Positions 1 through 64,000 of a stretch of DNA of 64,000 nt are shown here, piece by piece. Under the pieces are notes generated by a model. It was not told where the DNA came from. It saw only the letters and a list, made by a program, of their open reading frames with translations, and made no database searches. The DNA comes from Cyanophora paradoxa CCMP329 (lineage: Eukaryota; Plantae; Glaucophyta). The stretch covers positions 38,581-102,580 of the forward strand of contig QPMI01000278.1 in NCBI GenBank assembly GCA_004431415.1. The letters run 5' to 3'. Within the stretch, counting starts at the first letter, position 1. The number at the start of each line of letters is the position of its first letter. Made by a program: the position numbers and the translations under genes.

Positions 1-35
1 GAACGCAAGGGAACAGCGCCCTTGCGGCGGACAGA

Positions 36-3000
36 GTGACAAGCGGAACGTGCAAGAACACGAGCAAGCCCCGAGAATTAGCTAGCCAGACGACACCACA
101 GAGGGCGATGCATGTAAAACCGCTGAACTTAACTGAACTAGCGCTAGTACTAGCGATCCTACTGGCAATGGTGCAGGGAACCGCAGCAGCGCAGGGACTA
201 GCCAAAGGTACGGTCTTCCCGAGCCTCGCGACGGGACTGGTGGCATCTTTCCTGGGCGGGGCAGCAAGGATCAAGGTACAGCTCAACGGTCAGGAGGCGG
301 CGAAAGCGCTACAGGGACGCCTCCGGCTGCTCACCAGGAACGTCTGCTCGTTCACGGACGCGAAGCGCAGCGCCCTCCCCCGCATGGCCGAGGCGTACGG
401 ACTCGACGCAGTAGCCCTCCAGGAGATCAACCTACCCTGCCTGCGCGGGGGCAGGCCAAATCAGTGGGAAAAGATGCTGAACGCGGGGGACGAGAAGGGG
501 ATCGGGCCCTACTTCACGTCCGGCCCCCCGGCGGACAAGGAAGGCGCGCGACACAAGAAAGGAGCCCTGCTATGGATCTCGAGGCGCTGGCGCCCCTACG
601 CGAAGGTCACGCACCGAATCCCGGGTCGCCTGGTAGCCGTCAAGCTTGAGCTCCCGAACTTCAGACAAGTGCATCTGGTCTCGGTGTACGTGCCGCCGGA
701 TAAGAACGAGAACGCGCAAACGAAAGCAGATTACGAACAGATCATGAAGACGCTGCAGGAGCTGCACGAGCAGGTCGATCTTGACCCCTACCCCCAGCCG
801 CTCATCGTGATGGGCGACCTGAACTCGGTCGCGGAAAGGACGAAAGACAGGATCAGCGCGGGAAGGTGGGCGACGCCGGCGGGAGCTGATCACTACGCAG
901 AAGACCTATGGGCCAGAGTCGAGGAATGGGGGTGGAAAGACGCCTACCGGGTCGCGCAGCCGAACGCGAAGGAAGTGACGTACATCCGGGGCTCGACGGA
1001 GGGCGTGCCGGACGAGATCGAAACGGGGAGCAGAATTGACGTGATCCTGCTGAACGGGCCGGCGGCCGCAGACGGGCTGCGGGCGGGCATCGAAGTCGAG
1101 CGAGCCAACGAGTACATGGAATCGGATCACCTGCCGATGATGGCGGACATCGACCTGACCGCCAACCTGCGCATGTTCGGGCCGGGCGCGATCAAACACA
1201 AAGACCGGCCACCCAGGTACAACTTCAAATCGCTGTACGGACCAGGGGAAGCGAAGAAGGAGGCGAGGGCGGAGTACTACGGGATCCTAGAGGAGTACCT
1301 GAAGCCCGTATTAGACAAATACAAAAAGATTGAGAGGCCGAAGAGCGAAGAGGAGTGGAGGGCCTTACCGGAAGCCGCGAAACAGAAGCTAATCAAAGCG
1401 GCGGACGAAGCGTACAAAGAACTGGCCGAGGAGACGGGCCGGGTGGCGGTGGAAGTAGGCTGCGCGGAAATCTTCAGCGCGCGCGACCCGGACAAGCCCC
1501 CCACGATCGCGCGACGGCACAACATGAGCCTAAAGATGCGAAAGCTGAGACGGGCCTGGCACCGGCTGCAGCCAGAGGTCCGACTCGCGCGCCTGCAAGC
1601 GGTCAGCACAAGCCTCCCGGCCGGCCCCCTCCCCCAACCCCGCGCACCGACGGCAGAATGGCAGTACTGGCACGAAGCGCTCGGGGCGGCCATCAACCGA
1701 CTGCGCCGGGAAATCCCGAAGGAGTACAAAAAGCTGAAGACGAAGAAGCGCGCGGAGTACCGGGACAAGACGAGGGAGTGGTTCAAGACGGACCCTGGCA
1801 GGTACTGGCAGGCGACGATGGGCAAAAGCACGGGGATCGTGCCCTTCGAAACGCTTGTCGAAGAAGTACCCGACCATAAAAGGCCACAAGTCCTAGCAGA
1901 TGCCCCGTCAGTGCGCGGACGCCTAAAAGAGTACTTCGAAGAGTACTGGGGAAAGCGGGATCCGAAGATCGACCAAACCCTCAAAGAGAAGCGACTATGG
2001 AAGCACATGTACAAGACCAAGACCCACCTGAAATACGAGGGAGCGATGGACGCGCCGCGATGGGCAGAGTACAACGAGAAAAGGCGAACGCTGAAGCCGA
2101 CGGCCCCCGGAGACTCGAACCTGCAGAACTCGCAGATCAAGAGCTGGCCGGAGGAGAGCGCCCCTAACGAGCTGCTCTACCTCATCATCTGCGACGCAGT
2201 CCGCCTGAGAAGGACGCCCGACTCGTGGAACAAGGCGACAACGGTCGGAATCAGCAAGATCCCAACGTGGGACGGAAAACTGACGAACGTACGGCCCATC
2301 ACGTTGCTTGAGGTGGGGGACAAGCTCATGAAGGGGATACTGGCGGACCGCCTCCAGGACATGCTCGTGAAGCAAGGCGCGCTCAAGGGCCAGAACTCGG
2401 GCTTCCTGAAAGGAAAAACGACGGAGGACCCCCTCTTTATCCTGCAGGGAATCCTAGAGGACGCGCACCAGTACGACAAGGAACTGTACGTCATCCTCCA
2501 GGACATCCGTCGGGCCTACGACACGGTCAGCTGGGAGAGCATGGAGCTCGCATTCCGCAGGCTGAACATACCCGAGGAATATATAGAGCTGCACCGGTTC
2601 TCGCACATGAACAACCGCACGAAGATACGAACGGTGCACGGAACGACGGAGGAATTCAGGAGGGAAGTGGGGCTCGCCCAGGGTGCAGTTGAGGCGCCAC
2701 TTCACTGGCTCATCTTCTACGACCCCTGCTGCACGCTCAGGACTTCGTGGCGAACAAGATGGGGGGAACGCTCGGGCCGTACGAGATGAACCGAGGAATC
2801 GCGAAGGTGACGCACACGGCCTTCGCGGACGACACGCACTGGATTGCCAAGAGCCGCGAGGGAATCGCGGAGAGGGCCCGCCTCGCCAGCGATTTCTGCG
2901 ATATGCACGATATCGAGATCAGCGCCGAGAAAACGCGATACGTGACACGCAACTCGAAGTCGAGCCCGAAATACGGGCCCACGATGAACGCACCGGAGAT

Positions 3001-6000
3001 CGGCAAGGAAGGGAAGCAGATCAAACGAACAATGAGCGAGAACGACCCGCTCAAGGTTCTCGGCGTGTTCATGACAGTCGACCTCGACAGCCGACCCCAG
3101 ATCGACTACATGAAGGAGAAGCTGCGAGCGACCGCGGCCGTGCTCAGAACAAAGACAGTGTTCGAGGAGGAGAGCGTGTACCTGGTGAACACGCTGGTGC
3201 AGGGATTCCTACGCTACGCGGTGAAGATGGCGAAGCTCAGCGATGCAGACGTCGACGAGCTGGAGCGCACCTGGCGGTCGGTAGTTAAACACCACGCGGA
3301 GCTGAGCAAAAGCGTAACAAACGATATGATGACGTCGCCGGCGCCCTACGGCCTGTTCAACCTTCGCGCGCTGCAGCTCGAAGAACAGCTGACGACGCTG
3401 CTGGCGCAGCTGCGCGACACGAACAGCTTAGTGGGGAAGGTACGCATGGAGCGGCTACTGGCCCTCAAAGAGGCAATGGGAACCAACCTGAATCCGCTGG
3501 AGCAGACGGAGCTGGCCCGGTACCTTCAGAAAGAGCACCTGATGGCGCACACGATACACGTGGCGGGGCGCGCGGGGTACACGATCAAGACCACCCACCC
3601 GGACCTCGCCCCGGCCGCACCGGCGGACACGATTCAGAGCCACGTCCCGTCGCGCGACTACGCGAAGATGGCTCCCCACTTAATGGAGCGGGGACTCCTC
3701 CACGTAGCGCAGGTGAGGGCGCCGAATGGGACCCACCTCCTGCCCTGGAAGACCTGGGAAAAGGCAAGATCACGAGCGTGGAGCGAACCAGAATGGTACA
3801 GGCTCCTCCGAACGAACCTCTGCAAGGAGGGGGGCACGGAACTCAAACAAAGCCTGCGAGCGGCCGCTACGCAGTCAGTCTTCGCCAAGGGACACGACAT
3901 CCGACCTGGCACCTTCGCCCTGGTAGCCAACGACACACCAGGAAACGAAGAACTCGCGCTAGTAATGAGCACGAGGACGGACTCGAACGGAACGCAAGTT
4001 GCGCGCATCGCGCACTACGTACCCCGTGACAAGAACATTCAGGCAAACACGATCTGGGAAAAGTGCGACGGAACGTGCTGCTGGGCGAGGGAAGCGGACC
4101 CGGCGGACCCCGAAGTACGCAGCATGAACTTTGACCCCGAGACCTGCGAGTACGATGAGAGAGTAAAGGCGCTCTTCCCACTGTGGGGCGTCCGGTACGA
4201 ACGTCAGACGGAAACCGACAGAGACGAGGAGCGGCCGCCGCGGGTGCGCCTGCCCCCCGAGACCGAGGAGCTGAACGCCTGGAGGACGGGCGGGATGGAG
4301 GCGATAGAATCAGATCGCGAATCGGACATGAGCGAGGATCCCGGAGGCCCACCAAGGCCCGACGACGTAGACCCGCCGCAGGCGCAGGCTGCAGGGAGAA
4401 GCCGGTACCAACTGCGAGCCCGCGCAGCCCCAGTCAAGGAAGGGAAACGGGTGCAGAAGCAAAGCAAACGGAGACGGGTACAGCCGACCGCCAAGCGAGA
4501 GAGAGGGACGGAAGAGAACGACACTCGGGAGCAGACAGCGGCCGCCCCCGAGCCGGAGGATCCCGCCGAGACCGGAGACGAAGAGGAGGAAGCGGGCCCC
4601 GAAGCGCTGCTGGGAGCGACGATATGGCAGATCTACGAGATGCGTAAGGAAGCCATCCTGGAAGCGGGTACAGAAGGGATGCAGACCCGGATCGCCGAAC
4701 GCGAAGGACAGGAGGAGTACCGGATCGACTCCGACGGATCAACCTTCGACCTGGGCAAGGCCGGTAAGGCGAGAGCGGGGTACGCCGTATACGACCCTCA
4801 GGAACCGCACATGCAGTACGGTGGGAGGCTGCGAGGGCAGCTGTCCAATTATAAAGCCGAGCTACACGGGGCCATACTCGCGACGCTGATCGCACCGCTC
4901 AACAAGACGGTGAGGGTACACTGCGACAACCTCTCCGTCGTACGGAACTTCGCCACCCGGGTGCGATACTACAGGCGGAAGTCAGCGCGCAAAGACACAC
5001 GGGATAGCTACGAAGCAGAGTACCGGCTGTGGCGCGCGGTGATGGAGCTCCGCGGGGCAGGAAGGCGGGAGGACGCAGGAGTGGAAGTAGTGTGGGTGCC
5101 GGGCCACGACCCCAACGACGAGATCCACAAGGAAGTCGACCTGCGCGCGAAGGCAGCAGCGAACATGCCCCTCATCAACCCCACCACCGGCGAGCACATG
5201 ACGTACCGGGCCGACGTACTCGTACCCCCCGAGTCCACGGGCTTCGAGCTCATCCACCAGGGCGAGCGGGTTGAGATCGACCCCTGCAGATACATCAGAA
5301 TGCAACACGCGGTGCGGAGCTTCGTCAAGTGGACTCAACTGAGACGGACGGGCGAAGCCCTGCGGGACGCGCTCGGAAGCCCCAAGCAAGCGCTCGAGCT
5401 GCTGAGCGTCAAGTACTGGCACCGCAAGATAAGCGGTTACAGGCACAAGTGGCGGGCGCACGGCGTGAAGGCGCTGATCGACGGGCTGCCACTGATGCCC
5501 GAACGCCTGCGCGACCGCCCGGACCTATACGAGGGGAAGTCAGAAGGGGAGTGCCTGCGGTGCGCCGCGAGCGAGGCCAAACCCAAGGAGACGCTGCGCC
5601 ACTACCTGATCGAATGCCCCAGCCTGCCCACCGCTCACGCCCGCATCCAGAAAGCAGTTGACGAGGAGTTCCTGAAACTGTACGACAAGAAGGTCGTGGG
5701 GGCGGCGCGCAGAGCGCTCGACGCAGCTGAGGAGGCGAAGGAGCGGGCAGAACGGTCAGAGGGCTCCGAGCAGGCCCCGAACGCCCAGGCCCGAAAGCGC
5801 AAGGCGGCGCACCTCGAGCAGCCAACCAAATCGGTGGAACAGGCGAGCCTCGACCTAGAACGCGTCTACAAGGCGCGCCCGGTAGCCGAGAAGAGCCTGT
5901 CGGCGAGAATGCGGTGCTACGACTTCAGCCGGAGGTACGCGCACGCGCCGGAGGCGGGCAATAGCTATCCGGGCGCATGGCACGACATGCAAGGCGAGCA

Positions 6001-6631
6001 CAAGGGTTGGCGCAGCGCGCACGACCTGGATCACATGCGAGTACTCCAGGGCCTGCTGCCGAACGACATGGACAGAGTCTTAGTCGACCTGGGATTCGCC
6101 GAAGCAGAGACCATACCGGTCTGCCGGCAGCTGGCGGAGACGGTGCTCACGGAAGTACACAGCGAGATCTGGAAGCCGAGAAGCAAAACAACGAGCAAGC
6201 ATGAGTCCCGAGTGTGGGGGATCACGCAGGGAAGCAAGCGCGCACCGAAGGGGAACCGAGCACCGACGGTTGGCAGCGAGGCCGACCCAGATGCTGCAGG
6301 AGGACATCCCGAGGACGCTGCTGGAACGCCGAGCGCGGCAGAGGTCGGGGGAGCGACAGCGATGCAAGAAGCGGAGAATGAGAACCGGCCGGATTCGAAC
6401 CCGCCCGACCAGACTCGAATTCGAAAGCGAAAACGCGAACTCGAATCGCACCGTATCGCGGCGCGGGAACTCGATCGGATACGCGGGGAGGGCCACTGCG
6501 ACCACTGCCACGAATACCACGCCCCGGGGACAGCGTGCCACGAGACAGCAGTAGTGGAAACGCTCGCGGCGCGAGCTTTCAAGAACTACCTGAGGTACGG
6601 AGACATGGGGCGACTGCCTAAGGTATCGTAA
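36..6631 (+). CDS. LINE ORF2 polyprotein (APE-RT-RNase H-CCHC), split by one frameshift near 2725
   Basis: ORFs 36..2789 and 2747..6631 join if one C is added to gacccctgctgc, giving FYDPLLHAQDFVANKM...FADD. Single-base loss in a C run (mutation or sequencing error). Confidence 0.9.
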
Positions 6632-6641
6632 ACAAAGCGAC

Positions 6642-6716
6642 TAGGGTCCGGCCGAGCCGCTGGAAACAGCGGCGCGTGGGGAGGGGGGCAACCCCCTCCC
6701 TGCCTGGCCGGACCTA
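6642..6716 (+). other. Predicted three-way-junction RNA in the LINE 3' UTR with two GNRA tetraloops
   Basis: P1 ggtccggcc(6645-6653)/ggccggacc(6706-6714); P2 gccgctg-GAAA-cagcggc (6656-6673); P3 gggaggggg-GCAA-ccccctccc (6679-6700). Confidence 0.8.
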
Positions 6717-6737
6717 TCCGAGCAAATTTTTTTTTTT

Positions 6738-8794
6738 GCCGGGCCCGTCGTCGTCGCCGGCGGCTCCAGCCGCCCCGGGGGCGGGGGCGGCGGCGTCGAC
6801 CACGGCGCGTGCAGCGGCGTCGCCACCGGCGGCGGGGCGGCCGGCGGGGCCGGGCCGGGGCGGGGCGGCGTGGCGGGCGGCGCGGCCTCCGCCTCGTCGG
6901 GAGGGGCGCGCCAGCCCTCGTGCGGCTGCCCCGCGTCGTTTACACGGGGCTCCGGACGGGCGGAGGCGGCGGGGCGCACGGGGAGGGGAAGACGTCGGGC
7001 GGGGAGGGGCGCGGGGCCTCGGGCAGCCCCTCCACGCTCTCCCGCACCTGCGCGGCGCGCCCCGCCGGCTCAGCCGGGGAAGGCGCCGGGCGAGGGGCCA
7101 GCAAAGCGCACGAGGGGCATGACGGGGCGGGCCGGAGAGCCCGGGCGTGCGGGGCGCGGTGCGGGCGGGGCGGGGGCGGGGCGGGCGGGCGGCGAGGAGG
7201 GCGGCGAGGCGGGCGACCTCGCGCTCGAGCAGCGGCACCTGTGGAGCCGCTCGCGCACGGCGAGCGAAGCCGGCGAGCGGGCGGGCGGGCGGCGCACGCG
7301 GTGGACGAGGGCGCGGGCGTCGGGGGCCGGCCCCGCCGCGGCGGCCGTCCGGCGGTCGGCGGCGGCCTGGCGGGCGAGCTGCGGGGCCGTCAGGGGCGTG
7401 CGGGGGGCGTGCGGGGGACGGGGCGGGGCGGGCGGCGTCGAGGTCGCGGCGGATGTCGCAGGCCTGCTCGTGGAGCGCCTGCACCAGGTCTGCGCCCCGC
7501 CCCGCCCCCTCGGCCCCGCACGGCGGCCACGGGCGGGCCCCGGGGGCGGCGGGGCGGACCGCCGAGGTTGGCGTAGCCGGCGTTGAGCTCGAGGACCTCG
7601 CGCTGCGTCGACTGCACCGCCAGCCGCGCGTCCCGCGCCTCCCGCACCGCCCACGCCACCTCCCACGACAGCGTCTCCCGCACCGCCTCCGCCTCCCGCC
7701 CCGCCGCCTCCGCCGCCCGCTCCGCCCGCGCCGCCGCCTCCGCCGCCCCGCGCGCCTCCGCCGCGACCTGCCGCAGCGCCTCCCGCAGCGCCGCCGCCCG
7801 CTCGGCCTCGTCCGCCGCATGGCCCGCCCCGACGGCCACCGCCGCCTGCTCGCCCGGCGGCGGCGCATGCGGCGGCTTCGCGCTGGGCGGCCGCGGCGCC
7901 GGCGGCATGGAGGCGCGCCGCTCGGGGCGGTTGGCCGCCGGGTCCCACGGCGCGCGCCCGGCCGCCGCGTCCCGCAGGTGCAGCCGCGGGGCGGTCGCCG
8001 CGATGGAGCGCGCCGAGGCCGCCGGCGTCGCCCCGCCCTCGTACGCGTGGCCCGCCAGCAAGCGAGCCCCGGCCAGCGGCGCAGGAGAGGCTCCCGGTGT
8101 CTGGCACGCGCGTGGAACGAAAAGAAGATCACGGGATCGCGGCGGGGCGCACGGAGGGGCCTGGCGAGGGCGCGAAGGAGGCGGGGGTGGCGGGCCCGGT
8201 GCGGGGCTTGAGCGGCGACGGCGAGATGTTGAACGCCCGCACCTGCGCGAGGATGAGCGGGCGAGCGGGCGAGTGGTCGCGGGGCGCGGCGCGGCGGCGC
8301 ACGAAGTCGCGGCGCTCGACGAGGCCGTCGCGGTTCGAGTCCAAGGAGCGCAGCAGCTCCTCCAGCTGCTCCGGCGCCGCCGACGGGAACATCGAGCTGC
8401 ATATATCGCGGAGGAGGGCAACGGGGACGTGGCGCTGCGTCCCCGCCTCCTGAAACAGCCTCCTGCCGGCCAGTCGCCCCCGAAAGCTCGACGAGTGCAA
8501 CAGAAACCTCGTCACCCTCACGCACCTCACGAACGGAGGCAGCTCGTCGATCTCGACGTCGTCGTCTGAATCCTCCAGCTCCTGCGCGCCGCCGCGTGAA
8601 GAAAGCCAATATTCGGAGCGCCGAGGCATCGACAGCGACATTTCGCGGTTTTCAAAACGCGAGCGGGATAATGCGGGAACCTGCGCCTTCAACCGAGCAA
8701 AGTCTTCGTCGCCCAGCGAGCCCCGCGCGCGCTCAATCGACGGCGCCGGCGACCCGCGCGCGCGCTCAGCCGGCGTCGACGGCATTGAAGGCAT
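6738..8794 (-). CDS. Spliced EF-hand / coiled-coil protein, apparently interrupted at its 3' end by the LINE
   Basis: EF-hand loop LEELLRSLDSNRDGLVERRDF and a coiled-coil exon (EAERAAALREALRQV...VQSTQREVLELNAG). No stop codon before the LINE junction. Confidence 0.6.
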
Positions 8795-9053
8795 CGAACG
8801 CAGGCGGTGGTGCTGGAAGACAGATGTGATGATGAGCTGCGCGGCGCAACGGGGGTGAGGAATTCGAAGAGCAAGCGCGAGATGCGTTCACGGCCACATA
8901 AGCGCATGCAACCCGCTCCAGACATCTCGCGCACCCTTTCCGAGGTGCCCGAAGCGCCGTACGGCGGCGCGGGATGGCCCGCCTCCATCGCTTCCTTTTA
9001 ATGCGGCACCCCCCCGGCCCCCCAGGCCCCAGGGCCCAGGAGAGCACCGAGAG

Positions 9054-9125
9054 CAGGCCAGGTCAGGCCTGCCAGGCAGGTCAGGCCTGCCAGGCCGGGC
9101 AGGCCCTGCCAGGCCAGGCCAGGCC
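9054..9125. repeat. Degenerate CAGGC(C) microsatellite in a divergent promoter
   Basis: Repeated caggcc/caggtc/caggca units between two divergently transcribed genes. Confidence 0.7.
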
Positions 9126-9177
9126 GCCGTGAGGCATTGGAGGGCAGAACCGGCGCCAAGATGTCAGCGCGCCTGCA

Positions 9178-11099
9178 ATGCTGGTGGGTCCGGCTCTGCG
9201 GTCGCTTGGCCCGCCTCCGCGCCTCGGAGGGTCCCGATCTGAGGCCGTGTTATCGCCACAGCACGGCAATGCCGGATACTCTGTCATCCAACCGGGGATG
9301 GCGGGGCCGCCGGGGTGAGCCGCGGGATTCGAGACCCAGCGCCGCGTCTTCGAACGCGGTATCCGACCCGCCCGGCAGGTTCGACGCCGCGCAGGCGAAG
9401 TCGCTGTACATCGGCAACCTCTACCCCAATGTCAGCGAGGCTCTGCTCTATGACCTTTGCGCGACCTTCGGATCAGTTGAGAATGTCAAGCCGATAAAAG
9501 ACAAAGCGGTTTGCACGCCCGCTGCGCTAAGAAGGCGGCGATGGAGATGCAGCGTCGCTGACGTGCGCCGCGCCGCGCGAGGAAGACCGGCAACAGTTCC
9601 GGCTACGGGTTCGTGGACTTCTACGATAATACCACAGCGGGGCTCGCCTTGCAGGCGCTGAACGGGCGATACGTCTACGGATATGTGCGTTCTGCAGTTT
9701 CGCGTCGCGCCGGCCGCCTCCCGCCCGCGTTATGACCGCCGCGGGTCGCAGGACCTGAAAGTGAACTGGGCCTTCGCCGGCGGGCAGCGGGAGGACACCT
9801 CGGGTGCGTCGCCGGCCTCCCACTCGCTCCGCGGCGGGGAAGGAACGGGCGGGGGCGGGGCAGGCCACTTCCACATCTTCGTGGGGGATCTGAGCTCGGA
9901 CGTGGACGACCGGGCGCTCTTCGGCTCCTTCCAGCAGTTCGGCTCCATATCGTGCGCGCCCCGCCGCCTCTCTCCGCCTGCGCGGGGCCGCCCGCTCTGA
10001 GGCGCGGGGCCGGCGGCACAGAGACACGCGGGTGATGTGGGACCAGGCGACGGGCCGCTCCCGGGGCTACGGCTTCGTCGCCTTCCGGCTGAAGGAGGTG
10101 CCTCGTACCCCGGCGACGACCGCGGGGCGCGGCGGCGCTGAGGCGCCCGGCAGGACGCGGAGCGGGCGATCGAGAAGATGAACGGGGAGTGGGTGGGGAC
10201 GCGGCGCATCCGCGTGAACTGGGGCAACAACAAAGCGGGGGACGGGCGGCAGACGGGGGACACGCAGGACTACGCGAGCGTGGTGGCGGCGGCGCCGTCG
10301 ACGAACGCCACGGTGTACGTGGGGAATCTGCCCCCCGAGGTCTCCGAGCAGAACATCCGCTCCGTCTTCTCCGGCGCGCCCGCTCGCACGCCTGCCCGCC
10401 GCGAGACGTTTTTGCGGGGCGGGGGGTGACGGTGCGCGGCGGGGCGGGGCGCAGAGAACGGGTTCAACGACATCCAGGACATCCGCATCCAGGCCGACAA
10501 GGGCTTCGCATTCGTCAAGGCCCGCCCCGCCCCCGGCCCCAGCCCCGCGCTCCTTTTCCTTCCTTTCTCTCCTCTCTGAGGGGCGCGGCAGATGGGGGAC
10601 CACGAGCGCGCCGCCCGCGCCATCGTCGCCATCCACGGCCGCACCATCGCCGGCCGCTCCGCCCGCGTCCGCCCCGCCCCGCTCCGCACCGCCTTGCCCT
10701 GCCCCCCGGCCGCTTAGTCTCTCGCCCGGCGGCGCAGTGCTCGTGGGGCAAGGAGAAGCTCGGGCCGGCGACCTTCCCCAGCGGCCCGCCGCCGCCGGGC
10801 GCCTACACAACCACCGTCGCATCCCCCGGCGTGGCCTCGTACCCCTCGGGGGGCTACTCGGTGCCGCCGGGGGCGTACGACGCGCAGGCGGCGGGGGCGT
10901 ACGACCCGCAGACGGCCGCCGCCTACGCCGCGTACTACGCGCAGGTGCGCCCCGGCCCGCCCCGCCCGCCCCCGGCGCCCCCGCTGAGCCGCGCGTGCAG
11001 TACTACCCCCAGTACGCGCAGTACGCCGCCTACTACGCGGCGGCCGGTGCGGGGGACCCCGCGCAGAGCCAGGGCCCGCCGCCGCCCCCGAGCAAGTAG
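9178..11099 (+). CDS. UBP1: Triple-RRM oligouridylate-binding protein (UBP1/TIA-1/Pub1 family)
   Basis: Spliced reading [17 protein letters not shown]...GYGFVDF...LKVNWA...[10 protein letters not shown]...[19 protein letters not shown]...RRIRVNWG...TVYVGNL...KGFAFV...CSWGK, followed by a Y/A/Q-rich tail. Confidence 0.92.
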
Positions 11100-11770
11100 C
11101 CCCCGCGGCCCGTGCCACGCCCTCCACTTCCCGAGGCCCCCGCCCCCGCACCCTCCCCAGCTCCGCCTTTCGGCGCCCGCCCGAGCCTCTCTCCCCCGGC
11201 TCCCTTCCCCAGGGCCCGACCTGCCAAAGACCTCCTATGCCCTCCCCGCCGCGCACCCTCCGCCTCCGCATCTCCACCGCGCCCGCCCCGGCCCTGCCGT
11301 CGCCGTGGCACCACCCCGCCCCTCCGCCCTACGGGCCTCACGCCCCGTCTTCCAGCCCTTGAGAGACAGCATCCGACATCGATTGTCACAAAGCCATCAT
11401 ATTAACTTGCAGTGCGATGTTCCGAAGTTCCATGTATTCATCAACCCACTACCGTGCATTCAGCCCGCCGGCGCCATGCATCCCATGCTCTCAGTTCCAG
11501 TGCACGGGGTCCACCTGGCTTGGCATCACTGAGTCATCAGGACTCAGTGACTCCGAGGGGGGATGAAGCCGAGGTCGGGGGTACATTGGAGCCTCGGAGG
11601 CATTACCAGCGATCAACTTCCATAGCATGCGCACACATATCTTCTGAAGTTCTCAGAGCAAGGACTAGCCTCGTGCGTCGTGTCTGCACACTGGCACCAC
11701 GATAGCGCTCTCGTTCACTACTTTGGTCCTCTGCATCATTGCATGCTCTGCAAATGGATCCTCTGGGCGT

Positions 11771-12576
11771 CTTCCAAAATCTGGCTTCCGAAGTTCAGCC
11801 AGTGCCGACGCTAGCGCTGTGGTATTGGCAGAAACGTGAAGGAAACGATGGTCCAGACTATGACTCAGTGAACGGAACAGGGGCACTGTGACACTGCTGT
11901 CGCAGCGGCCCTGCTGGAGGGGAAGGACCCGTGACCTCTAAGTTCTGAGCAGGAAAGGGCAGGTTTAGCTGTAGCCTAGTAGGTTACAATTACGTACTAC
12001 CGTAGTACGGTACACACAGTAGAATTTGAGCAGGCCTAGGCACGCAATGCTTCCTCTGATATCGATCATGAGACTTGGAAGCCTTGAAGGGGGGCGACAT
12101 GCTGAAGACGATATCGATGCTCTGCCCTATTCTATCCTATACGATGGGGGGGGCGGGGGGGGGGGGGGGGGGAGGGGGAGGGAGGGGCCGGGAGGAGGGC
12201 TCTTGTGGGCTGGGTGAAGCCTCTTGAAGAGAAAGGAAAGAAGAGAGGGGTGGAAAAGGGTCTCGGAGGCCAATGAATTGAAGCTAGCTGTCTCGGCCCG
12301 AGTGCCCGCCGCTAGACCACCACCACCGCCGCCTGGAGCGCGAGGAAGCGTGCGATGAAGATACATCCGAGCTCTGCCCGGTCCGATTTCCGAAAGGCTT
12401 AGTCCCCGTAGGCTTATCTCTCGACTTGACACAGATGGACACCTTAGTTATATCTCTAGCCATTTGTCTCGGTGTGTGCGAATTCATTTATAAAGGGCCT
12501 CTTCCAAAATCTTGCTTCAGCCAGTGCCGCTGTGGTATTGGCAGAAACGTGAAGGAAACGATGGTCCAGAATATGA
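11771..12576. repeat. Dispersed degenerate repeat pair (~11771-11866 and ~12501-12576)
   Basis: Shared core gctgtggtattggcagaaacgtgaaggaaacgatggtccaga, plus upstream cttccaaaatct. Confidence 0.8.
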
Positions 12577-13115
12577 GACAAAGTAAAAATACTGTCAGCA
12601 CCTAAAACGAGAATATCTATCTCACGAGATGCGAAGTCCACGTGACAAGCGAATGACGGCGGGGGTCGCAAGGGCTACCCCCAAACCACGGAGGTATTTG
12701 TTGTCCAAGAATTCGCCTGCAGTACAGAACAAACCTGACAAGTTGAGGAGAAATTCACCCCGAAGGTCGGCGTTTGACTGCCATGAAGCGCTTCAGTTTA
12801 TCGGGCAAGTCCATGATGAAGTCCACGGTTCTATCAAGAGCATTGTCGAACCACCCCCAACGTGCCTAAACATAGCAAGACAGCGCTGGTTGGATACTAG
12901 AAGGAGAGAAAAAGAACAGGCTGGGGAGGGTGGCAAGCACCTGTTCAAGTTTGACGCCTTGCTTCACGCCTTGCTTCACGCCTTGCTTCACGCCTTGCTT
13001 CACGCCTTGCTTCACGCCTTGCTTCACGCCTTGCTTCACGCCTTGCTCCATACCTTGCTTGAAGAGAGCGGCCTCGCGGGGCGTGCGGGGCTGCAGGCTC
13101 TCGGTTTTCCCTTCG
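12284..13115 (-). CDS. Possible spliced hypothetical gene or fragment containing a (KQGV)n repeat
   Basis: Exon-like DEGKTESLQPRTPREAALFKQGMEQ(GVKQ)nGVKLEQ|gt, then ag|ARWGWFDNALDRTVDFIMDLPDKLKRF. Both ends uncertain. Confidence 0.3.
12955..13062. repeat. 12-bp tandem repeat (cttgcttcacgc), about 8-9 copies
   Basis: Directly visible; reads KQGV on the minus strand. Confidence 0.95.
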
Positions 13116-13944
13116 TCCTAGTAACTGTGTTAATGCGAGCGCGCACTGGCGCGCAATGCAAGGACAGCTGGAAGCGCCGCGGACGACGCGGACCTGGTGC
13201 TGTGCATTTTCAGCTGGCTTGCCAGATGAGTTGCGGGCCGTGACTCTGCGAGGCTGCAGAAGATCTTACGCTTAATTAACCGTATCCTCGATCTCCCAGG
13301 GAAGGCTCGCAAGCGCACAGATACCTGCTGCAGTCTGCTGGCGCGCTGCTTGACCGGAGGGCTGTCGCCGTGGAACCACTGCTGACCTGTGATTCAAATA
13401 TCCCGCATTGGCGCACGCGGGTGAACGTGCCAAACTTCCATGCGCCGCCGGCGGTTCCAGGCACCTTCACCACCTCCGCGAAGCAGAGGAGGGCGCGGAA
13501 CTTTCTCCATGAAGAAAACTTCTGATTGCAGACATTTAACAACTAAATCGAAGCGTTTAAAGCGCTGGTCCCGCTGGAAGCTCACACCTGCGGGTCCATC
13601 GAATATCCGATTGCAAGGAGGCGGCGAATACGAAAAACCGCGGGCGACGTCCATGTGATTATATCTGCGCGCTTCCATGTGCTTCTGCAGAAGGCTTGCC
13701 TCTGACAACCGGAACGCACCGTCTACGGAGATGCAAGGACAGCCCGAGCGCCCTGAAAGAAGAACACGCTAGATGGAATGTCTCGGCGCTCAAGGCGCTT
13801 TTGGTTGAGGAAGCTGCGCTCAACTACGCTCAGCAGCACCGCCGGACTCCGAATGCCGACTCGGTCGGTACCCCCCGGGGGCAGAGCAGTGAGAGCACTG
13901 AGAGCAGTGGGCCCAGGGCCCAGACTTCGCTCAAGTTCGCTGAG

Positions 13945-14486
13945 ATGAGGAGACCGGCGCTGGCGTTCGCGCTGTTGATAGTAGCGGTAGCGCTGGTGTA
14001 CAGGGCGGAAGCGGCGGTGCAGCGGACTCCGGCAAGCCCGGAGGCGAAGGAAGTCGTCGAGGCGCGAGAGTTCGCGGTGCGTCCGACGTCCCAGCCGCGT
14101 GAGATCGACGTGCGGGGCGTCTGCTGGGTCTCTGATGGCTCGCGGCGTTGCGCAGCTGGCGGAGATCCGCAAGCTTTGCGCCTATTGCAGCGAGGCGTGG
14201 GACCAGTCGTACAGGAACCTCGCCATCACGCAGATCCACTCTGTAGAGACTGCGCCATCGGCGTTCCGCGACGGGCAGAACTACTTCTTCAAGCTGGACC
14301 TCGAGACGAAAGAGCCTGGGACGTACAAGGGGACGCACAGCGTGATCGTCTTCTCGAAGGAGGACGGCGGCTACAAGGGCATCAGCATCGACGAGTTCCC
14401 CCAGATCAACTACGAGGAGGTGCCCGCGGCGCGCCTGTGCTCTCCTCCCGCTGCTCACTGCGCCCGCGCAGGTTTACCCACTATGA
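13945..14486 (+). CDS. Small secreted protein, possibly cystatin-like fold (3 exons)
   Basis: Signal peptide MRRPALAFALLIVAVALVYRAEA, a helix (VVEAREFA|LAEIRK), then beta strands ITQIHSVET..GQNYFFKLDL. Canonical introns; ends VYPL*. Confidence 0.65.
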
Positions 14487-14811
14487 TCCTGCTTTGCTTG
14501 TGGGTGCTTCTGTGTACATAGTGTATCGTTCCGCTCTTTCGGTGTCCTGCGGGCGAGCATGGCTCAAGAGCAGGGCGGGTAGGCCAAGTGGTTCCGGTGC
14601 ACATCATGGCATCTGCGCCGCGGCCGGCACCGGTACCGGCCTCTGCAGTCGCTCATTCGCTTGCACGGCTATTCGAGCTGCCGGTGTCGTGCCAGTTTGG
14701 CTTGAACTCGAGGAACGAGCGCAGATTGAGCGATGCTCCCGCAGCCGGTCGTGCCGCCTTCCGTGTGCGCCCCAACACATCATGGCACGAGAGGCGCCGG
14801 CTATGCATATA

Positions 14812-15179
14812 TCTATGGGTGGATAAACCTTGGTGAAACGAGCTAAAGGGGTGGGTGCCCCTGGGGGGAGGGGGCGGGGGGGCCGTCCTCAGCCGGAGGA
14901 CTCGTCCATCTTGCCCTCCTCCTTCTCCTCCTTTTCCTCCTTGCCTTCCCCTCGTCCGGGTTGTAGCGCTCCGACGTCTTCACGCCCGGCGCCTGCGCGG
15001 CCGCCGTTCAGAGAAAAAGAGGGGCAGGCGCGGGGCGAGGGTGGCCGGGGGCGCGCCGAGGGCCGCGGCGTCATCTCCTTGCCCTCATCGTCGCTCTCCT
15101 CGTCCTTCTTCTCCTCGCCCTCGCCCTGCGCCGCCGGCCGTCAGCCGCCGCCGCGGGGGGCGGGCGCGGGCGCCGCGCC
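14812..15179 (-). repeat. Duplicate of the pinin gene 3' end (last two exons, introns and 3' UTR; other copy 33950-34314)
   Basis: Near-identical ~365 bp; both copies encode GVKTSERYNPDEGKA..KMDESSG*. Confidence 0.92.
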
Positions 15180-16297
15180 CCTGCGGCGATGTCCTCCTTA
15201 GAAAGCTGCGGACCGCGCGGCCGAAGAAGGATGTAGTGAGAGGACTCGGTCAGCGGTCGGGCGGCGACTCGGCGCTCGGGCGCGGCGCGTCCGCGGGAGA
15301 GGCCCGCCCGCAACGAGATCGACCGGAGAGATGTTGTAGAGCGCTCCGCGTGCGCGCTGCCGCCGGGCGCTCTCGAAGGTGCAAGGAATCCGCACGCCGC
15401 CGGCCGGCCAGCGCGGAGCCGAGTCAGAACGAGCCCTAAGCATGCGCGACCCTTTCAACTTCCTTTTCTGCGCGAGGAACGACGCGCGGCGCCGCACCTG
15501 GGCGCCCGGCTGTCGCTTGTCCGAGGTGCGCCGACGCAGGAGGAGCCCAAGACGCTGAATCCGATGGTTGTGAGCTATCCACGTCGGAAAAGGTCGCCGG
15601 TGCAAGTTTGGTTGAGGACTCCGGCGTCCGCTCGGCTGCTGCTGGCCGCTCGGACGTGCGGACCGCAAACCTGCATGTTGGGACGGCCGAAACGCTCCCT
15701 GTGGTAGCGATCGGCGATAGTCAGCGGCTATCGGCCTGCGATCGGCGATCGGCGATAGTCAGCGGCACTGTTGATTATGCGCATCACGAGCGCACCGAGA
15801 GTATCTCCGCTCCTTACGGAGGTCGGCTGAGCAACTGTGCCTGCGAGCAGACGGGCCCAGGCCGGCCGCGTGGCGCGTCCAGCATGCTGAGCGACTGTGT
15901 GCCTGCGAGCAGAGATCTCCGGGAGCAGACGGGCCTGCGAGCAGCTGTGCCGGCCGCATCGGTCGCCGGGGAGCTAGCTAGCGCGTCCAGCTACCCCCCT
16001 GGTGCTTCTCATACGTATACGTGTTCTGTGCTCTCCCGGTCATCCGCCCGAATCGCATGGGCCAGGCTCATCCGTATATACGTACCCCGATCTTCTTGTG
16101 ATGATGCGGTCATCGGGTCGCTCCGATTCAGCAGGCTGGGAGCGGCGTACGCGTACTATATAGCTACGGCGATCGGCCTGGCGGGGTTCATCATGATCAG
16201 GCTGCAGCGCTAGTTATAGCCGATCATCGCAATCCGGAGGGCCGCGCACTGCAGCCGCGGCCGCACTTCAGAGGCCCAGTCTCTCGCGGACTACTAG

Positions 16298-16470
16298 GCC
16301 GAGTCGAATCAGCTGTCGGACGGTCTCTTGCGAATCAGCTACAGTCGGTGATCAGCTGCAGCCGAGTCGAACCAGCTGTCGATCAGCCGAGTCGAACCAG
16401 CTGTCGATCAGCCGATCGCGAGTCAAGCAGCTGTCGCGCGATCGATCAGCCGAGCCGAACCAGCTGTAGC
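16298..16470. repeat. Degenerate ~25-bp tandem repeat (cagccgagtcgaaccagctgtcgat) upstream of the NLR-like gene
   Basis: About 5 copies, with a further copy of the core near 16785. Confidence 0.8.
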
Positions 16471-16600
16471 TGTCGGACGGTCTCGAGCTCTCGCAAATTC
16501 TTCAGCCTAGGCCTACTGGTACCGGTACCGGCCGCGGGCCTGCAGCTGGCCCTAGGCCTGCAGCTGGCAGCTGTGCTGTAACGCGGCGATCGCGACATAA

Positions 16601-19600
16601 ATGGGCTCCGGCGCCAGCAAAAGCAAATCCGCGGCCGCCGAGGAGCTCGAGCTTCCGGTCGGTCACGAGACAGCGGCAGCTTCAGCTGCATGCGCAGCCG
16701 AAGATGCTGCGCCTGGCTCGGCGCCTGCAGCAATCGCAAGCGTTCGCGCATCCGATCCTCGATCGGATAGCGACAGTACGTATACAGCCGAGTCGAACCA
16801 GCAACGCGTACGCGTACGGCTCTACGGCATATGCGGGCCGGACGAGCTGCGAGGAATCGACCGGGTGGAAAAGGTGCAATCCGTGGCGCAGCTTGCGTGC
16901 CTGCTTCGGTCGGAGCGCGAGCGCGAGCAAATCAAAGGCGCGGGCAAGGACCCAGTCCCGGAGATGCTGCCGGCGGTCGCCGAGATGGAGCGCAGAGAGA
17001 AGCCTGTAGTAGGAGGGCTGAAGAAAATCTGCGAGGCTGGTGTGTGTGCGCGCGCAGCGCGCGGCGGCGTGACTGACCGCTTCCCTCGCGCGGCGCGCGA
17101 TGTCGACAGTGGTGAACGCCTTCTCTAACGAGCAGACACTGTGCGATGAGGGCGAGCTGACGGAGGTCGGCGCGCTGGTCCTCACGGGCGACCCTGACCT
17201 CTGCCGCATGGTCCGCATCCCCGGCCCGCGCCGCGCGCCCCGCCGCCGGCGCGCCGACGCGCGCGCGCTGCCTCAGCTCGTGGATGCGATCGTCAGACGG
17301 GCGGAAAGGGCGCACCTGAAGGACCGGGCAGCACTCTCCGTGCTGGCGGCCCTCGTGGGGCACCTCCCCCCGGCCACCCTCTTTCCCGAAGACTGGAATA
17401 GACTCCTCGCCTTCAGCGCAAAGCAGGCGAGCGCGCCGCGCCGCGCCGCCGCGGGCGGGCGCGGGCGATGACGGCGGGCGCAGGTGACGGGATTGGACGC
17501 GAGCAGCGTCGACGCCCAAGTCTCCCTCGCGCTCACCGCCGCCGTCCTCGCCGCCGTCGAGTCCATCAAGGACCCCGACGCCTCCTCCGCCGGCCCCTCC
17601 GCCGGCCCCTCCGCCGGCCCCTCCGCCGCCCACTCCGGCGGCCCCTCCGGCGCTGCCGTCGCGTACGAGGCCCCCGCCGCGGCCGCTGCAGGTCGGCACG
17701 GGCGCCCCTCTCGCAGTGCCGCCCGACCCCCGACCCGCCTGAGCGCAGGGGATCGCGATCAGCTGCTGCTGGGCTCGAAGGATGCGACGTCGCTGAGAGA
17801 AAAGCTCGAGCATCTCGTGCAACAGACGCGGGAGAAGAAGCTTTGGCGGGCGGAGGCGGCGGCGGTGCTCGCCAGGCAGGCGCTCGTGGGCGTCGCTGAG
17901 CGAGGCGAGAGCTTGGGGGACTGGGTTCGCAGGGGCAAGGCCGCCGGTTCGAGCCCCGACTCGCCGGCCGCGCGCGCACCGCCAGGCCTGGCCACGGGGC
18001 CTCCGATGGCGCAGGGGACTTAGAGCTTGCCGCGCAGGGCGGATCCTGAAGAAGCTCTACTCGGTCGGGAAGGTCATCGCGGGGGGCATCTCCTCGATGG
18101 GCGCGACAACCGTCATCGACCTCCTCCTGTGGTTCAAGGTCCGCCGGCCGCGGGCTCGAGCTCCCGTCTGTGACAGCTTCGGCGTTGACGGCCGGGCAGG
18201 ATCTAGCGACTGAAGACGAGAAGGGGGGCGCCCTGGAGGCCGTACGAGAGCTGTGGAAAGACGTCCGCACCGTCGTCGGCAGGGATCCGCAGGGCGAAGC
18301 GCGGCAGGACTGGTCCGCCGCGGAGCTCGTGGGGACGTGCGGGGCGTACGCACGCGCTCACGCCAGGGGTGCAGGTACGGGCCGGCGCGGCTGCTGGGCC
18401 TGGTGGCGGCGAGCGGCCGGATCGCAGATCTGCAGGACCTGTTGACCAGCCGCGAGGGCGAGGACCGCAAGGCACGCCTCGACGCCTGCGCGACCTGCCG
18501 CCCTCTCGCCCTCGCCCTGGCGTCCGCCCTCGTCAACGTGCGTGCCCGTCCTGCACGCTCCTGGAGCAGCGCTAGCGCGGCACGGCTGCGGACGTCCGCG
18601 GGGGGGCGGGCAGGTCGCGGAGGGTCGAGACGACGAGCAGGCGGCGGCGGCGGTGGATCTGCTCAACCAGCTCGCGCTGCGGGCGGAGCAGCTCGGCGGT
18701 GCAGACGGAGTGGAGGTAGCGGCCGGGGCCCTTGCGCACGTGGCGAGGATGCAGGGCGGAGGAGGCGTGGTGCAGGAGGCGAGGGCGGCGCTGCAGAAGC
18801 TGGCGGAGCGCGTGGCGGCGATGCAGCTGCAGACGACGGCAGTCAACGTTGGCTGCCTCATGTCGTTCGCAAGGCAGTCGAAGGCGGCCGCGAAGCGCGC
18901 CGCGGGGGTGCTTAGCTGCGCTGGCGACGCCATGGCAGCGGTTGGCATCGACGGAGGAGCGCAAGTGGCAAAGTTTGGGGAGACCGTTCAATGCGCCCTG
19001 GACAACGAGCATGTGAAGAACGTGCTGGCGGCTGTCAACGCCATCCACGGGTCCGCACTGCAGCTGTCCAGAGGCTCGTCCTCTCGACCGCAGGTCCCAG
19101 AGCTGCCGCCCAACCTCCCTCGGGCTCTGCAACTCGTCGCGGCCCCGCGTGCACTGGCGGTCGCAGGTCGGGCCGTGGGGGGCGAGGAGCAGGGAGCTCG
19201 AGGGGGCGACGGGGACACGGCCACGGGGGCGCGAGCCGCGGCGAAGTTCAGGCTCAACACGTACCTTGCACGAGCGCTGAAGGAGTACGAGGACGCGGTG
19301 CGGCCCGCCGACGTCGCGATCGCCGCTGCGATGCATCGTCTCTGACGGGCGCTCGCGGCGTCGGCTCCGGAGCAGTTGGCCGCCTGGATGCGGTCCGCGT
19401 CGGCAAAGAGCGTTCACATCCACGGGCACGAGGACGACATCAACAAGGCCGAATGGATCATCAACAGCCTCTCCGACAATCTCTGGTGAGACGCCCGCCG
19501 CCGCCGCCGCTTCTTCACGATCACGAGCCATCGCAGCGGATCGACTCGGCACTCGCGTCTTCGCGGCTGCAATAGCAGCTGCATGGGGACGGTCTTTGTG

Positions 19601-22600
19601 CTCGTTGCGGGCTCCGCGACGGTCCGAGATGCCACCTGCGTAAAGGCTGTCGATGAGGGTGCGGCGGGTCGCCCGACTCGCGCCCGGCTGGCCCATGCCA
19701 CCTTCTCACAGCGCCTGCAGCGATTGAGGCCGGGCACGATGTCTTCCAGCTGTACCCAGAAGGGGCGCAAACGGCGCTGCAGCTGTTTCCGGATGGCATT
19801 GAAATGCGCCTCAGTCGCTTTGTACACGTCCGCCAATTTGCTGTTAATATTGCAGGCGCCGCTCTTGATACAGTTCGCGCTTTAATTTTTCTTCCCTGCA
19901 GCTGGATACGGATGCGGATGGATCTCCGGAACCCGTGGAGGCTTTTCTGAGCGCCGTGCAGAGGGCCTACTCCACACCCCGGCCAACGCCCTCGCTGGCC
20001 ACCAAACCGCTGTACCAGTGGCAGCCGGCCAGCAGCGGTGGAGTGCAGCCGCAGCCGCCCACGGGGGCACCTGAGTGGGTCCTCGCGGAGCCTGCAGCTG
20101 CTGCCCGCCTGAAGGGCACGCGAGTCTTCTTTTGCCACACAACGGCGCCCGAGGATGTGGTGGCCGTTCAACGGCACATGATCTCTCTGGACGCACATGC
20201 CAACATGGCCTGCTGGTGCCCCCGCCCCCGCCGTCGCGCGCAACGCTCGCCCATGCAACCGTCCTGTCCTGCAGGTCCTACGTGGAGCACTGGCTGAAGG
20301 GCGAGCGCTGGGTCGATGTCGGTGCGTGCGGGCGACTGCGCTCACTATGCCGCTCATTTCTTCGTATGCACCGCTTGCGTCGTGCAGTGGCCCGGGCTAT
20401 CCGCAACTGCACACACTTTGTCCTCGCCGTCCCCCCCAAGCTTCAGAACCGCCAGCTGCGGGTGCATCCCCCCTTTCTGAGCGATTTCACCAATCGCCCA
20501 ACGCCACAGCAGCACTGCGAGGAGGAGTTCTCGTACGCGTGCAGCCAGAACTGCTGGCTCGTCGTGCTGCACCTGAAGCAGCAGGGGCCCGGGGGCGGTA
20601 CGACACGCAAGGACGTCTCGTGGATCAGCAAGCACCTCGAGCGCGTGCCGCCCGAGCGCGTGCTCACGATTCCGGCCTCGTCGGACCCGACCGCGCTCGC
20701 CCGCGCCCTGGGCGCCGAGCCGCAAGCCGCCGGAGGCCACGCGGCCGCCTTCGAGCGGCGGGTGGAGCTGGGCGCCCCTCCCTCGGAGGTGCGCGCACCC
20801 TCGGCCCTTCAGTTGCCCGGAAGGCCAACGTGTCATGCAGGCAGATGCACTGCGGTGGACCGAAGCAGACGTCTTCAACTGGGCCCGCTTGCAAGAGCCC
20901 CTCGCACCGTGCGTCTCGCAGGGGCGCCGGCGGCACTGCACTTCTTGACCATAGCCGGTAGTTTTGCGGGGAAGCTTTCCCTTCTGAACGGGAGGAAGCT
21001 TCTTTCACTCTCCGACTCCGCTCTGGAACAGCTCGGCTTCGATCAGGTCGCAGCGCGCTGGTATCTCCTATCGAAGATTGCCGCTCTGTCCAAGCTCGCG
21101 CTGGCCGGCTGTGACAGAAAGGTGCAGCGAAGCTATAGAGTAGCTATAGTGATGGTCGACGTGAATATTAATGCTGCAGCTGACTCCGCAGTGCAGAAAG
21201 AGGTGCTCTGCTGGACTGAGGAGGAAGTGGTGGAGTGGGTGAAATCGATCGGAAGTCTCGCGCAGTGAGCGCCAGCGTTGCCAGCGACATCCCAATCTCT
21301 CTCGCGAGGCTCGATGCCAAGCGCTCGCGATCGCAGGTTTGCGGGGCTCTTCTCCATGGTGTCGGGATCGATGCTGCTCTCCCTCTCCAATGCGGACCTT
21401 GGGCACCTGGGCGTGGCGAGCTTCGCGGCTCGGCAGCACCTGCTCCAGAAGATTGCCGGGCTCGACCCCGGGCCCCTTCCCCTTCCCTCTTCGTCAGAGC
21501 CCGCGGAGGCGACGCCGGCCAGTGAAGGCAGCACGGGCGGCGCCGCGGGCGTTGTGGAGCTCGACGAGCACAGGGCGCTGGTTCAAAATGCCCGCACCCC
21601 GCGCTGCCGTCTGCCCTTCTAGATCTGCACCCCCAGACTCACATGCGCGCGCCGCAGTACGCGAAGGCGGTCTCCGCGGAGCTCTCGCGCGACCAGGACC
21701 TGGCGCTCTACGTCCCGCCCCTCGCCACGCCGGACCCCAAGCTGCGCACGCCGCCCGAGGTGCCCCCCATCAAATCCGAATCCGTTGCCACCGTGTTCGC
21801 AAGGCGAGCGCTCTGACCACGAGCTCGGACCGCAGGACCTGCACGAGGCGGTCGAGCGGTTCCTCGCGGCGCTGCTGCCCGGCCAGCCCCGCGGCCCCGA
21901 GACGAAGCGCGTGCTCCTGCTCCTCGGCGGGGCCGGCACCTCCAAGAGCACCTTCCTCCGCTTCCTGCACCGCGACGCCTGCGAGCGCTGGGCGAGAAGC
22001 GAGCACCAAGGCGCCAGCGGCAGGCGCCTGCCGCTCGTCTTGCACGTCTCGCTGCCGCAGCTCGCCGGCGTGACTGGCGGCGTACAGACAGGGCTTCGCA
22101 AGCACGTCGAGACCAAGCTCGGAATCGCCACAGACAACCTGCAGCTGCCAGCGCTTCGAAAAAAGTGCTCGCCAGCGCGCGCCAAATTTTAGACGAGCTC
22201 CGCTCTTTTGAGCTGTAAAGGGGGCGTCAGGTTCGGGCTCGTCCTCCTGCTCGACGGGTACGACGAAATGGGCACGATCGCGACGAATGGCATCAATCTG
22301 TGGCAAACAAACGGCCTGTCGGGGTGGGCAGACGGCGCCATCCTGGCGTGTAGAACGGAATTTCTTGCGTCTCTGCCCAAGAACAAATCGCCCGAGGTGA
22401 CAGACTCTGAAAGCGCTAGCCGCGGTCTCTCGAACTCGCGCACTCATAAATTAATGAACAATAGGATTGCTTTGCGCCTACGGGGGAGGACAGCAAGCCC
22501 GCCGGCGCCGTGAGAGGGCTGGCGCAGCTGCACACTGTTCTTTTCGACGGGCGGCAAGTGCGCGGCATTCCTCCGATGCCTCGAATGGCGATCGCGAGCT

Positions 22601-25600
22601 CGCTCCTCGTGATCAGCGACACGCGAGCGCTCATCGAGATCGGGCGCGCAGCGGGAAGCATACCTGCGGCGGTACGCGCAGCGCCACGCGGGCGAGGAGC
22701 GCGCCTGGGGCTTCGAGGAGTACGCGGACGTCTTTGGGAGCAGTCCGCATCTCGCCGACCTGGCCGAGAACCCATTTGCCCTCTCCATGCTCGCCCGCGT
22801 CCTCCCCTCCATGTCCGCGCCCCGACTCGAGGCTGGGGCGCCTTGCGAAGAAGTCCGTCGAAGGGCTCCGCGCGCAGGGCGCGGACCGGCGAGCGGCTCC
22901 GGCTGCGCGACCTGTACAGGCTCTTCCTGCGGGACTGGCTGCTGCGGGAGCTGCACCGCGGGGGCGTCGACAGACAGCGGGATGAGCAAGGTGCGCGCGC
23001 GCGCGCCAAGGACGCTCAAAACGGCGGCCTGACGTCCCGCGAGGCTGGGAGGCGGCGGAAAGCGCCTTCGTCGACGACGGAACCGAATATTGCAAGCGCT
23101 TCGCCTCCCACCTCTTCCGCGTGAGCTCCGTCCCCGACTCCCAGACAATTGCAACTTGCATTGAACTAGTACTTTACGTGTCCGCGCACGTGCAGATGTC
23201 GGCCAGCCAAGCGACGATTCAGGACGTGGACTTGAGAAAGCGAGAAAGCGAAAGAGGAAGGACTGACGCTTCAAATTCGAATTCCGCGCTTGAGCAGCCT
23301 GCTCTTTTGAGATTGCTGGCCGACTACAAAAGGGTTTTCGTGCGGAACAGCTGCCCGCTGCGGCGGTGGCGGCTGGGCGACAGGCTCGGCTTCGCGTTCG
23401 TCCACAAGACGCTGCAGGAGTTCCTCTCCGCAGAGGCCCTCCTCGATTCCGTGCGCCAAAGCCGCCGGCCCAGTACTAGTCGCCTCACCTGCCCTGAAAA
23501 ATACGTTGCGTGTATGCGCAGCTTAAGCTTCGAGCTTCGGCATCAAGCTTAAGCAGCAATGATTCGAATGATGGTATTGCTTTTCACACGCGGTGCGCTT
23601 TTCACACCAGCTAAAGATTCGTTTTTGGAGCGCGACTGACTGCGGGTCAGTTCAATTGCCGGAGACACAACGCTGGTGCGCTTTCTGGTGGACGCTGTGC
23701 ATGCTCATGATCCCAGCTGCAAAATAGACATTGCCGAGGTGCAAAGATGCGCACCGCGGCAACTTATATAATTAGCAAGTCTCTGTGACGATTTGACACG
23801 CGGCCGTGCTGTAGGCCCTCTTTGCAATGATCTCCGGGAGTCGGGGCGTGGCTGAGGATTCAGCGGAGGCGATGGCATCCTCAAATGCGGCCACTGTCCT
23901 CGTCGCTGGTCTGTGCATGCCCCGGGCCCCTCTGTGGAAGCGTGCAGCCTTTGATGACGCCTACCCATATGCATGGTCGTGAGCAGCCCACTGGTCCTTT
24001 GCGCGGAAAGACCTGCGCGGAGTCCGAATGCGTGGGGCAAACTTGTGGAGATTGGAGGCCGGGGGAGCGGATTTGCGAGGGGCCGACCTCCGAGGCAGCG
24101 CCCTGCACGAGGCCTGCTTCGAGTATGCAGACCTGCGGGGGGCGCGCTTGGAGGACTGCCAGGTTCGGACGCAGCCGGCAATTGTGTTGCGCAGTCCAGT
24201 CATGTCTGTCGCTTTGAGTAAGGTGCGCCGCGACTTCTCCGGACTCACCGCATCTATTGATCCTATTCCGATCATGAATTGAATTCACCGCCTCTATTGG
24301 ATTAGTGACAATAAATTTCAACGAATAGTGATTAACAATCTACGGAAACTAGCCGCTGACTCATGATCAGTGAGCGGGGCTGATAAGTGGGGCTGGACGG
24401 TGCAGGATGGGCGGCGGATTGTCTCGTGTGGCGAAGACGAGAAGCTTCGTGTGTGGGACGCGGAGACGGGCGTGGAGCTCACAACGGTGCCGGAGGAAGG
24501 CATTGATATCGGCGCCGTAAACTCTGTGGTGATGTCGGCGGTGCGTGGTGGATGGCATGCGCAGTGGTCCGCAAAGGCGCGATGCGTGATGTAACTGGCA
24601 AATCGGGCAGTTTAGGCTTTTAATTTGTTGGGTCCCGAGAAGCTTCAGAGTGCCCGAGCGAGACGGGGCTGCTCACGGCGTTCGGGGCGGGGCGGCGCAG
24701 GACGGGCAGCGCATCGTGTCGGGCAGCGGTGACAAATCGGTACGGGTATGGGACGCGGAGACGGGCGAGCAGCTGCTGCTGTTGGAGGGGCACGAGAAGG
24801 CTGTGCGTTCCGTGGCGATTTCGTCGGTGCGCCGTCAGGGTGGGGTATATTTGCATGGAATCGACGTCGGGTTCATGGTGCTGGATCATGGAATAGGGAT
24901 GGTATTTGCAAAGATCTAGAAATGCGGGCTGTCGGGGCCTTGACCAAGCTTGAGACTGCCGTGCAGACGTGCGCGGGGCAGGAAAAGCGCAGGCTGACAG
25001 CCGCCGCCGGGCTGCGCAGGACGGGCGGCGCATCGTGTCCGGCAGCAGTGACAAGTCAATCCGGATCTGGGACGCGGAGACGGGCAAGGAGCTGCGGAAG
25101 CTGGAGACCGAGGGGCACTGCCGCCCGGTGACCTCCGTGGCAATATCTGCGGTGCGCGGTGGGATAATGTGTGCAGAGGAAGCCGTGTGGCCATGGTCTT
25201 GAGAAGAAACGTTAACAGGACTGTGCTGATGGCGAGTACAGAAGTGTTTGACTGACAGCCGGGCCGGGTTGGGCGGCGCAGGATGCGCGGTTTATCGTCT
25301 CTGCCAGTGACGAGGACGAGTTCGCGCTTGTATGGAACACGGAGACAGGCGAGCAGCTGCAGAAGCTGCAGGACCACAGCGAACGAGTCAACTCCGTGGC
25401 GATATCCGTGGTGCGGTGGGAGGTGGGGCACGGGAAGTGTCCCAGTCGGCACCATGAGCCAGCCAGGCATCATAAGCCAGCCAGCCAGCCAGTCCTAGAA
25501 ATCGATTCTGCATAGAACTGGCGGCTCAAACAGCGTCTATGTAAATGGAGGGGGGCTCCATTGGCGGCGCAGGACTAAGCAGCACGGCGCAGGATGGGCG

Positions 25601-28600
25601 GCGCATTGTATCAGGCTGTGGAGACAACTCGGTGCAATTGTGGAATGCGGAAACGGGCAAAAAGCTGCAGCAGCTGCAGGGAAGTTTCCTTCCTGGATCC
25701 GGCTGTGCAGGCTCCGTGACAATATCGACGGTGCGTGGCAGGATTCGGATGTGGGGCATCGGGTGGTGGGGCAGCGATATCAATGCATATGGTGTCGCGC
25801 GATCGGAGGCAGCTGCACGAGAGTGCGGCCACGGGTAGCCTGGCAAGTCCCTAGAGCAAGCGAGGCGAATTAAGAGCCGTACTATGGTAACAGGCGCGGC
25901 TGACAGCAATCGTGGTGCTGCGCAGGATGGGCGGCGCGTTCTGTCGGCCAGCGCCGACAACGCTGTGCGAGCGTGGGACACAGAGACGGGTGGGGAGCTG
26001 CTGCACTTGCAGATGCACGACGGATTCACCGGTGACATTAACGTGGTACGAAGAATGTTGACCTCCGTGGCTGTATCAGAGGTCCGTAGCGCGGTGTTCT
26101 CAAGCCTGAACATGTGAGATGAGCGGAGCTAACATACAAGGCGGCGCGAAGCAGGATGGGCGGCGCATTGTGGCAGGCTCCTACGAGGCCGTCGAGAAAT
26201 CGGACTTCGACGTCGACTCTTCATTCAGCCGGCCAATTTGGGAGGACATCGGTACAGTGCGGGTGTGGAATGTGAATCCAGACGAGGAACTTCGACAGCT
26301 GCAAGGCCACAGCAGCACGGTTAGTGCCGTGGCAATTTCGACGGTGCGTGGCAGATGAATATATATATTAGAAGGACGGGGCTGCGGGGCTGAAATCTGG
26401 GGTGGGGCTGGGTAGGACGGGCGGCGCATCGTGTCGGGCAGCGGTGACAAGTCGGTGCGGGTATGGAACGCGGAGACGGGCGAGCAGCAGCAGCTGCTGC
26501 AGGGGCACGAGCAGGCTGTGGATTCCGTGGCGATTTCGTCGGTGCGCCGTCAGGGTGGGGTATATTTGCATGGAATCGACGTCGGGTTCATGGTGCTGGA
26601 TCATGGAATAGGGATGGTATTTGCAAAGATCTAGAAATGCGGGCTGTCGGGGACTTGACCAAGCTTGAGACTGCCGTGCAGACGTGCGCGGGGCAGGAAA
26701 AGCGCAGGCTGACAGCCGCCGCCGGGCTGCGCAGGACGGGCGGCGCATCGTGTCCGGCAGCAGTGACAAGTCAATCCGGATCTGGGACGCGGAGACGGGC
26801 AAGGAGCTGCTGGAGCTGCCGGGGCATAATGCCTCCGTTTGCACCGTGGCAATATCGAACGTGCGTGGCTAAAGGCGTGGCACGGAAGGACTGGGCACGC
26901 GTCACAGCGAGTATATAATACAGGACGGCGTGCCGCAGGACGGACAATACATTGTGTCCGGTGACGATGATGGTTCGGTGCGGGTGTGGGCCTTGGAGAC
27001 CGGCGCGCAGCTGCATCACCTGCAGGGGCACGGAATCCACCGCGTCAGCTCCGTGGCAATATCGGCGGTACTTTGTGGAATTGAAGGCGTTGTTATAATA
27101 TTTTAATTTGCGAAGGCGTGATTCCGGAAAGAAACTAGCTATAGTAAATTCACAGGCTTTCGTTGGTTTCATTGGGTTCGGAGGGGGCTCATGATCATGA
27201 TCATGATCAGTGGCTGTGCCATGGGCCAGAGGGGCGCGCGCGGCGAGGCTGATCATGACCCCCCCATGGCCACGCCGCATGTGCAGGATGGGCGGCGCAT
27301 TGTGTCGGGCGGCTTTGACAGGTCGGTACGGCTATGGGACGCGGAGACGGGGGAGCAGCTGGAGAGCTGGGCTCGCGATTCCCATGTACACTCCGTGGCA
27401 ATATCATCGGTGCGTGACCAAACCGGGGCGTTGGTGATAGTCATGGCATGGGGTGCGTGCAGAATTCTCGAATGGAACAGTTGAACTAGGAATTCGAGGT
27501 CTAGAGCTGCGACAAGCGATATCGATTGGGGGCCGTTGGGCCGGGCCTTGACGCGCTTTGGCGTGTCGCAGGACGGCGAGATCATTGTGTTTGGTACCGA
27601 CGGGGTGGTGTATATGTGGGTGTGGAATGCCGAGACGTTCTGCCCATGGCGCTTGAGACGAAAACTGGAGGGGCACAAAGGAGTGGTGTTCTCTGTGGCA
27701 ATATACGAGGTGCGCACGCGGAAGACGGCGCGCTGTAGTTAGACGGCGGTGCACGCGAGAAAGGCAGGACTGATGGTCGGGGCCGCGCGGCGCAGAAAAT
27801 GTGGCGCATCGTGTCGGGCGGCTCCGACCAGACTATTCGGGTGTGGGACGCAGAGACGGGCGAGCAGCTGCAGAAGCTTCAGGGAAACGGTCCGGTGGCC
27901 TCCGTGGCGATTTCGATGGTGCGCGGGCCGGGGAAGGGCGGGGCTGGCGACAGGAAGGGCATGCGCGGCAGGCCCGAGACCTAGGGAAACTGGGGCAGAA
28001 TCTCGCCCGCCAAGGCTGCACATAAGAGCTCGCGCGAGGATGTCTGGACTGACAGTGGGCCCGGGGCTGGCCATGGGCCGCACAGGATGGGCAGCGCATC
28101 GTGTCAGGACACTTCGATGTGTCGGTGCGGGTGTGGGACGCCGATCGCGAGGTGCGCAACACCTCTAGGGATATCGATGGAGCTCGGTTCCGGAACTCGA
28201 ATGGCAGATCAATTGCAAAACAACTGATCATCACCTTTCTGCGTTCATGTATCCAGGAGTTCGATGAGAAGACGGTGGAGCGCCTTCCTCCAGGTTTTGA
28301 ATATGGGGCTACAATCAAAAAGGTTCGTCATTGTATCCGGGGTCAAACGCAACGAATACGTTAAATATAATTATAATTAGCGGCTACCAGTACCGGACCA
28401 TGTTGCAATTGATATCAGATACCGCTAGCGCTGATCAACTTTGGCGCAGCCATACATAACCACGCGACGCATCCAGCGCAACGCCCAGCTTGAGGCCCGT
28501 GGCGCGTGGCTGCTCTCTAACGATGTCGAAAAGGCAGAGGAACGCATTCGCGAGGCCGTGGCCAAGCACGCCCAGGTGAGTCGCGGCACCTGTGCGGTCG

Positions 28601-28788
28601 CGCGGTGCCCGCCGTGTTGGTACTGCCCGCCAACGCTCGCGTTTGCGCTGCGCATGCAGCATGCGCAGATAAAGACGAAGTCGGCTTTGGATGGGCTGAT
28701 CATGTGGCGGCTGCTACCGCAGCTCGGCGTCGTGATCGGGCACCTCTCCACCGCATGCCCTTCTAAACCCCCTGGCCCCCCACTATGA
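16601..28788 (+). CDS. NLR-like STAND protein: myristoylation motif - helical/ARM-like region - TIR - SAM - SAM - NACHT-like ATPase - pentapeptide repeat - 14 WD40
   Basis: [11 protein letters not shown]: RVFFCH..ACW|[14 protein letters not shown]|[25 protein letters not shown] (~20120-20720). SAMs: [11 protein letters not shown]|[25 protein letters not shown] and [11 protein letters not shown]|[25 protein letters not shown] (~20840-21460). NACHT-like: [60 protein letters not shown] then [14 protein letters not shown] pentapeptides, then WD40 exons. Joining of the 16601-19485 part is inferred. Confidence 0.85.
17584..17650 (+). repeat. Coding 12-bp tandem repeat (SAGP)n
   Basis: ccctccgccggc, about 5 copies with the last ones degenerate. 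Confidence 0.85.
24406..28151 (+). repeat. Array of single-repeat WD40 exons, all phase 0
   Basis: Exons 24406-24540, 24701-24826, 25020-25151, 25282-25410, 25593-25730, 25926-26081, 26155-26343, 26416-26541, 26735-26860, 26939-27067, 27287-27409, 27572-27709, 27796-27918 and a half exon 28086-28151. Consensus ag|[19 protein letters not shown].|gt; every length is a multiple of 3. Confidence 0.95.
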
Positions 28789-29148
28789 GCGCTAGCTCTC
28801 TTAGCGCTAGCTCTCCTCTGAGCAGTACTAGCGCTAGCTCTCCTTAGAGCAGTACTAGTGCCTCCAAAAAAGCGAAGCCTCCAAAACTCCAGGTATCGTG
28901 CTGATCATGATTGGAAGCTCAAGGTCTAGGGCGGTAAATTAAAGCTGAAGGCACAAATTCAAGTCGTTTCCTTCGTTCGCCCCGCCGTGGCCTCGAACTC
29001 CTCCGCCTAGCTGAGTCATCATGGCATAATTAGCCTCGGGAAAAAAATGAAGGGGTGTGCGGAATCAGGCTGAAACAGGAGAACAGGACACATATGTATA
29101 CCCGGCCCGCACGCGGAGACTATACTACAGCCCGCATTTCTAGATCTT

Positions 29149-29150
<2 letters not shown>

Positions 29151-29203
<53 letters not shown>

Positions 29204-29217
29204 GTATATATATATAG
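29151..29217. repeat. (TA)n microsatellite
   Basis: Directly visible. Confidence 0.98.
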
Positions 29218-29597
29218 CGGCGGAGTCCGCAGCGTTGCAATTGCGGCGCCGGCGGCGAAAATTAAAGCACAGCGCTATAGCTAGCATATACATGCGCATG
29301 CGCATGCGCAGTCTTGCGCGCCCGGCCCTAGCTTGCAGCCTGGTCCATTAATATTACGTGTACGTATATACTAATTATATATATTTTTTTTTTTGGTGAA
29401 TTACCGGCCACAGTCTCTAGACACCAGCACTGCGGGGGCTGCCCAGGGGGCATAGAGACAAAATAGCAAAATAACTAAGACAAGAGCACGAAGAAAGATA
29501 AGACAAAGAGCCAAAATCGACAATAAAAAAGGAAAGACACAGAGCTCGAGACAGATCGATTGCGAGAAGAGACGATAAATCGAGCAGATCTAGGGAC

Positions 29598-29663
29598 AGA
29601 GGATAACTGACACGAAGAAGAGCCAGAGCTAGAGGATAACTGACACGAAGAAGAGCCAGAGCT
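29598..29663. repeat. 33-bp tandem duplication in the LINE 3' region
   Basis: agaggataactgacacgaagaagagccagagct x2. Confidence 0.9.
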
Positions 29664-30892
29664 AGAGATACCATCAATATCAGAAGGAATTACATCACTA
29701 AGAAGCGGGGACAAAATTGAGAAAGATAAATAACAGGAAGAAGACAAGTAAGAGGAACAACAAGACGACATGGAGGCGGAGGCGAAGCAGGACGATGCGA
29801 AAGGGCAGAGCTACGGCACGAGGTCGAGGAGGACACAGGAGGCGGAGCAGGCGGATCAAGAGCAGGCAAAAGAACAGTCAAAGGAATCACTAAAGCCGGC
29901 CGGGGTCGAGGCGGGCAATCGAACTGCAAACGACGGCGAACAACAGGTCGAGCACGAGGACTATAGCTAGTATTGAAACTAACTCTAGCATCAACACTAC
30001 GATCAGAATCCGAACCAGACCGAACTAAACTAGAAGACGAAGAAGTACGCCGGCGCCGGCGGGATACGATCGCGACCAGCGAAGCAGAAGACAAGGACAA
30101 AGGCGGTAGTCCGGTATCAAGAACAAAGGCCGGAGGGTCCGGCCCGGCAAACCGCCGGGGGGAAGTAGAAGGAGCCGCAGGCTCGGCAAGCCGGCGACGG
30201 GTACGACCACGAGTCCGGAAGGAGATCGGGGAAGCCGGTCCCGGAGCTGAGGGCCCAGGAGCAGAGCCAGGAGAAGGTAAGCCCGGCGAGAAATCTGACC
30301 CGGAGCCGGAACCCAGCGAACGACGACGACGAAGAGGCCCCCGAGGAGCCACGACGGGGGAGCTACCGAGCAAAGTACTGACAGCCGGCGCCGAACACGG
30401 CGGCGGAGGTACCCCGCAGACAGTGGCAGGCGGAGAGTCCAGGGTCGATCGAGAGATCCGCCGACGGGAATGCGGCGGGGGCCGACGAGACGGAAGAGGC
30501 GAGGAGGGGCCGAGGAAGGGTCGGAGGCAGGGGAAGGGCCACGAGCAGGTGACGGGGATCGCTGCCGGCGCCGAAGAGAGGGCAGCAAAGCAGGAGAAAG
30601 GTCGGGTGGCGCCGGAGCAGATGACACGGAGGTCATGGCCATGGGCGGTGCAGAGAGAGACGAGCTCGAGGGCGCAAGGGCCCGACGAGGGCGCCGGCGG
30701 CGAATCTCACGAGCGCCAGGAAGCGGGATAGGACCCGCAGATGGGACCCGAGGCGCCGAAGGGGGAGCAGGGAGCCGGAATGACGGGGAGATCGAAAAGA
30801 GGACAGTCTCGCCAACACTCGGAAGCGGGGCAGAGGCCGAGGACCCGGAGCTCGAGGGGGGGAGGGAGGGCGGAGGAGGAGAGAGGAGGCGG

Positions 30893-33420
30893 CTATTCGA
30901 AGGGTATGGAGAATCGAGAGCGGAGGCGAGGGAGGCCGAAGTGATGGCGAGCTCTGGAGGCGAGGGGGCCTGCAAGCGGATCCGGGAAAGTGGATGCAGA
31001 CGCAAAGAGACCGGGGACGTAGAGGCGGGAGGGGCATGCAAAAAGATAGTGCCGCCCAGCGTCACAGTTGCAGAAGCGGGGCAAGAAGGATGGGCTGAAG
31101 AGGGGGCTGAACCAGGAGGACGTCAGAAAGAGGGCCTCGCAGGGGCGGAAGTGGAGGAGCAAGGGGAAGAGGTAAGAAGGGGTATGGAGCTGCAAGATGA
31201 CCAGGGACCTGCCGGGGAACAGGCAAGTGAAGAGGCCCCGTGACAGCAAGTTGTAAGGAGGGAGGAGGCAGAGGCGGGGCCAGAGGGCCAAGGAGCACAG
31301 GGATCGGGACCGCAGGGAATGGGGGAAAGGAGCGTCGAGAGGGGCAGCGAGAGCAGGAATAGGAATGGGCCCAAGGGTCACTACAGGGGCCAGAGCAGGA
31401 GGGGACGGCGCAGGAGGCGGGCGACCACCAGGGATCCCCAACGGGACATTCCCACGAACGGCAAACTCCGCAGGATTCCGGAGGACAGAATCGATGTCAC
31501 GCGAAGAGACGAGGTTGTCAGCACCGCCCGAAGAAGGAGCGCCGGACGAGTCAGAATCAGAGCTTGAACTAGAACGATGAGAACCGGTACCAGACTCTGA
31601 ATCATGTGCGTCATCATCCGAGGCAGCCTGATCATCAGCGTCAGCAGCAGCCAAGCGAGCGCGCCGCTCCTCCAACAAGGCCGAAGCCTGCGAAAGGGTG
31701 AACTCGAGGTACGACATATTTCTGTCCCAGGCGGCAACAAGCGCGGCGCGGTTGTAAGAAGGCGCATCAATGTCAGCCTCCTCAAGATCGCACCGAGCGC
31801 GAGCAACCTGTTGGATGGAAAATACGCCAGCAAGGATCGCTCCAAGTGAGCGAAGGCAGAAGGCGGGGTTAACTTTACTGCGCAAAATGGGCCCAGATAA
31901 ATCCGGAACCGAGAGGATGTGGAAGAGAGAGAGCTCAGGCACTGCGACCTCTTCACGCTCATCCGGTGGAAGAGTAGAAGCCCAGAAATTCAGGCGCTCA
32001 CGAATGAAATCCCAGAACGAACGAGAAAGCGGGCACTCAGAGAAAACGTGCGCGTGAGAGCGAGCAGATCCGTCATTACAAACCCGACAGAAACGACGGC
32101 GGGGCGACTGTTGCTCGCCCAAACGATACAATTTGAAATGCAAACGGTAAAGAGCATCGATCCAAAGCATCGGGAAACACTGAAGGACGACAAGATTAGG
32201 AAGACGGGACGGAGACAAGGCGCCGGGAAACCCCCACTTAGCATCGGGCATCTGAGCGTGGCTAGACACATCGCGAAGCCGCTGGACCTCAAGGCAGTAG
32301 AAGCGACGAACAGAGGAGAGGCGGAGAGGGAGCATACGAGCGAAAGTGAACGCAAGATTATCAAGAGAAAGAAAGGCCGAAGGGCCTGCGCCAAGAACAA
32401 AAAGGCCAGGCAGGGTCCCGCGACGAAGAGAGAGGAAGACAGCGCTGAAGCAAACATGCAGCGGGAGCAAACGGGACAGAATTGAATTGGAGCTCGAGGA
32501 TAGGCCCACAGGGTGGGAAGCCGCAGGGCGGCAAGGAACGCGCGGTATGTAGTCCAGCACCCGTGGAATTATCTGGTTATCGCGAACAGGGAAGGCAACA
32601 AAAGTACCACTTGGGCCTCGAAGGAGAGCAAACGAGGCGTCCGGTCCGGACCACCAGAGATGCTGAGGCGGCGATGCAGGGCCTCGAGAACCTGGCGCCA
32701 AGTAGCCGGGAGCGCAGAACACAGACTAGGGAAAAAGGAGTGGAGGGCGGAGGAGGCAGCTGCTGGAGCCCGGAACCCCGGGCAGCACAATCCCAGATAT
32801 CGCAGACCCGCAGCAAGCCGGACCGTGCACAGCGACTCCAGTCGACCTCGTCGCCGGGAGTACTGAACAGAGGATTGAAGAAAAGAGGTTGGGATAACAC
32901 TTCGGGAGAGTTACGAGGTTGACACACGCCCTGGCGCTGAGCCCACTCGGAGAGAGTCCGCTTCCAAATAGGAGGCAAGTCAAGTCTGTCAAGTGGGAGG
33001 CGGAGCGAGACAAGGGCGGGGCCATAGGAAAAAGGTGCCAGCTGAGCGTCCAGTTTGCTCAAGAGGTACTCCTTCCAAGGAGCTGAACAAGAGGGGTCAG
33101 CGAGCAAGGCCACCCACTTCATTTTCAGCGATAACGAAAAAGCTCGAATATCCGGGCAGTTGAGACCACCTTGACGCCACGGCAGAGGAGAAATATACTT
33201 CGAAAGCTGCCCGCTCACGCCAGCAAAAGCGCGAAGCTTCTCTTGCCATGTCGAATACTGAGCATCAGGGGGGTCAAGCAAATATAGAGCATAATGTAGG
33301 GACCCAATAAATACAGCCCAGGCAAGGAGAACGCCGGAACGCATCGGCATGCGATAAGTCTTCGCTTGCTGGACACGGATATCAAGAGCAGCGGTCTTTT
33401 TCCGCCAGAACCGAGACAGA
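30893..33420 (-). pseudogene. Frameshifted C-terminal half of the LINE ORF2 (no RT core)
   Basis: Three frames must be joined (shifts near 32775 and 32685): ..DIWDCAARG/FRAP..LPATWRQVL/..WWSGPD..zf-RVT. Confidence 0.8.
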
Positions 33421-34023
33421 TCGGGCTCTAGTAATTATACAGATCGGGCTCTACTAATTATATATAAGTTAAGTACTAGTTAACGTTATAATTATGTACG
33501 TATACTTGCCGCGCCCGGCGGCCTTAAGCTTGCCGCGGCGCGCGCGCCCTCCAGCTCGGCTCTCATTCGAATTCCGTGTAAGTATCGCTCTCATGATCAT
33601 GCAGCACGCGGCTGCGAGCGGGGTCCGGATCCGGGACTCCGGGCGGGAAGCTTAAGGGAAATATATTAATAGGCTTACGTATACAGGGCCCCGGGCGACG
33701 GCTGAACGTGGCAAATCCGGAGATCCTCTATAGCTAGATCTAGATCAAGACTCTGAGAGCAGGGAAGGGAGGGAATCCGAATGAACCTCTGCAACAACAA
33801 TGAATCCGAATGAACCTCCGCAGCACAGACTGCGCGATGCTCGATGCTTCCGCATGCGCCCCAACACGCTATATGGCACAGAAAGCGCTGAACTGCTGAA
33901 CTGCTGGTGAATTGAAGTGCCTGACAGTTACTCGAGCCGAGCTGTTATCTCTATGGGTGGATGAACCTTGGTGAAACGAGCTAGAGGTGGGCGCCCCTGG
34001 GGGAGGGGGCGGGGGGGCCGTCC

Positions 34024-35597
34024 TCAGCCGGAGGACTCGTCCATCTTGGCCTCCTCCTTCTCCTCCTTCTCCTCCTTTGCCTTCCCCTCGTCCGGGTTGT
34101 AGCGCTCCGAAGTCTTCACGCCCGGCGCCTGCGCGGCCGCCGTTAGAGAAAAAGAGGTGCAGGCGCGGGGCGAGGGGGGCCGGGGGCGCGCCGAGGGCCG
34201 CGGCGTCATCTCCTTGCCCTCGTCGTCGCTCTCCTCGTCCTTCTTCTCCTCGCCCTCGCCCTGCGCCGCCGGCCGTCAGCCGCTGCCGCGGGGGGCGGGG
34301 GCGGGCGCCGCGCCTTGTCGCCCTCGGGGGCCTCCCCCTTCTCCGCCTTCTCCTCCTCGCCCTCCTCCTCGTCGTCCTCCCCGCGCCGCCGCCGCCGCCG
34401 CCGGTCGTCGTCCGCGCTCGTGTCCATCGGCGCCGGGCCCGCCTCCTTGCTGCTCTCGGGCAGGCCGGCCTCCTTCTCGAGCTGCGCCACGCGCTTCGCG
34501 ATGGCCTCCTCCATCGGGCCGAACTCCGGCTTCTCCAGCGGCTGGATCGTGCTCGCCAGCGCCTCAGGCACCACCTTCGGCATGAAGTAGATCGCCGGCT
34601 GCGCCTGCGTGCGCAGGAAGAAGCTGCAGGCGCGCATCGATCAGCGGCGAGGCGAGAGCCACCGCAGTTCGCAAAATGAACCTCAAGTGGTAGCGCTGAC
34701 GTGCGCTCCTTCTCAGCTGGCGCCACTCCGTCAGATGGACGGAACCACGGAAGGGGCACGGGTGGCGAACCAGAATCTCGGCAGTGCGGGCCTCGCCCTG
34801 GCGACGACCCGCCTCGCGGCGTACGCGCATGGTCTCCTCCCTCTCGGCGCGACGCTTCTTCGCCTCCTCGATCGCCTTGTTCCGCTCAGTCTCCTCCTTC
34901 TCGACGATCTCCTTCCACTTCGAGTCCTGCTTCTGCTTCGCATCGCTCTTCTCGAACTTGCTCCAGTCCTTTTTGAACGACTGCAGCGTCCCCACGAGCA
35001 CGTTCATCATCTGACGGTTGCGCTTCTTCACGGCCGGAGCGTCAACGCCCATCGCCTCGACCGCCTTCGCGCGGTCCGCGGCGCTCGTTGGCGAGTTGAG
35101 CGGCAGCGGTGCCGCGGGACCTCCGTGAACGACAATCGCCGACTGCATCCGCTGCTGCGGTGCGCGTCAGCACCAATCGACACAGGCTGGCTTCTGGAAA
35201 ACCGGACTGACCCGAACGCCGGCCTCAGGCGGGGGAGCGGGCGTGCCTGTGCAAACGAAAGGTGAGCAAATGAACGCGAGGGGGAAGCAAGGAGTGCCAA
35301 GGACAGGCCGCACCGATCGAAGACTTCATCTGCTTCGAGGGGCGTTCCTCGTCGCCGTCGCGCCGTTCGTCACGAGCGGGCGATGAACGGCGCGGTGATC
35401 TATCGCGATCCCGTCCGCTGTCTCGCCTCGGCGAGGAGCGCCTCGCGGGGCTCCGGCTTCTCCTCGCAGGGCTCCGGCTTCTCCTCCGGTCGTCGCGACT
35501 GCGCACACGACGCGATACCCACATTAGCACGGTTGGAGCAATCGAACGCAGGCCGGGGGCACAGGAAACCACGCGGGTTCGCTGGCGATGGCCTCAT
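34024..35597 (-). CDS. PNN: Pinin/SDK/memA-domain splicing-associated protein with an N-terminal RS region
   Basis: KKRNRQMMNVLVGTLQSFKKD and FLRTQAQPAIYFMPK match the pinin domain; RSRSP repeats at the N-terminus. Confidence 0.85.
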
Positions 35598-35959
35598 CGT
35601 GGCGGGCTAAGAAATCGCTCGAAGCGCACGAGACGTGTGGCTGTTAACGCACCCGCTCATTTTCTAGGCTGCGGGGGCTTCTCTTGGGAAGAAGTGCGTC
35701 CCCCGAGAAGAAGTGCCTTCACTGGGATTCGAACACGCAAAGTGCTGATCAAATTCTTCTACGCCGCTCCCTCGCTGTCCTGCCCCTCCCCGCCGCTTTC
35801 TAGTCACAAGGCGCATCTAGCGTACCGGTCTGACGCATTAACGGAGCGCCGGCGAGTCGGAGCCGCGTTCGAGACCTGGGAGTCCAACCGAAGCCCCGCG
35901 AGCGGCATGTGTGCCTATAGCTAGCGCTCCGGCGGAGTTGGCCGCACCCGTGAGCGCCA

Positions 35960-38900
35960 ATGGACTGCGGCGTGTGCAAGGGCCGGCTGCGGGCGCCGGT
36001 TCTGCTGCCCTGCACCCACGTGAGCCCCCGCACGCGCCGCCCGAACGCAGCTGACGCACGCATTCAGTCATTCTGCGAGGCCTGCGCACGAAACCTCCGC
36101 CGCTGTCCTGCGTGCCGGGCCGATGTCCCTGCCGGTGCGTCGTTCGTGTGTCGGAGTGGCTGCCGCCGCGCCCCTAGGACGTCTGGCTTGCTTTGCGTGA
36201 GCGCTGATGCGGCGGTGCCGGCGGGCAGGGACCAAGCTGAAGCGGAACGTGACGCTGGAGGCGCTCCTGATGCAGCTGGACCTGGCCAAGCGGGGCAGCT
36301 CCCTGGGCGGCTCCCTGGGCTTTAGCGAGATCTCGCCCTCCGACCTCAAGCACATGCGCACGCTCGGCCAGGGCACCTTCGGCGCGCCCCGCCCCGCCCC
36401 GCGCTCGCTCACTCGCTCGCTGCGGGCCGGCGCCGGCTGAGGGGCGGGGCGCGCAGGGAAGGTGACGCTGTGCCGGTGGAACGACACGGAGGTAGCCGTG
36501 AAGCAGCTGGTGCGCCCCGGGCGGGCGGGCGGGGCGTGGCGCGGGGGGGCGGCTAAGGGCGTGCGTGCGCAGGTGGTGCAGCACATGAACGCGAAGGACG
36601 TGGAAGCGTTCAAGAAGGAGGTCGCCATGCTCGCCGCCTGCCGCCACCCCCACGTCGTCCAGGCCCGCCCGCAGCTCACCCCGCCGCCCGCCCCCCTTAT
36701 CCGGGCGGGGCAGTTCCTGGGGGCGAGCACGAGCGCGCCGTACTGCCTGGTGACGGAGTACATGGGGCGGGGCAGCCTGTGGGACTACCTCCGGGGCCGG
36801 GGCGGGGCGGGGCTCCCGCTGCGGCAGGCGCTGGACGTGGCGCTGGGCGTGGCGCGGGGCCTGCGCTACCTCCACAGCCGCGACATCATGCACCGCGACC
36901 TCAAGTCCCCCAACATCGTGCGCCCCCGCCGCCGAGGGCGGGAGGGAGGGCTCGAGCGAGCGAGCGGGGGCGCAGCTGCTGGACGAGGCGATGCGGGCGA
37001 AGCTGTGCGACTTCGGCCTCTCCCGCGTCAAGGCCGAGGCCCGCCCCGCCCCGCCCCGCCTCCACCCGCCCCGTCCTGCCGGCCTCACGCCGCCCGCAGG
37101 GGGCCGTGATGACGCAGGGCATCGGCTCGCCCCTCTGGATCGCCCCCGGTGCGCCCCGCCGCCCCGCCCCGCCCTCCCGCCCCGCCGCGGAGCCGACGGC
37201 CGGGCAGAGGTGCTGGCGAGCGGGCGGTACGGGCTGCCCGTCGACGTCTACGCCTTCGGCATCGTCCTCTACGAGCTCGCCACCGCAGAGGCCCGCCCCC
37301 GCCCCGCCCCGCCCGTGTGGCTGCGGGCCCCCTCACGGCCCCCGCAGGTCCCCTACGCCGGCATGTCCGCCGAGCAGATCGTGCGGCCCCGCCCCCCGCG
37401 CCGCTCTGCCCGGCCGGCCCGCCTCACGCCCCCGCCCCCAGATGCGCGGCGTGGCGGCCGGGCAGCGGCCGCGCATCCCCTCGGCGGCCCGCTCGCACCC
37501 CTTCGTGCCCCTCATGCAGCGGTGCGCCGGCCGGCGGGGGCGACGGGGCCGGGGGCTGGCGGCTAACCTCGGCCCGGGCAGGTGCTGGGCGCAGGAGGCG
37601 GGGAAGCGGCCGGGCTTCGAGGCGGTCATCCGCGACCTCGAGGCCATCCACGCCCCCCCGCCCGGCCCCGGCCCCGCCCAAGCACCCGCTCCACGCGCCG
37701 CCCCGGCCCCCTCCCTGCCCCCCGCCCCGCACAGGGCCCCACCCACGCGCCCTCCGCCGCCCCGTCCCCGCCCCCAGCCCCGTCTCCGCCCCCCGCGGCA
37801 GCGGACCGGGCAGGGCGGCCGCCGGTCCCCGCCGTGGGCTCAGCGGGGAAGCGCGCCCCGTCGCCGGCGGGGGCGGCGCGGGGCCCGCAGCCGACGGGGG
37901 CGCTGCGGGTGGCGCGGCAGGCCCTCGCGCCCCGCCCCTCCTCCGCCTCCTCGCGCGTCCTCGAGCCCCTCCCCGCCGCTCCCCCGCAGAAGTCCCCCGC
38001 AGGCCCCGTCCCCGCCGCCCCAAGCCCCGGCCGCGGCCTCCCCGCCTGCCCCGCCCCGTTCCCGGTCTCGCCATTGCCCCCGGCCTCGGCCTCGCCACCC
38101 TCCCCTCCGCAAGGCGCGCACCAAGCCCCAGCCGCCGCCCCCGAGGCGCGTCCCACGCCGGCACCCGCGGCGGCGGCGCCCCTCCCAGCCCGCCCCGCGA
38201 GCCTCCTCCCGCGCCGGCGGCCGCCGCCGCGCCCGTCCGTCCCCCACCGCCAGCCCGCTGCTCCTTCGCCGCACGCCCTCCGCGCCCCTCCCCTCTCCTC
38301 GTCCCGCGCCCGGCTGCTGCGCCCACCCCGTCGGTCGCGGCGGGCGCCGCCGCCGCCGCAGCTGCTGCGGCCCTCCCGCCGCCGGCCGGCGGGGGCTCGG
38401 CGCGCCGCGTGGCGCCCCCGGCGCCGGAGGCCGCCCCACCAAAGGCGCCGGCCGCCGCGCCGGTGGCCCGGCCGCCCTCGCCCTCGCCCCGCCCCTCTTC
38501 GGCGTACCGGCCGCCGTCGCCGAAGGGCGTGCGGCCGCCCTCGCCGCTGCGCGGGGCGCCGCCGCCCGACGACGGCCTCTCGGAGGAGGAGCGCAAGCGC
38601 ATCGCCCGCGTGCGCCCCGCCCCGCCATCCTGCGCCGCGCCGCGCCGGCGGCCGACGGGGCGGGGCGCAGGAGCGGGCGCAGCGGCGGGCGGAGGCGGAC
38701 GCGGAGATGCTGCGGGCGCTGGCGCGGGGCCGCGAGGAGCAGCGGCGGCGCGCCCAGGAGGAGCACGCGCGGCGGGCGCAGGAGTACGCGCAGGCGCTCG
38801 GGCGGGGCGCGCAGCAGTGGCGCGATGCCTTCGAGGCCCGCCGCCGCGACGCCTCCCCGGGACGGAACGCCCCGGCCCCGGCCCCCGCGCAGGCCGCCGG

Positions 38901-41394
38901 GGCGTCCCGGCCGGAGGAGGACGCTCGGGGGAGGAGCGGCCTCCTGCGCCCTCGTCGCCCCCGGCCGCGGCCCCGCAGGACGGCCCGTCTGCCCCGCCCG
39001 TCGCCTCCTCGAGATCCCTCTCCCACCCTCGCGCCCCGAGGCGGGCCCCTCCGCGCCCTCCGCCGACGCGCCCCCGCCGCCGCACGCCTCGCGCTCGGGC
39101 GGCGAGCGGGGCGGCCCGGGGGCGCCCACCGAGTCGCCTGTCGCGTCTTCCAGCGGCCCGCCCGCCCCGCCAGCCGCTGTATTCTCCGCGCACCCCTCTC
39201 CGCCCGTCGCCTCCCTTCGGCCTCCCGAGCAGCAGCCGGCGCCGGCCGCCTCGCTCCGCGGGGCCGCTCCGCCAGAGCCGCCCGCCGCGGCCGCCCGGGC
39301 CCCTCGACCTCCCTCCAGCACCCCGCCGCCTCCCTCCGCGCGCCCCTCGCCCCGGAGCCGCCCATCGCCTCCCGCACGCCCCCCGGGCCCCACGCCCCTC
39401 CCGCCGCCTCCGCCCCGCCCTCCTCCTCCCTCCCCCGGGACGGCCAGCACCCCGTCGCGTCTCTGCGGACGTCCCTCGGCCACCTCCCCGCCGCCGCCGC
39501 CTCCCTCGCCGCCCCCGCGCACGTGCCCCCGCCCCCGCCCTCCTTCCGTCCACCCCACGAGGCGGAGGCCGCCTCGGCGCCGTCGGACGCCGGCGCGGGT
39601 GCGCCTGCGTACCACGCCCCGCCAGAGCAGCCCGCCTACGCGCCATCCTACTACGCTCAGCCGGAGCCGTCCTACTACGCTCAGGCGGAGTCGCCAGCGT
39701 ACGAGCCGCCTCAGCCGCCCGTGTACGCCGTGCCGGAGGCGCCCGCCCACGCCTCGCGGGATTCGAACGCCTACGCGCCACCCCAGCCGCTCTACGCGCC
39801 GCCGGAGCCGCCGGCCCACGCGCCGCAGGAGGCGCCGGCCTACGCGCTCTACGCGCCGCAGGAGGCGGCAGTCTACGCGCTCTCCCCGCCGGCCTACCAT
39901 GCCCCGGCGGAGCCGCCCTACCACGCTCATCCGGAGGCACACGCGCACGCGCACGCCCAGCAAGCCTACTACGCGCCACCGGAGCCGCCGGCCTACTCAC
40001 CCGCGGAGACGCCAGCCTACGCTCCGCCGGAGCCACCCGCCAGCTCATCACCGCAGCCGCCCCATTACGCCCCGCAGGAGCCACCTGCCTACGCCTCTCC
40101 CCAACCGCCCTACTACGCCCCGCCGGAGGCAGCCGCCTACGCCTCTCCAGAACCGCCGCCTCATTACGCGTCGCCGGACGCACCCGCCTACACGCCGTCC
40201 CCGGCGGCATACTACACTCCGCCAGAGGCGGGCGCGTACAGCCCGGCGGATCGGGCGGCCTACCCGGCGCCCCAGGCGCCCTACTACACGCCGCCCGAGG
40301 CGCCAGCCTTTGCGTCGCGGGAGGCGGCGGGGAGCGGTGGCGGGGCGGGCGCGGCGTGGGCATCGGCGTCGCTGGTGACGACGGGGCCGGGGGGCTCGGC
40401 CGAGGGCCTCGCCGGCCCCGGCACCCCCGAGGCCTCCGCCACGGGCCCCGCCCCGCCCCGCGCCAGGCCTGGGGCGACTCCTCCGCCAGCGGGGCCGCCT
40501 GGACGGCCCCGCGCAGGCGGGCTCCTCCCCTCCCCGCGGCCTCCTCGGGGCGCGGGCGGGGAGCCTGCCCGCGACGGGCTCTGCCTCGGGGTCGGGGCGC
40601 GGGGCGGCGCGGCCGGTGGAGCTGCGGGCGGGCCTGGTGGTGGACCTGGCGGCCCCCGAGGTCTCCCTCTTCGGCCGCGCCCTCGGCGACGACGAGTGCC
40701 GCGCCCTCGCCGAGGCCCGCCCCGCCCCGCCCCGCCCCGCCGTACCCCCGCCTGACGGGGCGGGGCGGGGGGCGCAGGGGCTGGCGGGGAACGGGAGGGT
40801 GACGGCGCTGGACCTCGGGGGCAACCGCATCGGCTTCGCGGGCGCCCGCGCCCTCGGCCGCGCCCTCGCCTCCAACCCCGCCCTCCGCCTCCTCAACCTC
40901 GACAAGCACGCCGCCCCGCCCCGCCCCCGGCCCCTGGGCCCCCCGGCCTGACGGGCTCGCAGGAACCGCCTGGGGGACACGGGCGCCGCGTACATCGCCG
41001 ACGGCCTGCGCGAGAACCGCGCCCTCGAGAGCCTCCTCCTCAGGCCTGCCCGCACGCCCGCCCGCGCTGCAGCGCCGGCTCTTCCGCGGCTGAGGCGCCG
41101 GGTGCAGCGGGAACGGGGTGCGGGAGGCGGGCGGGCGGGCGCTGGCGGAGGCGATTGCCGGGAACCCCGAGTCGGCCCTGCGCCGCCTCGACCTCCTGGA
41201 CAACCGGGTGCCCGCGCCGCCCGCCGCCGGCCCCGTGCCCGGCCGGGGGCGCTGAAGGGTGGCAGGTGGCGGGGGCCGGGGAGGAGCTGCTGGCGGCGAA
41301 GCGCGCCTCGCCGTCGCTCTCCGTCGTCGACGTCCGCTTCAACGGCGTCCCCGCCGCCGTCGCCGCCGAGCTCCGCGCCCCGCGCTTCGCCTAG
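35960..41394 (+). CDS. RING finger - TKL protein kinase - Pro/Tyr-rich linker - RNI-like LRR protein
   Basis: RING CGVC..LPCTH|SFCEAC..CPAC. Kinase motifs LGQGTFG, VAVKQL, HRDLKSPN, DFGLS, WIAP|E, DVYAFG. C-terminal repeats LDLGGNRIGFAGARALGRALASNPALRLLNL. Linkage of the LRR part to the kinase is inferred; apparent frameshifts in the GC-rich linker. Confidence 0.82.
39600..40310 (+). repeat. Coding degenerate repeat (YAPPEPPA-like)
   Basis: About 20 tacgcgccgccggagccg-type units. Confidence 0.85.
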
Positions 41395-41537
41395 CTAGCT
41401 ATAGGGCCTGTCACAATCGCGAGTCTTGAAGGCGAAGGGGCGGGTGATCTGCTGTTTTTTGAGGGGGCGGGGTACCGATCTCTGCCGCAATTCGATCGTC
41501 GGCCCGAGCCGGTGCACGGCCCTGCGGACGAGAGGCG

Positions 41538-43535
41538 ATGGAGCGCACGGTAGCCAGCGCTCCCGGCAAGGTGCTGGTGACGGGCGGCTACCTGGTGCTG
41601 GAGCAGCCGAACGCCGGCCTCGTCCTCTCCGTCGGCGCGCGCTTCTACGCGGTCGTCGAGCCGCTGCGGCCGCCAGTCGAGGGCGGCGCCGCCGTGCGCG
41701 TGCAGGTCCACTCGCCGCAGTTCGAGCGGCGGGACGCGTTCGACTTCGATGGCGTGCGGCTCGTCCCGGCGCCGCCCTCGTCGCCTGGGCCGCGGAACCG
41801 CTTCATCGAGTACCCGATCTCGCACTGCCTCGCGCTGGCGCGGTCGTCGCTGGGCGAGGCGCGCTTCCGCGAGCGCTGCGCCGGCGGCCTGGCCGTCACG
41901 TTGCTCGGCGGCAACGACTTCTACTCGCACCGCCTCGAGGCGCGCCGGCCGCGCTCTGCGCTGCGTGATCGCGCCTCTGACCGCGGCTGACGCCGGCCCA
42001 GGTCGAGCGGCGCGGCCTGCCCCTCTCCTCCGAGTCCCTCGCCTCCCTGCCGCCCTTCCTGCCGCCCGACCGCGCCCCCGACGGCGGCATCGTGAAGACA
42101 GGCGCGACCCGCCGTCGCCGCACCGCCGCATCTGCGCCTGCGCCGGGGCTGACGGGGCGGGTGGACAGGGCTGGGGAGCTCGGCAGCGCTGGTGACGGCG
42201 CTCGTGGGGGCCCTTTTGCAGCACTTGGGACTCGCCGACCTCCCGTCCCCCGAAGGGCCCCCCGCAGGCCGCCCCGACGCCCACGAGTGCGCCGCCCGCC
42301 CGACGCCCGCCTGCCGCGCCGCACGCAGGCCGACGGGGGCGCGCGGGGCAGGGTGGCGCTGCGGCTGGTGCACAACGTGGCGCAGCTCGCCCACTGCCGC
42401 GCGCAGGGCAAGGTCCGCCCCGCGCCCCCGCGCCATCCCGGACCGCCCCGCCGAGCTCGAGGGGCGGGGGGCAGATCGGGAGCGGGTTCGACGTGAGTGC
42501 GGCGGTGTACGGCTCGCAGCGCTACGTCCGCTTCTCCCCGCCCTCCTCGACGGCCTCCTCGCCGGCCCCGTGCGCCCCGCCCGCCCCCGCCGGACCCGCC
42601 CGCCGCTGCGCCCCGGGGCGAGCGGGGCGGCAGGCGGAGGACGAGGACGCGGTCCCCGCCCCCGAGGCCCTCGAGGCCTGCCTCCGCCGTGCGCCCGCCC
42701 GCCTCCCCCCTCGGCCCCCCCTGCCCCCGCCGGCGCCGCGCTGACAGGGGCAGGGGAGTGGGACGGGGCGCGGGAGGGGCTGCGGCTGCCGCCGGGGCTG
42801 GCGCTGGTGGTGGGGGAGGTGCACGGCGGCTCCAACACCCCGGCCCTCGTCTCTGCTGTCCTCCGCTGGCGCGCCGCACGCTCCCCGGATGGTCGGGCCC
42901 GCCCCCCGCCCCGCCCCAGCCTCCCGTCCCCGCCCGCCCGGCGGCCGACGGGCGGCAGTGGAGAGGGTGTGGGGCGGGCTGGCGGCGGCGAACGCGCGGG
43001 TGGAGGCGGCGCTGCGGGCCCTCGAGCGGGAGGCGCGGGAGCGGCCCGAGGGGTACGCGGCGGAGCTGGCGCGCTGCGGGGCGGCGGTGCGCGGGGCGTG
43101 GGGCGGGGCGGGGCGCGTGGGGGCGCTGCTGGGGAGGCGTGGGAGGCGTTCGCGGCAGCACGGCCTTGCTGCGGGAGCTGGGGGTCGGGGCGGGGTGCCG
43201 GTGGAGCCGCCCGAGCAGACCGCCCGCGCCGACGCCGCCATGGCCCTCCCCGGCGTCCTCGCCGCCGGCGTCCCCGGCGGTCCGACCCGCCCCGCCCCGC
43301 CCGCCCCGCCCCGGCGCGGCGCGGCGCGGCTGACGGGCGCCCGTCTGCAGCGGGGGGCCACGACGCGCTGTTCGGGATCGCGGTGGAGGGCCCCGCGCGG
43401 GCCGCCCTGGAGGCGGCCTGGCTCGGCGCCTCCGTGTGCCCCCTCCCCTGCCCCGACGCCGCCGGCGCCGGCCTCCTCCGCCTGCCCCCGGCCGCCCTCC
43501 CCATCGACCTCCCCGGCCCCGACGCCCCCTGCTGA
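41538..43535 (+). CDS. ERG8: Phosphomevalonate kinase (ERG8/plant type)
   Basis: SAPGKVLVTGGYLVLE, KT|GLGSSAALV, AHCRAQGK|IGSGFDVSAAVYGS, GGSNTP, VPVEPPEQT, GVPG|AGGHDA. Confidence 0.93.
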
Positions 43536-43844
43536 CCCGCCCCGCCCCGCACCACGTGCACCCCGCCCCGCCCCGCCCCGCCCCCGGCCCTGCGCACGCT
43601 TCTTCCTAATAGAAGGTTCCTTCAATACGATTTCATCGAGAGCACAGGTTCTCTTTAGCGGGTTTACGATCTCTTTAAAAAGCGAAAAATAGGCGATTCG
43701 AAACGCGAAAGGTGACGGGGACGGGGGCTGCGCAGGACGGGTACGGAGAGCACTAGTACTCGTGGGGCTGGCGGGAGCGCGGGGAGGAAGGGGCCGCGGA
43801 TCGGCCGGGGGGGGAAAGGAAGGGGGGAAAGGAGCGGGGGGACG

Positions 43845-44905
43845 CTAGTCGAGGCGGCGGGCGGAGGCGTCGGGGTCGTCGAGGAAGGGCTCGTACATGT
43901 CGAAGAAGGCGAAGAGGAGGGCGAGGTGGCCGACGGCGGCGCCCAGGCCGAGCGTGGCGAGCCCGAGGGCCTCGAAGGCGACGAAGGAGGCGCAGAGCTT
44001 GAAGTGCTCGCGGAAGCCGGTGAACATGGAGACCGAGGAGGAGCCGCGGTTGAGCTCCCACTTGTCGGCGAAGAGGACGGGGGTGACGAAGACGGTGGCG
44101 AGGATGCGGGGGAAGACGAGCCAGATGAGGACGGAGAAGCCGGCGAAGAGGAGCGAGGTCAGGACGACGACGGGGTCCGCGAATGCGAAGGTCCCCGTCA
44201 CCAGCGAGAGGGCGCCCAGCACGTACGCCGCGATGAAGAGCTTCACCGACATGCAGATGAGGCCCACCACGCCCGAGCGCACCACGCTCACCAGGATCGC
44301 CGCCGCGTCCAGCATCGGCGGCATGTTCGGCCGCTGCGTCGCCACCGCGACGGCGTGGGCGAGGGAGATGGGCCGTCGCCTCAGCTGGGCGAGCCCGAAG
44401 GTGAAGCCGACCTCCGTGAAGAACTGGGCGATGCAGTGGAGCGGGACGGCGACCTTGGCTATCTGCTCGGCGAGGCCCTCGGTCTCGAGGATGAAGTTCT
44501 GCTCCAGGAAGTAGATGGCGGCGATGACGGGCAGCAGCAGGTCCGCGATGGTGGGCAGGAGGAAGAAGGCGCCGTAGATCACGGGGTACTCCCGCACGAG
44601 GAGCCACGACTGCTGCACATACTCTCCCAGACGGAACAAGACGAGATCCTGCCCCGAGGCCGACGCCCGCAGGTCAGCGGCCGACCGCGGCGCGGGCAGA
44701 GGCGGCGCGGCGAGCGGAAGAGCACCTTTTCTCTTAGCTTCGTTACGGGCCTCTTCTCGCCCGACCCGTAAGTGAACCACGGCCGCGCTGGCCTGACCTC
44801 GCTGGCAGGAGCGAATGCCACCGCTCGTTGCGTGAAGGTCAGCTCCACCGGCTTTGGTATCGAAGCTCCAGCTTCTAGGTCGCTCAGACCATTCAGTGAC
44901 GCCAT
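43845..44905 (-). CDS. Hypothetical multi-pass membrane protein
   Basis: Long exon with strong codon bias and several hydrophobic helices; short upstream exons starting MASLNGLSDLEAG. Confidence 0.7.
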
Positions 44906-45430
44906 CCCGGCGCTACTAAAGGGTGCCGGTGGCATAAAAAACGGCGCGGGGCCGAAGTGCTCAACGGCGTGCTGGCCTGGACTAGCTGCTGACGGGCGAA
45001 TGCCGAACGCTCGATGGATGCAAAGCGGCTATGCTGCTACCGTCCGGGGAGTCAGCTTCGATTTCCAGGCTGTGCAGCCAGCGATTCCGTGAAAGAAAGC
45101 CTGGCCGATGAGCTGCTGGCCCCAGCGCTGAGAGTGGCGGGATCCTGCAGTTCCGCCGCGCTTATAAGAGGAAATAACGGCCGAAAACGCCTGCGCGAGG
45201 TGCAGCGGTCAAAACGCGCGCCGCGTTGGCAGCGTGGGAAGGGAGGGACGAGGCGTCACGCGCGCACCGCCGCCGCTTCCTTTCTTCGAATCAAGCGCAG
45301 TTTGCTCGAGCTGGTCAGGGTTTTCCGATTCGCAAGGCGCGCTCTGCGTACCCAGGGATCATTCCACCCTGGGTACAGCGCGAGGGCCGGGCCAACGGAA
45401 AAAAAGGGCCGCTACTTCGCCTCACGAAAG

Positions 45431-46895
45431 ATGGTCGGGAGCCTGTACATCGCCCGCCACGGCGAGCGTGTCGACTACATCAACGGTTCGCCGCCTTCGA
45501 AATCCTAAACGGAGCCTGCCCCAACTGACACTCGTCCCTTTACCCTGCTTGCCCCTCGTCCCGCAGCTGTCTGGAACGACGGTACGAGCTTTACCGATCA
45601 ATTACCGCCTCAACAGTGCCGCCCAGCCCTATCCCTCGAGAGCTAACCCTTGAGTTCGCCGCACCTCCGCTGCGCCACCAGATGCCGATTTCCCGTACGG
45701 TCAGTTTATCTGTTTAATCACCCCGCCCCCTTCGCACTCTGACTCGCGTGCCCAGACCCGCCGCTTTCGGATGGTGAGCCCTCCGACTGAGTCTGTGCCC
45801 CGGCTCAAGGGAACGGGCCGCTCCCGGCGTTAGCCCGCAAAGCGTCTCAACTTCATGTTCGCAGATGGCATGCGGCATGCCCAGGAGCTCGGCCGGCGCC
45901 TCGCCCGGCGCGTCCACCGCGCTGGCCCCGGCGGCCAGATCCACAAGGTCCTCGTGTCGCCCTTCTGGCGCACCCTCCGTGAGCTCCGGCGGCCACCGCC
46001 CTGTGTCCACTTCAGAGGCTGACGCCCGTCGCACAGAGACGGCCAGCGGCGCGAACGCGTGGCTGAACGCCCCCATGGAGGTAGGTTGGAGCGCCGGCGG
46101 CCGAACGCAGCGGGGGTGCGAGGGGGCGCGGGGCGCAGATCTACCCGATGGTGTGCGAGCACATCTCGGGCCGCTACTTCCACGAGCTGCCCCTCATCGA
46201 GATGAACTCGCTGCCGGGTGCGCGGCGCCGGCCGCCGGGGCGGGGGGCGGCGGGGGGAGCGGGGCGAGCGGGGCGGGGCGCAGGGTCGATCCTGGCGAAG
46301 AACTTCCCGGGGCTGCAGGCGCCGAAGGGCCCCGTGCAGGTGGCGCCCTACCCGGAGTCGAAGGAGCAGATGTCGGAGCGGGCGGCGAACGCGGTGCGCA
46401 TGATCGCCCAGCAGTACTGCATGAAGCAGAACCTCAACGTCCTCGTCGTCACCCGTGCGCCCCGCGCCACCTGCGCTCGCGCGCGGCGACACGGCGGGGC
46501 GCGGGGTGACGGGGCGGGGACGGGGGCGCAGACGCGGCGGTGGCGCAGGAGATGATGAAGGGGCTGGTGGGGCTCGAGGAGTACGAGGCGGTCGTCAACC
46601 GCGAGGGCGCCGTCGGCTACTGCGCGTCGGTGAAGCTCTCCTTCCAGCCGGGGCTGGGGCGCTGGGGCATCGAGTGGTACCACCGCGGCGAGAAGACCCG
46701 CCACGTCCTCCACTGGTACTCCTTCGTCCAGGTGCCCGCCCCCGCCCCCCGCCCCCGCCCCCCGCCCCCCGCCCCGCCCCGCGGGGGCCGACGGGGCGGG
46801 CGGGGGGGCAGGACCGGGTGATGGAGCTCTTCACGGGCCCCCTCAAGCAGCGCCTCAAGGACGAGATGCGCGACGAGATCGAGAGCATGCAGTAG
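45431..46895 (+). CDS. Histidine phosphatase / phosphoglycerate mutase family protein
   Basis: LYIARHGERVD, VLVSPFWRTL|QTA, YPESKEQMSERA, NVLVVT|H motifs. Confidence 0.85.
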
Positions 46896-47272
46896 CCGCC
46901 CGTCGCCGCCGCCGGCCGCCCCGCGCCGCCCGCCCGCCGATACAAGGCGTTTACCCTTGTTTAGTAGCAAGTATAAGCAAGATATGTTGTACCACAGTAA
47001 TTGCAATTACGAAGTCTGCATCGACTGCGTTCGCGGGCTCGCGAGTGGCTCTTCACGCCCCCCGAACCCGAATTGGAGTTCCGAGCTCGAGTTCGACTGG
47101 AAAGATGCATATGCTCAACTTGGAAGAACAGTACATCTCAAAGAAAGCAGCGGCTAACGATAAAAGATCTAAAAGTGCAAGTGCCTACCAAAGCAACTAT
47201 CAAAGCAGAGCTAGCTCGTGGGACAAAGAGGGGGGGCGGAGGGTAGGGCGGTGGTTCGGGTGGGAGGGGCGG

Positions 47273-49609
47273 TCACATCTTGAAGCCGAGGCCGGCGGCG
47301 GGGGTGCCGTAGTTCTGCCAGCCCTCGCGCTCGAGCTTGTCGGCCTTGTCGAGGACCATCTGCTCCATGTCGCGCTGGTAGGCGGCCATGCGGTCGAGGA
47401 GGGCGCGGTCCGAGGAGGCGACGATGCGGACGGCGAGGAGGCCGGCGTTGGCCGCGTTGTCGATCCCGACGGTGGCCACGGGCACGCCCTTGGGCATCTG
47501 CACGATCGAGTGCAGGGCGTCGACGCCGTCCAGGGGGCCCGACGTGCGGCAGGGGACCCCCACGACGGGGAGCGGCGTCATCGAGGCGACCATGCCGGGG
47601 AGGTGCGCCGCGCCGCCGGCCCCGGCGATGATGCAGCGGAGGCCGCGCTCGTGGGCCGACGCGGCGTACTCCATCATCCGCTTGGGCGTGCGGTGCGCGG
47701 AGACGACGGTGAGCTCGAAGGGCACGCCGAACTCGGTGAGGATCTCCGCCGCCGGCTTCATCCGCGGCAGGTCCGAGTCGGAGCCCATGATGATCCCCAC
47801 GAGGGGCCGGCCCGCCGGCGCCGCGGGGGCCGCCTGCGGCGCCACCGCCGGCACGGGCCCCGCCGAGGAGGAGGCGGCGGCGGAGGAGGAGGGGACGAGG
47901 GGGTTGGGGGCCGGCGGCTCGATGCCCATGGCGCGGATGCGCCTGCGGACCTCCTCCATGGTGGGCCCGACGACGGTGAGGTGGCCCATCTTGCGCCCGC
48001 TCCGCGCGTCGCGCTTGCCGTACCAGTGCATCGCCACGCCGGGGGTGGACATGGCGCGGTTGAGGGGCTCGGTGTCGACGGTGTCGCCGCGGGCGCCGAG
48101 GATGTTGAGCATGACGGCGGCGCCGACCTTCATGGCGGGGTCGCCGAGGGGGAGGCCGGCGACGGCGCGCAGGTGCTGCTCGAACTGGTCCGTCACGCAC
48201 GCCTCGATCGTGAGGTGCCCCGAGTTGTGCGGCCGCGGCGCGATCTCGTTGAAGAGCACCTGCCCGCCCCCCGGCCCCCGCGTCAGCCCGGCCGGCGGGC
48301 GGGGCGGGCGGGGCGGGGCGGGGCGGGGCGGGCCTGGCCGTCGGGGAGGACGAAGAGCTCGACGCCGTAGATGCCGGCGCCGTCGAAGGCCGCCACCGCC
48401 GCCTCGGCGACGCGCTGGGCCTCACGGGCGACGGCCGGGGGGAGCTCGGCCGGGCAAATGACCCAGCGGCAGACGTTGTCCTCCTGCACGGTCTCGACGA
48501 CGGGGTGCGAGGCGAGCGAGCCGTCCGTGCCGCGCGCCACCATCACCGCCACCTCCTTCACGAACGGCACGAACTTCTCCGCGTACAGCTCCCTGCCGCC
48601 CGCGCCGTCCCGTCAGGCGCTCCGCCGGGCGACCCGAGGGGTAGGAGGGGGGAGGGGGGGAGGGGGAGGGAGAAGAGGGTGGGAGGGGGGAGATGTGATC
48701 GTTGGTCGACTCGAGAGGCGAACCAAAGGCAAGAATCGCCCGCCGATTCCTATAACGATTTCCCCTTGCGGGTCACTCTCCGCGACTCACTGGACAGATT
48801 GGGCCCCATCGAGCCGAAGCTTTCGGGCCTCATCCGTGGCAGAGAAGCGGTTCGAGAAAGAGAGCCGGGAAAAGGAGACGGAAAGGAAAGGAAAGGGCAA
48901 GGAGCGGGGGGGCGGGGGCGGGCGCGGGGGCGGGCGCACGCGGAGGCGCCGAGCTTGGCGATGGCGTCGTCGACGTCCTCGGGGGAGCGGACGAGGGCGT
49001 TGCCCTTGCCGTCGTACGCCATGCGCTTCGACTTGAGGAGCATCGGGTAGCCGAGCTCCTGCCCCGCACGCAGCACCGCCGCCTTGTCCGGCGTCTCCAC
49101 GAACTCGCCTGCCGCGCCGCTCGGCGGCGGGGCGGGGCGGGGCGAGGCGGGGCGGGCGGACCGATGGGGACGGCGTGGTGCTGGAGGAAGCGCTTCTGGG
49201 CGAACTTGTCCTGCACGGTGCCGATGGCGGCCGCCGACGGCTGCACGCGCACGCCCGACGCCTCCAGCTCCGCCATCGCCGCCGTGTCCACGTGCTCGAT
49301 CTCCGTCGTGATCATGTCGCACCCCGCCGCCAGCTCCCGGATCTTCGCCGGGTCCCGGAAGCTGCCCACCTGGCCCCGCGCGTCGGGAGAGCGCCGCGCG
49401 CACACGCACAAGCTGGCGGGACGTACGATGTGCCGGTCCGCCACCTGCCCGCCGGGCGCCGTGGGATCGGGGTCCAGGACGTGGAGCTCGATGTTGAGGC
49501 GGTGGGCCGCGTAGCTCATCATGCGCGCTAGCTGCCCGCCGCCGAGAACGCCGATCCTGCGCGCCGGGCCCACCGTCTTCGACTTCGGGAACAGCTGTTC
49601 CGTCGGCAT
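47273..49609 (-). CDS. ADE2: Phosphoribosylaminoimidazole carboxylase (PurK-PurE fusion)
   Basis: [85 protein letters not shown]. Confidence 0.96.
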
Positions 49610-50006
49610 GACGGCCTCTGACAGGACGCGGTGAGCCTGAGCATGACGGCAGCGCCGGGGGGCGCGTACGTGGGGTCCCGTCGTAAGGTCCGGCCGAGGG
49701 CGTGAGACGGGAAGGTGGCAGCGGCAGCGGGACGAGGTCTGCGGCCGCTCAGATCGCGATCAGCGATGTCGGGGCGTGCGGACCCGAGAGCTGCTGGCGG
49801 CCGAAGAACTTCTGAGCGAGCGAGAACCGCTCCTTGCGGAGAGCAGCTCGAGGCCGGTTGCGTCCAGAGCGACGCGGGCCTGATGCGCGCGTTGATCGCG
49901 AGACAGATCGGCTGAGACCCGAACACAGAACACACCCGCAGAAGCAAGAAGGCACGCCGACGAGGTCCCCTTGACGCCCTCTGACGCCGCAACGCCTGCC
50001 AGGCCT

Positions 50007-50496
50007 GGTCAGCGCGGCGTCGCAAGCGATCGGAGCCCGGTCGGGAGGAGTCGGGCTCCCTGCTGACCGGAGAGCGGCGGCGGCGACGGGAAGACGACGA
50101 ACGACGAGCTTGCCGCCATCCAGCAGCGGCGGGGCGGCTGCGCCGGGTACGGGAGAGGCAAAAGTGCGCGGGGCGGAGTCGAGCCCGGCACTTCGGGGGG
50201 CGGGGAGGTAGAAAAGTGCGGCCTGTGAGGATCGAACTCACGACCTTAGGATTATGAGACCTACGCTCTACCGACTGAGCCAAGGCCGCTTGCCAATCGA
50301 CGAACCACTGCCCCACCCGGCTCCGCGCGGTGCTGCCTTCGAATTCGCGCCGCTCCCTGAGTCACCGGCCCGCCGGATGACAGGGTGAACGCCGGAGGCG
50401 CCCCGGGCCCATGGGCAGGTCTCCACGGCTTTGAGCCATCAAGCGATCCAGCTCTTGAGCCTTCTGAGGTTCGCCTTCAGGTTCGCGGTGCGCGCG
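50007..50496. repeat. tRNA-Met-containing direct repeat, copy 1
   Basis: Near-identical to 55398-55915. Confidence 0.95.
50217..50289 (-). tRNA. tRNA-Met(CAT), elongator type
   Basis: GCGGCCTTGGCTCAGTCGGTAGAGCGTAGGTCTCATAATCCTAAGGTCGTGAGTTCGATCCTCACAGGCCGCA, 73 nt cloverleaf, followed by CTTTT. Confidence 0.97.
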
Positions 50497-50550
50497 CCCA
50501 TCCCCGGCCCGCCAGCGCACCATTCGAAATTCGCGCTCATTCTCGCTCAG

Positions 50551-53033
50551 ATGGGGCGCCCGAGGAAGCGCGCAAGACGTGCGGACATCGCAGAGGGCGT
50601 CGATGTCGGCGAGGCGCGCGACTTGTCGGCGCTCGAAGCGCTGCACCCGGACGTCCTGGAGGCCATCCTGCTGCTGCTCGGGCCTGCAGAGGCGTGGCGC
50701 TGCTTGCGCCCGGTCAGCAGGAAGTTGCGGGATGCAGTCGATCGTGTGCCGGCGTGGCCGTCGCTGCAGCTTGCGGCGAGCACGGATGCGAAGATCCGCA
50801 AGGCGGCAGCGGTCTTTGCTCGGTCTCGCCCTCGGATCAGACTATCCGCCGGCTGCACGCTGGAGCTTAGCACACTCCTCGAGCTTGACGATGTCAACAA
50901 TCGTCGCAAAGCCGCAAAGCTCGAGCTTGCCGATGTCAACAATCGTCGCAAAGCCGCAAAGCATCGCAAAGCCGCAAAGCATTGCAAAGCCGTCTCAGCC
51001 CTGCTCTCCGCCTGCTCGGCATCCAGCGGCGGTCTCGGCAGCTTCTCCGTTGTGGTCGACACGATCAGACCGGATAGTTATCATGATTTTGACTTCGGCG
51101 AGCTGGAGTTTGAGTTTCTCGAACAACTCACGGAATTTGTTTCGGCAATGACCGATCCTCTCAGCAGCCCCCAGGAGGAGGGTGGCAGCCGCGACACGCT
51201 CCGGAGCATCAGCGTCCGCCTCGAGCGCGGCCCGTGGGATCTCATATATTCGGACGCCCTCTCGCGCCTGCTGTCGCGATTCAAGTTCGAGCGCCTCGAG
51301 CGGCTGGAGCTGCCGTTCCTGCTGGACTACGCGGCGGACGCCCTCGAGGCCGCGCTGCCCACGCTGCGCTCCGCCGTCGTTCGGTTTCACCATGGGGCGG
51401 CCCTCGCTGATCTCGCCACGCACCCGGCGCTCGAGGAGCTGGAGGTGTCTCTCGAGTCGACGTCCGAGGGAGCTGATCGTGGGCCTGCTTCTGGCTTCGA
51501 TTGCTTCGCGGAGGGCCCCGCCGCCGCTCGCCTGCGCAAGCTCATCATGAATTTGTGCGTCCTCTGCGTTCTTCTACTGCGCATGCATATGCTGCCAGGC
51601 TGATCGCGACCTTGACGCTGCGCGCGTGCGTGCATACACACGTAGCGGCGGGACTGAATTCGACGTCGCGGATCTCCCCTCTCTCGGCCGCCTCACGTCC
51701 CTCGAGGCGCTGGAGTTGAATGTCGACATCGATGTCCGCGCGCCCTCGAGCTTTCTAGGCCGTGGCCAAGCCATAGGCCTCCAAATCCGTCCGCGACGTG
51801 TTACTGCATGCGCGTGCTAATCGTGCGCTCTCTTTTGGCAGCGCTGCGATCGCGAGGGCGCCCCGGCAAGCACCTCGGGCTCGGGCTCGGGCCTAGGCCT
51901 CGTGCGCCTCGACAGGCACCTCGCCGGCCTCCGCAAGCTCCGCACCCTCGACCTCACCCTCCACCTCGGCGAGGGCGGCGCGGCGCACGCCCGCGCCCTC
52001 GCCCGCGCCCTCCCCGCCCTCTGCCGCCGCCACGCCGTCACGCTTCGCCTCGGTGCAGACGCCTGTGCGCGCCCGCCTCGACTCCAAAGCGTCGCCTGCG
52101 CTCCGCCCGCACTCACCCGCCCTCGCCCCGCAGATCGGGCCGGGCCTCCCGGGCGACAAGCCCGCATGGACGCGGCGCTCGGGGAGCTGATCCGCGCCGC
52201 GGGGCCCGCCCTGGTCTACCTCGACGCCGGGTGCCGCGGGCAAGCGTTCTCAGCGCTCGCGGCCTGCCCGCGGCTGCAGGAGCTCTTCCTGGAGGACAGG
52301 CCCGGGCCGGGGGAGCGCGGGCCGCCGGAGTGGCTCGCGCGGGGCGACCCCGGGACCCTCGCCGGGCTGCGCCGGCTCCGGCGCCTCGACCTGGACCTCC
52401 TCGGCTCGTCGGGCCTCGAGCCCGGGCACCTCCGCTGCCTCGCCCGCGCCTTCGAGGAGCTCTGCCCCCGCTCCCTCGTCGACCTGCGCCTCAAGATCTG
52501 TGCGCGCCCCCCCCTCTCCAGGCGGCTAGACCGAGTTTGTTCACCGGCCCTCGCCCTGCACGGCAGTTACGGACTCGGAGGAGGGGCCTGAGGTCGACGC
52601 GGCGCTCGCGGAGCTGCTGCGGGCGGCGGCGCCGGCGCTCGTCGAGCTCACCGTCGGGGCGGGCGTGCTGCGCGGGCAGGCCGCGGCGGCGCTCGCCGCC
52701 TGCCCGCGCCTGGTGAGGCTCGAGCTGCTCAAGCCCGGGGCGGGGGAACCGGTCCCCGACACACCCTGGGAGCCCGTCCCCGTGGCCGCGGCGGCGGCCG
52801 TGCTCGCCGCCTGCCCCGCCCTCGAGTCGGTCCGGGGCCTCGTCGTCCCCCTCGACAGCGAGCGGGAGGCGTCGGAGGGGCTGGAGCCGCTGCTGCGCCT
52901 CGCCTCTGCCGGCAGGCTCGTCCGCTCCAGGTGCCGCTTCGTCCTCCGGCCCGGCCCAGGCCTGCTGGGAGACGCGCGGGAAAGGGCAATGGATCTCGCG
53001 AACGCGCGCATCCGGTCCGCCTTCCCCGCTTGA
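50551..53033 (+). CDS. F-box / RNI-like LRR protein
   Basis: F-box LEALHPDVLEAILLLLGPAEAWRCLRPVSRKLR, then LxxLxL repeats over several exons; internal 42-bp and 18-bp duplications at ~50878-50992. Confidence 0.8.
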
Positions 53034-53239
53034 TCGACGCTCGATTCTCGTGGTTGTTTCAAACTGCTCTAAACATTCACTGCACATTTCGTTATCACTG
53101 CACATGGTTGATGATCTCTTTCGCCGTCGATTAATTCGTTGTTTCCGGTTTTGAATTCATTTCAGACGTAGCTCAGAATTTTCCTCCAAGTACTCATGAT
53201 CATGATCCAGGAGTAAGCGTACATGTACAGTTGTGTATA

Positions 53240-53783
53240 GCCGTGCCACGGTGTCACACAGTGTTACTAAATTTCTTACTGTACACGCACACTTAGAACT
53301 GTCACTGAGTCAGTGCCACGGTGTATCGAAAGCCCTGCGGCCCTCCGGGATCCGAATCATCGGATCCTGGGTCCCGTCATTCAACATCAAAAAAATGATT
53401 GCGTGCCACGGTGCAGGGTCCGGATCCCACCGCCCATGATGCCATGATGATCATGATCCATGATCAGCTCATGATCAGCGGCTGCAGGGCCTCATGATCG
53501 GGCCCTCAGGGCCTGAGGGCCTGAGGGCCAATGTGGGCACTGCGGCATGCGCAAGCCTGCAGCTGGTAGGCTTAAGCTTTGAGGGCGGCGAAAAACTCCG
53601 AGGCTTGACTCGGCGACAATTGAATGCATGATCATGACTCCGAGGCTCACTGCAGCTGCATCGATAAGACGTGCAAGTGACTCGCCGAGTCGGTGACTCA
53701 TGATCATATGCATCATTCCTTCGTTTCAGCCCGGCCCGGCGGCCTGCACAAGGCTTCACCGTGGCACCGTGGCACTGAGTCAA
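53240..53783. repeat. Intergenic cluster of direct and inverted gtgccacggtg motifs (MITE-like remnant?)
   Basis: tgagtcagtgccacggtg (~53306) versus caccgtggcactgagtca (~53766), an inverted match with 1 mismatch; many tcatga palindromes. Confidence 0.45.
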
Positions 53784-53931
53784 AGGCTTACTAAAGTTAA
53801 GCTTCGAGGCTTCGTGGAACTCCGGAAGGCTAGGCTGTAACAAGCTATAGTTACATGTACAGGACCTGCCGCAGCTGGACTATAGCTACGAGGGCGTGGC
53901 CCATGGGCGAGAGGCCGCTCGGCTAGGAGCG

Positions 53932-55050
53932 CTAGCGGCGGCGGTAGGCGGAGGAGAGGAGGCGGATGTGGGCGCCGGGGAGGGCCGCGTGGAGGGCGGC
54001 GGGGGCGGCCTCCTGGGGCGGCCACGTGGAGTAGCCCGGGCGGGAGATCTCGAGCTCGAGGGCGGCGCCGCGGGCGCAGAGGGGCGCGAGGGCGGCGTGC
54101 GGGGCGGGGTCCAGGGGCCCCACGCAGCGGTGCGCGAGGCGGAGGCGGCGGAGGCCGGCGCCGGCGGCGAAAGCGGCCGCCTCCTCGGGCCCGAGGGGCA
54201 GCACGGAGCGCACCTCGCACGCCTCCAGCGCCCCCCCGGCAGCCGCCACCGCCTCCGCCAGCGCCGGTCCGTACACCGGCCCCGGCCCCTCCACGCCCCC
54301 TGCCCCGGCCCCGCGCGAGGTCAGCGGGGCGGCGCCGGCGGGCGCTGCGGGAGAGGGGCCGGACCGACGGCGAGGGTGACGGGGCGGGGGTCGCGGGCGG
54401 GGCGGGCGCGGAGGGCGGCGGCGAGGGCGCGGAGGAGGTCGGCGCCGGCGTGGCCCGAGACGAGGCGCAGCTCGAGGTGGAGGGCGGGCAGCAGGGCCCG
54501 CCCCCCGCGCACAGCGCCGCGAGCGCCTCCAGGCCCCCGCCCCCGCCCCTCCTCCAGCTGCGCCCGGCTCAGACGCGCGCGCAGCGGGGGGAAGGGCGGG
54601 CGGGGGCGCGCCACCAGCGTCGGGGGCCACTGCCCGGGGCCCAGCAGCGCCGCCGCGCGCGGGGCGAGCTCCAGCGCCGCCGCCGGCGTCAGCAGCGGCC
54701 GCGCCTCGCCGCCGCCGATCCTGCGGCGCGGCGTGGGCGCGCGGGGGGCGGTGCGGGGGGGGGGGGGGGGGGGGTGGGGGGTGGCGCACGGGAGGATGCG
54801 GAGGGCGGCGAGGCGGGGGCGGGAGGGCCCGCGGAGGAGGGCGAGGAGGCCCGGGCCGAGGGGGGCGCGGGGCGGGGCCCGCAAGCACAGCTCCTCGAGG
54901 GCGAGCGGGGCCAGGCCCAGCATCCGGCCCAGCACGAGGTCGTCAATCCTCGCGAAGGGGCCCGCCGCCTCGCCAGCCGCCGCCGCCGGATGCCGCCGCG
55001 GCCGGGCGCCAGCATGCGTATCGCCCGGCGGCCGCTGTTGATGAGCCGGG
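53932..55050 (-). CDS. Second F-box-like / LRR-like protein, possibly degenerate; start uncertain
   Basis: PFARIDDLVLGRMLGLAP, LEELCL, LRRLRL, ending LHAALPGAHIRLLSS. Confidence 0.5.
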
Positions 55051-55397
55051 CTCTTGTGCGTACGGCTCGCTGCCTTCTCCAGCCTTGTCTTTTTCACAGG
55101 CACGATCACGTTGCCCCGACCGCGCGCGCGGGATGCAAGACGAGCGTTTCTCGCGTGCGCCGGCGCCCTGGTGGTGGCTGTCATGCTTTAAGATTCTGCA
55201 CGATTGCTCGCTCCGACCGCGGCTGCAGCTTTTGGCTGCCCGGGCGAGCTTAGCTTCGTACTTGCGCCGTACGAGTCGGTACGAAGCGAGTAACTCAGGT
55301 GCGTATGAAGCATCATGATCCCCTCGGAGAAAGGGGCGGAAGCGCTGGTAGCTAATTTGAATGATGTTAGCTTACTGCTGCCAAACCAGCGCCCGCC

Positions 55398-55915
55398 GGT
55401 CAGCGCGCCGCGGCCGGGTCGACGTCGCAAGCGATCGGAGACCGTCGGGAGGAGTCGGGCTCCCTGCTGACCAGAGAGCGGCGGCGGCGACGGGAAGACG
55501 ACGAACGACGAGCTTGCCGCCATCCAGCAGCGGCGGGGCCGCCGGGGCGGCTGCGCCGGGTACGGGAGAGGCAAAAGTGCGCGGGGCGGAGTCGAGCCCG
55601 GCACTTCGGGGGGCGGGGAGGTAGAAAAGTGCGGCCTGTGAGGATCGAACTCACGACCTTAGGATTATGAGACCTACGCTCTACCGACTGAGCCAAGGCC
55701 GCTTGCCAATCGACGAACCACTGCCCCACCCGGCTCCGCGCGGTGCTGCCTTCGAATTCGCGCCGCTCCCTGAGTCACCGGCCCGCCGGATGACAGGGTG
55801 AACGCCGGAGGCGCCCCGGGCCCACGGCCAGGTCTCCGCGGCATTGAGCCATCAAGCGATCGATATCCAGCCCTTGAGCTTGTTGAGGTTCGCATTGTGG
55901 TTCGCGGTGCGCGCG
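55398..55915. repeat. tRNA-Met-containing direct repeat, copy 2
   Basis: Near-identical to 50007-50496. Confidence 0.95.
55630..55702 (-). tRNA. tRNA-Met(CAT), identical second copy
   Basis: Identical to 50217-50289. Confidence 0.97.
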
Positions 55916-55979
55916 GCTACTGGGCAGGAGGCTCAGCACCGAGGCTCAGCAGGCAGCAGTTTCCTCCAGCATTGATAGC

Positions 55980-57994
55980 ATGCACGCGCAGCCATCAGCA
56001 GTGGGTTGGAACAGCGGAGACGGAGCGCTCATATGCAGTTGTCGGAAACTGACAGCATGGCCGACAACAGAGATCCAGCAAGTTGGTCCTGCAAACATTC
56101 GAGCCCTAAACCTTTACTGCAACGACATAAGCTCTATCCCCCAAACGGAGCTCGCGAAGCTGACGGTTCTGAAGAGAATGTACATGAACTCAAACCAGCT
56201 CACTGTGATACCGCCGGCGATCGGGCAGCTAACTTGTCTCCAAAAGCTGATCATCGACAACAACAAGCTGCGTGCGCTTCCACCGGAGATTGGGAATCTG
56301 ATCAACTTGACACAGTTGAACGCGAGCTCCAACAAACTCTCAACCATCCCACGGGAGATCGGGCGCCTCGCGAGCCTGCAGCTGTTGAACGTCTGCAACA
56401 ATGAGCTAGCGGAGCTGCCGCAGGAAATAGCCCAGCTGGAGGGACTGCAGGGTCAAGACGAGCACGGCGCGCCGAGATTAAATGCGAGCTTCAACCCCCT
56501 CACGACCATTCCTGAACACATCCCACGGTTAGGGACCGCTCTTCTCGAGTACCTGCGCTCCCTTCGCGCTGCAGCTGGCTCGGTGAGACGTTCTCTTCTT
56601 GAATGCTGAATTTCGGTGCCTGAATGCTTCATCGTCGTAGGCAACTCTTCCAATTGCAAGCGATCGTGATGACTCTTTCGCTTTCCGAAATCAGCCTGCT
56701 CCTCCTTGTACGTCCTTTCCCAGAAAAATCAGCCTGCCTAATGCTCCTTATGATGTTCCCACTGGGCCAGCCACAGCGGTGGTGGCTGCTTCTTCAAATT
56801 CAACACCGGCATGCTCGAGCTCCGCCCTTCTCGTCCAATCATCCGCTATTGGTGCGTTCCAAATCAACTTACGATCTTTCATTATTTCGTTGTCTCACAT
56901 CATTGTCAGGTTCACTGTCTTTGAATGCGACCACCGTTTTCGAGTGGATTCGAAATCTCGAAAACAGTCTTCTGGCAGCCAGAGAGGCGGCAGAGGTTGC
57001 CGCAGCTCGAGCATTAGCAGCCGAGACCCGCGCAAAAGCAGCCGAGGCCCGTGCAGAAGCAGCCGAGGGTGATCGGAGCGCATTGCTGCAACGGATCGAT
57101 GAGATGAATGCAAGAGCAGCAGCATCGCAGAGTCGGGCTGTGGCAGCCGAGGAAGCAGTGAAGGAGCTAATCGCCCAGCTAAGCTCAGAGGCTGTCCAAG
57201 CGAATGCCGCGGCACAGTCTGCAGCACAACAGGCGGCGGCAGTGGAGGAGCGTGCAGCAGCAGTGGAGGCGGAGTGCACGAGTCTGAGGGGGCAGCTGGA
57301 GGCGGCCCGCGAGGAGCTCCTTCACGCGGTTCCCTTTCCATCCGCTGGCTCGAGCGAGGCGGTGCTCGAGGCCGCAAGAGGGTGCCTGCACACAGCCCTC
57401 AGACGCGTGGAAGAGATGTGCATAGAGGCGCGGGCAACGGAGCGTGCGACAGCACTTGTCGAACAAGCGCAGCGCAACGCAGTTGCTGTCCGGCCGTCTC
57501 TGTTCGAGTGCAAGGTTCGCACCCCCCTCCCCTCCGGTTCCCCTACCCCCCTCCCCCCCCGAATTCCCAACTCATCTCCTACCCCCCCCCCCCCCCCTAT
57601 CCCCCTCCCCCGCCCTCCCCTCGAGCTCCCCGCACCCCTCCCCTGCCCCCACCACGCTCCAAGGCTGTCAACGCGTCTCTGCCTTTCCGAGGCTCCTACC
57701 GCGTCTCCGCCTTCTTATTTTAGTCTCTGCCAAATGTCCTTTTTAGTCTCTGCCTTGTGTTACCGTCACCGAGTGCGCCTCACACACAGGTCTGCCTGGA
57801 GGATAAGCCCCCTGTGGCGCGACGCGCAATCCAGCCGTGCGTGGAGACCTCCTGCACCTTTGACCTGTGCTAAATGCGAACGCAGGTGCGGTCACGTGTG
57901 CTGCGAGAGCTGCGTTCAGCGGCTTGCATCCGCTGGCCAGCCCTGCCCCATCTGCAGGGGGGCCCTTCAGGGGTTCATACCTATCTTTGAGTAG
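55980..57994 (+). CDS. LRR - coiled coil - C-terminal RING E3 ligase (LRSAM1-like architecture, no SAM seen)
   Basis: LRRs (LxxLxxxxNxLxxLPPEIGxL) capped by NPLTTIPEHI..GTALLEYLR; Ala/Glu coiled coil; RING ECK|VCLE..QP|CGHVCCESC..CPICR. Lower GC than its neighbours. Confidence 0.85.
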
Positions 57995-58250
57995 ATAACG
58001 TTTGGAGTGAATGTATGTGTATTCCACTGCTGTTTATTGTTCAGAATTGTTGACTATTGTTGACTACATATAGCTATGTAGCTAATGACAGTATCGACTC
58101 TCAGGGGCTTTCATTCTAGACTGCCTCTTGATGTGGGCCTCGTGATGTGGGCCTCTTGCAATTGGTGCCGGTGGGTCCTGCCAGACTGCAGGGTCGGCAG
58201 TACTATTGTACCGCGCTCCCTTACTCCCCTAGTTACCTGCCCACCGGATC

Positions 58251-58390
58251 AAACCACTGCCCCTGCGGGATCGGCGCGGCGCGGCCTTCGCGCTACTCCC
58301 CTATCCACTAGTACTGGCCCGCCGGATCAGAAGGTGAACGCCGGAGGCGCCCATGGCCAGGCCCCGGTTACTGGTCAAGGCGTCGAGCCG
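58251..58390. repeat. Decayed third copy of the tRNA-upstream part of the repeat (no tRNA)
   Basis: aaccactgcccc..., ggcccgccggat..ggtgaacgccggaggcgccc..ggccagg shared with copies 1 and 2. Confidence 0.75.
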
Positions 58391-58406
58391 AGACGTCGAC
58401 TAGGGA

Positions 58407-61282
58407 TCAGTCGCGGGAGAGGAAGGGGGCGGGGGGTGCAGCGAGGCGGCGGGCGGCGGCCTCGAGGGCCTCGATGCGCGCCTCCAGGCGCCGCACCTGT
58501 CGCGCGCGCCCTCGGACGGGCGCGCGGGGCGGGGCGGGGCGGGGTCGGGGCGGCGCACGCCGGTTGCGGAGGAGGCGAGGGAGAGGGCGGCGAGGACGAG
58601 GAGGAGCACGAGGGCCGCCCCGCCAGCAGCCCAGCGCCCCGCCCAGCCCGCCCCGGGTGCCCCCCTCCAGCCCCGCCTGCCCTCGGCTCGAGGGCGGACC
58701 CGGGGCGGGCGGGGCGGGGCGGGGCGGGGCGGGGCGGGGCGGGGCGGGGCGCACAGGGCCTCGCCGGCGCGGTCGGCGAGGGCCTCCCAGAGGCCCAGGG
58801 CCCCCCGGAGGAGACCGACGAGCCCTGCCGCCCGCACCCGTCGGGACGTGCGCGTGGGGCGGCGGGGCGCGCGGCGGGGCGCACGCGGCGGGTGGGAGGC
58901 GAGGTGGAGGGGCCCGCGGCGGCGGCGGCGGCGAGGAAGGCGAGGACCTGCCGGCGCGTCGGCCCCGGGCGGGGCGCCCCGGGGCGAGGGGCGGGCGGCA
59001 CGCACGCGCGGCCGCAGCGCCTCTGCCGCCGCCTCCGCGAGGCGCGCTGGGCGGGCTTGAGCGGCCGGGGCGCGGGCCGGGGCGGGGGCGGGGGCGGGGC
59101 ACCGCGGGCGGGCGGGGCACGGGCCCCCTGGCGATGACGCGCGCCGTGACGGTGACGAGGCAGGCGCACGTCGCCCCTGCGCCCCGCGTCGCGCGCCGCG
59201 CGGCGGGGCCGAGGAGGGTCGGGCGGCGCGCCTCGGGCTCGGAGTGGGCGGGCGATGTCTCTGCGGGGGCGGCGCGTGAGAGGCCGAGAGGCTGGGGGCG
59301 GGGGGCGAGAGGGGGCGCGCCGCGGCTGCTGCCGGCGCTGCTCGCGCTCGAGGGCGCCGAGAAGGCCGAGCGCGAGCCCGCCCGCACGCCCCGCGCCGTC
59401 GGCGGGCCCCCGGGCCCCGGCGGGGACTGCCGCGCCGCGCCCCGTCGGGCCGGGGCGAGCCAGGCCGGGGCGGGGCGGGCGGGGGCGGACGGCGGGGAGG
59501 GCGCGGAAGTCCCATCGGGCCTGCGGGGCGGTGAGGGGCCGCCGGCTGTGCGGCGGGGCGGTGGGGGGGCGTGCCTCGAGGAGGAGGGCCCCCGCAAGGG
59601 GCCCCCGCAGGAAGCCGTGCCGCGCCGCCACCGTGCACCGCCTGGCCCCGTCACCCCGCCCCGGAGCGGCGGGCGGGCGGGAGGGGCGGCGGGGCGCACT
59701 CGGGCCCCCGCGCGGTGACCGTCTCCCGCACCTCCGCCTCCTCCCCTCCGCCCCGCCGCCCCCGCCCCCTCCGGCCCCGCCGCCCCGCCGCCACCAGCCC
59801 CGCCTCCGCTGCGGCGCGGGTCGCCGCGGCGCCGGCGGCGGGGCGGGGCGGGGCGGGAGGGGACCGGCGGTGGCGCGGAGGACGGCTGTGGGGGCCAGGC
59901 GGAGGTGGAGCGCGCGCACGGCGCCCCGGGCCCCTCCTCCCAGGCCCCACGCGCGGCCCCGCCGCCTCTGCCCCGGGGCGGCCCGCCGCGCTGGCGGCGC
60001 CGGGTCGCGGGTCGGCGTTGCGGAGGCAGTCGAGGGTGGCCTGCGGGGGCGTGGGCGGAGGGAAGGGCGCCGGGGCCCCGGGGCGGGGCGGGGCGGGGGG
60101 CGGACGTCGTGGGAGGCGAAGCGGGCGAGGAGACCCTCCGGGGAGGCCCCCAGCACGAGCCGCCGCTCCACCACCGCCCGCCTCCCCTCCCCCCGCCTGC
60201 CACCCCGCCCTCGCCCCCGCACCCGCGCGCGGCGGTGGGCCCGGCGCACTCGGGCCCCGTTGGGGCGAGGGCGGCTTGGCGGCCGGGGCGGCGCCCCCGG
60301 CGGTCGGGCCGCTCGGCGCGGGTGGCGCCGCCTTCACCGGAGGGGTGGCCTTGCCGCGCAGCTCGCCGACCTGCAGGGTGTCGCGGCCGGCGGCGGAGGG
60401 CGCGCCGGCCGACCGGCGGGGCGCACGGCGGGGGTGGACTTGGTTCGGCGGTGGGAGGGGCGGGCGCGGCCCGGGGAGGCGTCGGGCCCCGCGCCGAGCC
60501 CGAGCCGGCGGCCGGCCGGGGAGGGCGAGCCGGCGCGGGAGCCGGAGAGGCGCCACTGCGGGGGCGCCACGGTCGGGGGCGCGGCGGGCCCGAGGGCGCG
60601 CGACGGCGTCCCCGCCTGCGGGGTCCTCGGCTCGGGCGGGGGCGAGGCGCGGGCGGAGGCGCGGGGCGAGGGGGCGGGGGTGGCGGAGGAAGGCGAGGGC
60701 GGCTCGGAGGGCGGCGGGAGGACGAGGGCGGGAGGGCCTCGGCGGGGGTCGCCGGCGGGGAGGCCCCCGGCTCGTCGCCGAGGCGGCGGGCGGAGGCGGG
60801 TGGCGAGGACGACGCGCTCGACCCGCTGCGCTCGCGACAGGCCACGAGGCGCCCCACGTCAAAGCGCGACGAGTTCGTCCGCGCCAGCTCCGCGCACGGC
60901 CTCTGCTCTCCCGTCGTCCGGGGCGAGGGCGGCCCGGCGGGCGGGGCGCGGCGCGCACGTCGCCGGCGGCGGCGTCGCGCCAGAGGGCCTGGATCTGCTG
61001 CGCGAGCTCGGGGGTCACGTGCGGCCCGCCGAGCTTCATCTTCCGCCCCGTCGCGCGCTCCACCACCACCAGCTCCAGGCCGTCGCCCTCTTTCCGCGCC
61101 CGCCTCAGCAGCATCTCCTCTACCTGAGCGCGGGAAGCGCGCGGACGCGGCGCGGGGCAGCGGGGCACACGTCGCGGAGGCGGATGCGGCTCTTGACAGC
61201 GACGAAGAACATTTTCGCGTCCCGCTTGAAGAAGGCGATTGTCCGGTGTGTCGCGAACAATCGCCCGGAAACCTGATTCCAT
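58407..61282 (-). CDS. Hypothetical spliced protein, possible START/VASt-like domain with C-terminal TM helix and coiled coil
   Basis: MESGFRAIVRDTPDNRLL...; beta-rich small exons; ends LVLLLVLAALSLASSATG|VRRLEARIEALE. Confidence 0.5.
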
Positions 61283-61728
61283 CGCGGCGCATGAAACCGC
61301 ACGCGCAAGCACTACGCGAATCAGGCGGACCGTGATCTGGGCAAGCGGTCAAGGTTGACCTCTTGCGTACGTGGCTTCGCTGGCACGCGCTAGCCCGCGC
61401 GCGCACCTGACCCAGGCGGAGAGTCGCCGGCACGTCCACGAGGATGCTTTCGTCCGCCTGCAGGCTGCGCCGGGCGTCGATGCGCGCGGGGACAAAAGAT
61501 GCTTGAGAGCGCTTCCCAAGCGCGCACCTGAAGACATGACGCACTTCAACATCGCGCCGACGCTTCAGTACATCGTCCGCAGGCGAGTTCATGAGCGCAG
61601 CAGCGCCGCGCCTTTGATCTAACGCACTACCCCCCCGAGAAGCGACCTTGCGCGCGGCGCACCGCAAGGCGACGTTAGAGCCCGCTGGGCGACGTCCGCG
61701 GAGACGCGGGCGGTTGCCAGTAGCGAGG

Positions 61729-64000
61729 ATGAAGGCGCTCGCCGGTCTCAAGGACGCCATCAAGAAGGCCGCCGCTGGCGGCGAGCATCCTGTAAGCAGG
61801 TCCGCCACGTTCGTAATGCGCCGGCGTGCTCGCCCCACGCGCGCGCGGTGCGCGGCTCTGACAGGACGAGCGCTCAGGACAAAAGCCGCATGGGATGCGT
61901 TCCTCGCCATCAAGGAGGCCGGCGAGGAGGAGCGTACGAAGAAGCTCGTAGAGGTGATTGCGCTCTTGCGCGTCGCCCTGCAGGCGGTCAGCGCGCCGCC
62001 CTCCCCTTCGTCTCCCGCCGCCGCCGCCTCCGGCGCGTTGGCGGCGGCGCAGGCGCCGTTCCGCTACGAGCCAGATTTCGGTGCGGCGTCCCGCGCGTTT
62101 CGCTGGCGGCGGCGGGCGCCGATGGCCGGCGCAGGGTTCCTCGGCTCCTCGTCCCCCGGGAAGGACTTCGTCTTCGTCGTGTGCCAGCGCCTCTCGCACG
62201 AGATCAACCGCGAGACGCTCGAAGCCGGTGCGCGCCCCCGCAGCCGCCCCTCCCCGCACCGCCGACGCGCGGGGGCGGGGCGCAGTGCGGCAGCGGCTGC
62301 CGCTGGCGCAGACGGCGGGGCGCGTGCTGGCGTTCCTTGGGGCGCCGGGGCGGGGCGCGGAGCTGCTGGAGGCGGTGGAGTGGGCGGCGGGGGCGAGCCC
62401 CGGGCGGGCGGCGGAGAGCGGGGTCTTCACGGAGCTGACGCGCACCCTCTGGCTGCTCCTCGACGTCCCCGAGGGGGCGGAGGCGGGGCCGACGCTGGGG
62501 CGCCTCGGGCGGGTGCTGGAGTGGGCGTGCGGGCAGGCGGCCTGCGTGGACGAGCTCATGCGCTCCGACGCCCTCGCCCAGGTGCGCCCGCCGCGCCGCC
62601 CCGCTCCGCGCCCCTCCGCGGGGCCGACGGGGGCGCAGCTGCTGGCGCTGGTGGTGCCGCCGGCGACGGGGGCGGGGGCGGCGCACGCGGAGCACCAGCG
62701 GCGGGTCTCGGCCGTGGCCCGCGGGGCGGTCGAGGCGCTCCTCGCGGCGGGGGCGCCCTCTCCGACTACGCCCTCCGCAAGGGCCTCGTCGGCTCCCTCG
62801 CCGCCGCCGCCCTGCGCGAGGGCACCGCCCCCGAGGAGGCCCTCGCCGCCCTCCGCGTCCTCGCCGCCGTCCTCGAGGGGGCCGGCCCGCAGCGCGAGGC
62901 GCTCCTGGAGGCGATGGCCCTCGCCAACGCCTACGGCGCCCTCGAGGCCGCCCTCCTCGCCGCCGCCGCCGAGCCCGGCGCCCCGCGCCTCGCGCAGGCC
63001 CTCGACCTCGCCGCCCGCCTCGCCCTGGGGCACGACCCCGCGGCCCCCCGCCCGAGCCGGCCCCCGCCCGCTCCCTCGACGCCTTCCGCGTCCTGGCCAA
63101 CGCCTTCCTGCGCGCCGCCTCCCTCCCGGACCCCGCCGCCCGCGAGGCCCTGCGCGCGGGGGCGCTGGCGGCGGCGGGGCGCGTGTACGGGGCCGGCCGC
63201 GGCGTCTACGCCGCCCTCCTCGACCTCCCCATCGGTGCGCCCCGCCCCGCCGCCCCCGCCGCCCCGCCGCGCGGCCCGGACGGACGCGAGCCGGGGCGGG
63301 CAGCGGCGGTGTTCCTGGACGAGGCGGGGAGCCTCGCCCCGGGGCTGCAGCGGGCGGCCCTCGCCCTCCTCCCGCCCCTCGCCGAGCAGGCCGCCACCCG
63401 GGCCTCACCCGGCCCCCGCCCCCATCGCGAGCTCCGCGCCGTCGCCCGCCTCCTCGCCTCCCCGGCCCCGCCCTCCCGCCGCCCTGCCCCTCGCCTCCGC
63501 CGCCGTCGCCACGCTGCACGCCTGCCTCCGGCCGGCCCCAAGTTCCTCGCCCCGCTCCTCGCCTCCTCGGGGCCTGCCCCGCCGCCGCCGCCCTCCTCCC
63601 GCCCTCGCCGCCTGCTGCCCGGCCTCCCGGCCCCCGCCGCCTTCCTCGCCGCCGCCTTCGGCTGCCCGCGCCCCCGGCCCCGCCGCCCCGAGGCGCCCGG
63701 CGGGCCGGAGGCGGCGGCGGCGGTGGAGACGGCGCGCAACGCGCTGCAGCTCGTCGCCGCCGTCCTCCGCGCCGACCCCTCCGCCGCCCCCGTGCGCGCC
63801 CCGGCCCCGCCCCGCACCCGCTCCCGCCCCGGGGCCCGAGCGGGCGGGCGGGGCGGCAGGAGGTGGCGACGCGGGCGGAGGCGATTGCGGCGGGCATCGC
63901 CGGTCTGCTCCCGTGCGGCCCGCTGCGGCCGCCCGCCCTCGACCTCGCCTCCCTCCTCGCCCCCACCAGCCCGAGGCCGCCGGCCCCATCGTGCCCGCCC
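61729..64000 (+). CDS. 5' part of a large ARM-type protein resembling WDFY3/ALFY/LvsA BEACH proteins (truncated by window)
   Basis: MKALAGLKDAIKK...; FTELTRTLWLLLDVP and CVDELMRSDALAQ|LL recall the WDFY3 N-terminus. The BEACH domain itself is not in the window. Confidence 0.55.
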   Translation, partial: MKALAGLKDAIKKAAAGGEHPVSRSATFVMRRRARPTRARCAALTGRALRTKAAWDAFLAIKEAGEEERTKKLVEVIALLRVALQAVSAPPSPSSPAAAASGALAAAQAPFRYEPDFGAASRAFRWRRRAPMAGAGFLGSSSPGKDFVFVVCQRLSHEINRETLEAGARPRSRPSPHRRRAGAGRSAAAAAAGADGGARAGVPWGAGAGRGAAGGGGVGGGGEPRAGGGERGLHGADAHPLAAPRRPRGGGGGADAGAPRAGAGVGVRAGGLRGRAHALRRPRPGAPAAPPRSAPLRGADGGAAAGAGGAAGDGGGGGARGAPAAGLGRGPRGGRGAPRGGGALSDYALRKGLVGSLAAAALREGTAPEEALAALRVLAAVLEGAGPQREALLEAMALANAYGALEAALLAAAAEPGAPRLAQALDLAARLALGHDPAAPRPSRPPPAPSTPSASWPTPSCAPPPSRTPPPARPCARGRWRRRGACTGPAAASTPPSSTSPSVRPAPPPPPPRRAARTDASRGGQRRCSWTRRGASPRGCSGRPSPSSRPSPSRPPPGPHPAPAPIASSAPSPASSPPRPRPPAALPLASAAVATLHACLRPAPSSSPRSSPPRGLPRRRRPPPALAACCPASRPPPPSSPPPSAARAPGPAAPRRPAGRRRRRRWRRRATRCSSSPPSSAPTPPPPPCAPRPRPAPAPAPGPERAGGAAGGGDAGGGDCGGHRRSAPVRPAAAARPRPRLPPRPHQPEAAGPIVPA

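Follow-up and report, generated by a model that had tools for sequence, protein, structure and literature searches.

A Cyanophora paradoxa gene that joins two TIR-type and two SAM domains to a NACHT-pentapeptide-WD40 core, a candidate NLR-like receptor with a SARM1-like parts list

Does a single gene of the glaucophyte Cyanophora paradoxa place TIR and SAM domains of the kind found in SARM1 on a NACHT-WD40 protein, and, if it does, what might such a protein do? To our knowledge the innate immunity of single-celled algae is largely undescribed. The locus that raises the question lies in the window, by which we mean the whole 64,000-nucleotide stretch of DNA that was analyzed, and the parts that an initial annotation had listed were all recovered in the places it had given them, on the + strand. 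The features are:

16601..28788, + strand: whole gene, 49 exons and 2,561 aa (open frame with canonical introns; spliced contigs over exons 8-33)
16601..16621, + strand: predicted N-myristoylation start with Gly2, Ser6, and Lys7 (sequence motif, predicted start codon)
17110..19042, + strand: α-solenoid ARM_5/NLR_Helical domain, exons 2-9 (exon-wise profile matches)
19376..19970, + strand: TIR1, a degenerate TIR-like domain, exons 10-13, with Ala at the catalytic Glu position (CVKA)
20124..20683, + strand: TIR2, exons 13-16, with the putative catalytic Glu at 20525-20527
20841..21121, + strand: SAM1, exons 17-18 (exon-wise profile; Pfam in paralogs)
21197..21472, + strand: SAM2, exons 19-20 (Pfam SAM_2 cut-off passed on window DNA)
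21658..23450, + strand: NACHT NTPase with helical and winged-helix parts, exons 21-28 (family profile)
23989..24160, + strand: pentapeptide repeats, exon 32 (Pfam E = 1.8e-11)
24170..28142, + strand: 14 WD40 repeats, exons 32-46 (one unit per phase-0 exon)
28257..28788, + strand: predicted tail, exons 47-49 (in frame, canonical splice sites)

The 49 exons were derived by three-frame reading and join into a 7,686-nt frame with one stop, which is terminal; the introns are 51-219 nt long and all GT-AG or GC-AG, three of them with GC. The joined 2,561-residue translation served only as a frame check, searches being run with single exons or with paralog identifiers. No database entry was found for the protein encoded in the window, and paralogs were substituted for it in folds, profiles, and the tree, with the structure predictions being those of paralog P0021 and not of the window protein. 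Profiles built from paralogs, which themselves pass the Pfam cut-offs for TIR_2, SAM_1, and SAM_2, match the exons in order, with exons 2-9 helical, 13-16 TIR, 17-20 SAMs, and 21-28 the NACHT module. Searched against Pfam one by one, short exons of the TIR, NACHT, and helical parts and of the tail gave no match, a word search with the NACHT exon found nothing, and no homologue was found for tail exons 47-49, which do not match the paralogs.

Parts of 19200-22400 are present in 11 sequencing runs that are probably RNA, and contigs from four probable-RNA runs (three samples, two studies) were aligned to 18530-24500, an interval with 24 introns in the model. These contigs yielded 24 splice joints over 18530-24500, of which 15 were itemized, and all 15 agree with the gene model. 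One contig of 2,970 nt passes from exon 9 through the two TIRs and the two SAMs and ends, judged by its length, at 21936 within a NACHT exon, its internal offsets being those of the gene model; a second, of 1,854 nt, covers approximately 20665-23335, further spliced contigs join exons 28-33, and the exon 8-9 junction is seen as loose ends of contigs. Because the contigs are spliced, they do not represent genomic DNA. This transcript support consists of assembled contigs rather than single molecules and extends over exons 8-33, up to 24500, where it confirms that the TIR/SAM and NACHT exons are on one transcript with no gap between them. The single spliced gene of the initial annotation therefore holds, helical, TIR, SAM, NACHT, and first WD40 exons being chained by the contigs, and the alternative that TIR/SAM and NACHT are separate genes is ruled out by spliced contigs that bridge both. 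The contigs have low depth, and no sequence of the gene is present in several of the runs labeled as the same species. Our preferred reading of this chain, to which we give a probability of roughly 40%, is of an NLR-like STAND receptor whose output would be the SAM-assisted assembly of an NAD+-processing TIR.

The predicted start has Gly2, Ser6, and Lys7, in agreement with the myristoylation motif reported earlier, and MG(C/S) starts are also present in paralogs P0008, P0012, P0024, and P0025; it is this motif that suggests membrane anchoring. The long helical region reported downstream of it stands for exons 2-9, but exons 10-13 encode instead a second TIR-like domain. The paralog model of the N-terminal region is an all-helical α-solenoid whose fold matches are generic HEAT/ARM proteins only, with the SARM1 ARM absent from the top 50 matches, which is not a strict exclusion. 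Aligned by hhalign with the N-termini of the Mortierellaceae type, the helical region gives E = 8.5e-7 over 356 columns, and the closest paralog matches PF23948 (ARM_5) at E = 3.8e-5 and 23 bits, under the cut-off of 27. By this homology the helical N-terminus is an ARM_5 domain and, from its description, the NLR_Helical domain of PMC9815663, which makes it the N-terminal part of an ancestral chassis and not a SARM1 part.

The tandem SAMs with matching introns proved to be as annotated, by Pfam, by profiles, and by the introns themselves, since each SAM is interrupted by a phase-2 intron following a 68-nt exon, at the same position in both, which points to an internal duplication. The best solved relatives of the SAMs are Aveugle and ETV6 (E 0.0003), with SARM1 at E = 0.19 and rank 20. 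In SARM1/TIR-1, an α-solenoid, tandem SAMs, and a Glu-bearing TIR_2 are likewise found in one chain, but the order in SARM1 is ARM-SAM-SAM-TIR whereas the window gene has its TIRs before its SAMs (TIR-SAM-SAM), and the window gene differs further in having an extra pseudo-TIR, a fusion to NACHT-WD40, and an ARM that is not of the SARM1 type. In the PDB ranking of TIR2, SARM1 (E about 1e-3) stands behind TIR-STING, Cat1, and plant TIRs. Among Atlas clusters, the SARM1 family lies nearest to TIR2-SAM-SAM (score 0.93), because the domain set is common to both. The "SARM1-type parts" of the initial annotation thus fail as a statement of descent, given the ARM_5 homology, SAMs nearer to Aveugle and ETV6, a generic TIR_2, and the different order; descent from SARM1 is ruled out by the helical-domain, SAM, and TIR comparisons. 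Judged by its sequence, the window protein is NLR-like and has the component set of SARM1 without being a member of the SARM1 family, the resemblance being convergent.

Only one TIR had been annotated, and the upstream TIR-like domain of exons 10-13 adds a second. TIR1 aligns with TIR2 by hhalign (P = 94%, E = 1.3e-7), its Atlas features resemble TIR_2 clusters at a borderline score of 0.90, and its model has a β/α pattern at moderate confidence (mean pLDDT 64); no match came from searching PDB sequences with the profile of TIR1 alone, from comparing exon 11 alone with the TIR2 profile, or from Foldseek with the two-TIR model at E<=0.001. The catalytic Glu column of TIR1 holds Ala or Thr in the window gene and eight paralogs, and a short Cys-rich segment takes the place where a normal BB loop is expected, while the αD-βE block is invariant. 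We infer that TIR1 is a pseudo-enzyme. For TIR2, the TIR_2 Pfam cut-off is passed in paralogs and exon 16 matches the profile at E = 2e-15; the annotated TIR fold is predicted on the paralog model, which superimposes on the IL-1RAcPb TIR with Z 15.0 and rmsd 2.5 over 129 aligned residues, and reaches Z 13.4 with MyD88 and 12.2 with SARM1. These top matches are to the non-enzymatic IL-1R/MyD88 TIRs and are weakly discriminating. The annotated CxxE helix retains its Glu, but the motif in the spliced chain is HCEEEF rather than QHCEEEF: at joint 20460-20512 the acceptor reads CAGCAG, and the codon for Q is the half that belongs to the intron.

The Glu that falls in the catalytic column of solved TIRs is the third one in HCEEEF; it is invariant in 8/8 tandem-TIR paralogs, with nearby positions variable. 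The TIRs of TLRs likewise carry this Glu. The TIR2 of the SAM-bearing clade carries a Cys in place of the β-A Ser and has no β-B/BB-loop Asp, both of which the SAM-less paralogs keep (FFCH and WSY in the window gene; FISY/FVSY and WFD in SAM-less paralogs); in the window TIR2, the Ser six positions ahead of the Glu is missing as well. In SARM1, the D594A substitution reduces activity (PMC8266388); D594 is equated with the lost TIR2 Asp by motif mapping. Given this active-site drift and the effect of D594A, the Glu alone does not establish an NADase, and the NADase activity of TIR2 is uncertain. The same switch could instead carry its TIR pair as a non-enzymatic scaffold, with the NACHT/SAM oligomer nucleating assemblies with other algal TIR proteins in the manner of TLR-MyD88. 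We regard this as somewhat unlikely: the β-A Ser and BB-loop Asp are lost exactly in the SAM-bearing clade, TIR1 lacks the Glu, and the best fold matches of TIR2 are adaptor-type TIRs, but the TIR2 Glu is invariant though its neighboring positions vary, and the partner TIRs of the proposal are hypothetical.

The annotated STAND ATPase is a NACHT whose helical and winged-helix parts are recognized by profile over exons 21-28, and the family profile matches NLRC4 at E = 1.8e-5; Pfam NACHT matches in the paralogs are significant, yet under the cut-off. Two motifs carry its nucleotide site:

21926-21952, + strand: Walker A, with Ser for Gly before Lys
22238-22267, + strand: Walker B, intact (hhhhDGYDE)

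The Walker A departs from the canonical GxxxxGK[ST] while retaining the Lys and the Ser/Thr. All Cyanophora copies whose Walker A is readable have SK, and the nucleotide switch of the family may accordingly work differently. Such a change could belong to an NLR of a sensor or regulatory type whose P-loop is weak or inactive; its TIRs and SAMs would be effector baits or a brake on TIR-NACHT paralogs, and a partner would execute the response. The internal position of the TIR/SAM block, flanked by the ancestral N-terminal domain and by the NACHT, and the degenerate TIR features are in keeping with this, as is the Gly-to-Ser exchange itself. All members of the family have the Ser, however, also those whose TIRs are canonical, so that it does not mark a sensor subclass; moreover, the Walker A keeps its Lys, Walker B and the NACHT motifs downstream are intact, and a coarse ORF scan found no NLR partner gene adjoining. 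We consider a sensor or brake distinctly improbable.

The closest relatives of the window gene are all Cyanophora paradoxa EukProt proteins. Paralogs g4922, g12507, g15007, and g1857 are collinear with the window exons, beginning in the helical region and reaching the WD40s, and relative to the closest paralog all domains are retained without a break, at identities of 44-85%. The full architecture, ARM_5-TIR1-TIR2-SAM-SAM-NACHT-pentapeptide-14 WD40, is shared by four paralogs. It is one of four main architectures that occur with this NACHT, the others being ARM only (n = 7), one TIR (n = 4), and two TIRs (n = 4), with ARM-TIR-TIR-SAM-SAM in four proteins plus the window gene; an extra fragment has TIR1 alone. 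In a quick tree, the SAM-bearing four group at 100 and then join the two-TIR proteins at 94. Varied N-termini on one NACHT are as expected of an NLR family that swaps its N-terminal effectors. The gene could also encode a non-immune product, either a membrane-tethered signaling or scaffold protein or a near-neutral outcome of frequent TIR/SAM exon shuffling, to which the low contig depth and the runs without the gene would be congenial. We assign this a low probability, as all domains are kept in order in five diverged copies, which argues against neutrality, and NACHT-WD40 relatives of known function, HET-E and HET-D, are non-self receptors. With a single NACHT chassis carrying, in nature, ARM only, one TIR, two TIRs, or two TIRs with two SAMs, the family permits direct tests of what SAM oligomerization and a pseudo-TIR add to TIR signaling, of whether TIRs lose catalytic features after SAM gain, and of whether Ser instead of the P-loop Gly allows a STAND switch to function.

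Beyond Cyanophora, the gene is related to Mortierellaceae proteins (23-26% identity), to Mycoavidus genes, and to metagenomic and two viral-collection loci. The likeness mentioned in the initial annotation therefore stands for the Mortierellaceae, whose core is related at that identity, but the searches returned no ciliate relatives. No TIR or SAM was found at any of 163 bacterial, viral, and metagenomic relative loci, and among these the Walker A has GK wherever it is readable. In an unrooted quick tree, made without a ciliate or other outgroup, the Cyanophora NACHTs form one side of a long branch and the fungal copies nest among those of Mycoavidus. In itself this topology does not demonstrate a horizontal transfer into the alga from Mycoavidus or Mortierellaceae. 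The family of Mortierellaceae and Mycoavidus cysteinexigens (PMC9815663) has a homologous helical N-terminus, the same NACHT subtype, and the same pentapeptide-WD40 order, whereas the window gene has the TIR-TIR-SAM-SAM insertion, SK rather than GK, many introns, and a separate long branch. In the origin that we propose, a TIR pair and a SAM pair would have been added to a chassis of the Mortierellaceae/Mycoavidus type within the Cyanophora lineage, and the ARM_5-NACHT-WD40 family of Mortierellaceae, Pezizomycotina, and a fungal endosymbiont is now extended to a glaucophyte.

The pentapeptide repeats and 14 WD40s were annotated correctly (Pfam E = 1.8e-11 for the former; 14 units on phase-0 exons for the latter), and the array contains a repeated segment:

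24684..25103, + strand: 420-bp repeat segment (exon 34, intron, and part of exon 35), 95.7% identical to 26399-26818

The second copy lies six repeats downstream, and its 193-nt intron is identical at 192/193 positions; the WD40 units are otherwise mostly 30-70% alike and not highly homogenized. This shows, at the level of sequence, a recent exchange between WD40 repeats by one duplication or conversion tract, and exchange between WD40 repeats is also described in fungal HNWD genes (PMC1805685). Exons 34 and 40 differ at 11/126 positions and the adjacent intron at 1/193 (p = 2e-4). This excess was not taken as proof of positive selection, since the differences cluster 5' of 24808 and a conversion tract explains them equally well. 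A hybrid WD40 exon at 24479, suggested by loose contig ends, was rejected, exon-34 contigs having been aligned to the similar exon 33.

The anatomy and splicing of the gene are established, and each functional step that follows is put forward by inference. In STAND proteins, a ligand on the WD40 propellers releases the NACHT to form an oligomeric wheel. In the receptor that we favor, ligand bound by the WD40 propellers would free the NACHT to assemble into such a wheel-like oligomer, the SAM pair just upstream of the NACHT would act as a collar and concentrate TIR2 locally, and clustered TIR2 would cleave NAD+, either for depletion or as a signal. Lacking a normal BB loop but retaining an invariant αD-βE block, the presumed pseudo-enzyme TIR1 could give the partner (EE) surface of a composite active site or could cap the filament, and myristoylation would set the complex at the membrane. 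The spliced chain, the TIR fold, the invariant Glu, the retained domains, the exchange of WD40 units, and SARM1 as the nearest Atlas cluster were counted in favor of an NAD+-processing TIR receptor, and the lost β-A Ser, BB-loop Asp, and Ser before the Glu, with the Ser in Walker A, were counted against it. In engineered TIR-SAM fusions, TIR activation is enhanced (PMC10242710). A more specific proposal, which we hold to be rather unlikely, is that a glaucophyte independently built a SARM1-like NADase of solenoid, tandem SAM, and TIR inside an NLR, with a pseudo-TIR in cis that complements or caps the active site, in which a wheel with a non-canonical P-loop and a SAM ring drive activation; if true, it would be a natural counterpart of the engineered fusions and a working NLR-type immune pathway in an early-branching archaeplastid.

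The initial annotation knew of no such architecture in an alga or protist, and protein, locus, and open-access literature searches agree in finding none outside Cyanophora paradoxa. In open-access literature, we found no description of TIR-TIR-SAM-SAM-NACHT-WD40 in one chain or of Cyanophora NACHT proteins, and a word-based, length-limited search of the TIR-TIR-SAM-SAM region against long proteins returned, among the top 8,000 candidates, four Cyanophora paralogs only. Within the searches made, the combination is thus apparently found in this species alone. Among fungal proteins, HNWD (HET-E/HET-D) likewise combines a TIR-fold effector, a NACHT, and a WD40 array with repeat exchange, but the window gene has ARM-TIR-TIR-SAM-SAM in place of the HET domain, and its WD40s are less homogenized than those of HNWD, which show positive selection at four surface codons (PMC1805685). 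As domain combinations, the architecture appears to be a new variant of the NLR-like STAND receptor whose pairwise pairings are already known: fungal SAM-NACHT proteins and animal TeTIR-NACHT proteins (TEP1, NWD1/2) each have one pairing in common with it, the Arabidopsis plant TNL SADR1-P1 and Dictyostelium TirE are two-TIR proteins, and amphioxus has TIR-NACHT, TIR-NB-ARC-WD40, and TIR-SAM proteins (PMC2575513).

In the NACHT domain, the Walker A motif (window 21926-21952) carries Ser in place of the Gly that precedes the Lys, a substitution common to all Cyanophora paralogs with a readable Walker A, whereas the Mycoavidus and Mortierellaceae relatives retain GK in every readable copy. A quick, unrooted NACHT tree places the Mortierellaceae copies among those of Mycoavidus, and this nesting is in line with the transfer suggested in the literature. 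The NACHT of this family is present in many copies per Mycoavidus genome, and many of these have long N-termini without a match to ARM_5, the N-terminal helical domain known from this family (loci L001-L083 and L084-L163).

For the four Cyanophora paralogs with the complete architecture (P0001, P0016, P0020, and P0021), the gene models in EukProt may be 5′-truncated, because each starts at an internal Met codon that aligns to the end of exon 1 of the window gene, whose own protein was not found in the protein collections searched. In TIR1, the upstream degenerate TIR-like domain, the stretch 19409-19580 has an invariant His in strand A, and a C..C..C segment occupies the expected place of the BB loop; speculatively, the two could form a metal site. 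Within the WD40 array, 24684-25103 and 26399-26818 are a recent intragenic duplication or conversion pair, with a single base difference between the two copies across 24808-25095.

Three features lie outside the gene:

3-2786 and 2693-6628, + strand: two long A-rich ORFs within 1-6628
29700-33000: strongly A- and G-skewed stretch directly 3′ of the gene
47276-48421, − strand: exonic fragment, phosphoribosylaminoimidazole carboxylase-like

The two ORFs look like a LINE-type retroelement. The skewed stretch, similar in composition to this window-start element, is possibly a further mobile element. The minus-strand fragment, with a PurK-like motif, is probably an ordinary housekeeping neighbor.

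Follow-up and report, generated by a model that had tools for sequence, protein, structure and literature searches.

The window, a 64,000-nt stretch of the forward strand of Cyanophora paradoxa DNA (contig QPMI01000278.1), contains an intron-rich, NLR-like gene of the STAND/NACHT type, about 12 kb long. Its parts follow the order: MGSGAS start, helical N-terminal region, putative TIR-like region, two SAM domains, NTPase, pentapeptide repeats, 14 WD40 repeats and short tail; that is, an N-terminal effector part, an NTPase and a C-terminal repeat sensor in one spliced gene. The start codon was placed from the sequence, and RNA support runs from about 22525 downstream, with joints in 22600-28599. 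The exon model of 22465-28788, which covers the C-terminal part of the NTPase and all that follows, keeps an open frame with canonical splice sites throughout. The features are given below, all on the forward strand (+); for WD40 exons 1, 2 and 4 to 13 the basis was exon structure and RNA contigs, with any further basis in brackets.

16601-28788 (+): host gene (tblastn matches to Cyanophora paralogues, in collinear order from about 16830 up to the array; exon model; RNA joints)
21338-21589 (+): second half of a SAM domain, one exon (Pfam SAM_2, E=2.7e-4, above the curated cut-off)
21836-22164 (+): NTPase exon with non-canonical Walker A GGAGTSKS (motif; Pfam AAA_16 at E=0.007 only)
22231-22397 (+): NTPase exon with Walker B LLLDGYDE (motif; paralogue alignment)
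23987-24222 (+): pentapeptide-repeat exon, closing with the first WD40 half-repeat, strand a (Pfam Pentapeptide, E=9e-12; RNA piece 23986-24220)
24406-24540 (+): WD40 exon 1, 45 aa
24701-24826 (+): WD40 exon 2, 42 aa, 91% nucleotide identity with exon 8 (repeat comparison)
24808-25095 (+): copy 1 of a recent copy or conversion tract, running from the final 19 nt of exon 2 through intron 2 into the first 76 nt of exon 3 (sequence comparison; DNA contigs)
25020-25151 (+): WD40 exon 3, 44 aa; first 75 nt equal to exon 9, whose close matches do not include the 3′ part (sequence comparison; exon model)
25282-25410 (+): WD40 exon 4, 43 aa
25593-25730 (+): WD40 exon 5, 46 aa
25926-26081 (+): WD40 exon 6, 52 aa, d-a loop lengthened by an insertion (repeat comparison)
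26155-26343 (+): WD40 exon 7, 63 aa, insertion of 21 residues in the b-c turn (repeat comparison)
26416-26541 (+): WD40 exon 8, 42 aa
26523-26810 (+): copy 2 of the same tract, running from the end of exon 8 through intron 8 into the start of exon 9 (sequence comparison; DNA contigs)
26735-26860 (+): WD40 exon 9, 42 aa
26939-27067 (+): WD40 exon 10, 43 aa
27287-27409 (+): WD40 exon 11, 41 aa
27572-27709 (+): WD40 exon 12, 46 aa, the most diverged (repeat variability)
27796-27918 (+): WD40 exon 13, 41 aa
28086-28151 (+): last WD40 half-repeat exon, strands b and c, 22 aa, phase 0 (an RNA joint on either side; exon model)
28257-28788 (+): three C-terminal exons, 28257-28322, 28450-28575 and 28660-28788, the last with the stop codon (RNA joints; loose end matching 28660; exon model)

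The NTPase exons display both Walker A and Walker B, as in the P-loop NTPases of STAND/NACHT receptors, and the Ser-for-Gly type of Walker A was common to the paralogues checked (13/13). In the searches, which took the spliced model one exon at a time, Pfam NACHT gave no match in the split exons of the window, and two paralogues matched it below its cut-off. Pfam TIR gave none in the window exons tested, nor did the N-terminal stretches match Pfam; the TIR-like part is a putative assignment made solely by homology to the TIR_2 region of a paralogue. The nearest relatives of the gene were Cyanophora proteins, followed by NACHT-pentapeptide-WD40 proteins of Mycoavidus and Mortierellaceae. The NLR/NWD-like receptor context proposed in the initial annotation was supported by these Cyanophora and fungal relatives, by the collinear paralogues and by the Pfam matches to SAM and pentapeptide repeats; the gene would be one, rather diverged, copy in an NWD-type family that has expanded. 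Immune reception and ligand binding are candidate functions.

The WD40 array consists of 13 full phase-0 exons with one repeat each, plus two flanking half-repeats, which gives 14 repeats. The length of the internal exons (123-189 nt) is always divisible by 3, being 126 nt in only three of the 13 (exons 2, 8 and 9), and each of the 14 introns (72-219 nt) is of the GT..AG type and in phase 0. Their position is constant, between the SVAISx motif and DG, except that exon 13 begins with KM. GTGCG donors occur at 12 of the 14 introns, branch-point-like words precede most acceptors, and the word formed by acceptor plus exon start gave 10 matches versus 0 in 100 shuffles. A six-frame profile search recovered just the 13 exons and the half-repeats, with no spare, inverted or dead WD40 exon, and searching metagenome contigs with the exon pattern, both splice sites included, gave no match. 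The strands of a WD40 blade follow the order a-b-c-d. Each exon is one sequence repeat, not one blade, as it encodes strands b-c-d plus strand a of the next blade, and so the intron sits in the a-b loop. When the WD40 region of a paralogue was folded, its 14 repeats gave about 55 strands and matched double propellers (2ymu, Apaf-1). Of the initial proposal of 14 repeats in two 7-blade propellers, the repeat number was confirmed, and the propellers are predicted here by extension from the model of that paralogue only. A uniform phase is to be expected when an exon-plus-intron unit is duplicated in tandem, so it is a by-product and not independent evidence of a dedicated system.

Concerning transcription, three studies have RNA-like contigs in which 12 of the 14 array joints occur with GT..AG, and the DNA run has none of these joints. 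For introns 2 and 8, loose ends were found that match the beginning that exons 3 and 9 have in common; the joints 2>3, 2>9, 8>3 and 8>9 are indistinguishable in RNA contigs. The gene is thus transcribed, and splicing joins its exons one after another into a run of 14 WD40 repeats; coordinates, joints and open exon model agree with the in-frame, all-phase-0 array of 13 one-repeat exons initially described. The same cannot be said of alternative splicing: the exon model 22465-28788 has 21 introns that can be resolved, the RNA contigs gave the corresponding number of joints, 21, and no skipping joint appeared in the RNA assemblies of the three studies, where depth was about 5-20 and contigs drop rare variants. 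An exon 7 homologue search for spliced peptides returned nothing. Splicing-based diversification is unsupported. The count of 14 repeats recurs in 4 of 6 paralogue models with long arrays, which suggests that repeat skipping is selected against. A separate observation is that one RNA contig fuses a paralogue-like 5′ piece to exon 3 (loose end at 25088).

The two copies of the 288-nt tract differ at one position, versus 11 differences in 107 nt of the adjoining exon (Fisher p=4e-6). Being nearly identical, they mark a very recent exchange. Both tract ends fall inside exons, with the intron in the middle, and it follows that the event moved about one structural blade and not an exon cassette. 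An assembly artefact was ruled out, as the assembly of the DNA run is interrupted at either edge of the tract and represents both copies by a single, deeper contig of 288 nt. Duplication of a whole propeller was also ruled out, the similar exon pair being six exons apart, not seven. In one DNA run, depth between the two copies was 98.6 versus 99-107 in the flanks, and no rearranged joint was found; the DNA data sets listed carry a single species label and have 0.98 of words in common, and most may come from the source strain. The tract aside, the longest identical word between units was 22 nt (median longest shared word, 12 nt), and no extended similarity was found among the other array introns. 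Considering that longest word and the mean pairwise repeat identity of 50% (best pair 83%), present-day exchange at the locus may be rare.

Mean repeat identity was 72-83% in most paralogues, and the conserved framework reached 93% in P0023. Repeats clustered by gene (28 label changes versus 79 when shuffled) in a tree built by a quick method on 42 columns and weakly resolved. In the gene models of paralogues, pieces of intron have been read through at the same repeat boundary, and intron families recur within and between those models; the WD40 arrays of the five relatives sampled (four fungal, one Hondaea) were all intron-free. The recombination initially put forward is supported as far as gene-wise repeat clusters and one recent copy are concerned, but not as intron-mediated swapping of whole exons, since the datable tract ends inside exons.

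The recognition positions of fungal HET-E, which are under selection in fungi, have their equivalents at repeat positions 10, 12, 34 and 36 (PMC1805685). Positions 36, 34 and 12 ranked first to third in variability in the array, and position 10 seventh; entropy at the four was 2.93 versus 1.38 bits on average (p<1e-4). The same positions were enriched in variability in 7/7 paralogue arrays (permutation p<=0.004). The variation inside exons noted in the initial annotation is supported in this form, concentrated at the HET-E recognition positions. These surface positions are variable in many WD40 proteins. A codon model gave omega 1.75 at the four sites versus 0.33 in the framework, with p=0.035 against neutrality from 13 short, recombined, GC-biased sequences on a weak tree; the excess over 1 is marginal and suggestive only.

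Taken together, the array probably serves an NLR-like (STAND) receptor of Cyanophora paradoxa as its ligand-sensing tail, diversified in DNA, with constitutively spliced introns. An ancestral repeat would have acquired a fixed intron in its a-b loop, after which the exon-plus-intron unit would have been amplified by unequal crossing-over, which would yield one phase and one intron position without further cause. New binding specificities would come from changes in the DNA: similar repeats would undergo unequal crossover or gene conversion, and the propeller top face would gain amino-acid changes and loop insertions, the introns being passengers or extra homology. The NTPase and the N-terminal TIR-like/SAM part would be switched when the double propeller binds its ligand. 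The array would be an older, partly individualised copy, not a freshly homogenised one, and this diverged locus is not the best showcase.

The 50% identity, the long branches and the loop insertions would also suit an old, frozen tandem exon duplication, by now an unchanging scaffold with surface loops left to drift as constraint on them is relaxed, the 288-nt tract being a one-off. The single recent event, the 12-nt median shared word and the just marginal omega point the same way. We nevertheless consider this unlikely, because the four sites remain variable even in paralogues whose framework is highly conserved (93% in P0023), repeats group by gene, and the tract is nearly identical, hence very recent. 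More doubtful is a Dscam-like or brown-algal type of receptor, with exons skipped or combined into many isoforms. The absence of skipping joints from three RNA assemblies, the strong-looking splice sites and the absence of spare, inverted or dead exons speak against it, and the recurring 14 fits two 7-blade rings that skipping would break; on its side are the symmetric phase of every exon, the low RNA depth with four inseparable joints, and the alternative repeat-exon isoforms of brown-algal ROCO and NB-ARC-TPR genes (PMC11378527).

Slightly less credence still is given to a dedicated, programmed or somatic shuffling in DNA, with whole exons swapped via their introns. It would account for the family-wide intron position, the recurring intron families, the centring of the sole recent tract on an intron and the fused RNA contig, but both tract ends lie inside exons, the other introns lack extended similarity, the DNA run displayed even depth between the copies and no rearranged joint, and no recombinase or signal sequence was seen. 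We would also hold it improbable, to about the degree of the isoform reading, that the intronised array is an active within-clone generator of diversity, working by conversion of blade-sized tracts centred on introns, within and between paralogues, by exon skipping under induction, or by both. If true, a single-celled alga would possess a changeable set of receptors, the WD40 equivalent of what has been proposed for brown algae as somatic diversification. Because Cyanophora multiplies clonally, it lends itself to a direct study of the question raised by brown algae, namely whether diversity comes from controlled shuffling in somatic cells, from splicing or simply from unequal crossover.

Compared to the fungal NWD/HNWD proteins, which act as sensors of self and non-self (Podospora HET-E, HET-D and HET-R; PMC1805685, PMC4986451, PMC12222747), the gene is alike in its NACHT-type NTPase and predicted 14-blade double WD40 propeller, in the four variable top-face positions (d-a loop and b-c turn), and in repeats that cluster by gene and exchange, as in concerted evolution. 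On the other hand, a phase-0 intron splits every repeat here; the N-terminus is HET there and TIR-like/SAM here; and the pentapeptide linker and Ser-for-Gly Walker A belong to the Cyanophora gene, which comes without a known allorecognition phenotype. For fungal genes, high internal conservation means 85% identity across 100 aa or more (PMC4986451), and the array lies below that (mean 50%, best pair 83%), whereas fungal HIC NWD genes exceed 80% internal identity; RIP is absent here. The best full-length non-Cyanophora relatives of a close paralogue, from Mycoavidus and Mortierellaceae, share the NTPase-pentapeptide-WD40 order, with 25-29% identity in alignments that span 97-99% of the query region, although the Mortierella gene checked has an intron-free array and an ARM N-terminus.

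Brown-algal ROCO-LRR and NB-ARC-TPR genes (PMC3341825, PMC11378527) likewise have one repeat per exon, a single intron phase, diversifying sites on the binding face (candidate sites here) and the standing of a candidate immune receptor family. They differ in their LRR or TPR repeats, in fixed exon length (123-189 nt here), in the spare, inverted or inactivated exons of their introns, where the short introns here have none, and in their alternative isoforms, with none seen here in three low-depth RNA assemblies; the glaucophyte array is probably independent in origin. The 90-bp-exon LRR arrays of Tetrahymena (PMC6564038) resemble it in one-phase tandem exon-plus-intron units, growth by unequal crossing-over (proposed here) and unit counts that vary among paralogues, and differ in being LRR, phase 2, of exact exon length, spread over thousands of genes and not presented as NLR sensor tails (PMC6564038). 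No description of a glaucophyte NLR/NWD family or of WD40 repeat-per-exon arrays was found in the open-access literature. The gene is a variation on the fungal NWD sensor and on the repeat-per-exon arrays of brown algae and Tetrahymena, its intronised WD40 form being new as far as that literature shows. It extends fast-changing NLR sensors of the fungal style to a glaucophyte; its introns are neutral markers beside each repeat, by which breakpoints and selection can be dated and mapped, unlike in the intron-free fungal arrays; and with it WD40 joins LRR and TPR among the repeat types found in one-repeat-per-exon arrays.

The WD40 array is the tail of an NLR-like gene spanning about 16601-28788, whose exon model is open from 22465 through the stop at 28788. 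The gene, its parts and its surroundings in the window are as follows:

36-6631 (+), LINE-type element; one ORF carries both endonuclease and reverse transcriptase, and a second ORF overlapping it carries RNase H
16601-21600 (+), N-terminal part of the gene, with a MGSGAS start (possible myristoylation site), a long helical region, two SAM domains and a TIR-like region recognised only via paralogues
21836-22164 (+), NTPase exon
24406-27918 (+), 13 internal WD40 exons
24808-25095 and 26523-26810 (+), two copies of a near-identical tract, running from inside exon 2 into exon 3 and from inside exon 8 into exon 9
~29400-33800, purine-rich stretch that directly follows the gene; its long ORFs resemble retroelement remains (no Pfam match on the two ORFs examined)
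41426-43600 (+), housekeeping-like gene by eye, phosphomevalonate-kinase-like
47045-49609 (-), housekeeping-like gene by eye, fused PurK/PurE-like
50431-58000, F-box-like, LRR and RING-like ORFs in a cluster that follows a tRNA-like sequence near 49520 (the LRR assignment was confirmed at 55980-56606)

Homology searches with the spliced model were run exon by exon. The NTPase exon had 17 protein matches among 1.8 billion representatives, and nine of the ten looked up were Cyanophora paradoxa models. The paralogues aligned collinearly with the gene along its length. Their domains were TIR_2, SAM, pentapeptide and WD40, and NACHT matched them weakly; in the window exons examined, Pfam confirmed SAM and pentapeptide but gave no TIR match. 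The Walker A motif was GxxG[TS]SK[ST] in all 13 paralogues checked, which makes it a family signature. Its Ser, in place of the Gly preceding Lys, was missing from the relatives in Mycoavidus and Dissophora. Outside Cyanophora, the best relatives over the full length were NACHT-pentapeptide-WD40 proteins of Mycoavidus and Mortierellaceae (25–29% identity). Architecture and homology point to a putative immune role.

Concerning the array itself, the regularity described in the initial annotation was confirmed. The 13 internal exons were 123–189 nt long, all divisible by three, single exons matched Pfam WD40, and the 14 GT..AG introns (72–219 nt) were all phase 0, each directly after a SVAISx motif. 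An acceptor-plus-start word occurred 10 times, and never in 100 shuffled sequences. Three RNA-like runs, each from a different study, had contigs that together showed 12 of the 14 joints; the run type is a guess, but the joints were GT..AG, and the contigs of the DNA run showed none. At introns 2 and 8, the RNA contigs had loose ends corresponding to the common start of exons 3 and 9, so that joints 2>3 and 2>9 were indistinguishable. Of 21 joints counted in the examined stretch, 15 were listed, and the exon model has exactly 21 resolvable introns there; the six unlisted joints are most likely those of the six upstream introns.

Cryptic upstream acceptors were seen at 25573 (intron 4, immediate stop if used) and 26924 (intron 9, five additional in-frame residues), the RNA joint being in both cases at the distal site. 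Short intron stretches at ~27187-27217 and 28385-28419 were small dispersed repeats that also occur elsewhere in the genome, several DNA contigs entering or leaving there. A contig of the RNA-like run X15 with a loose end at 25088 carried 15 foreign letters, in-frame M-E-T-G-A, before exon 3; the same wording occurs in a repeat of the paralogue P0016. Possible sources of the contig are transcription of a paralogue, template switching as an artefact, or a chimera between loci.

The 13 exons plus two half-repeats give the 14 repeats counted initially. The proposed two seven-blade propellers were modelled on a paralogue, whose 14-repeat region was predicted to fold with about 55 strands (pLDDT 83) and matched double propellers, among them 2ymu and Apaf-1. 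Read against the usual order of WD40 strands (PMC1805685), one exon comprises strands b, c and d of one blade plus strand a of the next, and does not equal a blade; the intron therefore lies in the a-b loop, remote from the variable face. Long-array paralogue models had 14, 14, 14, 14, 17 and 11 repeats (the last probably truncated), and shorter models 2–6. Five EukProt models contained extra peptides precisely at the repeat boundary, recurring within and between genes, several of them ending like a read-through acceptor or beginning like a read-through donor. Taken as mis-predictions, these peptides would indicate the same intron position family-wide and duplication of an exon-plus-intron unit. 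Such duplication in tandem would account for the single intron phase. The WD40 array was intron-free in all five relatives inspected (Mortierella, Mycena, Hondaea, Serendipita and Flagelloscypha), four of which had introns elsewhere.

Repeats grouped by gene in the repeat tree (28 label changes vs 79 in shuffled labels), with 10 of the 13 window exons in one group (SH-aLRT 88), as expected for expansion or homogenisation inside genes. The tract copies differed at one of 288 bases. Over the 107 nt next to the tract, exons 2 and 8 had 11 differences, three of them synonymous (Fisher p=4e-6 vs tract), and exons 3 and 9 diverged abruptly from codon 26. DNA contigs confirmed the tract, and the block between the copies was at single-copy depth. 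Roughly the size of one structural blade, the tract runs from the last part of strand a through the intron and strands b and c into the beginning of d, and stops before the variable d-a loops at both sides. It fits a recent homologous conversion or unequal crossover that carried the intron along; it is a single datable event, from which no generalisation is made. Other introns showed no similarity beyond splice signals.

In HET-E, the Podospora self/non-self sensor, Paoletti et al. found selection at four repeat codons, which lie on either side of a conserved Val in the d-a loop and of a conserved Asp in the b-c turn (PMC1805685); mapped by these motifs, they correspond to exon positions 34, 36, 10 and 12. 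The interior variation noted initially peaked there: positions 36, 34 and 12 were the three most variable of the window array and 10 was seventh, and the four were enriched for variability in 7/7 paralogue arrays. The loop insertions of exons 5, 6 and 7 also lie in the d-a loop or b-c turn. With a codon model on the 13 exons, omega was 0.33 for the framework and 1.75 at the four positions (two classes vs one, p=5e-12; four sites vs neutrality, p=0.035); estimated site by site, omega was at least 5 at positions 33, 34 and 36. The dN/dS check is suggestive only, the set being 13 short, recombined sequences with GC3 of 75% and a poor tree. Mean repeat identity was 50%, vs 72–83% in five paralogues, so the locus falls short of the fungal high-conservation threshold (85% over 100 aa).

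We consider it probable that the gene encodes an NLR-like sensor, constitutively spliced, that would diversify at the DNA level like fungal NWD genes. A frozen duplication with drifting loops seems unlikely. Combinatorial splicing of the WD40 exons, suggested initially, is improbable: no skipping joint was among those listed for the three RNA-like runs (depth 5–20, rare forms being dropped by contigs), and the recurrent 14 repeats suggest that a 7+7 arrangement of blades is selected for, which speaks against free skipping. Dedicated or somatic shuffling of exon cassettes in DNA is very improbable. Both tract ends lie inside exons, so no cassette swapping can be read from it, the intron-mediated swapping of whole exons envisaged earlier was not borne out, and no spare or inverted WD40 exons were found in the array.

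As regards known systems, the search of open-access literature found no paper on a Cyanophora WD40 receptor family, and a passage of a 2026 review gives brown algae and Tuber as its exon-based examples, with no mention of a WD40 one. Brown-algal ROCO and NB-ARC-TPR genes and Tetrahymena LRR arrays are built similarly, but the window array is without fixed exon length, spare exons or shown isoforms. Compared to fungal HET-E-type sensors, it stands outside the high-conservation class and differs in its introns and N-terminal domains, while a variable face at the same positions and repeat exchange are common to both.
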